This document shows, piece after piece, positions 1 through 64,000 of a DNA stretch of 64,000 nt (the stretch's first letter is position 1; each line of letters starts with the position of its first letter). Both the position numbers and the translations under genes were made by a program. Source of the DNA: Macrostomum lignano. Its lineage: Eukaryota. The notes under the pieces are model-generated. The model was given only the letters and a program-made list of their open reading frames with translations, did no database searches and had not been told where the DNA came from. The DNA is taken from positions 62,001-126,000 of the forward strand of contig NIVC01002751.1 in assembly GCA_002269645.1 (NCBI GenBank). The letters run 5' to 3'.

Positions 1-16
1 ATGCTTCTGAGTGCCC

Positions 17-113
17 AATTTGCAATCAAAGCATGTCGGAGTGACCAAGTTGGAATCAAGGCATGTCGGAGTGACCAAGATGAAATCAAGGCATGTCAGA
101 GTGACCAAGTTGG
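17..113. repeat. 30-bp tandem repeat, ~3 copies
   Basis: Unit TGGAATCAAGGCATGTCGGAGTGACCAAGT is repeated; explains ORF 11..232. Confidence 0.8.
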
Positions 114-904
114 AATTGGTCGGGGTTAACCAGATTGTTGAAGGAGGAGTCCAAACGCATGCTGGGGTGACTAATCTGGCAAGAGAGGGAGATTCAAACT
201 GGTTGAATTTGATTATTCGATTCAACCGGTAAATCCCCAATTAGATTGTCCCAAGGATTCTATCAGCTTTTTTGCAGTTCCCAGTTTCAAGACGCGACAA
301 TGACTAAGCGTTGCGTTGTGCGGTGCGACAGTTTTTTATGATGATTCATTATGAAGAGCCACGGGGATAGCTGATACAGAATACTGATGCAGCCCGTACA
401 GTCAACCATCCGCCGCCCAGCTTCACTGGCGCAGATGAAGCCAATTTGCTGCTAAGCTAAGAAAAAGACTACGGTAGCTAAAATAACGAGAGAAAATAAG
501 CGTGTGTTGCTTTGGCCAAAGAGTAGCCGAGAAAGGCCCAGATGGTTGGTAAAGGTGCGAACTGTATTTTCAGTTTAGATTTGTTTCAGTCGGCTTATGC
601 CATAAGGCCCGCGTCAGCAGCTAGTTGGGATACGTTTACCCATCTCGATGCCCCCCCCCCTCCGTCGGCTTGTAAAACCTAGGGTTTATTGGTCTCTCTC
701 TCTGCCCCGAACTGTCCTGCGTCATAAAAACTATTGGGGCTCTACCGTCCCAGAGAGAGGATTTCCGAAACTTTGCGTGGCTATTGGATCTGTTGGATCA
801 AGCCACCCTCAACAAGGGGCTATTGAAGTGAATTTCGCCTAAAGGTTATCTGTAGGGACAGTTCTAAAACCTATTGAAAGATGCAAGCGTTTTTATTGGT
901 TGTA

Positions 905-2232
905 TAGCAGATCAGGTTCGGTCAGGTGTCAGTTTCTGTCGGGCGTCAGGTTCTGTCGGGTGTCAAGTTCTGTCAGGTGTCAGATTCTGTCAGGTGTCAG
1001 GTTCTGTCAGGTGTCAGGTTCTGTCAGGTGTCAGGTTCTGTCAGGTGTCAGGTTCTGTCGGGTGTCAGGTTCTGTCGGGTGTCAGGTTCTGTCGGGTGTC
1101 AGGTTCTTTCAGGTGTCAGGTTCTGTCAGGTGTCAGGTTCTGTCGGGTGTCAGGTTATGTCAGGTGTCAGGTTCTGTCGGGTGTCAGGTTCTGTCGGGTG
1201 TCAGGTTCTGTCAGGTGTCAGGTTCTGTCAGGTGTCAGGTTCTGTCGGGTGTCAGGTTATGTCAGGTGTCAGGTTCTGTCGGGTGTCAGGTTCTGTCAGG
1301 TGTCAGGTTCTGTCAGGTGTCAGGTTCTGTCAGGTTCTGCCGGGTATCAGGTTGTGTCAGGTGTCAGGTTATGTCAGGTGTCAGGTTCTGTCGGGTGTCA
1401 GGTTCTGTCGGGTGTCAGGTTCTGTCGGGTGTCAGGTTCTTTCAGGTGTCAGGTTCTGTCAGGTGTCAGGTTCTGTCGGGTGTCAGGTTATGTCAGGTGT
1501 CAGGTTCTGTCGGGTGTCAGGTTCTGTCAGGTGTCAGGTTCTGTCAGGTGTCAGGTTCTGTCAGGTTCTGCCGGGTATCAGGTTGTGTCAGGTGTCAGGT
1601 TATGTCAGGTGTCAAGTTATGTCAGGTGTCAGGTTCTGTCAGGTGTCAGGTTCTGTCAGGTTCTGCCGGGTATCAGGTTGTGTCAGGTGTCAGGTTATGT
1701 CAGGTGTCAAGTTATGTCAGGTGTCAGGTTCTGTAGGATGTCAGATTCTGTCAGGTGTCAGGTTCTGTCAGGTGTCAGGTTCTGTCGGGTGTCAGGTTCT
1801 GTCGGGTGTCAGGTTCTGTCGGGTGTCAGGTTCTTTTAGGTGTCAGGTTCTGTCAGGTGTCAGGTTCTGTCGGGTGTCAGGTTATGTCAGGTGTCAGGTT
1901 CTGTCGGGTGTCAGGTTCTGTCAGGTGTCAGGTTCTGTCAGGTGTCAGGTTCTGTCGGGTGTCAGGTTCTGTCGGGTGTCAGGTTCTTTCAGGTGTCAGG
2001 TTCTGTCGGGTGTCAGGTTCTGTCGGGTGTCAGGTTATGTCAGGTGTCAGGTTCTGTCAGGTGTCAGGTTCTGTCAGGTGTCAGGTTCTGTCGGGTGTCA
2101 GGTTCTTTCAGGTGTCAGGTTCTGTCGGGTGTCAGGTTCTGTCGGGTGTCAGGTTATGTCAGGTGTCAGGTTCTGTCGGGTGTCAGGTTCTGTCGGGTGT
2201 CAGGTTATGTCAGGTGTCAGGTTCTGTCGGAT
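905..2232. repeat. 17-bp minisatellite (GTCAGGTTCT+GTCAGGT variants), probably intronic in the Caskin-like gene
   Basis: ~1.3 kb of TGTCAGGTTCTGTCAGG variants; produces the overlapping periodic ORFs 874-2306. Confidence 0.95.
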
Positions 2233-2373
2233 GTAGGCTTCTTTCGGGTTTCTTTTGGGTTCCGCTACTCCTTCTACTACAAGAGGTGAAAGGACCAAAC
2301 TTATAGTTTCTTAGAAATGTTTCAAAACATCAAAATAACATCTGCGTCGCTTCTCCCCCGTCGCCACTCCCAG

Positions 2374-2556
2374 GCCACCAGAAAAAGCTGATGCTGCTGG
2401 CTGACCGGCTCAAGCGACTGCAGGCATCTGGCGGTCACGGCAGCAGCCCAGACCGGAGGCACAACTGTCAGACTCAGCAATCTTCATCAGCAGAGGACAC
2501 TGTTGGCACCGAGGTGGCCATTCGAACTCATGCTCAGCGCGGCGAATGCCTGTCAG
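2374..2556 (+). CDS. CASKIN: Caskin-like protein, exon encoding the end of a SAM domain
   Basis: Acceptor ccactcccag|, translation (G)HQKKLMLLADRLKRLQ matches the Caskin SAM end GHQKKLMLAVRKL; donor tcag|gtgagt, phase 1. Upstream exons lie outside the window. Confidence 0.8.
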
Positions 2557-3034
2557 GTGAGTCCCATTTGCTTTGTGGCCGCCTGTTAAGCACACGAAAG
2601 TTCTGTAGGGTCCGAGGTTGACTTTGCTATAATGTGCAAGGACTACTGGTTGTAAGGATATCGAATTTTAAGTCTGATGGGATTTTGGGTTGTTGATATT
2701 AAGCCAGTGCATAGGAGTCCAAGATGGTTGTTCTTCAGGAAAAATTATATATGATTTGGTCCGGAATTATTCTGGTTCACAAAACTCTCAACAATCCTCT
2801 TTTAAAATTGTACTTTAATTACTTTAACAGTTCCACGTTAAATTGACAAATTATTAAAGTCAAAATGTACCAGAAAAGTTCCTTTGACATTCCTTCCTTC
2901 GGCGACATCGTCCTTCAACCCTAGCGCTGACGGCAATTCTGCCCATTCATTTGACTCCTGAGCACACACAAGCGCCAGTACTGTACTCAGGCACAGCACT
3001 CGTGCACACGCTCACACAGGGTGTACAGCAGCCC

Positions 3035-3200
3035 TGACTTTCTAATCGTCAGGCGTGTTGTACACTCTCTGTTCCTTGGGGGCTGGCCCCCACGGGTGTG
3101 AATTGCAAGACAACCCCCTTCCTGAGCACAAGCTTCAAATTAGTGCGGCTGCGCACGGAATCGAACCCAGGACCTGTAGCGAGAGTCAGACACGTTTACT
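3035..3200 (-). mobile_element. tRNA-derived SINE, family B (degenerate)
   Basis: Minus-strand B-box GGTTCGATTCC; head and body (CCCCCAAGGAACAGAGAGTGT...GCCTGACGATT) match the copy at 10735-10900. Confidence 0.7.
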
Positions 3201-3523
3201 GCTGATTTGTTCTGCCCTCCCCCCAAACGCATACCGGTAGTCGCTGATAGGATATATAGAAATAGCAGTGTACAGTTTGTACAGTGCTGCTACCCAATCA
3301 CAGCAGGGGCTCAGGAGCTTGGCTGGTTTCGTTGTTGGGTGACACTAGTAGGCCTATTCACTGGCGCACTAACCGCAGCCGACTCTGCTTAACTTTGTGC
3401 AGTTCCGACTTGACTGCAAACGCGCCAGACCTCTGGGCTTTAACGAACTTCCCCCCCCCCAGAATTTCGCACCTCGTTTTTGCACTCTGGCGTTTTTTCC
3501 TCACACTCGCTGCGACCACGCAG

Positions 3524-3631
3524 ACCCCGCCTGCGGCAGCAGCGGCTGCGCCAGCTTCCTGGCCACGACGCACTCGATGAACCGGGCCAGCAGCAACGGC
3601 CCGCTGCTGTCACCGATCCTCGAATCGGCAG
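3524..3631 (+). CDS. Candidate cassette exon of the Caskin-like gene
   Basis: Pyrimidine tract plus cacgcag|, 108 nt open (DPACGSS...SPILESA), donor g|gtagct; phase 1-1 fits the flanking exons. Confidence 0.4.
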
Positions 3632-4400
3632 GTAGCTTTATTAAATCGAACCTGTTAATCAATTTATTATACAAGCTGTTGCTAAGCTGGTGATTTTTTT
3701 TAAAATTCCTTTAAAAAGCGCTTTTCATGTGGTCGATTGCTTATCAAACTTTGTGCTCAATTCTAAGCCTTTGTTTTAATTAGTCTTGACGATTACACTG
3801 AAAGTTTATTTTACCGATTGCTTTAATTAATTCTTTGATTGCTTAAAGTAAAGTATTCGAAACAGCTTCTAAGCGCTAGTGAGAAAATTATAAAAGTTCC
3901 TAATGCCATGTGAATTTCATTAGTTTAAAACGCAGTGCAGTGCATGCTAAACCATGCCATTACCCAACTGTGTTGTGCTTCCACACCGAGTGTCAATCAA
4001 GCAGCTAATTGAACGCGCCCAGACTCCTTTAAGCCTCTGCAGCAGAGCTGCTACATGCCTATCAAATGCTAGAAAAATAGTATTAACATATTATCAAGTT
4101 CCTTCAGAAGGGAATGCGGTTGGAAACTTGATCTCTATATTGCGCTGTAGCTAAGAAGTTTAGATAAGAACACTTGATTCAGAAAGATATTTCTAGCTTT
4201 TGAAGCACCTCCCTTTTGCTTTACTGTCAGTAGCCTGTTCGGAAAAAAACCGCGCTTTTCATTAAAAATAAGCTCAACTTATCCGTAACTAGCTGCGAAA
4301 AAGTTGCTCCATGCATAAAATAGACCTAGTGCTTCGACTGTGCTACTTAAAGTAGTTTCAGCGAATATCAGTCTCCATTTTCTTCCTATTCTATTCGCAG

Positions 4401-5145
4401 CCCTAAGTGAAGCCGGGTCTCACCAGCACCAGCCGCAGCACCAGGCCTGCCAGTGGGACTCGCAGCTGCTGCACCAGCGAGCTGGCAAGCCCGTCGCCAA
4501 GATTCTTGGCCGACCGGTAGCCGTTGCCATCCCGGAGGTGCCAACGACGGTCTCGCCTTCGAATAATGCTGCTGCAACCACCGGGGCCGCCGCCGCTTGT
4601 GCTGCTGCCGTCCCGATGGCGAAGGTGCCTCCAAAGCCGCCGAAACGAGTGACATCGATTCGCCGAGAGGGCAGTCGGGATCGATGCGCAGAGCGGGACA
4701 GCTCGCCGCCACCGCCGCCACCGCCGCCACCGCCGCCGCCTCCATCGGAACAACAGCAGCAGCAGCAGCAGCAGCAGCCAGCTCCGCAGAGTAATCAGAA
4801 TCAACCGTACGAGAACTTGAGTGTCATCGAGAATGTCATCCGAGAGATCAGCCAGCAGCACAGCGGCGCCGGCGTCAGTGGCGGCAGTCCGGCTGCAGGA
4901 GTCAGATCGGACTCAGCCGCGTCCATTCCGTTCGCTAACGAGAACTGCGGCACCATCAGGCAGAGGCCGGTGCACCCTGGCGTGGTGTCGCACAGCCATT
5001 CGCATTCCTCGCCTAGTCGGTCTCCGGCTGGCGGTGGCGGCAGTCCGAAGATCGGCGGCCTGCGCACTGGTCCGCCCGTGCCGCAGCGGCAGCAGCAGCA
5101 TCTAATCGGGATGTCGGCTGCCGGCGCGTCGCCAGCCGCTAATCG
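4401..5145 (+). CDS. CASKIN: Caskin-like protein, proline/glutamine-rich exon
   Basis: Acceptor ctattcgcag| phase 1 matches the upstream donor; KVPPKPPKR, poly-P/Q and IPFANENCGTIRQRP (cf. Caskin PFAEEGNLTIKQRP); donor cg|gtaag, phase 2. Confidence 0.8.
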
Positions 5146-5296
5146 GTAAGGACACACAAAGCAGTGGTAAGAGAGCTTCCCTGAAGAAGATTTCAGCAAT
5201 GATGACGGGATGCCGCATGAGTTGCATTGGATCATAGACTGCTTGAAAATATTTTAATCCAGGAGCGTGATGTTTGCTTCCAATTGTGCTAGAAAA

Positions 5297-5750
5297 TCAC
5301 GGATGTTGCATGAAGAATATTTTTTAAACCCGTTAGTGGTACTGGAAGATCATGGATGTTGCATGAAGATTTATTTAAATCCGTTAATGTTACTGGAAGA
5401 TCATGGATGTTGCATGAAGATTTATTTAAATCCGTTAGTGGTACTGGAAGATCACGGATGTTGCATGAAGATTTATTTGAATCCGTTAGTGGTACTGGAA
5501 GATCATGGATGTTGCATGAAGAATATTATTTGAGCCCGTTAGTGGTACTGGAAGATCACGGATGTTGCATGAAGAATATTATTTGAGCCCGTTAGTGGTA
5601 CTGGAAGATCAAGGATGTTGCATGAAGAATATTATTTGAGTCCGTTAGTGGTACTGGAAGATCATGGATGTTTCATGAAAAATATTATTTGAGTCCGTTA
5701 GTGGTACTGGAAGATCATGGATGTTGCATGAAGAATATTATTTGAATTCA
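5297..5750. repeat. 51-53-bp intronic tandem repeat, ~9 copies
   Basis: Unit CATGGATGTTGCATGAAGATTTATTTAAATCCGTTAGTGGTACTGGAAGAT. Confidence 0.95.
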
Positions 5751-5854
5751 ATGATGGTACAGAAATATCACAGGCACCATCTAGAGATTATGCGAGTAGG
5801 ATATTGTATGAGGTGATTTAAAGACCAAAAAACCGTTCCTGTTCACCCCAACAG

Positions 5855-5987
5855 CCGGCGGCCGTTTCACGGTCTCAAAGCGCCACCACGAGACGATTCT
5901 TTCTCAAACTTGGACGATATCTGCGACATGCTGAGCGATTTGCAGTCCATTTTGGACAAAGAGCTGCGCGGCCAAGCGGCCACGTGA
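5855..5987 (+). CDS. CASKIN: Caskin-like protein, last coding exon (Caskin tail motif)
   Basis: Acceptor cccaacag| phase 2; encodes ...FSNLDDICDMLSDLQSILDKELRGQAAT*, resembling the Caskin C-terminal [26 protein letters not shown] near 6088. Confidence 0.75.
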
Positions 5988-6139
5988 CCTGCGTGGAGTG
6001 CGTCTTTTTCACCGTCTCTGTTTTTTCGAATTCAGCTTTTCTTTATTAAAATCTGTCTCGGCCATTCGCGTTTGTTAGGGGTAGCTAATAAAATAAGATA
6101 TACTCTGCTTTGTGTCGAAACAGCCTACATGTAAAGTTT

Positions 6140-6470
6140 GTCTGTCTCCGTCTATTTATCTGTCTCCGTCTATTTGTCTCTGCATGTTTGTCTGCTTGTC
6201 TGTTTGTCTCAGTCTGTCTGTCTCTCTCAGTCTGTTTGCCTCAGTCTGTTTGCCTCCATTTGTTTGTCTCCGTCTGTTTGTCTGCTTGTTTATTTGTCTC
6301 AGTCTGTTTGTTTGCTTGTCTCTGTCTGTCTCAGTCTGTTTGCCTCAGTCTGTCTGACTCCGTCTATTTGTCTCAAGTCTGTTTGTCTCAGTCTGTTTGT
6401 CTCAGTCTGTTTGCTCAGTCTGTTTGTATGCCTGTATCAGTCCGTCTACATCTGTTTGCCTGTGTCAGTC
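6140..6470. repeat. Degenerate TGTC/TGTT low-complexity tract
   Basis: Tetranucleotide-like periodicity; ORFs 6110-6650 are artefacts. Confidence 0.85.
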
Positions 6471-7326
6471 CGTTCTTCTCTCAGCCGCTGCAGGCTCTCA
6501 TCTCGGCCTTTTCCTAACCAAAGCAAGCAACCAAAGTCGAACCTCTCACCACCCAAGCCCAGACCAAGAAGCACATTGGCACTGTCGAAGTACTTTAGTT
6601 ATGCTGGCGTGTACATCCATAACGTATTGGCGTTCTGGTATTGTGTATAGAATTTATCCTTTTCTGCGTAAGATGCCTCAGTGTCATTATAAAATTGCAC
6701 CGAAATACTGTTATATATATTTTTTATATTTATTAAAAGCTACTAACGACCGATTTTTCAATTAACAGTGACACTAGTGTGCTCCGGGGGATATAAATAC
6801 GTGGGAAAACAATAGCTGATCATCCCTAACGTGAATTAGATCAACCAACTGGGCCTTCTTTCCCCAGCCAGAGCCTGACGGCACTGAAGTACAGAGAGAA
6901 ATTCCGTTAATGTACATTTACAACTGGCTACTATGATACATATATGCTGGGACTGGTGAATCTTAATCTGATTACAATGACAATATATAAAATACAGATT
7001 TGTTTAAACAAAATTGTTAAAAACAGTTTTATTAGATTTGTGTTCATAAAAGATTCAACGCGACTGCGTAAGGATATGTTGGTTACTTAAGCCGTGTTTT
7101 TTTACAATTCTTTCGTTCGCAGTTCAAGTCGGGTGATTGCTCGGGTGCCAAGGCTGCATGGGAATAGAGCAGATACCACTGTAGTTCATTCAAGGACCAC
7201 CAATAGTTACCGGTGAATCAGGACGTGGCACTTGTCCAAATTTAGTGGTAACTTTGCTTTAAAATGCATTGGCGAGATAATAAATCTAAATTTTTTAAGC
7301 ACTTAATGAGCTATAGTTTATCTTCT

Positions 7327-7632
7327 GGGGCTGCAGCCTAGTGGTTAAAGCGTTGGACTGAAAGGTCGGAGGTTCGATTCCCGACCTACTCGGAACAATT
7401 TGTGTCCTTGAGCAAGACACTTAACTCTGCATTGGTTCAGTTCACTCAGCTGTAAAATGGGTGCCAGCATTAGCTGGGGTAATTTTGGTGTGTGGCGACC
7501 CCCCAGTCCTTGGACTGAACAGCCGTACGCAGCCTTCAGATGCGCCGCGCAATAGCTGCGGCTGAGCTGTCGGTTGCACATCTGTCGATTGGGGCAAGTG
7601 CAATCAATTAGCACTATTATTATTATTATTAT
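7327..7632 (+). mobile_element. tRNA-derived SINE with CORE (MIR-like) domain, family A
   Basis: A-box TAGTGGTTAAAGCG, B-box GGTTCGATTCC, central GTGTCCTTGAGCAAGACACTTAAC...CAGCTGTAAAATGGG similar to the MIR CORE, (ATT)n tail. Confidence 0.8.
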
Positions 7633-7639
7633 TGTCATG

Positions 7640-8480
7640 ATGAATCGAGCAAGGCATTTTGACCCCGACACCGATCGTGAGTTTGAAGAAGAAGACGACA
7701 GTGTTTTCACTGATGATGAAGACGAAACAGATCAAGGCAAACAAGATATTGCCGCTGACGATGGTGCATTCAACGTTTGCATTGGTCTAAAATGGAGTTC
7801 TATGCTACACCATTCTTCCAGCTGCGAGCCTGTCTGCAAAGAGACAGGTGTCAGCAGATCAGCAGTCTATTACGCTTCTACGACTGCACCAACTTTGGCA
7901 CCGCTGATCCTCTAGCTAAGGGCAGGCCCTTCATCAACTGCGTGCCGCAGATCTGCCGGAATATGCCATAGAAGAAGCTAAGCGTAGAAGAAGAACTGGT
8001 GCTGTTCAGAGGAAGAGTGCTGTTCCGCCAATTACACTCCAGCAAAAAAGCGCGGTAGGGCATTAAGATTTATTGCTTTTGTGAGGCAAAAACAGGTTAT
8101 GTTAGGTTTAGATAACTTTGAGTATATTACGAGTACAGCAGCAAATTGAGCCGCAGACCACAGATTTGAGACTAATGAGAACAGGTCATCCGCAGTCTTG
8201 GAGCTTTAAGCAAGTTCTAGTGGTCCTTCATAGGGTTAGTCATAGGTGTTGCTCAGACGCCAATTGGCTCAACGGAAATTGTTCACATTCCAAAGGTTCA
8301 TATGAAATTTCTTAGCAGATCAGATGCCATAGGCTCGTGGAGAATCGTTTTTGTACATTCTGACTGTGCTTGAGACTTGGGCTGTGTGGGCTGGGATACA
8401 GATGATGTCATGGTGAAAGCCTAACAGACAGCAGGTCCCGTCTATTGGATAGGGTCCATCTTATATTAAGCAAACTTAGG
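7640..8480 (+). pseudogene. piggyBac (PGBD-type) transposase relic
   Basis: Acidic N-terminus, then LRFYD...DPLAKGRPF...KLSVEEELVLFRGRVLFRQLHSSKKAR*GIKIYCFCEAKTGYV, matching piggyBac LSVDES..FKGR..FKQYIPSK..RYGIK; stops and deletions. Confidence 0.8.
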
Positions 8481-8540
8481 AAAATGCACTGATAAGTTAC
8501 TCTGTTGTGGTTTCATTCACATAATTAGGCAGTCCGCTTT

Positions 8541-9034
8541 TTAAACTTCGTCAGCTTGAGTCGCCGCCTCAGTCGCTCCCGGATTGGCAATAATCAGTCG
8601 GTTGCTAAGCAACAGCGGCGGTCGGATCAATTCGCTGGAGCTGCGCGGCAACAGTTCGAATCCGTTTGAGTCAGGCAGCCCGAGCTGGAGGCGGCTGCGA
8701 GGTCGCCGGTCTTCGGTGTCGTCAGTGTAATCATTGTCGTCGTAAGCAGCTTGCTGCTGTTGTTGCCGTTGATCGTTAAGCGATGCCGAGACGCGGCGAA
8801 GCAGCAGCCAGATGGCGTCACGATACGACGGCGGCGGTGGCGGCGTTCGCTGACCAGAGTCGTGTGCTGCCACAACCGCTGGTCGGGGCATCCCGATGGC
8901 TTCCGAGTAGCTGGGCGGACTGCTGCTCCGCCAGTGTCGCTGGTAGTTGCAGTGACATCGGCAGTCGAAGCTGTTACCAGCTCTGATGATGCCGTCTGTG
9001 GATTGGGGATTTGAATCCCAGCTACGGTTTGGGG
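8541..9034 (-). CDS. TMEM151: TMEM151-like, last exon (cytoplasmic tail)
   Basis: Acceptor tttag| phase 1; open to TAA at 8541; two PY-like motifs, PPSYSEA and PPPSYRDA. Confidence 0.65.
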
Positions 9035-9350
9035 CTAAACTGTCCTACCTACATTTAGTCCATAGGATTTGGTCCTTGCTGTCAAGTCAAAGACGCTTTG
9101 CTTTCAAATAGTTTTTCAAATATTTTTCAATGAGGGCCGATTATGTCCCAAAACCAGCACTAAAAGCCGTTGACAAACCATATTTGTACATTAGCTAGAA
9201 AGTCATTTCGAAAGACTAATTGATCATCATGTTCGCTAAGTTACTCCTGTTTCTCAACTATTATATCCAGATACTCGTAATTACGTCACTCCCTTTTGGA
9301 TCTGTCCCTACATTTAAACAATAGTCAGCATAAAAGTTACAGCCACTCAC

Positions 9351-9666
9351 CATCATTAGTCAGCAGTAGCAGGTGGCCGAACGACTTCTGCACGTGACAG
9401 TGAGCCGTGGCCAACCGGCACTGGATTACAATCCTTAGCGGCCAGGACAGAAGCAGCAGCGCTGCGGCGGTGTAAATCCAAGGGCTCAGGTACCAGGGCT
9501 GTCGGGACTTCGACAAGGCGATGATGTAATCCGGACAGCTGACTCGCAGCAGGTCGAAGCCTTCGCGAGTCTCCGCGTAGTCGTCCAGTCTTTCGTGGTT
9601 GTGGTAGAATGCGGCGCGTTGACTGTTGAACATCACCTCGGCCTCAGGGCACAGGAAGGTACATCC
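9351..9666 (-). CDS. TMEM151: TMEM151-like, exon 3
   Basis: cccacag|GCTFLCPEAEVMFNSQRAAFY...LDDYAETREG...PWY...LLSWPLRIV...HCHVQKSFG; donor g|gtgagt. Confidence 0.88.
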
Positions 9667-9724
9667 CTGTGGGCGTCGGTTGCATGTTGATTCGAATATG
9701 CAATTTGTGTTTGCTTGTGGATCA

Positions 9725-10030
9725 AGCTACGAGTACGTAACCAGCTTTGCTCACAAGATACTGAATCGGTTAGCCAAGCTACTCAAGCGGTTTTGCTAAC
9801 AAGATACTGAACCGGTTAGCCAAGCTACTCAAGCGGTTTTGCTAACAAGATACTGAACCGGTTAGCCAAGTTACTCAAGCGGTTTTGCTCACAAGATACT
9901 GAACCGGTTAGCCAAGTTACTCAAGTGGTTTTGCTCACAAGATACTGAATCGGTTAGCCAAGCTACTCAAGCGGTTTTGCTAACAAGATACTGAACCGGT
10001 TAGCCAAGCTACTCAAGCGGTTTTGCTAAC
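9725..10030. repeat. 46-bp intronic tandem repeat, ~7 copies
   Basis: Unit GCTACTCAAGCGGTTTTGCTAACAAGATACTGAACCGGTTAGCCAA fills most of TMEM151 intron 2. Confidence 0.95.
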
Positions 10031-10053
10031 AGAACATTCAAACAGTTGCGTAC

Positions 10054-10392
10054 CTTGGAGAAGTCCACCCTAGTCGCTGGAAACCGCTCCAAGCCCCACA
10101 GCCGATAGCTGGTGTCAAGACAGCCGCAGACGGAGAAATTGAACGCACCAGTAACTGTCCGACTGTTGACCCGCTGGTACAGCGACTGACCTCTGCCGCA
10201 GCCGCCGCCGCCGACGCCGCCGCCGCTATCGCAGACGTTTCCGCCGCCTCTGGAAACAATGTAGCGCCGGCGCAAGTTCTGCCTGGCGTTATGTTGGCGC
10301 CTAGAATAGTGATAGGCGGTCATTTTCCACCATAGAAGGGGCAGAGCGGCGCGCATCCGGTCCAGCAGTTGATAGACGCGTGACACAGGAAC
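10054..10392 (-). CDS. TMEM151: TMEM151-like, exon 2
   Basis: VPVSRVYQLLDRMRAALPLLWWKMTAYHY...YQRVNSRT...TRVDFSK matches the TMEM151 core; donor aag|gtacgc. An alternative in-frame acceptor lies 21 nt upstream. Confidence 0.85.
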
Positions 10393-10734
10393 CTTTATAG
10401 TTAAGAAATATGACTGAAATCAACGCAAAAAAGACTGTAATCGACGAGCAAATGGCTGTTATTGATGAAAAAAAGTGCGCCCATCCATGGGACCGCTCGA
10501 TCTGTGTGAGCACGTTAGAGAAAACTGGAGGCTTTGGGCAGACTGGGTAGGGTGGGGCGAGAGTACAATGGGCACGATAGCACAACAATTGATAATATGG
10601 AATACAAGGTTCCATCGATGGAAAAAAGAGATAATGAGCAGAAGTTAAGAATCAATGATGAGATAATCATGATGAAATTATGAGATCAGGAAACTGATCT
10701 CATCATCTCTAAATAACTAAATAGAGATGGGAAA

Positions 10735-10900
10735 GAGCAGCTCAGCGGTAGACGCGTCTGACTCTCGCACCGCGACCCCAGGTTCGATTCCGTTCGTGGC
10801 CGCATTCGTCTCTGGGTTGTCGTGCGATTAACATTCATGAGGGCCGACCCCCAAGGCACAGAGGGTGTGCATGCCTGACGATTTGTAAGTCGTCAGCGCC
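10735..10900 (+). mobile_element. tRNA-derived SINE, family B
   Basis: A-box GCTCAGCGGTAGACGCG, B-box GGTTCGATTCC, no proper acceptor stem; second copy at 3035-3200. Confidence 0.75.
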
Positions 10901-11832
10901 AGTCAGTGCTCAAAAGTCAGCAAAATGAACAAACAAAATTGTCTCAGTGCTGGTTGCGGAACGCTTTCGCCGAACGGATGCCCACAACTCTGCTACAAAT
11001 ATTTATTTATTGGTTGTAGCTCACCTCACTAATGTCCAACAACAGTAAGCAGTAACCACAAATTTTTATGACCAGCTTCGCTTGATTTCGGTTCGGTTCG
11101 GTTCGGTTTCAGAAATTCGTCACAATTCGACTCGAAGAAAAGCAGCTGCCAGGCTGGCGGTGCCTGACTGAAGTTTCTGTTCGCGGGAACCAATTTGCAT
11201 GACATTTGCATGCCATCATGCTCCGTCTGTTGCTGAAAAAAACTTTTTTACCACTAGAAATCCAAAAGCCTCAAGTTGCACCAGTTTTATATCATCCGAG
11301 TTGTGTATGCATTTAAAAGTTCCCGGATGTGGTCGTTTGAGCATTATATTTTACAAGTGAGTTAGATATGGATGCATTTATAACATATGCGTATTAGCCA
11401 TTTTTTATTGACCTTTCCTTTAAATTTAAAACACTGTTTCAGGTAGGGTACTTCCTATGCTTAAGAAAGTGCACCCTGTTATGGCCTTCGGTGTCACGTG
11501 CAGTGAGGTACAAGTAACACACTGTGCCGACCTAATTCATGACCTGAAGAAACACGGAAACGAATTTTACAGTCCAAATGCTGACCAAATCAAATAGAAA
11601 AATGAGTGAGCGCTGAAGTTCGAAGAAGGACGCTGAATATCAACAACAACAGAAGAGCGCGCGCGCTGTTACAAGAGGTCTTGAATCTCTAGGACGGAAC
11701 AGGCTAGAGACAGCTGCTAGACAGGCTTAGAGCCGATTTCAATGAAAATCATCCGTGTGCTTCCAAGTCTCTGCGTTGTATGCAGTAGGACAAGTGTCAA
11801 AATAAGTGTGACAAGTGTGATAAAATTCTCAC

Positions 11833-12186
11833 CTTATGCCAAACCTGCATTCGCGAATGGCTGCCCCAGCACTCGATCAGGTAGGCCAGGTAAAACAGCA
11901 TCGCCAGGCCTGTAGGCGCGTACAGCTGGGCTCTGTCGCACCTGCGCTCTCGCTCTCCGTCGTGAGCTGCACCCGTTTCCACCGCTGCGGCTGCAGCTGC
12001 GTTGTCATCAGTAGCAGGCACGAACACGCGACACCAGCTGACAGCAACCAGACAGGCTACAACCGCGGCCGTCAGGCAGAAGCACTTCCAGTGGCTGTCG
12101 TGACGCAACGCCTGAAGCAGGGACCGCCTTCGAGGCCTCTGCGGAAGGGAGCGGGTTTTTGAGTCATAGCTCCGGCTTAAGCTCAT
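11833..12186 (-). CDS. TMEM151: TMEM151-like, first coding exon
   Basis: ATG at 12186; two hydrophobic segments, LAYLIECWGSHSR motif; donor aag|gtgaga, phase 0. Confidence 0.82.
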
Positions 12187-13947
12187 TTAGAGCATGCTTG
12201 AAACTGTGTTATCATAATAATCTCATTAAATACCTTTTTAGGGCAAAAATCAAGTACAGGTTGGTCGGTGGGCTGAATAGACTTGATAATTATCGATCGA
12301 TCACGGAGCACATCTATGTACATGTACTTCGCATTCTTCCCTTCTGTACTGCATACTTCTTTTCCTGTCTGCATATTAAGTACACAGACAGACCGGTGTC
12401 TGATCATGTCATTTGGTCATCAGATTTAGCTATTTATTATTGCCATCTTTGCCGCTTGCATCCTTACTTTTATGGCACCAAGCCTGTCCGGGACAAAAGT
12501 GCACGCGCGCTGAGACCCGGTAGCCAAAGCCTAAAAGAATTTGTTTGCGTTATTTCCTCTGTATCCCCCTGTATCTATCCACTTTTTAGGTGCCCTCCCC
12601 GCTTCTGCTGCAGGAAGTGGATCGGGATCTGCTCACTAGTGCAAATTGGCCCCCCTTGACCAAGACCCCTTTTCCTACCATTCTGAGTTTCGCCAAAGAA
12701 ATTCGATTACAGCACCACATAGTTGATCTGGTCCGCCTATACTGCACATTCTGCAGATCAATTCCATCGCTAGCTGCATGCAGTGTCCTTCTAATAATGA
12801 AATTTTTCGTAAGCCTTTTGGATTAGAACCCGTTCCAAAAGCTACTTCAAGCTACAGCAGCTAGCAAAACTGCTGATAGCTTGAGCAAAGGAAGTAACAT
12901 CAAATTGGATTGCCTGATTTAGTTGCGAAAGAATCCTATGCTACCATTTTCAAACAAGCCCCAGTCGATCATCTGATGTAAGAAGCTGGAGAATTTCTTG
13001 TCACTATAAGACCATCAAAAGCAAAGCATTGAAGAAGCAGCCGAATTCCTTTCCCCACCCAATGGACTGCGGAGTTTCGAACCGCTTGAACCAGTGGGCT
13101 CATTGGTCTATCTGGAGGGAGCGGTAGTGTACTGTGTATTACATGTACAGCTTATAGTGTCAGCAACATGTAACTGAATCTAGCTGATGTAACATGTAAT
13201 GTCATGTAACTAGTGAAGCCTGTTTTAAAAGGCTTCTTATTAAAACCTTCACGAGTCATAAAAACAATTCGGCTGAGTACAAGAGCCCAAGAGCCCTCCG
13301 ATTAAATTCCAATTGGTTTTTTTGCGATTACTAGTCGTCAGCTTATGAAAATTTAAATGCTATCCAAAGGATCCTCTAAATAATTTTTTTGTTATTCTGT
13401 GCTTACCACTTCAACGGTGACCACCTCCTCCATTTTATACAAGTATGTGATGCCGCTGAAGAAAAGACGATGCTGCTTTTCTCCTTTTGTTAAATGAGTG
13501 TCGTGGATATGTTTTATTGACAATACATCAAATCTAAACAGGGTTTTCAACCGTGGAACAGAGTAGCAAGTAAGTGGTATTATACGAAATTCAAGTCATC
13601 CTTGATTGGACAAGCGTAAAATGCATGTAAAATATAGTAAATTTAGCTAGCTTAAATCATGTCATACTACTTTAAGCAGAAAAAAATCTGCAATGTCTAA
13701 AATGTACGCTTGTTCTATCTTAAAGTATGACACGTTACATTACTATACATTTATTTGAATCTTTTTGGCATAATTTATTATGAACTTGCAGTTCGTGTAG
13801 TTTGCATACTTTTGTTTTATTCATTGTTGCCTTTTTCATTTGCATGTAATTCCTTACTGACGTTCTGATATATTAATAAATATACTCTCAAGCACCAATG
13901 TATAATCTGCTTGTCCTTATGTGATCCTTTGTACATGTATACAGTGC

Positions 13948-14996
13948 TTGATACAGTGTTAGCTCTGTACCAGGAAACTAGGGCGGCAGTTGTGACACCG
14001 GACGTCTTCTGAAGTTCTCCACGGGGACACCTTGGCTCCATTCTGTTCGTCCTGGTCCTGGACTGGGTACTGCGCACTGGCCTCCTGACGACTCCAAAGG
14101 ATTCTTGCTCTGCCGCAGAACAAGCAGGCGGCACCCCGAGAAGCGACTCTCCGTCCTAGCGTACGCGGACGATCTAGCGCTGCTGTCTAGACAGCTGAAG
14201 GAGCTCAACGCTGCTAGACCAGCTGACGGCGGCGGCCGCTGCGATCGGACTGTCCGTGAACACCAAAAAGACGATGGTGCTGACCGTGCCGATGGACCTC
14301 CCAGCTGAGATATACTGCCGCTGCACGAACGGGCAGGTGGCGTTGCTGCCCCACTGCAAAGAGTTCGTCTACCTCGGTGGTCTGGTGCCAAGCATCACGG
14401 AGGACATGACACGGCGCAGGGCGCTTGCCTGGGGCGCATTCCGCACCGTGCGGACTGTCCTGCAGAGCCCCGCGCTGCCGGATCGGCTGAGAGGGCCGGT
14501 GTTCCAGGCCGTCAATGAAACCGTCCTCCTTTACAACGCTGAAGCGTGGACACTGAACGGCCCGCAGGAGCGGCAACTCGACGCCACTCACGCTGGACTC
14601 CTGAGAGCCGCCTTCGGTGTCCACTACTCGCCGACCGCCACCACCAACACCAGCAATTATGACGAGTTACGAGTATACCGACGGGCCCAGCTCTCCCGAC
14701 CCAGCCAGCTGCTGCGCATCCGGCGCCTACAGCTGGCCGGCCACGTCATCCAGGCAGAGCAGTACTGCCCTGAACCGTCTCAAGACGGGCTGCTGCTATC
14801 CCTTCTTGGGCCGCGGCGGCTTGGTACGTCAGGCGAGAAGTCTGCGTTTTGTCGACCTGCTTTTAATTGAGACGCTGAAATCTCCGACCCCCGCGGACTC
14901 GCTATTCTGCGCAAATCTGCGCTTGCGCGCGCATTTTGACAGCAACCCAACTTAATTGGCTTGCCTAGGGTTGCTGTAGTTTGTTGTTGTTGTTGT
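13948..14996 (+). mobile_element. 5'-truncated, degenerate non-LTR retrotransposon (RTE-like LINE), RT C-terminal half
   Basis: LFVLVLDWVLR, LAYADDLALL, GLSVNTKKTM, RRLQLAGHVI across frameshifts; (GTT)n tail; 10-bp TSD TATACAGTGC at 13938-13947 and 14997-15006. Confidence 0.88.
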
Positions 14997-17900
14997 TATA
15001 CAGTGCGACGTCTAGTGTTTTGAATCCAAATGTCTATGATAATATTCCAAAAAGTGGAATAATGATAGATTGCGTAGTAGGTCACGGAGGTGAAAAATCA
15101 CCGAAAGATGAGTGTGCGTAGCAATGGCAAAATCGTTTCTAATATGAGGCAGTGTGTAAGTATGTATAATGACTAAACAACAATTTCTTTCAATTATTCA
15201 AGGCCCATGTAAAAACTACAATGAATATAAAACAAAAGAATATGAAATATTCATTTTAAATGGTTATAGATTATCTTGTAATTCTTGACAGGCCACGATT
15301 TTCTTCCTCATCCATATTCGATAAGTTTTGGCAGCAAGCGCGACGACAAAGGTCAATACAAAGTCTATGCATTTTAAAGTAACGATTTGCTTCTAAATGC
15401 TATTGGCAAGTATAGTTCTAATCGAAAGCAACTAAAAAATTAAAAAATACTGATATTTTTCTTCTGCTAAAATTAAGGCTAGAAATAATGGTGTTTTAGT
15501 GATTGCTTAACAATGTCTCTCTCTTTGGCGCAAATATGAATTGGCATCTTGGCATCGCATGACGGAAAATGAATGATGACGAAGAATGATGAATGGTAGC
15601 AGCACTCTCGTTGAAATGTAATATATTCAGAATTCAGATAAGTAATTGCAGTAATATCATTATTGTTCTCAGAATCTCAGTAGGTGAGTTACTTGAGCTG
15701 GGTTCTGCTGCCATAGGCCTAGGCGGCTAGGCCTATAGCCATAGGGCGACTGCAATGTCGGCCTGGCCGCTGCCCGCAGCCCGCGCACCAGCGCCTGGGG
15801 ACGGGTTCCAGGACATTTCGTCAAAAATATTTTCGTGAAAAGCCTTTTCGTCAAACATTCTTAAGTCATTTCGCCTGGCATCCTGGATATGGACCTGGCC
15901 ACCTGGGCAAATTAAAAAACCATTGGCATTGGCCATTGGGAAGTTGGGAACAACTCACCAGTTTTTCTTAGACCTGTTTAAGTCCAAAAAAATAAAGTAC
16001 TAGCTTGAACTATTGTTCTGATAATTTCTATTAATAATAGTGCATATATTACAGATAGGGTTAAAGTTGGTATAAATTTAAAAGGTCTAGTTAGTTAAGT
16101 TGGCTTGGGCTAGGCAGGGCAATGTTGGGTAGGTAGCAGGCCCATAAGCCTACCCTAAAAATTGACTTAAAAATACAAAAGTAATTTTTATATGTGTTCT
16201 ACTATTTAAATTAATTAAAATGGCCATATAGGCCTATAATATAATAAATAATATAGACATTAAAATGCCTGTTTACAACAATTAGACTCTTCTAATAGGG
16301 CCTATTGAATATGATATAAGAATATGACTTAGGCCCCTCTTTACATAAAAAATTAAGCATTCATGGTTAGTGCTTATCTTATTATGCCTATAGACAATAT
16401 AAAGACATATTTTCATTTGGCCCATTTATTATATTAGGCCCTCCTAGGCTAGCCTATTTAAAATAGAATATTCAAGGCATATACTAAATGTTTATTATTT
16501 AAGTCTTAATATGGTATGCCAAATTGCACATACAACATAAACCAATTTTGCCTTTTTCAATTATTATTAGTTCTTAATGTTTAATGGAATTATAATACAA
16601 TAGCCATAGGCCTACCCCTAGGCTAGGTCTACTATATAAATGGCTTGATATATTTATTTCTATTTTGTTTTTTTATTAAGTCCCAAAAACTTTAAAACTT
16701 TTTTCCTTTTATACAAAATGTTCCATTACAGCATTCACCATTATGTTTTCTTTTTGTTATATATTAAATAAAAAGATTTTAAAAAATGTGTTTAAAGCCA
16801 TAGTCCCAATTTATAAATAATTATTTATCTATACTTAAATAGTAGGTCTATGCCAAAATGGCTTGATTATCAATTGTTACATTCATACATGCCTACCTAA
16901 CACCCATCCAACAATATTATACAAGGTAAGTTGCAAAATAAAAAATTCAAGAAATGAAATATTGGGGAAAGAAAGAAAGGAGAAAAAGAGAAAAAGAAAA
17001 GAAAAGACAGATAAATGAAAAAAGGGAAAAAGAGAAAAGAAAAAAGCAAGAAAAGTCATACAAAGTGAAAATTAAGTCACAATCAGGGGAACTAAGTGGC
17101 TATTAGAAGAAACAGTTGCAATTGGGAGAAACTAAGTTGCAAATTTAGACAAAACTAAGTTGCACCAGATGGGTGAAATTTTAAGGTTGGGCATATATGG
17201 TTATTTAAAAAATTTCTAGTATAGGCCTACTAATAGCTTTGCTAAGTGTGGGTTTAAAGCCAATAATTGTATCAAATGATATATTTTAACCAAAAATAGA
17301 AACAAGGCAATAGATAAAATGATTTTAGCTTGTCTTGTCAATGTATATGTATAATATATTAAAAAAGGAAAATATATTAATATTCATTCATTTTAAATGA
17401 TTACCTATAGGCCTAATACAACAATCAATTTAGAAATAATATTAATTCTTAAACATGGAAATTTTAAATAACAAAGCCTAACAATTTCTTTAAAGAACTC
17501 TTTAGTATAGTTTATAGATCATATAGGTAGACCAAGTAAATGCAATATTAATAGCAAATATGGTAATTAATGAATGTTTTTTTACTTTTTAAAAGTATAT
17601 ATTGTCTAATATCATAGTTAATTTTATAAAATTTCAATAAAAAGCAATTAATCAATCATTAGTTTTTTTATTGCATGTGTTATAACATATAAATCTTAAT
17701 TTTGGCATCCTTAATTTGGATCCCCAAACAATAAGTTGGCACCCTTTGTAGAAGGTCCATTTTTTATATTTTTTGGAACATCAATAAATTTATGTTTATT
17801 TTGATTTTCTGGAATTTCAAAAGTAATTTTAAGTTTAAAAATTGAATATAGAATTTTGCAATTCCTATGGATCAGAAATGCTTAGCAATGTAAGGGTAGA

Positions 17901-18083
17901 AAAATATATTGGTATTTTATTTGATTTTGAGCTTTCTGACTGATGCCAAATGGCACTGCAATTCTAAGACAAAAAAACATGTTTTTCTTTATTGTCCAAC
18001 CACAGAAGTTGTGTATGCAAATGTGTTTGTTATTATATTTATAAATAATGAGTGCAAGTTTATGTGTGAAAACAAGCCCTGCT

Positions 18084-18398
18084 CATACATGCGCAACAGT
18101 CGGCCGAGTCGGCCGATCCGGCCGAGTCGGCCGATCCGGCCGACCAATTTGGCGGCCAACCAAGGAGGTCGCAAAAATGCCCACCCAAAAAAAGAACTAA
18201 GTAGTAGTACTAAGTAGCTGACGAGGCATTTTGGCTTAATAATACAGTCATAGTTACTCCTGCCGTTTACCCAAAGTTGCGTTAATTTTGCTTTCGGGTT
18301 ATTTTCATGTAAGTCGCATTTTTGGCCAAAAACTACGTCACATTTTTGTTAAAACTAAGTCGCATGGCCGACCGAATTTCGGAGGTTGCGCATGTATG
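18084..18398. mobile_element. MITE, hAT-like (14-bp TIR, 8-bp TSD)
   Basis: TIR CATACATGCGCAAC / GTTGCGCATGTATG; TSD GCCCTGCT at 18076-18083 and 18399-18406; internal 18-bp repeats GTCGGCCGATCCGGCCGA. Confidence 0.85.
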
Positions 18399-18593
18399 GC
18401 CCTGCTGCTTTTGTGTCTAATTTGAGCTTTGATTCCAATAGGGTTGTTCAAAAGGAAAAGTATGAGAAGAGTAATATTTGTGCCTGATTTCTATTTGAGG
18501 TAATACCCCCCCCCCCTATGTATATTTAGTAATTTACTATCCAAGCTAAGTAATGATTTAAATATATGCTTTTTAATAATCAGACTTTGAATA

Positions 18594-21572
18594 ATGCATG
18601 AAAGGCCTGTCAATCTGACTGGCAGTGACGGCCTACCAATGGCGCACAGTGCAGCCGCAAGCGGCTCTAAAGATCGCGAATTCGCTACTGCTGACAGCAG
18701 CTCAGTCAGCAATGAGATGACCGCCAAATTGAATGCCAGCTTGTACAGCTGGTCGCAAGCGGAGCTAGCCGTTGTTGCTGACGTCCTTGACACTTGGCAT
18801 CTGGCCAGCGCTCGGGCAATTTGGCTTCGCCTGCTCCGCCGAGTACCCGGCACAGACAAGAAGCCGCGCGATGTTGAAACTCTTCTAGAACGCATTGCCA
18901 GGTATTCCAATCTGACCCAGTCTGCCGATACTTCTTGTGCCGGAAGTGCCACCGACGACAATCCGACATCTATGGACGCATTCCTGTGCATGCTAGACGA
19001 TCTTGTACCCGGCGGCCTGGACTTCTCAACTGAGCTGGCCGACGTGCTGATTGAATCAGCTAGCACGGCCTCCGGGCAGCTTGCCGAGGCCTATTTATTT
19101 TTAGCTAGCCTGCTGGACGGCCGGCCAGCCACTGGGTTGGACAGTGTGTCCCCGGCAGTCTGCAAGCGTCTGCTCGGCATGCTGACCGACCTTCTACCGT
19201 TAGCTAAGTCGGCCACCGAGCAGCGCGACTGTCTGTACCGCCTGCTTGGCTTGGCGCACACCTCTGCCAGCTTGCCTCGGGCTACGGTGTTTCGCGATCG
19301 TCTTCAATCGCTACTGCGAATGCCGCTCAGCTCGAAAGCGTCCACCGCTGCTAGGAGCGATGATGTTGCTGACGAAGATGCAGTCGATGACAGCTGGCTT
19401 CGAAGCCGGTGCGCTTTGCTGGCTGACTACGCGGAGTATAGCGTGAATCCATTGAATCTGTCCGACCAGCTATTGGCCTCGTTCCCTAGCAACGATGCCG
19501 AACCAAAAGAATTCAATATCGATGCTGAAGACGCGCCTACTACTAGCAGTAGTAGCTTTATGAAGCGCTATATGACTAGCCGGGCCGACTTAACCAAAGA
19601 GCTGCTGCTGCGCGGCCTGTGCGATTCCGAGTCTGATGAAGAGCAGCCCTTTAGGCGTGTCGCCTACGCCGCCGTGGCTTCGGCGCGGCCCGATGGCGCC
19701 AGGCCTCGGAAGATTCAAAGCGACGTCCCGGCTGCTGCCGTTGCTGCAAAGAAATCGACGCAAAAGCGGAAGACTGTTAAAAAGCGTGCTGGTCGGCCAT
19801 CAAAGAAGGCTCAGTCGATGAAGGAATCAAGGAGTCCTAGTCCTACAAAGAAGCAAACAGGTAGAAAAAGACTGAGATTGGCTACAACTAAGTCTGTTGC
19901 AACAGCAGCCAGCAGTAGAGGTAATAAGAGACGCAAAACTTTGTTGTCTGAGACATCCCAGTCTGCTTCATCGACTAATGACAGCTCTATTGAGGAATTG
20001 TTGGCAGCTGGCCAACAGGACGATGATGCGGCCGTTGAACAAGCGTACTCTAATGAAGAAGAGCCAGGTGTGCAACCTTCCATTGACGCTAAGCAGGCAC
20101 GCGCTCCTGGGGGTGAGCTACAGGCTGATTCTTCTAAGCGGCCCTCTCAAACACCTAAGTCTGTTGCAACAGCGGGCAGCAGTAGAAGTAATAAAAGGCG
20201 CAGAACTTTGCCATCGGAGACATCCCAGTCTGGTTCATCGATTGATGCCAGCTCGATTGAGGAATTGTTGGTAGCTGGCCAGCCAGACGATGATGCAGCA
20301 GTTGAACAAGCGGCTAATGAAGAAAAGTCAGGTGCACAGCCTTCCACTAAGGCTAAGCAGGTATGCGCTATTAAAGAAGGTAGGCTACAGGCTGATTCTT
20401 TTAAGCGGCCGTCTCAGACACCCAAGTCTGTTGCAACATCGGGCAGTATTAGAAGTAATAAAAGGCGCAGAACATTGCTAGCCGGGAATAAGTCCCAGTC
20501 TGTTTCATCGATTGCGACTGTGAACTCGTTGGCAGCTGTCCAACCAGACGATGGTGCAGCCGTTGAACAAGCGGCTAATGAAGAAGAGCCGGGTGTACAA
20601 CCTCCCATCAAGGCTAAGAAGGCGTGCGCTCCTGGAGAAGGTGAGCTGCAGGCTGATCTCACTAACCAGCCGTCTCAAACTCTGCCGCCAAACGAGCCAT
20701 CCAGCGTTGAAATATCAGCCGAAGAGCAGCAGTCAACTAAGCCTACAGTAGAGCGGGTAGTTGTCGAGATTGTCGGAGTAGTAGAGCCGCCATTAGATCA
20801 GTTTGTTATATTGGAGAATTCTCCCAATAAGTCGGCTAATCCAGTTGATGCAGCTACTTCATCGACTGATCAGCCATCGCATTTGTTGAGTAGCAGTGCT
20901 CAAACTCAGCAGGTAATTAGTGCTGAGTCGGTAGCGCAGACTCCGCCTGCATCAAAATCTATAAGCAAAACTAAACCAACTCACGGCAAAGAGAACAGCG
21001 TCAGCGGCGGCTCGGGTGCATTGCGCACCGAAACAGTCATGGTCGATCCGTTCAAGGTTAATTTGAACAAGTTCATACCCCATCGGGTTGCGAGGCCGCC
21101 AGTTTTCGAGCGGCCGAAAGCGAATATTTCTTTACCGAATCTGCCTCCGCCACCGTCGCAGCAGTCAGCTAGCGTTAGTTCTCAACCAGCTGTAGAGACT
21201 TCTACTGCGACTAGCGTAGTCTATCTTGGTCAGAAGCAGCTAACAAAAGTGCCGCTAGCGCGCCGAGGTCGGGCCAGAACCTACCGCAATAGTAGCTCAG
21301 TACCTGAGCCTGAACTCACGTCTGCGCGAGATTTAGTGCAAGCCGGTTATGCTAAGCGGGTTGGGCCTAAGCTATCGGTGCCAATTTCATCGTATGTGAA
21401 GTCTGTGGTAACCACAGATTCGACAAGGACAGCTGCTAATGCGGCGCCAGGAACAGCTGCCGCAGCGCCAGGGACAGCTATTCCGGGGCCAAGGACAGCT
21501 ACCGCAGCGCCAATGACACCTACCGCAGCGTCAGGGACAGCTACCGCGGCACCGGGCGCCAGAAGCGGTTAG
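18594..21572 (+). CDS. Intronless 992-aa protein: helical SNAPC2-like N-terminal region, K/R-rich NLS-like segments, three 89-aa repeats, disordered tail
   Basis: 2979-nt uninterrupted non-periodic ORF with coding-like composition; motifs WSQAE..., PTSMDAF..., LAEAYLFLASLLDG recall SNAPC2 (from memory, unverified). Confidence 0.8.
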   Translation: MHERPVNLTGSDGLPMAHSAAASGSKDREFATADSSSVSNEMTAKLNASLYSWSQAELAVVADVLDTWHLASARAIWLRLLRRVPGTDKKPRDVETLLERIARYSNLTQSADTSCAGSATDDNPTSMDAFLCMLDDLVPGGLDFSTELADVLIESASTASGQLAEAYLFLASLLDGRPATGLDSVSPAVCKRLLGMLTDLLPLAKSATEQRDCLYRLLGLAHTSASLPRATVFRDRLQSLLRMPLSSKASTAARSDDVADEDAVDDSWLRSRCALLADYAEYSVNPLNLSDQLLASFPSNDAEPKEFNIDAEDAPTTSSSSFMKRYMTSRADLTKELLLRGLCDSESDEEQPFRRVAYAAVASARPDGARPRKIQSDVPAAAVAAKKSTQKRKTVKKRAGRPSKKAQSMKESRSPSPTKKQTGRKRLRLATTKSVATAASSRGNKRRKTLLSETSQSASSTNDSSIEELLAAGQQDDDAAVEQAYSNEEEPGVQPSIDAKQARAPGGELQADSSKRPSQTPKSVATAGSSRSNKRRRTLPSETSQSGSSIDASSIEELLVAGQPDDDAAVEQAANEEKSGAQPSTKAKQVCAIKEGRLQADSFKRPSQTPKSVATSGSIRSNKRRRTLLAGNKSQSVSSIATVNSLAAVQPDDGAAVEQAANEEEPGVQPPIKAKKACAPGEGELQADLTNQPSQTLPPNEPSSVEISAEEQQSTKPTVERVVVEIVGVVEPPLDQFVILENSPNKSANPVDAATSSTDQPSHLLSSSAQTQQVISAESVAQTPPASKSISKTKPTHGKENSVSGGSGALRTETVMVDPFKVNLNKFIPHRVARPPVFERPKANISLPNLPPPPSQQSASVSSQPAVETSTATSVVYLGQKQLTKVPLARRGRARTYRNSSSVPEPELTSARDLVQAGYAKRVGPKLSVPISSYVKSVVTTDSTRTAANAAPGTAAAAPGTAIPGPRTATAAPMTPTAASGTATAAPGARSG

Positions 21573-22664
21573 TACCGACAAAGAAATGTTAATTTAAAGC
21601 GTAGAGTTTTTTTCAAGCTTACTTTTAAGTATACGATATGGTCTTTTTAATTGCTCAAAGCAAATATCTACTAGTAAAATTTCATATGTAATAACAAAAT
21701 TTCACTATAATCAGTCTATATAGCCTTAATTTAACATGTACTGTAAGAAATACTGGAACATTTTATGTTACATTAAAACTGCGTGCCATGCCAATTGCAT
21801 TTTGACTCGTATATTCAGCGAAGTAAATACTAAGTCCTTTGTTTGTTACTTAAGCACTTCCTAGTTGATTCTGGATGATTGCATACAATCTGCCTATTTG
21901 AATTTCGCTGCGTTGCTTTACAATAAGCTGCTGTATTGACTAAACTATAAGTTCAGTACTATTTAACGAGAGATGAAAAAATCTCATTTGTTCCGTTTGA
22001 TTATTTGACATTTGTTGAAACTGCTTTATCCAAGCTTATTTTGCTTTTAAATAAAATTTAGTTATCTTCCTATGCCACAATCAAGAGACCAATAGGCATC
22101 AAGATACTAAGTCAGAGGTTGACAAACTTTTTTGCCTCAAAGGTCAGGTGAAGAACCTAGCTAATGACTGCAGGCCAGATGAGAGAGAAGAGGGAATAGA
22201 GGAGACAAACGAGTTGAGGGATGAGAGAGGAGAAAAGAGAAGAGAATGGAGGTAATAGAGTTACGAAGAGACCTTGAGCTATTGTGAAGTTTCAAAGGAC
22301 CGGGGCCGTGAACAGATAGATAGGTTCCCGGGCCGCATGTGTTGCCGACTCTTGTGCTAAGTGAAATACAGCTGCAGTTGCTAGGGGGCAGCCGCAGATC
22401 AAGGCGACAGTCAAACTGCAGCCAGCGACCCCTGAGCATCATCCTCATCATCTGATATATCATCCTCAGGCAGCCAGTGGATAGGGTCTTTTATATAGGC
22501 GCAAATTGGAAGACAGGTTTTTATAGACAATTTCCGTACACTAAAACATACTTTACCAACCCAACCGATAGGAAAAATCTAATTGAACAGCTGCTACTGC
22601 CTACTAGTGTAAGTAGTGTAAACGGAATGTAAATAAAAGAATTTTCAACTCCGCAGCCCGCCGC

Positions 22665-23627
22665 ATGATAGCCGCCGTGCAGTCGCTGCTGTCCGATTGG
22701 CAGCCGCATGAGCTGCAGTTGGCCGTCCGGCTGGTCAAATCCAATCCGGCCATCGAGCCGGCCAGCCTTGCCGAGGCTCTACAAGTCGAGCTGGGCTCGG
22801 ACAAATCCGCCGAGGACGTACGCGGCCTGTTCAATCAGCTGCTGGCTCACGCCGACGCTGTCAGCCGATCTGCTGAAGCTATTCAACGGCCCAGACGGCG
22901 GCCGCCGCTTCCCATTGTTGAAATCAGTGTCGGCAAGCCGCCTTCGATGCCGCAATTGAAACGCCCGGCAGCCGAGTCGCAGTCGCAGAACTCTGCGTCA
23001 GTGCCGTCAAAACGCGACCGGCCAGGCCTGCCTAAAATATCGCCATTGAAGCCCCTGACTGCTCTCACCCAATCTCAGCAGAGCCCGGCCATATCGCTAA
23101 CCCATATTAGTCCTAGCCAAGCCAATCAGACCCAAGCTCACGCTGCCCAGACTCCTACTCAGCCGGCTACTGAGACTGCGTCGTCTTCAACTGTGAAAAT
23201 TATTCGAATTGGCGAGGCCTCATCGACAACAACAACTGTTGTTAGGAAGCCGGCGCCGACTCCGCAGCGGCCGGTAGCGCCGCAGGTGCACACTCAGTAT
23301 AGGACTGAGCGAGTCCAGCTAGACGATGCCGGATTTGTGAAGATCACCCTGCGACCGTTACGGCAGCAGTCTGCCACTGGGCCGGGCACTCGGCCTGTCA
23401 GCTCGGCTGACTTGCCAGAGTCCGCGGTGTCGGCTCAGTCATTGACGCTTCTGCCAGCCTCCCTGCCCGTTAGTAAAGGAACTGGCGGCATCAACTTTGG
23501 CAGCCTCACTAATTCCACGTCTACTAGCGGCGGCCGGGAATTGGGCTTTTTAGAACAGCCATCCGGCCTGCAGTTGCCGCTGCTAGTTGAGCCCAACGAT
23601 GCCGACCATCCGATTCTGATTGATTGA
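22665..23627 (+). CDS. Intronless 320-aa protein with SANT/SNAPC2-like N-terminal helical domain and S/T/P-rich tail
   Basis: 963-nt ORF preceded by a 3' splice-like site (ttttcaactccgcag); N-terminal WQPHELQLAVRLV...KSAEDVRGLFNQL. Confidence 0.75.
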   Translation: MIAAVQSLLSDWQPHELQLAVRLVKSNPAIEPASLAEALQVELGSDKSAEDVRGLFNQLLAHADAVSRSAEAIQRPRRRPPLPIVEISVGKPPSMPQLKRPAAESQSQNSASVPSKRDRPGLPKISPLKPLTALTQSQQSPAISLTHISPSQANQTQAHAAQTPTQPATETASSSTVKIIRIGEASSTTTTVVRKPAPTPQRPVAPQVHTQYRTERVQLDDAGFVKITLRPLRQQSATGPGTRPVSSADLPESAVSAQSLTLLPASLPVSKGTGGINFGSLTNSTSTSGGRELGFLEQPSGLQLPLLVEPNDADHPILID

Positions 23628-23948
23628 CTCATGCATTGACTTCTGTACTTATTGTATTTAACTGTAACGGGTAGTGTTGAAGGGGACTATAAGGTGTTTT
23701 TTGAGTACGAGTTGTGTCTGCTGCTAGATTCAAGCAATTTATCTAACAGGCGCTTCTCTTAGCTCTTTAAAACTGTTTTGTATGTGTTAATTTAATAAGA
23801 ACTGGTGCTTAACTTATTTGACCCATAGAGTTGCAAAGTACTCGTAGGTTGTGCATGAATCAGGGACTACTCAATAACTAGGGACGGGGAACTACGAAAT
23901 TTGGAGGCCCGATCTATTAATAACTTAGTCCTCGTAAAGCATTACCTG

Positions 23949-24069
23949 CATGCATGCGCAACCTTGGGATTCACCCGGCCGTTTCTATTGACAACACACA
24001 CACACACACACATGTAAGTCGCTATTGGCTGAGAGCAGTCACATGACTAGTATTCTGTCCAATAGCGAC

Positions 24070-24123
<54 letters not shown>

Positions 24124-24168
24124 CCAATAGAAACGGCAGGGTGAATCCCTAGGTTGCGCCCAAGCATG
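23949..24168. mobile_element. Foldback / MITE-like inverted repeat with (CA)n/(TG)n in the arms
   Basis: Arms GCGCAACCTTGGGATTCACCC...(CA)n...ATGTAAGTCGCTATTGG and their reverse complement, ~90 bp each. Confidence 0.8.
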
Positions 24169-25059
24169 ATTATGGATAGGTTCTTACGGGAGCACGAGAA
24201 TTTCCCACAGGAAGAAAAACCCTACGGGAAAACCTCGCCGGGAAAAATTCTCACGGGAAATTCTCATAGACCCGTTCTTAACTACAGCCACAAACTTACA
24301 TGCTACATTCGCGTGTAGCCTTATCTTCAGTTAGGCTTGGCCATAGGACAGTGCTTTTAAACGAGTCACATACTTTTTTTACAATGAGTAAGTGATTAAG
24401 TTGTCCTTGAAGTATTTGTTCTTTGTATGGTTAAAATTCACTGAAAAAAAGTTCTTTAACGTGTCAGCCTGATTATTGAGCGTTTGTTTTAAACAAACAA
24501 CTTGTTCTCTGCAAACACTGTGCATTAATAATCTGTAGGCAAAAGTATCAATTTATATTTGGAAACGCCGTCGTAGTAGATAATCTATAATTTAGATAAT
24601 CCTTTGGTTCTGTCTGCTACTTAAAGCGTGGCTTGATTAACATTCAATTTGGCAACGGCTAGCAATCACAATTTTAGTTTCTAAAATGTTTTATCAACTT
24701 GCACTCGTTTAAAGGTTACAATTGACCGTGTAAATTCATCGCCATTGCTAGCAGATTTTTTAATTTACATGTATTTTTATTAGGTACCACGTTCTTCTTT
24801 CCCGCTCTGGTTTTGCTATGCATTTTATTCACTTTTAAATAATTACTATGCCTAATGCTGTTATCTCTGATATGTCTCGGAAATAGTTTGTTGCAATCGT
24901 TGTAATATTCATTTGTACTGCGATCTCATTTCATTGAGTATATTATCATCTGTGTGTATTATCTGCATCGTTTCTCCGTGTATTTAACATGAATGCTGGG
25001 TAATTTAAATTTTCAATTTCGTAATAATGTCCAAAGTATTAAGGTAGTTAAGGGACTGA

Positions 25060-25420
25060 GGGACCAGTGTTGAGCAAGCGGTAGAAGCCACACTGAGAGA
25101 CCCCGTGGTGTTGAGTAAGCGGTAGAAGCCACACTGAGAGACCCCGTGGTGTTGAGTAAGCGGTAGAAGCCACACTGGGGGACCCGTGATATTGAGTAAG
25201 CGGTAGAAGCCACACTGGGGGACCCGTGATATTGAGTAAGCGGTAGAAGCCACACTGGGGGACCCGTGATATTGAGTAAGCGGTAGAAGCCACACTGGGG
25301 GACCCGTGATATTGAGTAAGCGGTAGAAGCCACACTGGGGGACCCGTGATATTGAGTAAGCGGTAGAAGCCACACTGGGGGACCCGTGATATTGAGTAAG
25401 CGGTAGAAGCCACACTGAAG
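25060..25420. repeat. 40-bp tandem repeat, ~9 copies, just upstream of SMARCD
   Basis: Unit ATTGAGTAAGCGGTAGAAGCCACACTGGGGGACCCGTGAT. Confidence 0.95.
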
Positions 25421-25510
25421 TGACTGGTCTACGCCATTTCTCTAATTGAAATTTTTATTTCCTAAAAAGTAGCAAGTTCTCTGCTCTCCTAATCGATAAA
25501 TGTGTTTCCA

Positions 25511-26077
25511 ATGCGTGACATGGTACCAACCCATTGCAGCCAGCAGTTTAACAATTCAAACAATATGCAGCCTCGTCCGGCATTCCCGTGCGGCCCGCCA
25601 GGCGCCAGCAGTCCCGGCCCTGCCGCAGCCGGCGGAAGCGGCGCACCCCCTGGAGGCTATCCGCCTATGCCGCCAGGCGGGCCGCCTGCCCAATATCGCC
25701 CAGGACCGCCGCCGCCACCGCCCGCTCAAGTCGGTCCGGCTCCGCCGCCGCAGCCGCCTCCGCCGACTTCAGCATCCTCGACTTCTTCGTCGTCGTCTTC
25801 TCGACGCGGCGGCGGAGGCGGAGGCGGCGTCTCGTCCCAGCAGCGTCAGTCGTCGGGCTACATGCAGCCGGGAGGAGGCGGCAGTGGTCCCTATCCGCCA
25901 CCCCGGCCGCCGCCACAGCAGCAGCAGCAGCAGCAGCAACAGTCTGGTATGCCGATGCTATCAGCTAAACGAAAGCGCCGTCACGCTGACCGGCTGCTGT
26001 CTGAGCGAATCCAACAGCTGGTGCCGGAATCTTCCAGCTATATGGAGCTGCTTAAACTGGAAAAGAAGCTGGACCAG
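25511..26077 (+). CDS. SMARCD: SWI/SNF subunit BAF60 (SMARCD), exon 1
   Basis: First ATG at 25511; P/Q/G-rich N-terminus, then KRKRRHADRLLSERIQQLVPESSSYMELLKLEKKLDQ; donor cag|gtacat. Confidence 0.9.
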
Positions 26078-26168
26078 GTACATTTTTACGTATTGATAAG
26101 AGTTGTGGTCCGTCTGGCTTTGGACTGCTGGTCGATTTCGCAAGCTCGGAATTTCACCTTGTCGTAGA

Positions 26169-26285
26169 TTCGAGCTTGGGGAGTTTCGAGCTTGGGGAGT
26201 TTCGAGCTTGTGAAGTTTTGAGCTTGGGAGTTTCAGGCTTGGGGAGTTTCGAGCTTGGGGAGTTTCGAGCTTGGGGAGTTTCGAG
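26169..26285. repeat. 16-bp tandem repeat in SMARCD intron 1
   Basis: Unit CGAGCTTGGGGAGTTT, ~7 copies. Confidence 0.9.
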
Positions 26286-26390
26286 TAAGTCTAACTCTGG
26301 TAATTAAGATTCAAAAAGTAACTCTACCAAGATAAAATACTTACCTGACTGTTATTATTTGATTGTTGAAATATTGATAAAAATGAAATG

Positions 26391-26496
26391 GAATAGACAC
26401 AACAGAGACAAGGGATTAAGACACAACTAAGTCAGGGGATATAGGCACCACTGAGATAGGAAATAAAGACACATCTGAGAGACGGGTAAAGACACG
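26391..26496 (-). repeat. Degenerate inverted copies (~4.5) of the 24-bp intron-2 minisatellite
   Basis: Units such as ATTAAGACACAACTAAGTCAGGGG resemble AACTGAGACAGGGGATAAAGACAC, the reverse complement of the intron-2 unit. Confidence 0.75.
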
Positions 26497-26638
26497 AGCT
26501 AGGCTATTAAGAGTGGCTTCTTCCTTTTTAAGAGGTACGGTGTTGGCAACTTAATATCTGGAGCTAGCAAAGAGCCCAACAGTTCTACTAATGTACTGAA
26601 GGCTGTAGCAACTCCCCCCCCCCCTCATATTAAACCAG

Positions 26639-26974
26639 GTGATTTTGCGCAAGAAACTGGCCATCCAAGAGGCCCAGAAGAAGCCGCAAAAGCTGCGCCG
26701 CAAGCTGCGCATTCTGATTAGCAACCAGTTCAATCCGGGCACGGATCCAAGCGCCGAGCCTGGCGGTCCCGAGCCAGTTGTCCCCAACTGGGAAGTTCGA
26801 GTCGAAGGCCGCTTAGTAGAAGATGGGGCCGGGGACTCGGCTAAAGCTAAGCGCAAATTCTCCAGCTACTTCAAGAGTCTGGTCATCGAGCTGGACAAAA
26901 CTCTGTACGGCCCGGATAATCACCTGGTTGAGTGGCACCGGTCACCTAATACACAGGAGACCGATGGCTTTCAG
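26639..26974 (+). CDS. SMARCD: SMARCD exon 2
   Basis: [12 protein letters not shown]...[12 protein letters not shown]...WEVRVEGRL...[28 protein letters not shown]...ETDGFQ; 336 nt, phase 0-0. Confidence 0.95.
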
Positions 26975-29015
26975 GTGTGTCTTTATCCCCTGTCTCGGTT
27001 GTGTCTTTATCCCCTGTCTCAGCTGTGTTTTTATCCCCTGTCTTAGTTGTGTCTTCATCTCCTGTCTCAGTTGTGTCTTTATCCCCTGTCTCAGTTGTGT
27101 CTTTATTCCCTGTCTCAGTTGTGTTTTTATCCCCTGTCTTAGTTGTGTCTTCATCTCCTGTCTCAGTTGTGTCTTTATCCCCTGTCTCAGTTGTGTCTTT
27201 ATCCCCTGTCTCAGTTGTGTCTTTATCCCCTGTCTCAGTTGTGTCTTTATCCCCTGTCTCAGCTGTGTTTTTATCCCCTGTCTTAGTTGTGTCTTCATCT
27301 CCTGTCTCAGTTGTGTCTTTATCCCCTGTCTCAGTTGTGTCTTTATCCCCTGTCTCAGTTGTGTCTTTATCCCCTGTCTCAGTTGTGTCTTTATTCCCTG
27401 TCTTAGTTGTGTCTTCATCTCCTGTCTCAGTTGTGTCTTTATCCCCTGTCTCAGTTGTGTCTTTATTCCCTGTCTCAGTTGTGTTTTTATCCCCTGTCTT
27501 AGTTGTGTCTTCATCTCCTGTCTCAGTTGTGTCTTTATCCCCTGTCTCAGTTGTGTCTTTATCCCCTGTCTCAGTTGTGTCTTTATCCCCTGTCTCAGTT
27601 GTGTCTTTATCCCCTGTCTCAGCTGTGTTTTTATCCCCTGTCTTAGTTGTGTCTTCATCTCCTGTCTCAGTTGTGTCTTTATCCCCTGTCTCAGTTGTGT
27701 CTTTATTCCCTGTCTTAGTTGTGTCTTCATCTCCTGTCTCAGTTGTGTCTTTATCCCCTGTCTCAGTTGTGTCTTTATTCCCTGTCTCAGTTGTGTTTTT
27801 ATCCCCTGTCTTAGTTGTGTCTTCATCTCCTGTCTCAGTTGTGTCTTTATCCCCTGTCTCAGTTGTGTCTTTATCCCCTGTCTCAGTTGTGTCTTTATCC
27901 CCTGTCTCAGTTGTGTCTTTATCCCCTGTCTCAGCTGTGTTTTTATCCCCTGTCTTAGTTGTGTCTTCATCTCCTGTCTCAGTTGTGTCTTTATCCCCTG
28001 TCTCAGTTGTGTCTTTATCCCCTGTCTCAGTTGTGTCTTTATCCCCTGTCTCAGTTGTGTCTTTATTCCCTGTCTCAGTTGTGTTTTTATCCCCTGTCTT
28101 AGTTGTGTCTTCATCTCCTGTCTCAGTTGTGTCTTTATCCCCTGTCTCAGTTGTGTCTTTATCCCCTGTCTCAGTTGTGTCTTTATCCCCTGTCTCAGTT
28201 GTGTCTTTATCCCCTGTCTCAGCTGTGTTTTTATCCCCTGTCTTAGTTGTGTCTTCATCTCCTGTCTCAGTTGTGTCTTTATCCCCTGTCTCAGTTGTGT
28301 CTTTATCCCCTGTCTCAGTTGTGTCTTTATCCCCTGTCTCAGTTGTGTCTTTATCCCCTGTCTCAGTTGTGTCTTTATTCCCTGTCTCAGTTGTGTCTTT
28401 ATCCCCTGTCTCAGTTGTGTCTTTATCCCCTGTCTCAGTTGTGTCTTTATCCCCTGTCTCAGTTGTGTCTTTATTCCCTGTCTCAGTTGTGTCTTTATCC
28501 CCTGTCTCAGTTGTGTCTTTATCCCCTGTCTCAGTTGTGTCTTTATCCCCTGTCTCAGTTGTGTCTTTATTCCCTGTCTCAGTTGTGTTTTTATCCCCTG
28601 TCTTAGTTGTGTCTTCATCTCCTGTCTCAGTTGTGTCTTTATCCCCTGTCTCAGTTGTGTCTTTATCCCCTGTCTCAGTTGTGTCTTTATCCCCTGTCTC
28701 AGTTGTGTCTTTATCCCCTGTTTCTGTTGTGTTTTTATCCCTTGTCTCAGTTGTGTCTTTATCCCCTGTTTCTGTTGTGTTTTTATCCCTTGTCTCAGTT
28801 GTGTCTTTATCCCCTGTTTCTGTTGTGTTTTTATCCCTTGTCTCAGTTGTGTCTTTATCCCCTGTCTCAGTTGTGTCTTTATTCCCTGTCTCAGTTGTGT
28901 TTTTATCCCCTTTCTTAGTTGTGTCTTTATCCCCTGTCTCAGTTGTGTTTTTATCCCCTTTCTTAGTTGTGTCTTTATCCCCTGTTTCTGTTGTGTTTTT
29001 ATCCCTTGTCTCAGT
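26975..29015. repeat. 24-bp minisatellite (~85 copies) filling SMARCD intron 2
   Basis: Unit GTGTCTTTATCCCCTGTCTCAGTT with recurring variant units; source of the spurious 866/558-aa ORFs and the N-terminal part of the 948-aa ORF. Confidence 0.97.
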
Positions 29016-29094
29016 CGTGACTCTCGCTATCCATATCTCAGACTTGAGCTCATTGCCATCAACACCGAATCCCGCACGCGAATCCCCGTGTCAG

Positions 29095-29793
29095 GTGAAG
29101 CGCCCAGGCGACAAGCCGGTGAAGTGCACGGTGCTGCTGATGCTGGACCAGCAGCCGCCGCAGTTCCGCCTGCAGCCGCAGCTGTCCCGCCTGCTCGGCA
29201 TCCAGTCGGGCACGAAGGCCCAGATTCTGCTAGCATTCTGGCACTACGTGAAGACCAAACGGCTGCAGGATCCTCAGGAGCGCAGCTATATTGTCTGCGA
29301 TACCGGCATGGCCGAAGCCTTCCGGCTCGATCCGCAGCAGCAGCCGCCGCCGCGGCTTCGCTTTGCCGACGTGCCTCAGCGCCTGCACCAGCTGCTGCTG
29401 CCGCCAGATCCCATTGTGATTAATCACCTGATCTCCAACGAGCCCGGCGCTAAGAAGACCGCTTGCTACGAGATCGAAGTTGAAGTTGACGATCCCTACA
29501 AGCAGATGGCGCACAGTTTCTTAGTTAACACGTCCAGCGCCCAGGAGCTGGCCATCATCGATGCAAAACTGTTCGACACCATTGAGCAGATCAACCAGAT
29601 GGCCCAGCACCGCGACTTCTTCAACCAGTTCACCGAGGATCCGCGCCAGTTCATCACCAGCTGGCTAGTGTCGCAGAAGCAGGACTTGAAGACTATGACG
29701 GATCTGGTTGGCAACCCCGAGGAGGAGAGGCGGGCCGAGTTCTATCAGGACAGCTGGCTGCACGAGGCCGCCACTCGGTACTTCTCTAGCAAG
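29095..29793 (+). CDS. SMARCD: SMARCD exon 3 (SWIB/MDM2 domain)
   Basis: VKRPGDKPVKCTVLLML...QILLAFWHYVKTKRLQDPQER...LLPPDPIVINH...ACYEIEVEVDD...NPEEERRAEFY; donor aag|gtgaga. Confidence 0.96.
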
Positions 29794-29883
29794 GTGAGAG
29801 ACTCTCGGAATTGTGCATTCTAGTGCAGTTTTGAATCAGCTTGAAGTCTCCAGTTTCTCTGCATTTTAACTTTACACTTTCAG

Positions 29884-29931
29884 GTAACTCAGCGTCGCCA
29901 GGAACTTGAGCACGCTCTCGGAATTCACTAA
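29884..29931 (+). CDS. SMARCD: SMARCD last exon
   Basis: tttcag|VTQRRQELEHALGIH*, matching VQQRRQELEQALGI; AATAAA near 29980. Confidence 0.9.
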   Translation, partial: VTQRRQELEHALGIH

Positions 29932-32900
29932 CAATCTCCTTAGTCTCTTCGGCAATCTGTAACTTTAATTTTATTAAATAATAAACAGTTGAGCCGACCT
30001 GTTTTCTCTGCGTGTTGAAATTTTATTCTTATCCTATTTATCGCTTAATTATCGCTTTTCTTGTTGTTGCACCAGCTATGTTTTACAAGCAAGTTAATTA
30101 TAATTAATACTGTTTTTCCCAGTGCTGTATATGTTGCAATATCTTCTTGTGTGTTTAATCAATCGTACATGCGTCCTTGTTACCTTAATTTTTATATAAT
30201 TTATCATAATCGGTAAAACCGTGCTCGTAGCAACATCTCCGCTATAGAAGTCTAGTAGTTTGTTATTAATTTTAATTTCTGTAAAATATCGTTTACAATT
30301 TTGTTTATTATAATCTAGTATGTATTTCATGTTACAAAAATTAATTACAACTAATCAACGTTATGCAATTTATGCGTTTCATTATCACTAAATATTTAAC
30401 AACTAAATAACATTTGTTTTAAAATATACCAGCCACTTATAATAACTCAGACTACATTTATGATTGTTGTAACCAAAATTATTACAATTCGATCATAATC
30501 GTTTTCATTGTTTTCATTATTGCAACCCGTTTAATTAAATCCGCTTATGGCAAACATGTGCAATGGTAATATGGGATACGTATATGGTGTATGGTCCTAT
30601 ATACTTATGTGAGTTCAAGTACATGTATCCCTGTCTATAATACAAATGTCCTTATACATGTATATTGTCTAGCAAGTGTTCAGTTACATGCTTGAGCTAG
30701 TTTTATTTGCTTCATAAAGCATGATCGTAACTTCATAAGTATCATGATCTAATCAGCTACGTAGGGAACATGTAGTTGGAAGTGCCCAATAATAAATCAT
30801 TGGTTGCGGGTATGACCAGGCAGTGAGCAGGGCAGAGTAAGAAAATAAAAAATACAGCTAGCTTTGTCTATCGGACATATTTTGGTTTTTTCCGACTGCA
30901 CAAAGTACTTCCGACTTTAACGAATAACTGTAACGAATGATGTTTCAAGTGCCAAGTTCTATCTCCTCCGATTCAGAGGTTTGAAAATTAAGCATTTAAA
31001 CAAAATCATATAGTTTCTTTTAATATTAAATTAGGATTTAAGCTTGAAAGCTTTTAAGCAAAAAAATGTTTTAAAATGGTTTACCAAATATTTTTGTGCA
31101 CTGCAACACTAAATATCTATATTTTTTTCGCCTACATTATAGAATTTAAATTGTGGGATAATTGTAACACAGTTTTTAAATAATTAATTGTCTTGGAAAA
31201 TGCATCACGCGTATTTTAGTTCCAGGTTCTACATTTTATATGGAGAATGACAAACACAGACTACAAAAAAGCAAAAAATGTAGAATTTCTGATTAAAAAA
31301 TTAAATTTACCAAGCTTTTCAAAACTTTGTGTGAAAAATGTAGCTGAACGCCACAAAGTAAATAAGCAGTAAAGCAGGAGGAACATCGACATAAACATGA
31401 GGAATGTACACAATGGCAATGCCAGTAAGGCAATTGTTAAATGTTATCGATTTAAATTAGGAATCTAAAACATAGGAGTTTTTTAAAACTAGAATACAAG
31501 TGCTGATCTTAGACTCAGGAAATAGGAATATCTATAAATAAGTTACAATGCAAGTCCAAGTCCAAAATGGAAATATTTATTAGAATTAGTTTTTGCTAGA
31601 TTACAGTTCAATATAGTTTCATAAAGTTAGGCCTATATTTTATAATTTTCTTTATCATATTAATGATAGCAGTAGCTGCAGTATGCATTTAATTTATTTT
31701 CTGTTTGTGGTGTAGCTACAATTTTTTAGGGTGCTATTTACTTTGTCTTTAGCACTATCTACAAGAAAGATGAGGTATAAATTAGAGGTTTTTTCTAGAA
31801 ATTTTGGGTAGAGGGCAGGTCTTCTAGCACTCTGGCTATGCCACTGATTTTTGTTCATCTCTTAGTCAAAATATAGCAATTAATCTGGTCTATATCAGCT
31901 GGTTTTATTATCAATATTATATTATTATTATATGCCAACTAAAATTTAGTCTAGAGACAGACCTAAATAAGCATTAAGATGGCTTTACTAGTATATCTAT
32001 GTCCTAAGCTATATATTATACTATATTAGATTGCACAGGATGATGCTATTCTGAAGCTTTGCGGGAGGTACAATTGTTGTAGGCATTGCAGTTTAACCTA
32101 CCATTGGCTGAAAAATGCAAAAAACAGTTATAATAATTTAGAGTTGGAATCTGAAACCATGTCCATGTTGAATTAATGCTAAAATACACAATAGGGTGAT
32201 TTTTTGTTTATATGCCAATTACACACTGCTCATTAATTATGTACCATACTTGTCATGCTTGAATTGATTAATAATTCAATAGAATATGGATATGTATAAT
32301 GCATGTTAGTATAAAAGTTACAATATATAAAACTATGTTATATATACTAAATGAACTAATTAATTAAGGTCTAAGACAAAACAAAACTATGTTATCCTAT
32401 ATACAAAATAAGTTGAAAGTATTTTAGAAATAGAAATTTATATTTGAAATTGTAGAGATAATTCATGATTATTTTAAAATGAAATTTTTGTACCAAATGT
32501 TTATAATATTAGTTTGTTAGTTATATTGTTTATTTTCAAAAACTATATTAGCATAAATTTAAACAATAGATATATTTAATTAACTTATTCTAAGTTTATT
32601 TATTTAATCCTTTCATTCTGAATTGTGCCAATAGTCAAATAGCCTAATACTACTTTGTATATATGCCAATCAATATTTGCAATTCTGATCAATGTATATT
32701 CATATATCCAAGGTTAAAGCAGACAATGTGCATATATGCATGATCTACAATATTATATATTATATGTCCTTATTATTCCTTTTATTCTACTCAAATATTG
32801 ACCATTTTCAAGATCATGGCATCATATGCCAAATGATAAAATATGGTTTAAACAACTATACTAAAATAAAAAATCTATACTACTACGGAAACTATTAGAA

Positions 32901-33099
32901 AATGTACTAATCTTTGCTACTTCTATCTAGTATGTATTTTACATGGATACCAACTATTCTACTTGGAACTTCTACTTATACTCTGTATAAAATATTCTCA
33001 AAAATTCATCTTAGGCTATAATTTTAGAGCCATAGTTTAAGACTTTATTTTTTCTTCTCTGACAGTTCTAAAGGAAAATTTAATTTATGCAGCATAATT

Positions 33100-33454
33100 A
33101 TGCTTGGCAACGCTCCAGCAAGACGCAGCCAGTATTTGGCAATGCCAGCTGTTAAGGAAGCCAGCCGCCTGTCTAGTGGCTCATCGCCGCAGCATCAGCA
33201 GCAGCAGCAGCAGGAGGTCAGCAGTAGCGCCAGCGGCAGCAGTAGCAGCAGCAAGGACCATCCCGACGCTCCTGTGATTGTTGGCAGCGGCGGAGGCGGC
33301 GGTCATTTCAGCACCTGGAATCCGCCGCTACTCCAACTGAGCCCAGCACTGAGTCCAGCCCCTTCTCAGCCACTGCTGCCGTTGCCTCCACCTCCGCCGC
33401 CTCCTCCCTATGACCTGCGCGAGAGGCCGCGGCGCCGTCACCTGTCAAGCCTTG
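33100..33454 (+). CDS. RNF38: RNF38/RNF44-like E3 ligase, first coding exon A
   Basis: ATG at 33100, Q/S/P-rich; donor g|gtgagg, phase 1, fits the acceptor at 37012. Confidence 0.6.
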
Positions 33455-34438
33455 GTGAGGATTTAAGAAAAAATGAAATTCAGGAAATACATTGAGAAGC
33501 GCTTGAAGTTGTTGCGTAACTGGCTGCAATGTTTTTGTTCCATTTTTCCATCTGGAATTCTTTTCTCTCAGCTCAGCTCCGACTCGCCCTCTTTTTTTAT
33601 TCTATTGATTTCCATTTTTTGATTTCTTAATTTTTTAAAGAACTTTAGTGCAACCTAGAGGCTAGAGCCATATTGCATGCATAGAGCTTGGTTTTTAATC
33701 AATAATTAATGAAATAATTAATTATTCGGCTTCGGTTCCGATCTCTATTATAGCTGGGCTTCTCGTATGCCAGATAATATATTTTTTACTATATATATGT
33801 ACGGCCATATGCAGTAGAAGGCGCATAGAAAATCTGCCTAGCTCTAGCTAGTCCCCTGCAGCCTGCCTACCTACATCGCATTCAGTTCAGTTCTATTCAG
33901 GCCAGCCAAAGCCCATGCTTTCAGGCGGAGGCCCGGGGTCTTTCTCCCTCTCCCTCTCTCAACATGCCCTGCGCTGCCCCGTATAGCAGCCTTACATAGC
34001 CAGAGCTAGCGTTGTGCCGGGGCTTAGGCCCGGAGCGCTGCAAGCACGCATGCTAGATTGGGGGGGGTTTGAGGGCAGGGAGAGGAGACGGAGGATCGCC
34101 ACGGGGGGTGGGGAGATGCCTAGTCCAATTGTACACCACAGCGCGAGGGGGGCTGTCGGGAGAAAGAGGGAGATTCTGGGGAGTGCCTAGAGGGAGGCCT
34201 GGAGGGGCTTGGATGGAGCGGGGAAACCCTACACGCCTTGCCCAATCCCGCGGGCTCTGCAGTTTCGATGGGGAGGCAGAACGGAAGGATGCAATAGGCA
34301 TGGGGTCCTCTCTCCGTATATATTAAATAGAACACAGGGCTTGTGGAACTCCCAATTCCCCCCTTTAACTACGGTCCCTCCGTTGACCCGCAAACTTTTC
34401 CTCCCAAGTCCTTTGCCTTTATCCCTTGCATTAGTAAA

Positions 34439-34598
34439 ATGTCTATGACCAAGGTGGTGTCCCCGGACAGGGGGCTCGGTAACTCTCAGTCCCGCCGGTC
34501 CCGCCTTCGGCATCGGCGCCAACAACAGCAACAACAACAGTTGATGCGCGGCGATCCAGCGGCCTCCGACTTCTCGACTGGATCCCTTGAGGCTGTTG
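34439..34598 (+). CDS. RNF38: RNF38/RNF44-like, alternative first coding exon B
   Basis: ATG at 34439 (MSMTKVVSPDR...SLEAV); donor g|gtaaga, phase 1, also fits 37012. Confidence 0.5.
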
Positions 34599-34674
34599 GT
34601 AAGAGAGGCCACTCATTGTCATTGGGTGGCTGGATTGGTTGAAAATTTTTTGAAGACAGAGGAGCCAACTCGAG

Positions 34675-34890
34675 GGCGCCATGTATGTATGTCGGGCGAA
34701 TAGGGGGCGCCATATTCTATGCAGGCGAGTAGGGGGGCGCCATTATGTATGCAGGCGAGTAAGGGGGCGCTATATGTATGTAAGCGAGTAGGGGGCGCCA
34801 ATATGTATGTAAGCGAGTAGGGGGCGCCATTATGTATGCAGGCGAGTAAGGGGGCGCCAATATGTATGTAAGCGAGTAGGGGGCGCCATT
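34675..34890. repeat. ~29-bp tandem repeat with GGCGCC core, ~7 copies
   Basis: TATGTATG(C/T)A(G/A)GCGAGTAGGGGGCGCCA units. Confidence 0.85.
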
Positions 34891-36094
34891 ATTTGCAGTC
34901 ATACTCTGCAGGAGGAATTAGTAGTAGGGCCAGGTGCACCATCAGCTGTGGAAAGAAATGGTTGGCAGTCGATCAGTACAGGAAGCCAAGCTGCTTGGTT
35001 GATGTGCGTAACGCAATAAGTAGGGCTTCGTAATTCGAACTCCCACGAAGCTGGAACGAGCCCATTCGTGTTGTTGAGTCTGCCGACCGACTAATAAAGA
35101 GAAAGAACTGGAGAGTTTTCGGTGTTCGAAACGGCTGGACAAAATGACTGACGTCTCCCTGTGTGTGTCTGCCTTTGTGTGCGTGTGTGTCTGATTCCGG
35201 TGCTGCGTCCCGTGTTGCCAGGGCGGCTCTGAGTCTTCCCTTCTCTCTGTGTGAGCCGGAGGGCCCCCGCCCGCGCGCTAGACCTCCCCGTCCGTCCGTC
35301 CACCCGCCCATTACTTTAGTCCGCTTCTAAAGCCTCTGCTCTTAGTTGCCTAGACCGAGTGAGAGCGTTAGAGTGGCCCCGCGAGGGTGGTCCCCATTTG
35401 CGATACTGCTCCACTGGGCTTGGGGCTTCTCTTCTTTCCTCTCCTGCCTCTCCAACCCCCCTACTGCACCCCCCCCCCGGCCATGCGACCGGCTCCGCTC
35501 AGTCTCTCAGTGACTCACGCGGTACACGGTGGGAGCGGAGCTCCGGCCTGCAAGCTAGAAACGAGAGAAGAGAGAAAGAACGGAAAAAATTCTCTCCGAG
35601 TCGCTAGGAAAGGGGAAGAGGGAGGAAAGGGGGAGCTTTGAAGGCCTTGGTTTACGAAGAGAAGAGAAAACCCCGTGGAGGTTGCCACGCTCCCGGCCCG
35701 TGTGTAGCTCAGGGGGTTGGGTTGGGTAGACTCTACCTCCTCCCCTCTGCTGTCTGCCTGCTCCGGCCTCCGGCTGCTGCTGCCGCTGTTTCCCGCTGAG
35801 TCCCGAGTCCTATCCTCGACCCTTTCCTACTCTCTCTCCTACTTTGCAACCTAACTCTCCTTGCCACGTTCCCGCCTTTTTACATTTCCTTTGCAACCGT
35901 CTGTGTCTTCTTGCTTCTCAACTGTACCTCTTCTGATCTGGGATATAATTCTGAGTTCTGACTCAACTTCATCTAGGCGGGTGGGTTTCTAGCGTTACTA
36001 TTTCTAATGTTGTAACACTTCTAATAGATCATTTTGAACCGGGATTTCGGGATTCGGAATTGGCGGAGTGGCTGAAGGATTCGAATTAGATTAG

Positions 36095-36870
36095 TGATCA
36101 GGATCTTTAAAATTAGGGATCGGATTTCTAGACCAGTGATCGGGATTGGAGGCTTAGAGATCGGGATTCTAGAATGAGTGATCGGGATTCTAGAATTAGT
36201 GATCGGGGTTCTAGAATTAGTGATCGGGGTTCTAGAATTAGTGATCGGGATTCTAGGATTAGTGATCGGGATTCTAGAATTAGTGATCGGGATTCTAGGA
36301 TTAGTAATCGGGGTTCTAGAATTAGTGATCGGGGTTCTAGAATTAGTGATCGGGGTTCTAGAATTAGTGATCGGGATTCTAGAATTAGTGATCGGGATTC
36401 TAGAATTAGTGATCGGGGTTTTAGAATTAGTGATCGGGATTCTAGAATTAGTGATCGGGATTCTAGGATTAGTGATCGGGATTCTAGGATTAGTGATCGG
36501 GAATCTAGGATATTAGTGATCGGGGTTCTAGAATTAGTGATCGGGATTCTAGAATTAGTGATCGGGGTTCTAGAATTAGTGATCGGGATTCTAGAATTAG
36601 TGATCGGGATTCTAGGATTAGTGATCGGGATTCTAGGATTAGTGATCGGGATTCTAGGATTAGTGATCGGGATTCTAGAATTAGTGATCGGGATTCTAGG
36701 ATTAGTGATCGGGATTCTAGGATTAGTGATCGGGATTCTAGGATTAGTGATCGGGATTCTAGAATTAGTGATCGGGATTCTAGGATTAGTGATCGGGATT
36801 CTAGAATTAGTGATCGGGATTCTAGGATTAGTGATCGGGATTCTAGAATTAGTGATCGGGATTCTAGGAT
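36095..36870. repeat. 21-bp intronic minisatellite
   Basis: Unit ATTAGTGATCGGGATTCTAGA, ~35 copies. Confidence 0.95.
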
Positions 36871-37011
36871 CTATTCATATTCCGTATTTGGTATTTAAGA
36901 TAAAAAATCGGATTGGGGTCATCGCAATTTGATCCTGTAATCTGTCTGCTTTGCCTGAGAATCGTGTCCCGACAGTTTTGTCATTGTGCATTTTTTGTCA
37001 TCTTTTGGCAG

Positions 37012-37193
37012 AGCTGGCTAGCGAATGGCTGCACCGACTCACCCCAGTGGCGGCCGCCGCAGGTGCCGCCGTAGTCCCGTCTGCCGCCGCCGCGACGGCG
37101 CCGCTTTTGCCGCCGCCGCCGCCGGCGTCCTCCGCAATTGCCGCCGTGACCAGCGAGAACAATTGCGGTGCTGGCCGGCACCTCACTGGCAAG
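37012..37193 (+). CDS. RNF38: RNF38/RNF44-like internal exon
   Basis: ttttggcag| phase 1 to aag|gtggga phase 0; Ala/Pro-rich. Confidence 0.65.
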
Positions 37194-37296
37194 GTGGGAA
37201 GCGCTCGTTGGATTAACTGACTACCAAGGAACGAATAGTTATTATGGGTATTCCAAGAAATAAATCAACTTATTCGCTAACTATCCATACAATCAG

Positions 37297-37676
37297 GGTA
37301 CAGACGCGGCTCCGCCGTCGCGCAAGAAGCTCCGCCTGTCGTCCAGCAGCGTAGCAGCGGATGTTAATTTGGCCAGCGGCCAGACTTCCTCGCAACCGCA
37401 ACCGCCGTCCGCCGTAGCAGCCGGGGCCGCCGCCTGTCCCCGCGGCGTAGACGAGCCGACGGGAGCGTCCTGGGCTGCGGCAGCCGCTGCGGCAGCGGCC
37501 GCTGCTGCTTCGCTGCACCGATCGGCGGCCGCTCCCGCGCCCGGCGGTGCCGCCACTGCATCTGCGGCCTTCGCCGGCCCGTCTTTCTCTGCCTCGGCTT
37601 CCTCGGCGTCGTCTTCTGCAACTTCTAGACGCAACGGCGGCGCGAGCGGGTCGCTGGGTCACCAGCAAAGAGCCAG
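37297..37676 (+). CDS. RNF38: RNF38/RNF44-like internal exon
   Basis: aatcag|GTDAAPPSRKKLRLS (cf. RNF38 SPKRQRLS)...QRA; donor ag|gtaaat, phase 2. Confidence 0.7.
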
Positions 37677-37759
37677 GTAAATACTTTCTTATACTGAGAT
37701 TTTTGGCATCTGTGTACTGCTTCTGGAACCTCTTATATATGCTTTTTGTTGGTACTTGC

Positions 37760-37975
37760 CATGGCGCCCCAACTAGCACTCTGAATGGCGTCCCAACTAG
37801 CACTCTGAATGGCGCCCCAACTAGCACTCTGAATGGCGCCCCAACTAGCACTCTGAATGGCGCCCCAACTAGCACTCTGAATGGTGCCCCAACACTAGCA
37901 CTCTGAATGGCGCCCCAACTAGCACTCTGAATGGCGCCCCAACACTAGCACTCTGAATGGCGCCCCCAACTAGCA
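37760..37975. repeat. 24-bp minisatellite, first of twin arrays
   Basis: Unit AACTAGCACTCTGAATGGCGCCCC. Confidence 0.93.
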
Positions 37976-39036
37976 CATTTCGTGACACATTTATCCCAGA
38001 ATGGACAGTTTAACTAAAACTGCTTAGCACATTGTTTATCAATAGGCAAAAGAATTGCAGAGCGCAGCAATAATTTAATGCAGTTATTAGCATTTTGCTT
38101 TAGATAAACTAATTATGCACGCGTAAGCTATTTCACGTTGAGAGAATTGATTGCGTAATTTATCTCTGCATTGGGTCGGCAGTCTGGCATTCCTATCGAA
38201 AAATCTTTCTCTCTCTCTCTCTGGATGCGTCTCCGCTTTCAACACATTGCTGCGTATAAAAGCGCGCCAAATTCGAGTCTTTGTTATTTGTTAGTACTTC
38301 AATCGAGCTACAAAGACCGTCAGCACGACCCCCCAGACTAGAGAGATAATAAATCTATTGACCAGTTGGTAAGGTGAATTCCGATACCGACAAAAAACAA
38401 AGCTATCGATTGTATGTATATAATTTATGCTCGCATGTTCGAGTTATATATTTATGTGCCGGCCAGCACAGACCTGCGGACAAGGAACCTTGGCTTGCGG
38501 CATCTGGCCTACTGGGTTGCAGGTTTAGGGGGGGGGAGGTTGGGCTGCAACAGCCCGTCTGAACTCTCTTTTTATTGTGAAGAAGAAGTCAAACTTGACT
38601 TCAACCCTGGTGCACCCCCCACCCTCACCAACTTGCACGGTCCTGCACCTCCCTCTCTTGCCTGTAGCATCTACCCCCCCCCCCGCGCATTGCTAATACA
38701 AGTGTCCACGTGCCTTCCTGGAGGGCCCCAATCGTGCCTTCCCTATCTCTCTCTCTCAACCCTCCGCCAATGCTGTGTGTGCGGGCGGCGTGCGCAGGCC
38801 TGTCTGTATTGGGGCTTGGGCCGGCCCGGCTCGGGGCTGGCAGAACCGCGGGCGCCGCGCACACAATGACTAAACAGCTGCCCGCCCTGCTTGCTGTTGC
38901 ATAGGCTGCATGTATATATGTATATAAAAGGCATGGGAATGGCAGTCAAGACGCCCGAGAATTCTACTATCGGCTACTACTACTATACTAGAAGAATAAT
39001 ACACTCGATCTATATTGGCTGGCTTGTACTCGGAGA

Positions 39037-39440
39037 GATGCAGCACCAGCAGCAGTTGGAGTCGCTCTACGTCCAGTTCTACGCCAGCTTCGTTAACTGG
39101 GCCGGGCATCGGTTAGCTCTTGATCCTCTGGCCGGAGCCGCTCTGGCTGGTGTCGCCTCCGCTGCCGGCGTTGACCCGGCCTGCTGCCTCGGCTCGGCCC
39201 TGTCCGATTATGTCCGCAGGCATCAGCTGGCCGGCCGGCCAACTTGGCTGCACGCCAGCCTGCTGTTGCGGTGCTTGGACAGGTCGGACCTGGGCTTGAC
39301 GCCCGTTGTTAGGCAGATTCTGCACTCACTGGGCCGTTCGGTGTCGCGGCATCTCAACGCTAATCGAATGCTTAAACAGCTGCGCTCGTGTCTTCTTAGA
39401 CAGCTGTGGTGCGGCCAAACTGCATTGTGGATTATCAGCA
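39037..39440 (+). CDS. Orphan ORF nested in the RNF38 intron (helical, unknown)
   Basis: GC-rich, non-repetitive, coding-like stretch MQHQQQLESLYVQFYASFVNW...LRQLWCGQTALWII; TATATAAAAG ~115 bp upstream; reads on into the repeat array. Confidence 0.35.
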
Positions 39441-40000
39441 CTACAAATGGCGTCCCAACTAGCACTCTGAATGGCGTCCCAACTAGCACTCCAAATGGCG
39501 TCCCAACTAGCACTCTAAATGGCGTCCCAACTAGCACTCCAAATGGCGTCCCAACTAGCACTCTGAATGGCGTTTTAACTAGCACTCCAAATGGCGTCCC
39601 AACTAGCACTCCAAATGGCGTCCCAACTAGCACTCCAAATGGCGTCCCAACTAGCACTCCAAATGGCGTCCCATCTAGCACTCCAAATGGCGTCCCAACT
39701 AGCACTCCAAAAGCGTCCCATCTAGCACTCCAAATGGCGTCCCAACTAGCACTCCAAATGGCGTCCCAACTAGCACTCTGAATGGCGTCCCAACTAGCAC
39801 TCCAAATGGCGTCCCAACTAGCACTCTGAATGGCGTCCCAACTAGCACTCCAAATGGCGTCCCAACTAGCACTCCAAAAAGCGTCCCATCTAGCACTCCA
39901 AATGGCGTCCCAACTAGCACTCCAAAAAGCGTCCCATCTAGCACTCCAAATGGCGTCCCAACTAGCACTCCAAAAAGCGTCCCATCTAGCACTCCAAAAT
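39440..40000. repeat. 24-bp minisatellite, second of twin arrays
   Basis: Unit AACTAGCACTCCAAATGGCGTCCC, same family as 37760-37975. Confidence 0.95.
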
Positions 40001-40266
40001 GGCACATTGTACGAGCTATGGTAAACTTATTCTTCCTAGAATCGACAATTCACTAAAAATAGTAGTAGATCTGTAAACAGGGGGTATGCAGGCTTCTGCG
40101 ACTCAGTTGTTTAGAAAGGGTCAGCAGTGCAGCTGGCTTCCTGGTTTTCAATTTACCAAATAGTAGTGCGTTTCTGGCGCTTAAAAAAGCCACTTATCCA
40201 GTATCTACAACTCCCTATAAGCAAGCTATACCATTACTAATAGTAGTGTTCTAACCCCCATTGCAG

Positions 40267-41281
40267 TCCTCAGCTACGCCGTCGACATCAGCAACTGACA
40301 CAGCAGCAGCAGCAGCAACAGCAATATCAGCAGCAGATTCATCAGCGCCAGCCGACCGGCCTGCCCGCCGCCACTATGATGTCGGGAGCGTCAGTCGCGG
40401 ACGCCAACGAAGCCGGCTTCCAGTATCAGCAGCATAGGCGGCATCAGCTTCAACAGCAACAGCAGGCAGCTGCAGCTGCTGCTGCGGCGGCGGCTGCGGC
40501 TTCTGCCGCGGCTACAGCTGCTTCCGCGGCCGCCGTTGCAGCATCGGCAGCCGCTGGCGGTGGCAGCGGAGCTAGCGGCGGCAGCAGCGGCGCACACTTG
40601 CTCGGGGGTGCTTACCTGACCAGCTCGCTAGTGTACCAGCAGCAGCAACAGCAGCAGCAGCAGCACTATGGTGGCCCTCTGTACTACCCGGCCGGCTCCT
40701 ACCAGCTGGGCGGTCCCACCGGCTACTACTGCTGCCCGCCGGCCCCCTATCCCGGCCTGCTGTTGCATTTCCTGGCTTTGCTAGACAACGCAGCCTCCAC
40801 AACTGCCGGCACCGGTGCTTCATCGTCAGCGGCTGGCAGCGCGCATAGTCAGCATCATCTTCATCAGCACCTGCTGCATCATCATCAGCATTCGCAACAG
40901 CAGGCGCATCAACAGCACCGCCATCATCAGCATCATCATCAGCAGCAGCAGCAGCTGCAGCATCAGCCTAGCAATCTGGACAGTTTGCTGCACCTGGCCG
41001 CGCAAGTAGGCGGCTGCCGGCCCCGCGGCGCCGCCAAAGAGGAGCTGGAAAGCCTGCCGGCCTATCGCTACCAGCCTGGCCGCAGGCAGTCGGACAGTCG
41101 CCGTCAGGCTAGCTGCGTTGTCTGCCTGGCCGAGTTCGAGCCCCGCCAGCAGCTGCGCGGCCTCGCCTGCGGTCACGAATTCCACGTGCGCTGCGTTGAC
41201 CGCTGGCTGCGACACAATCGCACCTGCCCGATCTGCCGGGCCGACGCTGTGAGCGGCAGGCCGCAGGTTAGCTCAGAGTGA
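40267..41281 (+). CDS. RNF38: RNF38/RNF44-like last exon with RING-H2
   Basis: attgcag| phase 2; NLDSLLHLAAQVG..RPRG..KEELESLPAYRY...CVVCLAEFEPRQQLRGLACGHEFHVRCVDRWLRHNRTCPICRAD. Confidence 0.92.
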
Positions 41282-43269
41282 CCCGATTGGCTTGGCTGGG
41301 CTTTTTTGTTAAAAAAACTGACAACTTGTTAATTAACACCTGACATCTCTCCAGTTTCCCTATCCTGAGGTGGGATCGATTTCTTCTGTACTCCTGTGGT
41401 GCTGAATTTTCTTGTTTATTATTAATAAAAACTTTCAAGCTCTACTACTCACAGTGGAACAGTAGTATGCATAAAAAAGGGATCTTTATCCGAATAAGTT
41501 GCAATGTAGACAGCGCGTGTGCTTTCAACAATAGTAAACAAAAATCGGAGTTCAACACTGTGCGCATAGTGCGAATTAGCTGTTTATAATTAATATTCCG
41601 CACCAGTGTGCCTGCCTGTCCACAATATGCTTACCTGCCAGTTAGCTCGTTTACGTCTGTGATGCAGCATCAAATTAATCGCAATTGAAATCTGCACAGC
41701 ACCGCATCAGCTGACTGACTGTTTTTATAGGCTTAATAACAATATAACAGAATTGCCGATTACACTCTCTGTTCCCCTACAAGTCTTTGTGCCATTTTGA
41801 TTTATTGTTATTATCATCATTACACACGCATCGCCTCTAATCCACCATGATGGACTATTGAATCCGTCCTGTCCAGACACACGCACACACAATTTCTGAG
41901 CCATGCCTTTTCTCAACCGCCCCTCGGCCTTTCACCTCCCTTTCCCGCAGAATGAATCTACTACTGTTATTACTAATGTAGGCAAATTTGCTCCCCCAGT
42001 TTCTTATATGAAATAATTCACTCCAACTGCCTGTGCTTATAAATAATCTATACATATTACCTATACTACTAGCTAACCCGTGAGCACTGCTGTACTTGAG
42101 CTGCAAAAAAAATAAATAAATGAGAAGCTACCAATACAGTACTCTCTGTTTTACTATTACCCGCTACTATTAAATGATTCGTCATGTACACCCAGAAAAA
42201 ATAATTAATTACTAAGGTCTTGACTTCGTTATTTGTTTTAAATAAAGCATACGCTTTTAATCTACTTTCCACTAAGTAGTATTTAATAGAAAATGAAGGT
42301 AATTAAATGAAGACTTTTTACCATAGCATTCAGATTAAATAGTTCAAATAGCGAATCTTTTATAATCACACGATTAAACCAGCCGTTTATTAATAAAACA
42401 AAATGAAACGATTATTTGGGTCGCAACAGCAAATGATAATGGAAGCTGGAAGACATTTAAGAGGCTATCCCAAGATGGATGTTAGATATTTATAAACAAA
42501 ACTACCACTTGGTCTTTGCATGTGTAGCTCGCATGCCTGAAATTAGCGGAAAATGTTGCTAAAGTAAAACAAATTGGAAGTCAGAGAAACAGCATTTACA
42601 GAGCAAAAAGCAAAAATCTCTTTTCGTACGTTAGTGCGTCAGCAGCCACTGTATCAAATTGAAAGCACCTTACATGTAAAACCCACCCAGCCAATTAGAA
42701 ATCATTTAGACCCACTCCAGTCAATTATTAAGAAGCGCAGCCACCCCCCAGCAAATAAAAAATCGCCAAAATCTCATCCAATCAAAAATCGCCTAAATCC
42801 TACCCAGTCAGTCAGAAATTGCTAAAAATCCGCCCAGCCAATAAAAAATCGCCAAAATCCTACCCAGCCAATCACAAAACCTTCTAGCCAATCAGAATGC
42901 AGTCTAATTTTACGAGTATTCCGACCAAAGCGGCATAAAATAGAGATTGTGCATCGGCTCGGTCAAAGCTCTTCCCCGTCCAGCCGGGCGTTGTTCTCCT
43001 CCAGCGAGCGATTCAGCATCCCGAACAGCAGCGGAGTCGTGGTGCAACAACAAAGTGCCAGAAGTACTGCGTTAAAATCTTTGACGAATGCAGCTCGTTG
43101 CTCGGGCCATACAATTGCTGCTCCCGTTGTTCGTCCGAATAATCAATGCTTTTAATCCATTGGTTACTTGGGAAGACTGGCTATTTGAAATATTTTAGTT
43201 TTGGCAAGCTAATTTTAGCCAGAAATCGTGAAATACAAAAAACCATGTGCTGTTTGTCCATGTCCATGA

Positions 43270-44060
43270 GGACAGCAGTGACACACTGACAGACTGGGAA
43301 TGGGGCAGCAGTGAGACACTGACAGACTGGGAATGGGGCAGCAGTGACTCACTGACAGACTGGGAATGGGGCAGCAGTGACTCACTGACAGACTGAAATG
43401 AGGCAGCAGTGACTCACTGACAGACTGGGAATGGGGCAGCAGTGACTCACTGACAGACTGGGAATGGGGCAGCAGTGACTCACTGACAGACTGAAATGGG
43501 GCAGCAGTGACTCACTCAGTAGACTGGGAATGGGGCAGCAGTGACTCACTGACAGACTGGGAATGGGGCAGCAGTGACTCACTGACAGACTGGGAATGGG
43601 GCAGCAGTGACTCACTGACAGACTGGGAATGGGGCAGCAGTGACTCACTGACAGACTGAAATGGGGCAGCAGTGACTCACTCAGTAGACTGGGAATGGGG
43701 CAGCAGTGACTCACTGACAGACTGGGAATGGGGCAGCAGTGACTTACTGACAGACTGGGAATGGGGCAGCAGTGACTCACTGACAGACTGGGAATGGGGC
43801 AGCAGTGACTCACTGACAGACTGGGAATCGGGCAGCAGTGACTCACTGACAGACTGGGAATAGGGCAGCAGTGACTCACTCAGTAGACTGGGAATGGGGC
43901 AGCAGTGACTCACTCAGTAGACTGGGAATGGGGCAGCAGTGACTCACTGACAGACTGGGAATGGGGCAGCAGTGACTCACTCAGTAGACTGGGAATGGGG
44001 CAGCAGTGACTCACTCAGTACACTGGGAATGGGGCAGCAGTGCCTCACTTAGTAGACTGG
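43270..44060. repeat. 33-bp minisatellite containing TGACTCA
   Basis: Unit CAGACTGGGAATGGGGCAGCAGTGACTCACTGA, ~23 copies. Confidence 0.95.
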
Positions 44061-44529
44061 GAGAAATGTTGTGTCCAGATTAGGTAAATGTACTTTTTTA
44101 GCTAAAACCCTAATCATAAGATATGTAACACGAGCCCTAAGTAACTCAAAAAGCCTTTCTTTCTAAGCGACAAAATGGAGATGAAAAGAAATAAGAATAA
44201 AATCCGAGATCAAGACAATAATCGCATCGTTCATAATTTGTCCGATAAGGAAAAATCAATTATATTGCAGTTCAAAGTCGGGTTAGCTCGTGTGCCTTTG
44301 CATTGTCTAAGTAACAGGTGCTCAGTTCAAGGTATAGAAGCAAGCGAGCTCAAAGCTATGCTGTGCGACTTTGGCATTGACACTAAATACTAGGCTGAGT
44401 GAGAGAGCAGATCGTTTTGAGCAGTGTCACACAACAGCCAGCACTAGCACACACCTCAGAAACAGCTCATCTTTTCCAGTGAGATGCTTCTAGAGGGAGT
44501 TCAAAAGAGTGACTTTAAAGTAGTAGTCT

Positions 44530-45590
44530 GGAGGGCGAGTGTCCAAGTGGGTGGAGGGCGATTATCCAAGTGTGGAGGGCGATTATTAAGGGGGTGGAGG
44601 GCGATTATTAAGTGGGTGGAGGGCGATTATCCAGGTGGGTGGAGGGCGATTATTAAGTGGGTGGAGGGCGATTATCCAGGTGGGTAGAGGGCGATTATCC
44701 AGGTGGGTGGAGGGCGATTATCCAGGTGGGTGGAGGGCGATTATCCAGGTGGGTAGAGGGTGATTATCCAGGTGGGTGGAGGGCGATTATCCAGGTGGGT
44801 GGAAGGCGATTATCCAGGTGGGTGGAGGGCGATTATCCAGGTGGGTGGAGGGCGATTATCCAGGTGGGTGGAGGGCGATTATCCAGGTGGGTGGAGGGTG
44901 ATTATCCAGGTGGGTGGAGGGCGATTATCCAGGTGGGTAGAGGGTGATTATCCAGGTGGGTGTAGGGCGATTATCCAGGTGGGTGGAGGGCGATTATCCA
45001 GGTGGGTAGAGGGCGATTATCCAGGTGGGTGGAGGGCGATTATCCAGGTGGGTGGAAGGCGATTATCCAGGTGGGTGGAGGGCGATTATCCAGGTGGGTG
45101 GAGGGCGATTATCCAGGTGGGTGTAGGGCGATTATCCAGGTGGGTGGAGGGCGATTATCCAGGTGGGTAGAGGGTGATTATCCAGGTGGGTAGAGGGCGA
45201 TTATCCAGGTGGGTAGAGGGCGATTATCCAGGTGGGTAGAGGGCGATTATCCAGGTGGGTGGAGGGCGATTATTAAGTGGGTGGAGGGCGATTATCCAGG
45301 TGGGTGGAGGGCGATTATCCAGGTGGGTAGAGGGTGATTATCCAGGTGGGTGGAGGGCGATTATCCAGGTGGGTGTAGGGCGATTATCCAGGTGGGTGGA
45401 GGGCGATTATCCAGGTGGGTAGAGGGCGATTATCCAGGTGGGTAGAGGGCGATTATCCAGGTGGGTGGAGGGCGATTATCCAGGTGGGTAGAGGGTGATT
45501 ATCCAGGTGGGTAGAGGGCGATTATCCAGGTGGGTGGAGGGCGATTATCCAGGTGGGTAGAGGGTGATTATCTAGGTGGGTAGAGGGCGA
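44530..45590. repeat. 23-bp G-rich minisatellite
   Basis: Unit GGGCGATTATCCAGGTGGGTGGA, ~45 copies. Confidence 0.95.
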
Positions 45591-45654
45591 GCATCTGAAA
45601 GGTAATTAATCTAATTTCGGACATCTGTCCATCACAAAAAGCAGTCACACGCCG

Positions 45655-46620
45655 CTACAATTTAGGTCGCGAAAAGCATGCGAAGTAAATTGAGAAAGTG
45701 GAATCAGTTAGCAGCAAAAAAACACGGTGCAACCATGTTAAGAGTGCTATATAGATACTAAAATTTGACGCAAAATATGCTTCTAGCTGTGCATAAAAAC
45801 ACAGGCTAGAGATGAAAAGAAAAATCACAATACTCACACCAAGAAGTGCACAATTAACTGCTACCAATCAAAAAGGCATGCGCTAAGTAGCTAATAACTA
45901 ATAATTAAACTCGGCACAGTATTAACTACGAGCATTACAAATAAGAATATAATAGAATACTGCAAAACAGAACCTACTGCGGGCAATTTAAACAACCAAC
46001 GGGTGCTGCATGCACAAAGATAAGCATCTGATAAATGGCCGTTTAAGTATAGAATGGGAAACCTTGTTTCTTGCAAAACATTCTGTGTAGAGTAGAGCAT
46101 AAGAGCATCTCCGCGAAAAATAAACTACGGATATTGGAACTTTTAAGAAGTTTGCAAAGATCAATGTTCCAATAAAAGCTACGGTTGCAAACCCAGCCCC
46201 CAGAAATGATTTTCTTGGAAAGTTCCAAGTCAAGAATAACTGATCTATATGGTATCTATTAAGTGAACGTAAACTCATTTGAAATCCTAATTCTGCTTTT
46301 TTAAAATGCAATAAATTTTTCTACGGTAATTTACACCATGTGGGAGAATTTATTATTAATTGGCGGGAAAGTTCTAAAGATACTCGTAAATTCTACAAAT
46401 AGAGTAAGCGTGCGAGATCAGCATCAATGTCCATGGTACGCGTACGCAGAGTTGAAAGCCTACATGTAGAACAAAGACAGGTTGGACCATAGACAGCACA
46501 CAAATTTCTGACTGAGAAACTCGACAGAGACAAGCCAGTCCCGAGTTGAAATCTGTGCCAGTCACCGGCATCCAGGCCTGTGGTGAAAAAAATCATATAG
46601 TTTTTGTCACACGCTAAAAG
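45655..46620 (-). pseudogene. Rhodopsin-class (orphan/peptide-type) GPCR pseudogene
   Basis: Successive hydrophobic segments over several frames; CRIYEYL...ITVEKFIA (TM3/ERF-type motif) and TFSIYFACFSRPKL (TM7-like); stops and frameshifts. Confidence 0.55.
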
Positions 46621-46672
46621 CGGCAAGTCCTTCGAATTAAGCAAAGTCAATTAATTGCGATCAATTTGGCCA

Positions 46673-47553
46673 GAGATAGAAAATCCTTCGCTTTCGCGAG
46701 TCCGTTCACTCAGCTGAGCTGAAAGCCATAGACATTGTGTAGAAACACTGCAACCAATCTGGCCTAAACTGCGATCAAGTTGGCCGAGATCGATTGCCTT
46801 CCAAGTTGAACTTATAGCCATAGATAACTTGTCAACGGCCCAAAAGGCACTGAATGGCTAGTGCTGTCATCACTCCACTAAAGTGCATTCAGTGGGTAAA
46901 CTACAATCAGACCTACATCCAGCGGTGCTAATGGACCGATTGACAAATTTTCACGCACCCTATCTAATTCAAGCTGTTTGATGTTCAACTGTTGTATTGC
47001 ATTAGCCAACTTGATCGCAGTTTTGGCCAAACTGGTTGCAGTATTTTTACACAATGTCTATGGCTTTCCTATCCTTGGCCAACTTGATCGCAGTTTTGGC
47101 CAAACTGGTTGCAGTATTTCTACACGATGTCTATGGCTTTCCTATCCCTGGCCAACTTGATCGCAGTTTTGGCCAAACTGGCTGCAGTATTTTTACACAA
47201 TGTCTATGGCTTTCCTATCCCTGGCCAACTTGATCGCAGTTTTGGCCAAACTGGTTGCAGTATTTTTACACAATGTCTATGGCTTTCCTATTCCTGGCCA
47301 ACTTGATCGCAGTTCCGGTCAAACTGGTCGCAGTATTTCTACACAATGTCTATGGCTTTCCTATTCCTGGCCAACTTGATCGCAGTTTGGCCAAACTGGT
47401 TGCAGTATTTTTACACGATGTCTATGGCTTTCCTATCCCTGGCCAACTTGATCGCAGTTTTGGTCAAACTGGTTGCAGTATTTCTACACAATGTCTATGG
47501 CTTTCAGCTCAGCTAGGTGAGCGGACTCGCGAAAGCGAAGGATTTTCTATCCC
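46673..47553. mobile_element. Non-autonomous TIR element (MITE) with internal 73-bp tandem array
   Basis: ~80-bp TIRs GATAGAAAATCCTTCGCTTTCGCGAGTCCG...AAAGCCATAGACATTGTGTAG; ~7 x 73-bp units at 47005-47500. No clear TSD. Confidence 0.8.
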
Positions 47554-48254
47554 AACTAGATTGCAAAATGGTATATACTGGGTGCAATTGAAAGTCATTA
47601 TAGATAGTAAAAATAAGCAATCATTTTGGTATTAATACAGTATGAATATACACACTCTTAAGCCGGATTGTTAGCAAGCAAGCTAGATGGGTGGGGTAAC
47701 ACACTTCGACCTTCAATTAGAAAGCATCAAATAAGCAGTAGAGCAAGGTAGCCAAAGTTAAAGGAAGCATGCGAAAATCATTTAATATACTAGTATAATA
47801 CGATATTAACCCGCTAGCGGGCATCGGACTAGCTGAGATATTACATACAACTTTTAGTTTATTATGTAATTGTCTCGACTGGAGAATCAGTTGGAAGATA
47901 AGCGACTGTCTGAAATAATTAGATTGGTAATCAATTCTGAATCAGATACACTGTCTCCGTTGCACGATCGATCTATCTAGCCAGGTCTATGCCTAAAGCT
48001 TACCTTTATCGCACTCTATGTCAATAGAGACTTTCATGATAATAGAATTGCGAACGTGCTCACTCAGAAATAATAATGCATAGCTATTTTTAGGTAACCC
48101 GTTTCTCTACACTGCTTTGAGCTGGGCTAAAGTAAATAAATATAGGTGAAGGGCTCTCAATGTTAATTTGTACGATCTAGCTAGCTAGAATTAAGACCAT
48201 AAAGCAATGTAATTGTGTGTTATTGCTAATTAATTAGCCACTTTACTTCAATCA

Positions 48255-49890
48255 ACACACCCTACCCTTCAGTGATTCCCTGAACACACCCTACCCTTCA
48301 GTGATTCCCTGAACACACCCTACCCTTCAGTGATTCCCTGAACACACCCTACCCTTCAGTGATTCCCTGAACACACCCTACCCTTCAGTGATTCCCTGAA
48401 CACACCCTACCCTTCAGTGATTCCCTGAACACACCCTACCCTTCAGTGATTCCCTGAACACACCCTACCCTTCAGTGATTCCCTGAACACACCCTACCCT
48501 TCAGTGATTCCCTGAACACACCCTACCCTTCAGTGATTCCCTGAACACACCCTACCCTTCAGTGATTCCCTGAACACACCCTACCCTTCAGTGATTCCCT
48601 GAACACACCCTACCCTTCAGTGATTCCCTGAACACACCCTACCCTTCAGTGATTCCCTGAACACACCCTACCCTTCAGTGATTCCCTGAACACACCCTAC
48701 CCTTCAGTGATTCCCTGAACACACCCTACCCTTCAGTGATTCCCTGAACACACCCTACCCTTCAGTGATTCCCTGAACACACCCTACCCTTCAGTGATTC
48801 CCTGAACACACCCTACCCTTCAGTGATTCCCTGAACACACCCTACCCTTCAGTGATTCCCTGAACACACCCTACCCTTCAGTGATTACCTGAACACACCC
48901 TACCCTTCAGTGATTCCCTGAACACACCCTACCCTTCAGTGATTCCCTGAACACACCCTACCCTTCAGTGATTACCTGAACACACCCTACCCTTCAGTGA
49001 TTCCCTGAACACACCCTACCCATCAGTCACCCCCTGAACACACCCTACCCATCAGTCACCCCCTGAACACACCCTACCTCTCAGTCACCCCCTGAACACA
49101 CCCTACCCTTCAGTGATTCCCTGAACACACCCTACCCTTCAGTGATTCCCTGAACACACCCTACCCTTCAGTGATTCCCTGAACACACCCTACCCTTCAG
49201 TGATTCCCTGAACACACCCTACCCTTCAGTGATTCCCTGAACACACCCTACCCTTCAGTGATTCCCTGAACACACCCTACCCTTCAGTGATTCCCTGAAC
49301 ACACCCTACCCTTCAGTGATTCCCTGAACACACCCTACCCTTCAGTGATTCCCTGAACACACCCTACCCTTCAGTGATTCCCTGAACACACCCTACCCTT
49401 CAGTGATTCCCTGAACACACCCTACCCTTCAGTGATTCCCTGAACACACCCTACCCTTCAGTGATTACCTGAACACACCCTACCCTTCAGTGATTCCCTG
49501 AACACACCCTACCCTTCAGTGATTCCCTGAACACACCCTACCCTTCAGTGATTACCTGAACACACCCTACCCTTCAGTGATTCCCTGAACACACCCTACC
49601 CATCAGTCACCCCCTGAACACACCCTACCCATCAGTCACCCCCTGAACACACCCTACCTCTCAGTCACCCCCTGAACACACCCTACCCTTCAGTGATTCC
49701 CTGAACACACCCTACCCTTCAGTGATTACCTGAACACACCCTACCCTTCAGTGATTCCCTGAACACACCCTACCTCTCAGTCACCCCCTGAACACACCCT
49801 ACCCCTCAGTCACCCCCTGAACACAACCTACCCCTCAGTCACCCCCCTGAACACACCCTACCCCTCAGTCACCCCCTGAACACACCCTAC
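48255..49890. repeat. 29-bp minisatellite, ~56 copies
   Basis: Unit AACACACCCTACCCTTCAGTGATTCCCTG; a variant block recurs at ~49020 and ~49600. Confidence 0.97.
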
Positions 49891-50001
49891 ACCGAAATCC
49901 CCGAACCCCTGCTCACCTGAATACAAGTGATAAAGATGAGGTTGCCGACAACAGAAGACAGACAGACTTCACAGTGGCACAGATTCAAGAACTTGTTGAA
50001 G

Positions 50002-50278
50002 TCATCGCCAATGACAGCAAAGGTCAAGCCAAGCGGTCGCGCAAACGCCAACATGCCGACGCGTCAGGCGGGACATCAGAGTCAGCAGCATGTCGAACGT
50101 ACTGGAACTGCTACGCGACAGTTCGTGCCAGGTAGCACCGGCCGTGATAAGCGTCAGCTGCAGAATTAATTCACACAGAAGCAAGATTGCGCACGTTAAC
50201 ACTAAGGCGCAGCCGCTGACGGCAAACGAATGAAGACCGTCGTAATAAAGAAATCTGCAGTCTGCCGGCAGCAGGAAC
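50002..50278 (-). CDS. ZDHHC23: ZDHHC23-like palmitoyltransferase, last exon
   Basis: ccgcag| phase 2, (W)FLLPADCRFLYYDG...ELILQLTLITAGATWHE...*; TM4 plus T-x-x-E-like motif. Confidence 0.78.
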
Positions 50279-50499
50279 CTGCGGATTAGCGTTTCGAGTT
50301 AATCGGCTTTGAGTCGATAACCAGATAATAATTATCTACGAACTCAAGCGGCCTGATTGGAATAAAAATCTATCAACAAAACTACCAGAGATCGAAATAA
50401 ATTGAGACTTCCAAAATAATACATAAAGAGATTATCACAGTGAAGGGACTGAGCGGCTAATGAAGGATTAATTAGGGATCTTGGGCGGGATTATTCAAG

Positions 50500-50745
50500 T
50501 AACTAGTTTGGGATTATCTAGGGATTATACAAGGAATTTCTAGGGATAATCCAAGGGGTTATCTAGAGATCATTCAAGGGACTAGTTAGGGATTATCTAG
50601 GGATTATCCAATGGATTATCTAGGGATTCTCCAATGGATTATCTAGGGATTATCCAATGTATTATCTAGGGATTATCCAATGTATTATCTAGGGATTATC
50701 CAATGGATTATCTAGGGATTATCCAGGGATTATCCACCGAAAAGG
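50500..50745. repeat. 11/22-bp intronic tandem repeat
   Basis: GGGATTATCTA / GGATTATCCAAT units. Confidence 0.85.
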
Positions 50746-50868
50746 ATTATTCAAGGGACTAGTAAGTTACGAGCTATTATTTAAGACTAGTAGATGGAAG
50801 TTCAAAGGAATTATATGGGTGTCATTCATAGAATTAAGAGATTATTTAACTAAACTTAAATAACCTAC

Positions 50869-51517
50869 CAGTCCATGTAAATGGCAGGCGTGCATATAGA
50901 CGTAGTTGTTAATAGAATGCCATAGCAACCAGTTGCTATGCAGAGAATCAACGTGATCAAATATGATCGACGATTAGGCCTGCCAATACAGCAGTCCAGC
51001 CACCAACAGTGGTGATCCAAATGCTGAATAGACCGCTCGCATATTGAGCACACGTCGGCTCCTCCACCTTCGCTGCCGCCGCCAGTGTCGCCGTGACCAG
51101 ATTCAACAGAATCGTCTATAGATCCTAGCAACGAAGCGGTACGAGTTTGCCTAATTGATAAGCAGGTAAGAATCCACAATAGATTTAAAGACATATGCTC
51201 CCATAGTAGGACAACTCGCAGAATAGCAGTTATGACAGCCACACAGAGATAGGCAAGAAGGACAGTGGCACAGGTGACGGCAAACAAGGCCGGGCATCTG
51301 GTCCGGCTGGCTCGCAGTCGCCTGATAGCAATGTAGAAACCAGCTGGAGCGGCCAGGCAGATGGCCAGGCTAACCAGCGGGTGGGCGCTGCCAAGCAGCA
51401 GTGCGCAGCCAACGCCGCCAATAGACAGGATGCAGGCGCATCCAGTTGGCGACTGGCCGCCACCGCGGCGGTGCCAGTCAGACATCAACCTGACTCGGGT
51501 GGGCGCGACAGCGGGCT
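50869..51517 (-). CDS. ZDHHC23: ZDHHC23-like palmitoyltransferase, DHHC-containing exon
   Basis: TM segments, then CSICERSIQHLDHHCWWLDCCIGRPNRRSY...YGILLTTTSIC; acceptor cttacag|, donor tg|gtaggt. Upstream exon not identified. Confidence 0.85.
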
Positions 51518-51620
51518 CTGTAAGTAGTGCATTGCGGTGTAGCTGGTGATTTATCCTTCTCTCTGACAAATGTTTGTGCACAAGACCCAAATTAAGTTTA
51601 TAGCATCCTATGCGATAAAG

Positions 51621-51830
51621 GAGGCTGTAGTCTAGTGGTTAGAGCGTCGGACTCACGACAGATAGGTTGGGGGTTCGATTCCTGATCCCACTCGGAACAA
51701 TTTATGTTTTTGATCAGGACACTCCAGCCACTCAGCCTTCAGGTGTGCTACACAAAAGCTGCAGCTGAGCTGTTGGTTGCATATCTGGCCCAATTGGGGC
51801 AAGTGTAATCAATTAATTATAATCATTATA
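51621..51830 (+). mobile_element. SINE family A copy with the CORE region internally deleted
   Basis: Head (TAGTGGTTAGAGCG...GGTTCGATTCC...CTCGGAACAATTT) and 3' part (CAGCCTTCAG...GGGGCAAGTG.AATCAATTA) match 7327-7632. Confidence 0.75.
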
Positions 51831-52693
51831 TGTATTATGTACTACAAAAACTTCTTTCCATCTCTGCTCACATTTGGACTTTGGAGTTTAAATCATGGAA
51901 TTTTTTCTAACTAGGGTATAAAGCATTAAATTTATTGACAGTATATTATACATCAGTTAATAGCAAAGGAGAAAGAGTAGGTGCAATAGGACCATGACTA
52001 AAAGAGTCTGTCTGCTAGCCTTTCAGACCGATTGATGCACATAAACATTGCATTACCACAATGCACATGCACAATTGTTTTATATATGCTTCCATAGCCA
52101 CTATCAACTTAAAGTGTAGGTTCTTTAGAGTTTTATCAGAAAAACTCAAGATAGAAAAGCAATATGGCCCTTCACAATGCTAGATAATATTAATTGCTGC
52201 TGAAAGGTCCAAGTCCTCATCTTTTGAGTTCCTATATCAGAATGCTACTATGCCATAATTAAAGACATAATCATAAGACCTGAATAGGCCTAGTAAGCCT
52301 TAACCAACATGCACTTTTGAAATTAGCCAAACTAGCTAATAAGCTTTGCTAGATACACGTAAAAGATATGCAATGTGCATAGCTAATTTGCAATAGCTCC
52401 TTTTCTCTATTTTTTCTATTTACAAGTTTGTTTAAATTCTAACTTCAACCTAAATCCTAATTTGGATCTTAGTCTAAAAACAAATTGATAAATTAGGTTT
52501 ATCTTTCTTATCATTTTTAGAATTATTGCTTTAAAGCTTCACTTGATTGTGAATTTTATCAAAATTTAATATATGTACAAACAAATATATTTGCCATATT
52601 GTTAAAAAACTATTCAAACTATTCATAGGCCTACAATTTTTATAAAGTATTCTAGCATATATATTATGATCTTGACTATAGCAAAGCCAAGGA

Positions 52694-55600
52694 CAGTGGC
52701 GGATCCAGGGGGAAGGCAGGGGGGGGGCAACTGCCCCCCCCACTTTTGCCACGGCTGGACTTGTACAAAATGGAGGTATTTTAATTTTGGGCTTAATTTG
52801 GACCAACACAAAAAAATTCACTTCTATTCTACAATATTTTCATTGCTTCTATTGCTGTCTGTCTGTCTGTAGCAAGTCTGCTTTTTCTTGGAATGTAATA
52901 GAATTTCATCGAAAGTAGAAGTGCTTTCCAACTAGAACAGAAATTCATGAGCAGCAGTTAGTCTTAGTCAGTGCAGAAATTAGCTATTGAGGATTGTACA
53001 AGTGTTACAGTGTACATTCAGTGCAGACATCTATTATAAGGAAGGCCCAGCCTTGGGATAAGACAGGGGCACTGGGGCAGGGTTGGTCAATAAAATAAAG
53101 CAGAGTGGCTTAGTGGCTCAGTCCCTCAGTGTGAAAAAATGCTTTTGTCCTCCCTTATTTGGGGTTTAGAATTCAATCTTTCTGAGCAATGTACATTTTG
53201 GAAACTAAGTGACTGAACTAGAAGTAAGAAGTAAGAAGTTAGGGGGGGGGGAGAATGGGGTGGGGACTCCTCTGGGCACAGAAGCCCAAAAAGTTAATTC
53301 GGCTTTGGCCTTGGGCATACGAGTAAGCATAAATAAAAGCAAGGGTACATAGGACTTTAAATGAACAAGAGACAAGATTGTGACAAGGAATTGATATAGA
53401 TTGAAAGATCAATACAAAATCACAAAGAATGAGGTGAGCATCTTTACCATTACAGCATGATGCAAAGAGACAGAAATTGCTGACGCATTTTTTGCTACCC
53501 CATCTGGTCCTGCTGCTGCTGCTGCTGCTGCTATTTCTGCCACAGCCAAGATACCAATTTCTTCCTCTGCAGCTACTTATACTGAGGTACATGTACCCAC
53601 GAATTTTTCTAACTCTGCTTTGGAACTGCAATTTGCTGATACTTCTAATTCAGACCAAGCTGAAGCCAGCCCCTCTGAAAGCAATGATGAAAGCAGATGA
53701 GGTACAAGTGAGCAAGTTGTCTGACTTTGACATAGGTCTACTTGACTTTGCTGCTGCTGTTGACAGTGCCACTAAGTTAGCTTTGTTGACGCAAACATGG
53801 GAGCCCCCTAATTCTTACCTAATGCCATTTGAAGAGCGAAAAACAAAGGGAAAAATCGAAAAGAGATTCTTAAGGCACAGTCATCTAACTGAAAAACCGG
53901 TTAGCATATTCACATGTGAAGAGTGGCTTGTTCTGCAAAGTTTGTATGCTATTTGGTACTCAGCAAGGACAACAAGGTCAACAATTGGGAAGACATTGCA
54001 AAAGTACGCAAGACTCTTAGGAGCCAATGGCTATCTCTGTGCTCATGAGCATACAAACTACCATAAAGACAATATACTAAGAGCACAAGAGTTCAAGCGA
54101 ATGATGCCAGAGCAACATATTGATAGTCAATTGGCTACACAGAGGCAGGAGCAGATTGCAAAGAACAGGCATATCCTCAGCTCCATTGTGCGTGCCATCC
54201 TAGTCTATGCAAGGAGTGGAACTGCTCTTAGGGGACACCAAGATGATCATAGTGTGCTAAAGACTGCTGACCAACCAGGCTAGAATGATAGTCTCTTTTG
54301 AGAGATCCTGCAAGCGATGGTAGACACAGAAGACAAGAGGCTAGAGGAGCATCTGCACTCTGGACTGAGTAACGCAAAATATACTAGCAAGACAATTCAG
54401 AATGAGCTGATTGAGTGCATTGGAGAAGTAATTCTGGACTGCCTGAAGGAGCGGATAAACAGTGCACAGTTTGTGTCCATCCTGGCTGTGGCTGATGAAA
54501 CAACAGGTCAGGCCACAAAGGAGCAATTGAAAATATATATTTGCTGTGTTTGAAACAACAAGACATTTGCTGATACCAATGACACAAGCTCTTAAAGAAA
54601 TTTGTGAACATTCCAACCTAGAAGCATCTAGGAATGCAAAAGCTCTGCTTAATTCAATGGACATAGAGTTTTTGGTATCAGTTGTGGCTCTGGATGCAAC
54701 ATTGACTCTCACCAAGGGATTGGCAGAAGCACTCCAGAAGAGCGCAATTGATTTGCTCAGTGCCAGGACTCTAATTGCGCATGTGCAAGAGCAATTGCAG
54801 AAGTGGCAAGAAGAGTCTACAGAGAAGTTTGGTGAGCTCTGGGAGAAGATTCTTGAGACTGCAGAGGCAATTGAAATCGATGTCACTCCTAGGCAGGTTG
54901 CATGTCAGAAGAATCGTGCCAATCTTCCTACTACTGATATGAAAGACTACTGGTATTTGGTCAACTTTGTTCCCTTCTTGGATGGACTACTGGTCAATCT
55001 GCAAGACCAATTTTCCCGCCTTTCTGACATTGCTGCTGGACTCAGTGCCCTTATCCCAGCAACAGCCAAAAAGCATGTAAGTCCATTCATTCAGCTCAAG
55101 CCATCAGTACAGCACTTTGCTTTAGTTCTACCAAGCCAGGAGGAAGAGGAGGTTGAAGCAGAATTTAACCAGTGGATGCAACTTTGGCAAAGGGAGGACC
55201 CACAGAAATGGCCCACAACTTTGACTAAGACCATCTTGGAGTGCGACCATAACCTGTTTCCCAATGTCAGCACCCTCTTGAAAATTTACACAATGTTGCC
55301 TGTCTACACTGCCACTGGAGAAAAATCTTTCTCTTTGCTGAAATTCTTAAAGAATTACTTGCGCAGCACAATGAGAGAAGAGCAGTTGAATGGACTCGCA
55401 TTGGCCTTCATCCATAGGAACATGATTTGTGATACCACAGGCACAATATATCTGCTACTGTTGAGAAGTTTCTGTCAAAGGTGTCAATTGCTGGGCCTGC
55501 TTTAACTACTAATTGCTTTAGCGCAGTGACTTTGAAACTCACATAGTTTCCAATCATTTTATATGAATATTCATTCAAATTTAATATATGTAAATTTAAA

Positions 55601-56454
55601 AGTTATAGTTGAAAATTGCATATTACATATGAGCTATATATATATACTCAGCAACATTGAAAAGTCGCCACTATGCGCAAGTGAGCAATTTCCCTTGGAC
55701 TATTCTGAAAGAGAAAGTGGATTGGGGAAGCTTTAAATTCATCTGTCCAACCCTCACACACTGCTCCCCCCACTTCATTCCTCTCAACTCAAGTCTGCCC
55801 CGGCGTAGCTACGAGCTAAGTTGCATCATTTGCAAAGGTTTAAAGACTTTACCTTCATTCAAAAGTGGCAATCATAGACAGAATCTTCTACATGTATGAT
55901 GGCAACTTTTCGATGTTGCTGATTGTCTTTTAGATGGACACTAGATGTTATAACTCATATGTATAATGTATTGTTTTTCTGTTGCTTCAGTTCCTGTTCC
56001 AGTTTGCTTAGATCCCTGCATGTATGCATCATACTTGTACAAACAAGTAGTTATAATAATGCATTAAAATTTAAATGCTGCTTTTGACACGACAAACTGC
56101 TAATGCCCATTTGCAATGCCAATTGTGTTGTCTCATTATATTTGAATATGATTGAATTAACAATAACAATAAGTGTCAGCAGGGAAAGCATGCAATAAGT
56201 GACTTAAAATCCACTCCTCTACTAAAAAGCTGCTTATTAACTATCTCATTTTTAATGCTCTTCTGCACTGCATGTAACGATTAAAATATAAATGAAATTT
56301 AGTGATTCAACCAAAATTAAACTTTTGCAATCAATTGAAATAGCTAAAAATCTTTTTTGTATATGAACGAAATATTAATTTTTTCTAGTTTTGGTTTCGG
56401 TTTCAGTATCCAAAATTTGCCCCCCCTACTTTAAAAATCCTGGATCCACCATTA
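52694..56454 (+). mobile_element. hAT DNA transposon (ZMYM1/PRKRIR-like transposase), degenerate
   Basis: TIR CAGTGGCGGATCCAGG / CCTGGATCCACCATTA; near-perfect 8-bp TSD GCCAAGGA / GCCAGGGA. Confidence 0.9.
53600..55505 (+). pseudogene. hAT transposase, broken ORFs
   Basis: ALRGHQDD, KYTSKTIQNELIECI, ADETT (DUF4371-like), FPNVSTLLKI..LPV.TATGEKSFSLLK.LKNYLRSTMREEQLNGLAL (hATC); stops, frameshifts and an internal deletion after DETT. Confidence 0.9.
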
Positions 56455-56825
56455 GCCAGGGATTATTAGCATAGATTATAGACTAGATCATATAATATAA
56501 TATCTAAACCTAACCTAATCTAGTCAACCTAGCTAAGCAACAAAGTAAGCCTAGTCAGCTAGAGGCCTAAGCAATAAAAAATGATAAAATATAGAGCAAA
56601 AAGCTGCTATACGTCAAAAAGGCAATAGTAAAAAAGACAATAGTCAAAAGGGCAATAGTCAATAGGCCTACATGTTTGAATTATAAGTTTATAATATATT
56701 ATACTTATATTTGTTACTAGGCCTATACCACAACTTAGGGTTATAGTGGCTGTGTCCACAAGTAAAATGCAAAAAAATTTGGCAATCCCTTATTGCCAAA
56801 ATTTAAAGCAATGGGTAGACCTTGT

Positions 56826-57644
56826 AAATGCTTAGCAGGCGTAAATTTACTTTTGTTTGCAAATTTTTTTCTCTTAAAATGATGCCAATGACGCAGAATG
56901 ACAAATGGGAGTTGTCTATGGCCTATACTAGCCACATAGAGTTGTTTGGGGCACAAAAATTTGGCTGAGTTTAATTGAGCCCTCACTATAGTTTGGACTT
57001 TAGAGACTTCAAGACTCTTCTGATTTGCAAAGAGCTGGATAGCCCCCAAGACCATTGTGGATTGTGCTACCAAATGAAGTTCTGCCGGCACAAGCACTGA
57101 TGGAACTAAATATGAATTTAAGGGATCTGATAGAAGTGACAGCTACTACTGACGAGACTGTGGTGGCTTGCTCGTCATAGACTATTGGCCAACCAATGGA
57201 CCTGCCTATGTGCCGCGCATACACCAATGAATCTGCAGCAGCCGCACCACACCAAAATTCCAGGCCATGCATGGCACTAGTGATGCCTTTTTTGAATCGC
57301 CTATCTAAGAGTATCTATGGCGATGCCTTTACCCGAGGCTTACCAAGGCTTTTGGCAGCATTCTGTACTGGATTTGTCATTATTACCCAGTTTAGAAATC
57401 TAAGACAGTCAGGACTACATTGAACTAAACTAAGCAATGTTTGGTGCCATTAAAAATGGTTCCCACCAGTTGTATTACCAGTTGATGTTATGAGCTCAAT
57501 AAAACAGCTGAATTTTTGTGCCCCAAACAACTTTACGCAGCTAGTATAGGCCATAGACAACTCCTATTTGTCATTCTGCATCAATGGCATCATTTTAAAA
57601 GAAAAAAATTCACAAACAAAAGTAAATTTACACTGCTTAACATT
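56826..57644. mobile_element. MITE-like element with ~150-bp terminal inverted repeats
   Basis: 56826-56981 is the reverse complement of 57492-57644 (GTAAATTTACTTTTGTTTG...GTTGTTTGGGGCACAAAAATT). Confidence 0.8.
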
Positions 57645-59209
57645 ATAGACATGACAGATATGCCTATTTTAAGCTTTAGTGTTATAAACATAGTGCCATA
57701 TCTATATATACTATATTGTTAACATTATATTTGTTCAAATGTACAAGTAGTTAAAATGTACCAGGCCTAAGATAGCTTGCATTGTTAGGCCTAAAATGTA
57801 CAAGTTATTTATTTTAAAGAAATCAATAGGCCCATATAGCTTGCTTTTATTAATTTTTTACTATTTTTAGCTATATACAAACTAAAATAATAGATGTCTA
57901 GATGATTGAAACACAAATATAAATGTTCTGCCTTTGTACTCCTGTCAATTTTCCATAATCTATATCAAAATATTATATATCATAGAAATTATAACTGTTT
58001 AATTGTCTAACAAATAATATACTATGACTATCACTTTTTTTATTGCTTCCCTTTTGATCTGTCACCCTTTTGATTGGTTCCCTAAAAATAAGACAAATGG
58101 TAATTGCAAGCCAAATTTGATCCAATAAGTTTAATAGAGTATAGGCCTAGATCTATTTATGCTTTTGAGCATAGGCTTATTGTCATTGAAATGATGTTTA
58201 TATTTGTATTAAATTAAAAGCATCATTGATTTTTATTTTTTATTAAATTAACCAATTACTAGATTTAGTAGGGCTAGGCATAGAGGGGCCTATAGGCCTA
58301 TATTAAAAAGTACAAAAGTAGGCAAAGTGCAAATGTACATATGTATATGTTCAAATTCTATAAGCATAATAATATTATTCATAGGCCTAATCTTGTCAAT
58401 TCAATTTCTTTTATTAGATTATTGTGGCAGATAGGCATTCCTTATTTTGCTAGGCCTATAATTAACGGTGCCTAAAAATTGTAGCTCGTAGTCGTAGTTG
58501 GGTAGTCTTGCTTTGACAAGAAAAAATATAAGTTTTATATTCGTATTCATTTCATTGTAGCAAATTTCACACGACTCAGATTACTCTTGTTGGATGCTAG
58601 TCAAAAAGTTTCAGTTTCAATTTGACAATTTTGTATGTTAAGATCAATTAAGAATTATTTCAGTCATTTTAGTTTGTCAATTGTCAATATTGACAATAAT
58701 TCATTCATTATTCAGTCTTTGTTCAGTTTTTGGTCGAAAAGAGTAGAAATGACATTTTGAATTTTTTCATGAATAAAACAACTTTTACTTATCATTATAG
58801 GTTTAAGAGATACTCTAGATTTTTCGGTCAAAAAAAACTTTTAAATGATTTTAGTTAAAATTTAAATTTTTCGTTGAGCTGAATAGCAAAGAAACGAACA
58901 TTTGAATTATCCAAATAGATCCGGTTATAGATCGTACGAGCGTATATGTCAATTGCAATCATTTACAAACTGTTCATTCGTTTAAAGTACTAACGTTTAG
59001 ACAAAAGGCTTTTAGAATTTAGACTCAACTTTTATTTTATCAAAAAATACATTGGAGTAATGAAGGGACCTACTGTACAAATTTTTGGTACCACAAGGCT
59101 TTTGCGTAGCTCTACTACCCTGCAGTCTCAGTATGATATAGAAATAAATCAAACTATAAGGAGGCATTTTGTGCACGCAAAGAGCAATTAATAATATAAT
59201 TTGCTCATC

Positions 59210-59830
59210 TGCTAGGCGGCGAGTCCACGCGCTCTGAGTCTAAAATCTGAATCAGCCAAGTTCATTGAATCATCAATGACTAGCTAATTTGCATCTTCGA
59301 GATCAATGATCATCAGGAAACGGATGGAGAAACTCCGGCCTGTGTAGCTCGTACGCGCCCTGAAAAATCGCAGCAGCTCTTTGCGCATGTACATGTACAT
59401 GCATGTTTTGAAGGGTGATTTATTAATTTAATAAGCAGCCGATGGGCTCTGAATTTTGGTCATCATCTCCTCGGACGGTTTGGCTCAGCTCAACAGCGTC
59501 TTACATGTACATGTATGAGCGAGCAGGATTCAGCTGGGAGCGTCTTCGCCATGCAGGGAACAGCGGCTTGCCGAGCAGCAGCTCGCCGATGACGCAGCCG
59601 GCGGCCAACATGTTCATCAAGGACCACTGCACTACGTCCTGTACTACGTCCTACGTACTACGTCCTGTAGTATAGTATAACGGGACGTACGTGTAAAACT
59701 CAGAAATCGCGTAACTTTTTGGAGGCCGATTTCCTGGAAAAAGACATTGCGGAGATAGGAATGTGTCCTTGATGTCTGGCCGTAGTGCTCCCAGTTCAAC
59801 AGCGCCTCCTGGCAAAGGTACGACACTGGA
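59210..59830 (-). pseudogene. p38-type MAP kinase relic (subdomains VIII-XI)
   Basis: YLCQEALLNWEHYGQT (cf. YRAPEIMLNWMHYNQT), NMLAAGCVIGELLLGKPLFP, KPSEEMMTKIQSP; invariant residues lost, frames broken. Confidence 0.7.
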
Positions 59831-60944
59831 CTGCTAACCACGTAACCATGCAGTTAATTGTTCTTTCAATCCCCACTGCAAGAGTGCAGGTATCGAATAG
59901 CCAGTACTGAGTGCAATTTTAAGGTTGGCGTCTATCCATGGTGCGACTATAGATAGACCTCTTTGAGATCTATCTGGCCGTGGCCCAGCTGAGGTGAATA
60001 CACGTCAAATTAGGCAGATTATATTGGGTATAATTTATAAAGACCAGCGATTGAAGTCCTTGCTGAAATTCCCGTAATTTATAATACGAGTCCACTCTCG
60101 CACATTTCCTCGGCCATTGCCACATCTGAGTTCGAAAAATGCATCAGGGTCCATTACGCCCAAAATGAAATTGGAAAGCAAAGGCAAGCTCGCACTCTCG
60201 CTTGCAGAAACCAACCTGAAGTTACAGTGGTAAAATGTCTCATCTTATGGAACTCGAAGAGCTTATGAAGTCATTATGAAGTATTTGATCCAGATTGGTT
60301 TACCAACTATTTAAGAGCGGCAATCAAGCAAAATTCGAGTTCCTGTCTAGAGCGTTTCGGACTTCTGGTCGATAGATATTTTCTCAGAGCTTAGTCAAGG
60401 CGACAGTCGACTAAATACATGTGCGGGCTATACATGTTCGGGCGTGCTAATGTATTTCTAGCTATTATTATGATTTCGTAGCCAGGACAACAAAACCCTA
60501 TAGCAATTGCTGACTGTTATTAATACGGCCTAATGGCTTGGGAGCCCGGTATTCTGCTGATTGTCTAGAACTAAGGAAAATATTGTCTCAATCAAGCCAG
60601 CAGATAAGCAGCTTCATTCTGAACTGCGATATCGTCCGGGCCGCATCAGAGCTCCAGAAACTTCCACCCCGAAACTGATCCCGAAGCCCACACAACGCAG
60701 CGAGCGCTCTACAATAGCTTAGTCTGCCCAATCCTACAATTAGTTTAGGGCCTTGGAATATCGCAGAATGTGCAGGCGGGCAGGATCAGCCCGTATAGGA
60801 AGATCTGTAAAAAATATCCGAGTTGAGTATGGCGTTAAGTCTCATGGGAAACCCAATTAGTAGTGCATTGATTCGGGTAAAGCCTTTTAGCTAAGGTTAA
60901 GGCTAGTGATTGGGGACAGTCAGTCAGACTGATTCTCTCTGGTT

Positions 60945-61930
60945 CTCTTCAGCCTGACTCTCGTCTCTCTGACTCTTGCCTCTCTGACTCTCGCCTCTCT
61001 GACTCTCGTCTCTCTGACTCTCGTCTTTCTATGATTCTCGTCTCTCTGACTCTCGTTTCTCTGACTCTCGTCTCTCTATGATTCTCGTCTCTCTGACTCT
61101 CGTCTCTCTGACTCTCGTCTCTCTGACTCTCGTCTCTCCATGGTTCTCGTCTCTCTGACTCTCGTCTCTCCATGATTCTCGTCTCTCTGACTCTCGTCTC
61201 TCTGACTCTCGTCTCTCTGACTCTCGTTTCTCTGACTCTCGTCTCTCTCTGACTCTCGTCTCTCTGACTCTCGTCTCTCTGACTCTCGCCTCTCTGACTC
61301 TCGTATCTCTGACTCTTGCCTCTCAGACTCTCGCCTCTCTGATTCTCGCCTCTCTGACTCTCGTCTCTCTGACTCTCGTCTCTCTATGATTCTCGTCTCT
61401 TTGACTCTCGTCTCTCTGACTCTCAACTCTCTGACTCTCGTCTCTCTGACTCTCGCCTCTCTGACTCTCGCCTCTCTGACTCTCGCCTCTCTATGATTCT
61501 CGTCTCTCTGACTCTCGTCTCTATATGATTCTCGTCTCTCTGACTCTCATCTCTCTGACTCTCGTCTCTCTATGATTCTCGTCTCTCTGACTCTCATCTC
61601 TCTGACTCTCGTCTCTCTATGATTCTCGTCTCTCTGACTCTCATCTCTCTGACTCTCGTGTCTATGATTCTCGTCTCTCTGACTCTCGTCTCTCTGACTC
61701 TCGCCTCTCTGACTCTCGTCTCTCTGACTCTCGCCTCTCTGACTCTCGCCTCTCTGACTCTCGCCTCTCTGACTCTCGCCTCTCTGACTCTCGCCTCTCT
61801 ATGATTATCGTCTCTCTGACTCTCGTCTCTCTGACTCTGGTCTCTCTGACTCTCGTCTCTCTGACTCTGGTCTCTCTGACTCTCGTCTCCTTGACTCTCG
61901 TCTCTCTGACTCTCGACTCTCTGACTCTCG
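60945..61930. repeat. 15-bp minisatellite
   Basis: Unit TCTCTGACTCTCGTC; explains the ESERR/RDESQ ORFs. Confidence 0.95.
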
Positions 61931-62014
61931 TCTCTGGCTCTCGTCCCCCCTCTCTCTATATCTCTTCCCCTGACTCTCGTCTCTCCGCTTCTTGCCAACC
62001 AATGATTCATTGGT

Positions 62015-62075
62015 CGATCGATTGATTGATTGATTGATTGATTGACTGATTGATTGATTGATTGATTGACTGATT
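62015..62075. repeat. (GATT)n microsatellite
   Basis: Direct reading. Confidence 0.95.
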
Positions 62076-62519
62076 CAATTTAATTAAATCCTCAGAACTA
62101 CGCTCATAGTTAATTATTTTTCATATTTTAACAAGTGATCCATAGAACTTCGCTGACAGTTACGATTACGAATTGATTGACTGAAGCAGAGCCAACAGCA
62201 ATGTGAAAAGCTGAGATAATACTTTTCAATGCACTTTTTATAGCCTTCACGCCCACGCACGAAGCAGTGGCTGATTTTTTCCCAGAATTTCTGCCCCACT
62301 GTATCAATAAATCCACAAGCAAGCAAAAGGCGTGAATACAAGTTCCCACCCTTTTCGGCTGTGAGCTGAACAATGAAGCAATCAATTCAGGCGCTGGGGT
62401 GTTAAGGACAACAAAAAAGTTCTTAATCCAAGCATTTTTGATCAAATAAATTGAAAACTAAAGAAGAAATTGGAATAAAAAAGAAAAATGTACACACTAA
62501 CCCTAACCGATGCCCACAG

Positions 62520-63112
62520 AGGGTTGTACCCTCCGGGTTGTACCCTCCGGGTTGTACCCTCCGGGTTGTACCCTCCGGGTTGTACCCTCCGGGTTGTACC
62601 CTCCGGGTTGTACCCTCCGGGTTGTACCCTCCGGGTTGTACCCTCCGGGTTGTACCCTCCGGGTTGTACCCTCCGGGTTGTACCCTCCGGGTTGTACCCT
62701 CCGGGTTGTACCCTCCGGGTTGTACCCTCCGGGTTGTACCCTCCGGGTTGTACCCTCCGGGTTGTACCCTCCGGGTTGTACCCTCCGGGTTGTACCCTCC
62801 GGGTTGTACCCTCCGGGTTGTACCCTCCGGGTTGTACCCTCCGGGTTGTACCCTCCGGGTTGTACCCTCCGGGTTGTACCCTCCGGGTTGTACCCTCCGG
62901 GTTGTACCCTCCGGGTTGTACCCTCCGGGTTGTACCCTCCGGGTTGTACCCTCCGGGTTGTACCCTCCGGGTTGTACCCTCCGGGTTGTACCCTCCGGGT
63001 TGTACCCTCCGGGTTGTACCCTCCGGGTTGTACCCTCCGGGTTGTACCCTCCGGGTTGTACCCTCCGGGTTGTACCCTCCGGGTTGTACCCTCCAGGTTG
63101 TACCCTCCGGGT
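62520..63112. repeat. 14-bp near-perfect minisatellite, ~42 copies
   Basis: Unit GGGTTGTACCCTCC. Confidence 0.97.
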
Positions 63113-63220
63113 CCTAAGCACCAACAATGAGTGCAATAACAAGCCTCTCATCAAGCGCTTCGCGTCAACGCATTCCGAATGCTGATAATAGTGCAACTGT
63201 TATTCGCATTGTTATTCGCA

Positions 63221-63490
63221 CTGGCGGGCCACGTGATCCGATCCGAGGGCTACTGCCCCCAACCTGTTCAGGACGTCCTGCTGCTTACCTTGCGAAGTCC
63301 GTTCAGGCGGGGTCAGGCCCGAACCCGTCGATACGTGGACTGCCTGCTGTGCGACGCTGGGGCGCCCGACACTGCCAACGGAGCTGACTTTGTTCGCTCT
63401 CAGGCTCTGCGGCGCGCCATCTGACGCGTCCTGCTCTAACTGTGACTGTGCATGCGGGGTCGCGTATTTTGTTGTTTGTTGTTGTTGTTG
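63221..63490 (+). mobile_element. Short 5'-truncated copy of the RTE-like LINE (3' end)
   Basis: LAGHVIRSEGYCPQPVQDVLLLTL matches 14740-14820; (GTT)n tail; 12-bp TSD TATTCGCATTGT at 63201-63212 and 63491-63502. Confidence 0.88.
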
Positions 63491-64000
63491 TATTCGCATT
63501 GTGCTTGTGGATGCTGGACTGGGCTCGATCTGTTTACACCGCGTCCAGTCAGGGGATTAGGGGGGGATAGCGACGACTCCGCGCTCTCCCTAGGGAACCA
63601 GCGGGCTTAAGTTGCAAAAACAGCATCATCTGGCGCAGAAGGAGGCTGTTGCCCGACCATCCGGCCGCGTGATTTACGCCATCCTCCCCTCCCCCTTTAC
63701 TCTACCTCCGCGCCGTCGAGGGATATGGGGTGGGGGATAATTCTCCTCACCTAGCTGTGCCGCCTATCAGTTGGCGAAGACTGACAGACAAGAGCAGCAA
63801 AAACAACGAACTCAAAAACAACCCTCAGAAGCCAGTTATGTGAACTAGATCTAATTTTTCTCTAGAATCGTCAAATTATTGCAATAATCCGCTGTGTTTG
63901 ATGTGAATGTGAAAGGTAGATTAAAACTGAATAGTCGGGACGTTGCAAAAAAGTAAGCCCGCATCACGCAACGATTCTCAAATGCGACTTTCTCTTCTGT

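Follow-up and report, generated by a model that had tools for sequence, protein, structure and literature searches.

Two long reading frames lie directly upstream of a SMARCD gene in the flatworm Macrostomum lignano, and an initial annotation described them as a tandem pair of intronless genes that share a SNAPC2/SANT-like N-terminal module. This raises the questions of whether the locus holds two genes or one, and whether the encoded protein belongs to a known family. The window analysed is a stretch of 64,000 nucleotides of contig NIVC01002751.1 (positions 62,001 to 126,000), and positions 17000-26000 of it match at 100% identity. Both frames have exactly the coordinates first given for them (Table 1), and their placement upstream of SMARCD was confirmed, as the next gene is a SWIB-domain model whose exon 1 matches human SMARCD chains (E=7e-8). 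Neither frame is expected by chance given the local composition, the probability of encountering no stop codon being 5e-19 for ORF1 and 5e-5 per start for ORF2. The G+C content is 0.52-0.60 in the ORFs and exons versus 0.38 between them (21568-22656), with a sharp compositional boundary between exon and intron. Scanning the window for Rfam families, tRNAs and SL RNAs gave no matches, and the gene ids of the locus were not mentioned in the literature and supplements searched.

Table 1. Features of the locus, in window coordinates.
Feature	Position	Strand	Description
ORF1	18594-21572	+	992 aa
Coding exon 1	18594..21567	+	ORF1 lacking the final codon and the stop; all three homeologous loci have it intact
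Helical module 1	18717..18932	+	ORF1 residues 42-113, MTAKLNASLYSWSQAEL...DKKPRDVETLLERI; aligns with ORF2 1-72
Helix-rich N-terminal region of ORF1	18954..19628	+	approximately residues 121-345; no known family; helices predicted, pLDDT 41
Three tandem repeats in ORF1	19884..20680	+	267 bp (89 aa) each
Short repeat at the end of exon 1	21444..21547	+	21 bp (7 aa, A/P/G/T-rich)
Intron, or else ORF1 3'UTR/spacer	21568..22656	+	1089 nt, phase 1, canonical GT-AG
Coding exon 2	22657..23627	+	ORF2 plus the 8 nt 5' of its ATG (22665); joined in frame by splicing
ORF2	22665-23627	+	320 aa
Helical module 2	22665..22889	+	ORF2 residues 1-75 (995-1069 of the spliced protein), ...SDWQPHELQLAVRLV...DKSAEDVRGLFNQLL...AEAIQR; AlphaFold2 pLDDT 73
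SMARCD/BAF60 gene model, downstream neighbour	25541..29931	+	539 aa, SWIB domain; context only

The description of two intronless genes is at odds with an in-frame GT-AG intron between the frames and with a fused model that is already deposited. The last base of exon 1 (21567) lies at the donor AGCG/GTTAGT (the slash marks the splice point) and the first base of exon 2 (22657) at the acceptor CTCCGCAG/CC, with 8 nt between it and the ORF2 ATG. Within the donor sequence GTTAGT sits the TAG stop codon of ORF1 (21570-21572), such that splicing at this intron would remove the stop and join the two frames. Joining 21567^22657 fuses ORF1 and ORF2 in a single frame of 1,314 codons, and the resulting protein is identical to the spliced GenBank model PAA55454.1 (gene BOX15_Mlig011519g2), a single product of 1310 aa that spans 18606-23627 of the window. 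The deposited CDS is 5'-partial, beginning at 18606; candidate start codons of ORF1 are M1 at 18594, M16 at 18639 and M42 at 18717. The M. lignano annotation rests on RNA-seq-based transcriptional units (PMC5730564). Among the points against a one-gene model are that the donor GTTAG differs from GT[G/A]AG, the commonest donor in this organism (PMC8629364), and that an in-frame junction has a chance expectation of 1 in 3. On balance we favour, by a modest degree, the reading in which ORF1 and ORF2 form one transcription unit, the annotated gene BOX15_Mlig011519g2; in the broader sense, the two ORFs most probably represent a pair of exons, or else two co-transcribed portions, of a single Macrostomum-only gene.

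As expected of the recently duplicated M. lignano genome, the locus is present as three near-identical, syntenic homeologous copies, a SMARCD gene following each. ORF1 and ORF2 are intact, and the donor and acceptor identical, in all three loci, which are 99.3-99.9% identical to one another, intron included. At the other two loci, which are 99% identical, the same pipeline deposited split models, with ORF1 running to its own stop and ORF2 standing alone; separate ORF1 and ORF2 mRNAs therefore probably exist in addition, and alternative processing at this locus is possible. Because the exon 1 stop lies inside the 5' splice site, splicing would choose between a 992-aa and a 1,314-aa product, and intron retention, or polyadenylation inside the intron (where AATAAA/ATTAAA occurs at 21772, 22050 and 22632), would yield an ORF1-only protein. 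An ORF2-only protein would come from a separate 5' end close to the acceptor. The ORF2-only models start 9-12 nt 3' of the ORF2 ATG, are flagged as partial and have no AG directly before them. Neither AG acceptors nor a spliced-leader-terminal ATG account for the odd 5' ends of the partial CDSs deposited, since the positions do not fit.

Database searches bear out the initial view of a lineage-specific orphan, in that the only relatives found are near-identical M. lignano copies. A HMMER search with ORF1 residues 1-345 against 1.84 billion representatives returned only itself, a word-indexed comparison of the two ORFs with 5.8 billion proteins found only the organism's own copies, metagenome scans with both parts gave no matches, and no Pfam family was matched at E<=10 by the full ORFs or by five sub-regions. 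The gene is an ordinary lineage-restricted gene. Like the taxonomically restricted (‘flatworm-specific’) M. lignano genes already described (Wudarski, 2017; Grudniewska, 2018; PMC8629364), it has no homologue in other species among the databases searched and, like genes of the trans-spliced transcriptional units of this organism, it is a.gN gene cut from such a unit. The sole point that sets it apart from other taxonomically restricted M. lignano genes is the exon 1 stop inside the 5' splice site.

Two helical modules of some 70 aa each, weakly similar to one another, occur in the spliced protein, at residues 42-113 and 995-1066. The W-x3-E-L motif said to stand at the start of both ORFs is present in each, as W53-E57-L58 in ORF1 and W12-E16-L17 in ORF2; however, the ORF1 motif begins only at residue 53, within a module that runs from Met42. 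A Smith-Waterman comparison restricted to the N-terminal regions (ORF1 40-120 against ORF2 1-85) scored 43 over 72 columns, a value reached by 6 of 3000 shuffles (p about 0.002), and the predicted helices of the two modules are in the same register with an offset of 41 residues, the module 1 model having a pLDDT of about 40. BLASTP of full-length ORF1 against ORF2, by contrast, gave no N-terminal alignment, its best match (E=0.61) lying elsewhere. The idea of a common N-terminal module has this weak likeness and the helix register in its favour, and the BLASTP result against it. AlphaFold2 predicted ORF2 residues 1-100 as a helical bundle (pLDDT 73) with helices at 3-10, 14-26, 32-43 and 49-74, whereas ORF1 residues 1-345, modelled without an alignment, gave an unusable model (pLDDT 41).

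For module 2 the prediction is a small helical bundle of the homeodomain/Myb/SANT type. A Foldseek search against the PDB placed homeodomain, Pax, HOT1, DMAP1-SANT and c-Myb repeats near the top, although none was significant (best E=0.8; TM-scores of 0.3-0.4, normalised to the query). ORF2 14-74 shares with SANT/Myb-like domains (DMAP1 SANT 3hm5, c-Myb R1/R2, engrailed homeodomain) the predicted succession of helix, helix and long helix, and a first-helix Trp with an acidic residue four positions later, but the second and third conserved aromatic residues are missing. Neither module matched Pfam Myb/SANT at E<=10, and phmmer of both N-termini against PDB sequences found nothing relevant. Of the proposed SANT-like N-terminus, the predicted ORF2 bundle and its non-significant resemblance to this class of fold were borne out, while significant structural or profile matches were not found.

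The deposited split models could also be taken at face value. The locus would then hold two separate genes in an operon-like unit, old tandem paralogues each beginning with a helical module, with the ORF1 mRNA polyadenylated just before 22657, the ORF2 mRNA trans-spliced to the spliced leader at or near the acceptor, and the fused model a minor cis-spliced by-product. Split models at two of three near-identical loci speak for this arrangement, as do the AATAAA at 22632, 25 nt 5' of the acceptor, and the alignment of both modules from a Met (M42 of ORF1 and M1 of ORF2). Furthermore, the.g1/.g2 ids stem from a pipeline in which transcriptional units are split at trans-splice and poly(A) sites, and in M. 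lignano trans-splicing affects 30% of genes and operons contain 15% (PMC8629364). However, the 1.09-kb spacing reaches or exceeds the 1-kb cut-off for calling operons and is far greater than the usual gap of about 100 bp; the ORF2-only models resemble truncated fragments more than complete mRNAs, because they begin past the ATG, are partial and do not stand behind an AG; the junction is used, according to the deposited fused model; and BLASTP sees no similarity between the N-termini. We regard this arrangement as rather unlikely, though deserving of serious consideration. Far less probable is a non-coding origin, with one or both frames arising by chance in a stretch that is rich in G+C and poor in stops. 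By composition, ORF2 on its own is improbable to a moderate degree only, long overlapping ORFs run antisense to ORF1, and the homeologs (7 non-synonymous and 2 synonymous codon differences) give no evidence of purifying selection, a comparison without power because the copies are so alike. Against this stand the extreme improbability of ORF1, the intactness of both frames in three loci, the transcript-based deposited models, the sharp compositional boundary and the confidently predicted helical module at the N-terminus of ORF2. It is very improbable indeed that the ORFs are what is left of a transposable element or of a virus that integrated, an origin that the initial annotation had itself raised. 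The genome is repeat-rich and the uninterrupted frames are unusually long for it, but transposase, reverse transcriptase, integrase and capsid domains were not found, Foldseek of the ORF2 module against viral structures gave nothing significant, the window contains no second copy, and the copies are confined to the three syntenic loci, each followed by SMARCD, rather than dispersed.

The proposed kinship with SNAPC2 is not backed by the statistics. For ORF1 it found no support: hhalign gave a probability of 1.2% for a 15-column, off-register match to a SNAPC2 profile built from 25 sequences, mammals only, HMM and Smith-Waterman scores fell inside the shuffle range (the module 1 score was reached by 734 of 3000 shuffles), and the matches said to follow in order along its middle region showed no excess over shuffled controls. 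Pfam PF11035 was not matched at E<=10 by the full ORFs or sub-regions, and the PDB holds no SNAPC2 chain. For ORF2 the evidence is marginal. hhalign gave a probability of 0.6% (P=0.1; 56 columns, 36% identity), and both hhalign and hmmsearch placed ORF2 residues 10-75 on SNAPC2 residues 22-80, which in the human protein include W24, E28, R30, L32, L35-36, ..., F65, L69 and K70. This N-terminal placement scored 3.2 bits (reached by 21 of 2000 shuffles), with a Smith-Waterman score of 45 (17 of 3000). The middle, C-terminal and tail blocks of SNAPC2 (APIEVW...KPT; DFEKIYKYL...ESAVVLDLL...LPC; CPLNPFLVPLELL) scored -2.2, -2.2 and -4.2 bits in ORF2 and were negative in ORF1, and the score of a collinear chain of blocks in ORF2 was reached by 103 of 1500 shuffles (p about 0.07). 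Pairs picked out by eye (PPLPIVEI with PPAPIEVW, GFVKI with DFEKI, PLLVEP with PFLVPLE, and ESAVSAQSLTLLP with ESAVVLDLLMSLP) were discarded, as the block-HMM chain was not above shuffles.

It is doubtful, then, that exon 2 encodes a highly diverged flatworm SNAPC2, with the ORF1 module as its paralogue and the product acting as an accessory SNAPc subunit at snRNA and SL RNA promoters. What recommends the idea is the set of residues common to the two aligned segments (W..E..RL, S.E.., F.QL, EAIQR), the occurrence by eye of PRRR and then PP.PI(E/V) in the same order, and shuffle p-values of about 0.006-0.01 at the N-terminus and of 0.000-0.02 when gapped alignments cover the full length, although these are uncorrected for an implicit search over many families, because the hypothesis was drawn from the very resemblance under test. 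ORF2 also has a size similar to that of SNAPC2/SNAP45 (PF11035; 320 aa against 334 aa in human), a marginally matching N-terminal helical W-x3-E...RS/KS-x-E/D-I/V...F-x-Q-L segment and a long disordered P/S/T/A-rich middle. Unlike SNAPC2, however, it shows the invariant mammalian blocks at no more than noise level, and its matching segment seems to belong to exon 2 of a 1,314-aa protein. The low hhalign probability, the absence of PF11035, the negative blocks beyond the N-terminus and the lack of any signal in ORF1 all weigh against this assignment, as does a profile that holds mammals only. Conservation in Drosophila and trypanosomes is described for the core subunits SNAPC1, SNAPC3 and SNAPC4 only (PMC9758055). 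SNAPC2 family membership is not demonstrated, and the resemblance may be treated as a lead without statistical support. More speculative still is the stronger form, in which exon 2 would be an extremely diverged true SNAPC2 orthologue, joined by fusion or by alternative splicing to a large paralogous partner with a second SNAPC2-type module. If true, it would widen the described range of organisms with this accessory subunit, and provide a handle on snRNA and spliced-leader RNA transcription in a trans-splicing flatworm.

For now, our result is a gene-structure correction in which a presumed pair of intronless genes gives way to a single annotated gene, and it adds to the taxonomically restricted proteins of a regeneration model organism one more that is disordered and probably nuclear. 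Its importance would rise only if the weak likeness between exon 2 and SNAPC2 were real. The factors acting at flatworm SL-RNA and snRNA promoters are poorly known. The protein is mostly disordered and S/A/P/T-rich, with several NLS-like K/R clusters. It combines a helix-rich N-terminal region of about 300 aa with three recent tandem repeats, and may serve as a nuclear scaffold associated with chromatin or transcription, a role suggested solely by its composition, the K/R motifs and the non-significant fold resemblance. In every 89-aa repeat an acidic DDDAAVEQA..EE stretch comes after a basic cluster, NKRR(K/R)TL. The 21-bp repeat at the end of exon 1 varies in length, the other two homeologs having two extra units.

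The two long open reading frames upstream of SMARCD, ORF1 and ORF2, were described in the initial annotation as a tandem pair of intronless genes. Their coordinates, the W-x3-E-L motif and the identity of the neighbouring gene all stand (the first exon of the SMARCD model finds human SMARCD chains with E=7e-8), but a single annotated, intron-containing gene is a better reading of the pair, since the two frames are connected by an in-frame GT...AG junction whose use reproduces the deposited protein PAA55454.1. Positions 17000-26000 match Macrostomum lignano contig NIVC01002751.1 (assembly GCA_002269645.1) at 100% identity, the record coordinate being the window position plus 62000. ORF1 is 98% identical to GenBank PAA62961.1. 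Given the local base composition, ORF1 would be free of stop codons with a probability of 5e-19 and ORF2 with one of 5e-5, and G+C is 52-60% within the ORFs against 38% across the intervening 1.09 kb. An antisense ORF of 191 aa (18491-19066, minus strand) overlaps the start of ORF1 and is most likely a by-product of stop-poor composition.

Four deposited proteins, all in a single cluster, were identified by exact-sequence look-up. One (996 aa) covers ORF1 only, two (317 and 316 aa) cover ORF2 only, and PAA55454.1 (BOX15_Mlig011519g2, 1310 aa) reads ...PGARS-ARR-MIAAVQ... and is thus ORF1 joined to ORF2. The deposited gene at the window locus spans 18606-23627. The donor is AGAAGCG/GTTAGT, with 21567 as the last base of exon 1, so that the TAG stop codon of ORF1 (21570-21572) falls within the 5' splice-site consensus; the acceptor is TTTTCAACTCCGCAG/CC, with exon 2 starting at 22657, 8 nt 5' of the ORF2 ATG. 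The final 1,310 residues of the spliced 1,314-codon frame are identical to PAA55454.1.

We therefore rank first, with modest confidence, a single gene whose coding sequence lies in two exons and whose transcript may be alternatively processed; the intron donor would contain the stop codon of the first ORF. The M. lignano annotation derives from RNA-seq-based transcriptional units (PMC5730564), which the pipeline splits into.g1,.g2 and further genes wherever a trans-splice or poly(A) site has been mapped. As the model is fused at the window locus and split at two other loci, the transcript evidence is mixed. The split models count in favour of two cistrons of one unit, a reading that we rank second and regard as possible but rather unlikely; it is also kept alive by an AATAAA at 22632, 25 nt 5' of the acceptor, in keeping with an operon-like layout. 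However, in the ORF2-only models, which are flagged as partial, the start lies 9-12 nt 3' of the ORF2 ATG, and this favours truncation over independent mRNAs. Three copies of AATAAA or ATTAAA occur inside the 1.09-kb intron or spacer, but none in 23628-25500, the 1.9 kb that separate the ORF2 stop codon from the start of SMARCD; their absence there may reflect a non-canonical poly(A) signal or co-transcription with SMARCD. The interval between ORF2 and SMARCD also holds a (TG)23 run (24075-24121).

Coordinates of the candidate gene, its neighbour and repeat features (window positions)
Feature	Position	Strand	Description
ORF1	18594-21572	+	992 aa
Three 89-aa tandem repeats	19884-20680		80% identical; NKRR(K/R)TL in each
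7-aa A/P/G/T repeat	21444-21547		exon 1 end
Putative intron	21568-22656	+	1089 nt, phase 1; excision leaves 1,314-codon open frame
ORF2	22665-23627	+	320 aa
SMARCD/BAF60 gene model	25541-29931		downstream neighbour of ORF2; 539 aa, SWIB domain
Minisatellite arrays	912-2228, 5292-5747, 9746-10031, 36090-36867, 39437-40003, 43273-44062, 44529-45590, 47005-47505, 48254-49890, 60954-61935, 62521-63112		

The genome contains three homeologous loci, including that in the window, and at all three both ORFs are intact, the donor and acceptor sequences are identical and SMARCD lies downstream. Non-synonymous and synonymous codon differences number 7:2 in ORF1 and 2:0 in ORF2, but at 99.3-99.9% identity, intron included, the homeologs carry no information on selection. 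Length differences are also seen between the loci. In both other homeologs the C-terminal 7-aa repeat of ORF1 is longer by two units (14 aa). One of these homeologs (L001, 6209-8026) has about 1.8 kb of extra DNA relative to window positions ~16610-16623, some 2 kb upstream of ORF1, which a TE insertion or a deletion could explain; the window segment next to it, 16001-18000, has a G+C content of only 27%. A 40-bp tandem array of 8.6 copies (25070-25417), located some 120 bp 5' of the point where the SMARCD CDS begins, extends to about 1.26 kb in L001 (16484-17740), so that copy number varies in the putative promoter region.

The proposal that this is a lineage-restricted gene was upheld. No relative outside M. 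lignano was found for either ORF in a word-indexed search of 5.8 billion proteins, exhaustive HMMER with ORF1 residues 1-345 against 1.84 billion representatives returned only the self-match, no Pfam family was reached at E<=10 by the whole ORFs or sub-regions, and neither a PDB sequence search nor the metagenome contigs scanned gave a relative. A TE or virus origin was rejected, given the lack of such domains and of a second copy in the window and the presence of only three syntenic loci; viral fold comparison with Foldseek gave no significant match. Ser and Ala each make up 13% of the spliced protein, Pro 8% and Thr 7%; K/R clusters lie at 391-398 and 424-426, and hydrophobic helix-rich sequence is limited to residues ~42-345 and ~995-1070. 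From these features we infer a nuclear scaffold-type protein. The gene is taxonomically restricted and encodes a disordered, putatively nuclear-type protein.

Membership of the SNAPC2 family, also proposed initially, failed the tests run apart from a marginal resemblance at the N-terminus of ORF2. The query was a human SNAPC2 sequence, 95% identical to primate entries; 325 SNAPC2 proteins were retrieved, all with PF11035 (the 120 listed being mammalian), from which 25 diverse sequences were chosen for the alignment. For ORF1 residues 1-345, hhalign gave a probability of 1.2% for a match of no more than 15 columns that lies off register (SNAPC2 225-239 on ORF1 53-67), and neither hmmsearch with filters off, over all parts of ORF1, nor Smith-Waterman exceeded shuffles. 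None of the ordered matches to the SNAPC2 middle region proposed initially for ORF1 was recovered, and a SNAPC2 link of ORF1 is regarded as unsupported. For ORF2 the hhalign probability was 0.6% (P=0.1), with an in-register placement of SNAPC2 22-80 on ORF2 10-75 (56 columns, 36% identity). Residues 1-100 scored 3.2 bits in hmmsearch with filters off (reached by 21/2000 shuffles), and the Smith-Waterman score against SNAPC2 15-90 was reached by 17/3000. Full-length gapped comparison with human SNAPC2 gave z = 2.7-3.8 with global and 2.2-3.4 with block shuffles. HMMs of four conserved SNAPC2 blocks scored 1.3, -2.2, -2.2 and -4.2 bits, and the score of the best collinear block chain was reached by 103/1500 shuffles. 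These p-values are optimistic because the hypothesis was born from the same resemblance, and the SNAPC2 link of ORF2 would be an improbable lead. The PDB holds no solved SNAPC2 structure, and the conserved core in Drosophila and trypanosomes is described as SNAPC1, SNAPC3 and SNAPC4 only (PMC9758055).

An N-terminal module common to both ORFs is plausible but weak. BLASTP of the two full-length proteins gave no N-terminal alignment; Smith-Waterman restricted to ORF1 40-120 and ORF2 1-85 aligned 72 columns from Met42/Met1 with a score of 43, reached by 6/3000 shuffles (p ~0.1 after correction for the full search space). Helices predicted by AlphaFold2 at ORF1 55-67, 71-82 and 91-105 (low confidence, pLDDT 41) coincide at the alignment offset with those at ORF2 14-26, 32-43 and 49-74. 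Residues 1-100 of ORF2, modelled by AlphaFold2 without an alignment, reached pLDDT 73 (~80 over residues 11-70). The SANT-like character claimed for this region may be correct: the model would fit a SANT/homeodomain-like bundle, and homeodomain, Pax, HOT1, DMAP1-SANT and c-Myb repeats predominate at the top of the Foldseek list, although the best PDB match (E=0.8) is not significant and no Pfam family is hit.

The whole window contains no Rfam family, tRNA gene or copy of the 35-nt spliced-leader sequence. It is crowded by long minisatellite arrays, with units of 14-73 bp and up to ~79 copies, several of which cause strong local GC/AT skews (for example a GC skew of -0.55 at 48254-49890). A further 24/48-bp array of about 2 kb (26971-29019) lies within the SMARCD model span, presumably in an intron, and on either strand gives rise to spurious ORFs that are 866-948 aa long.
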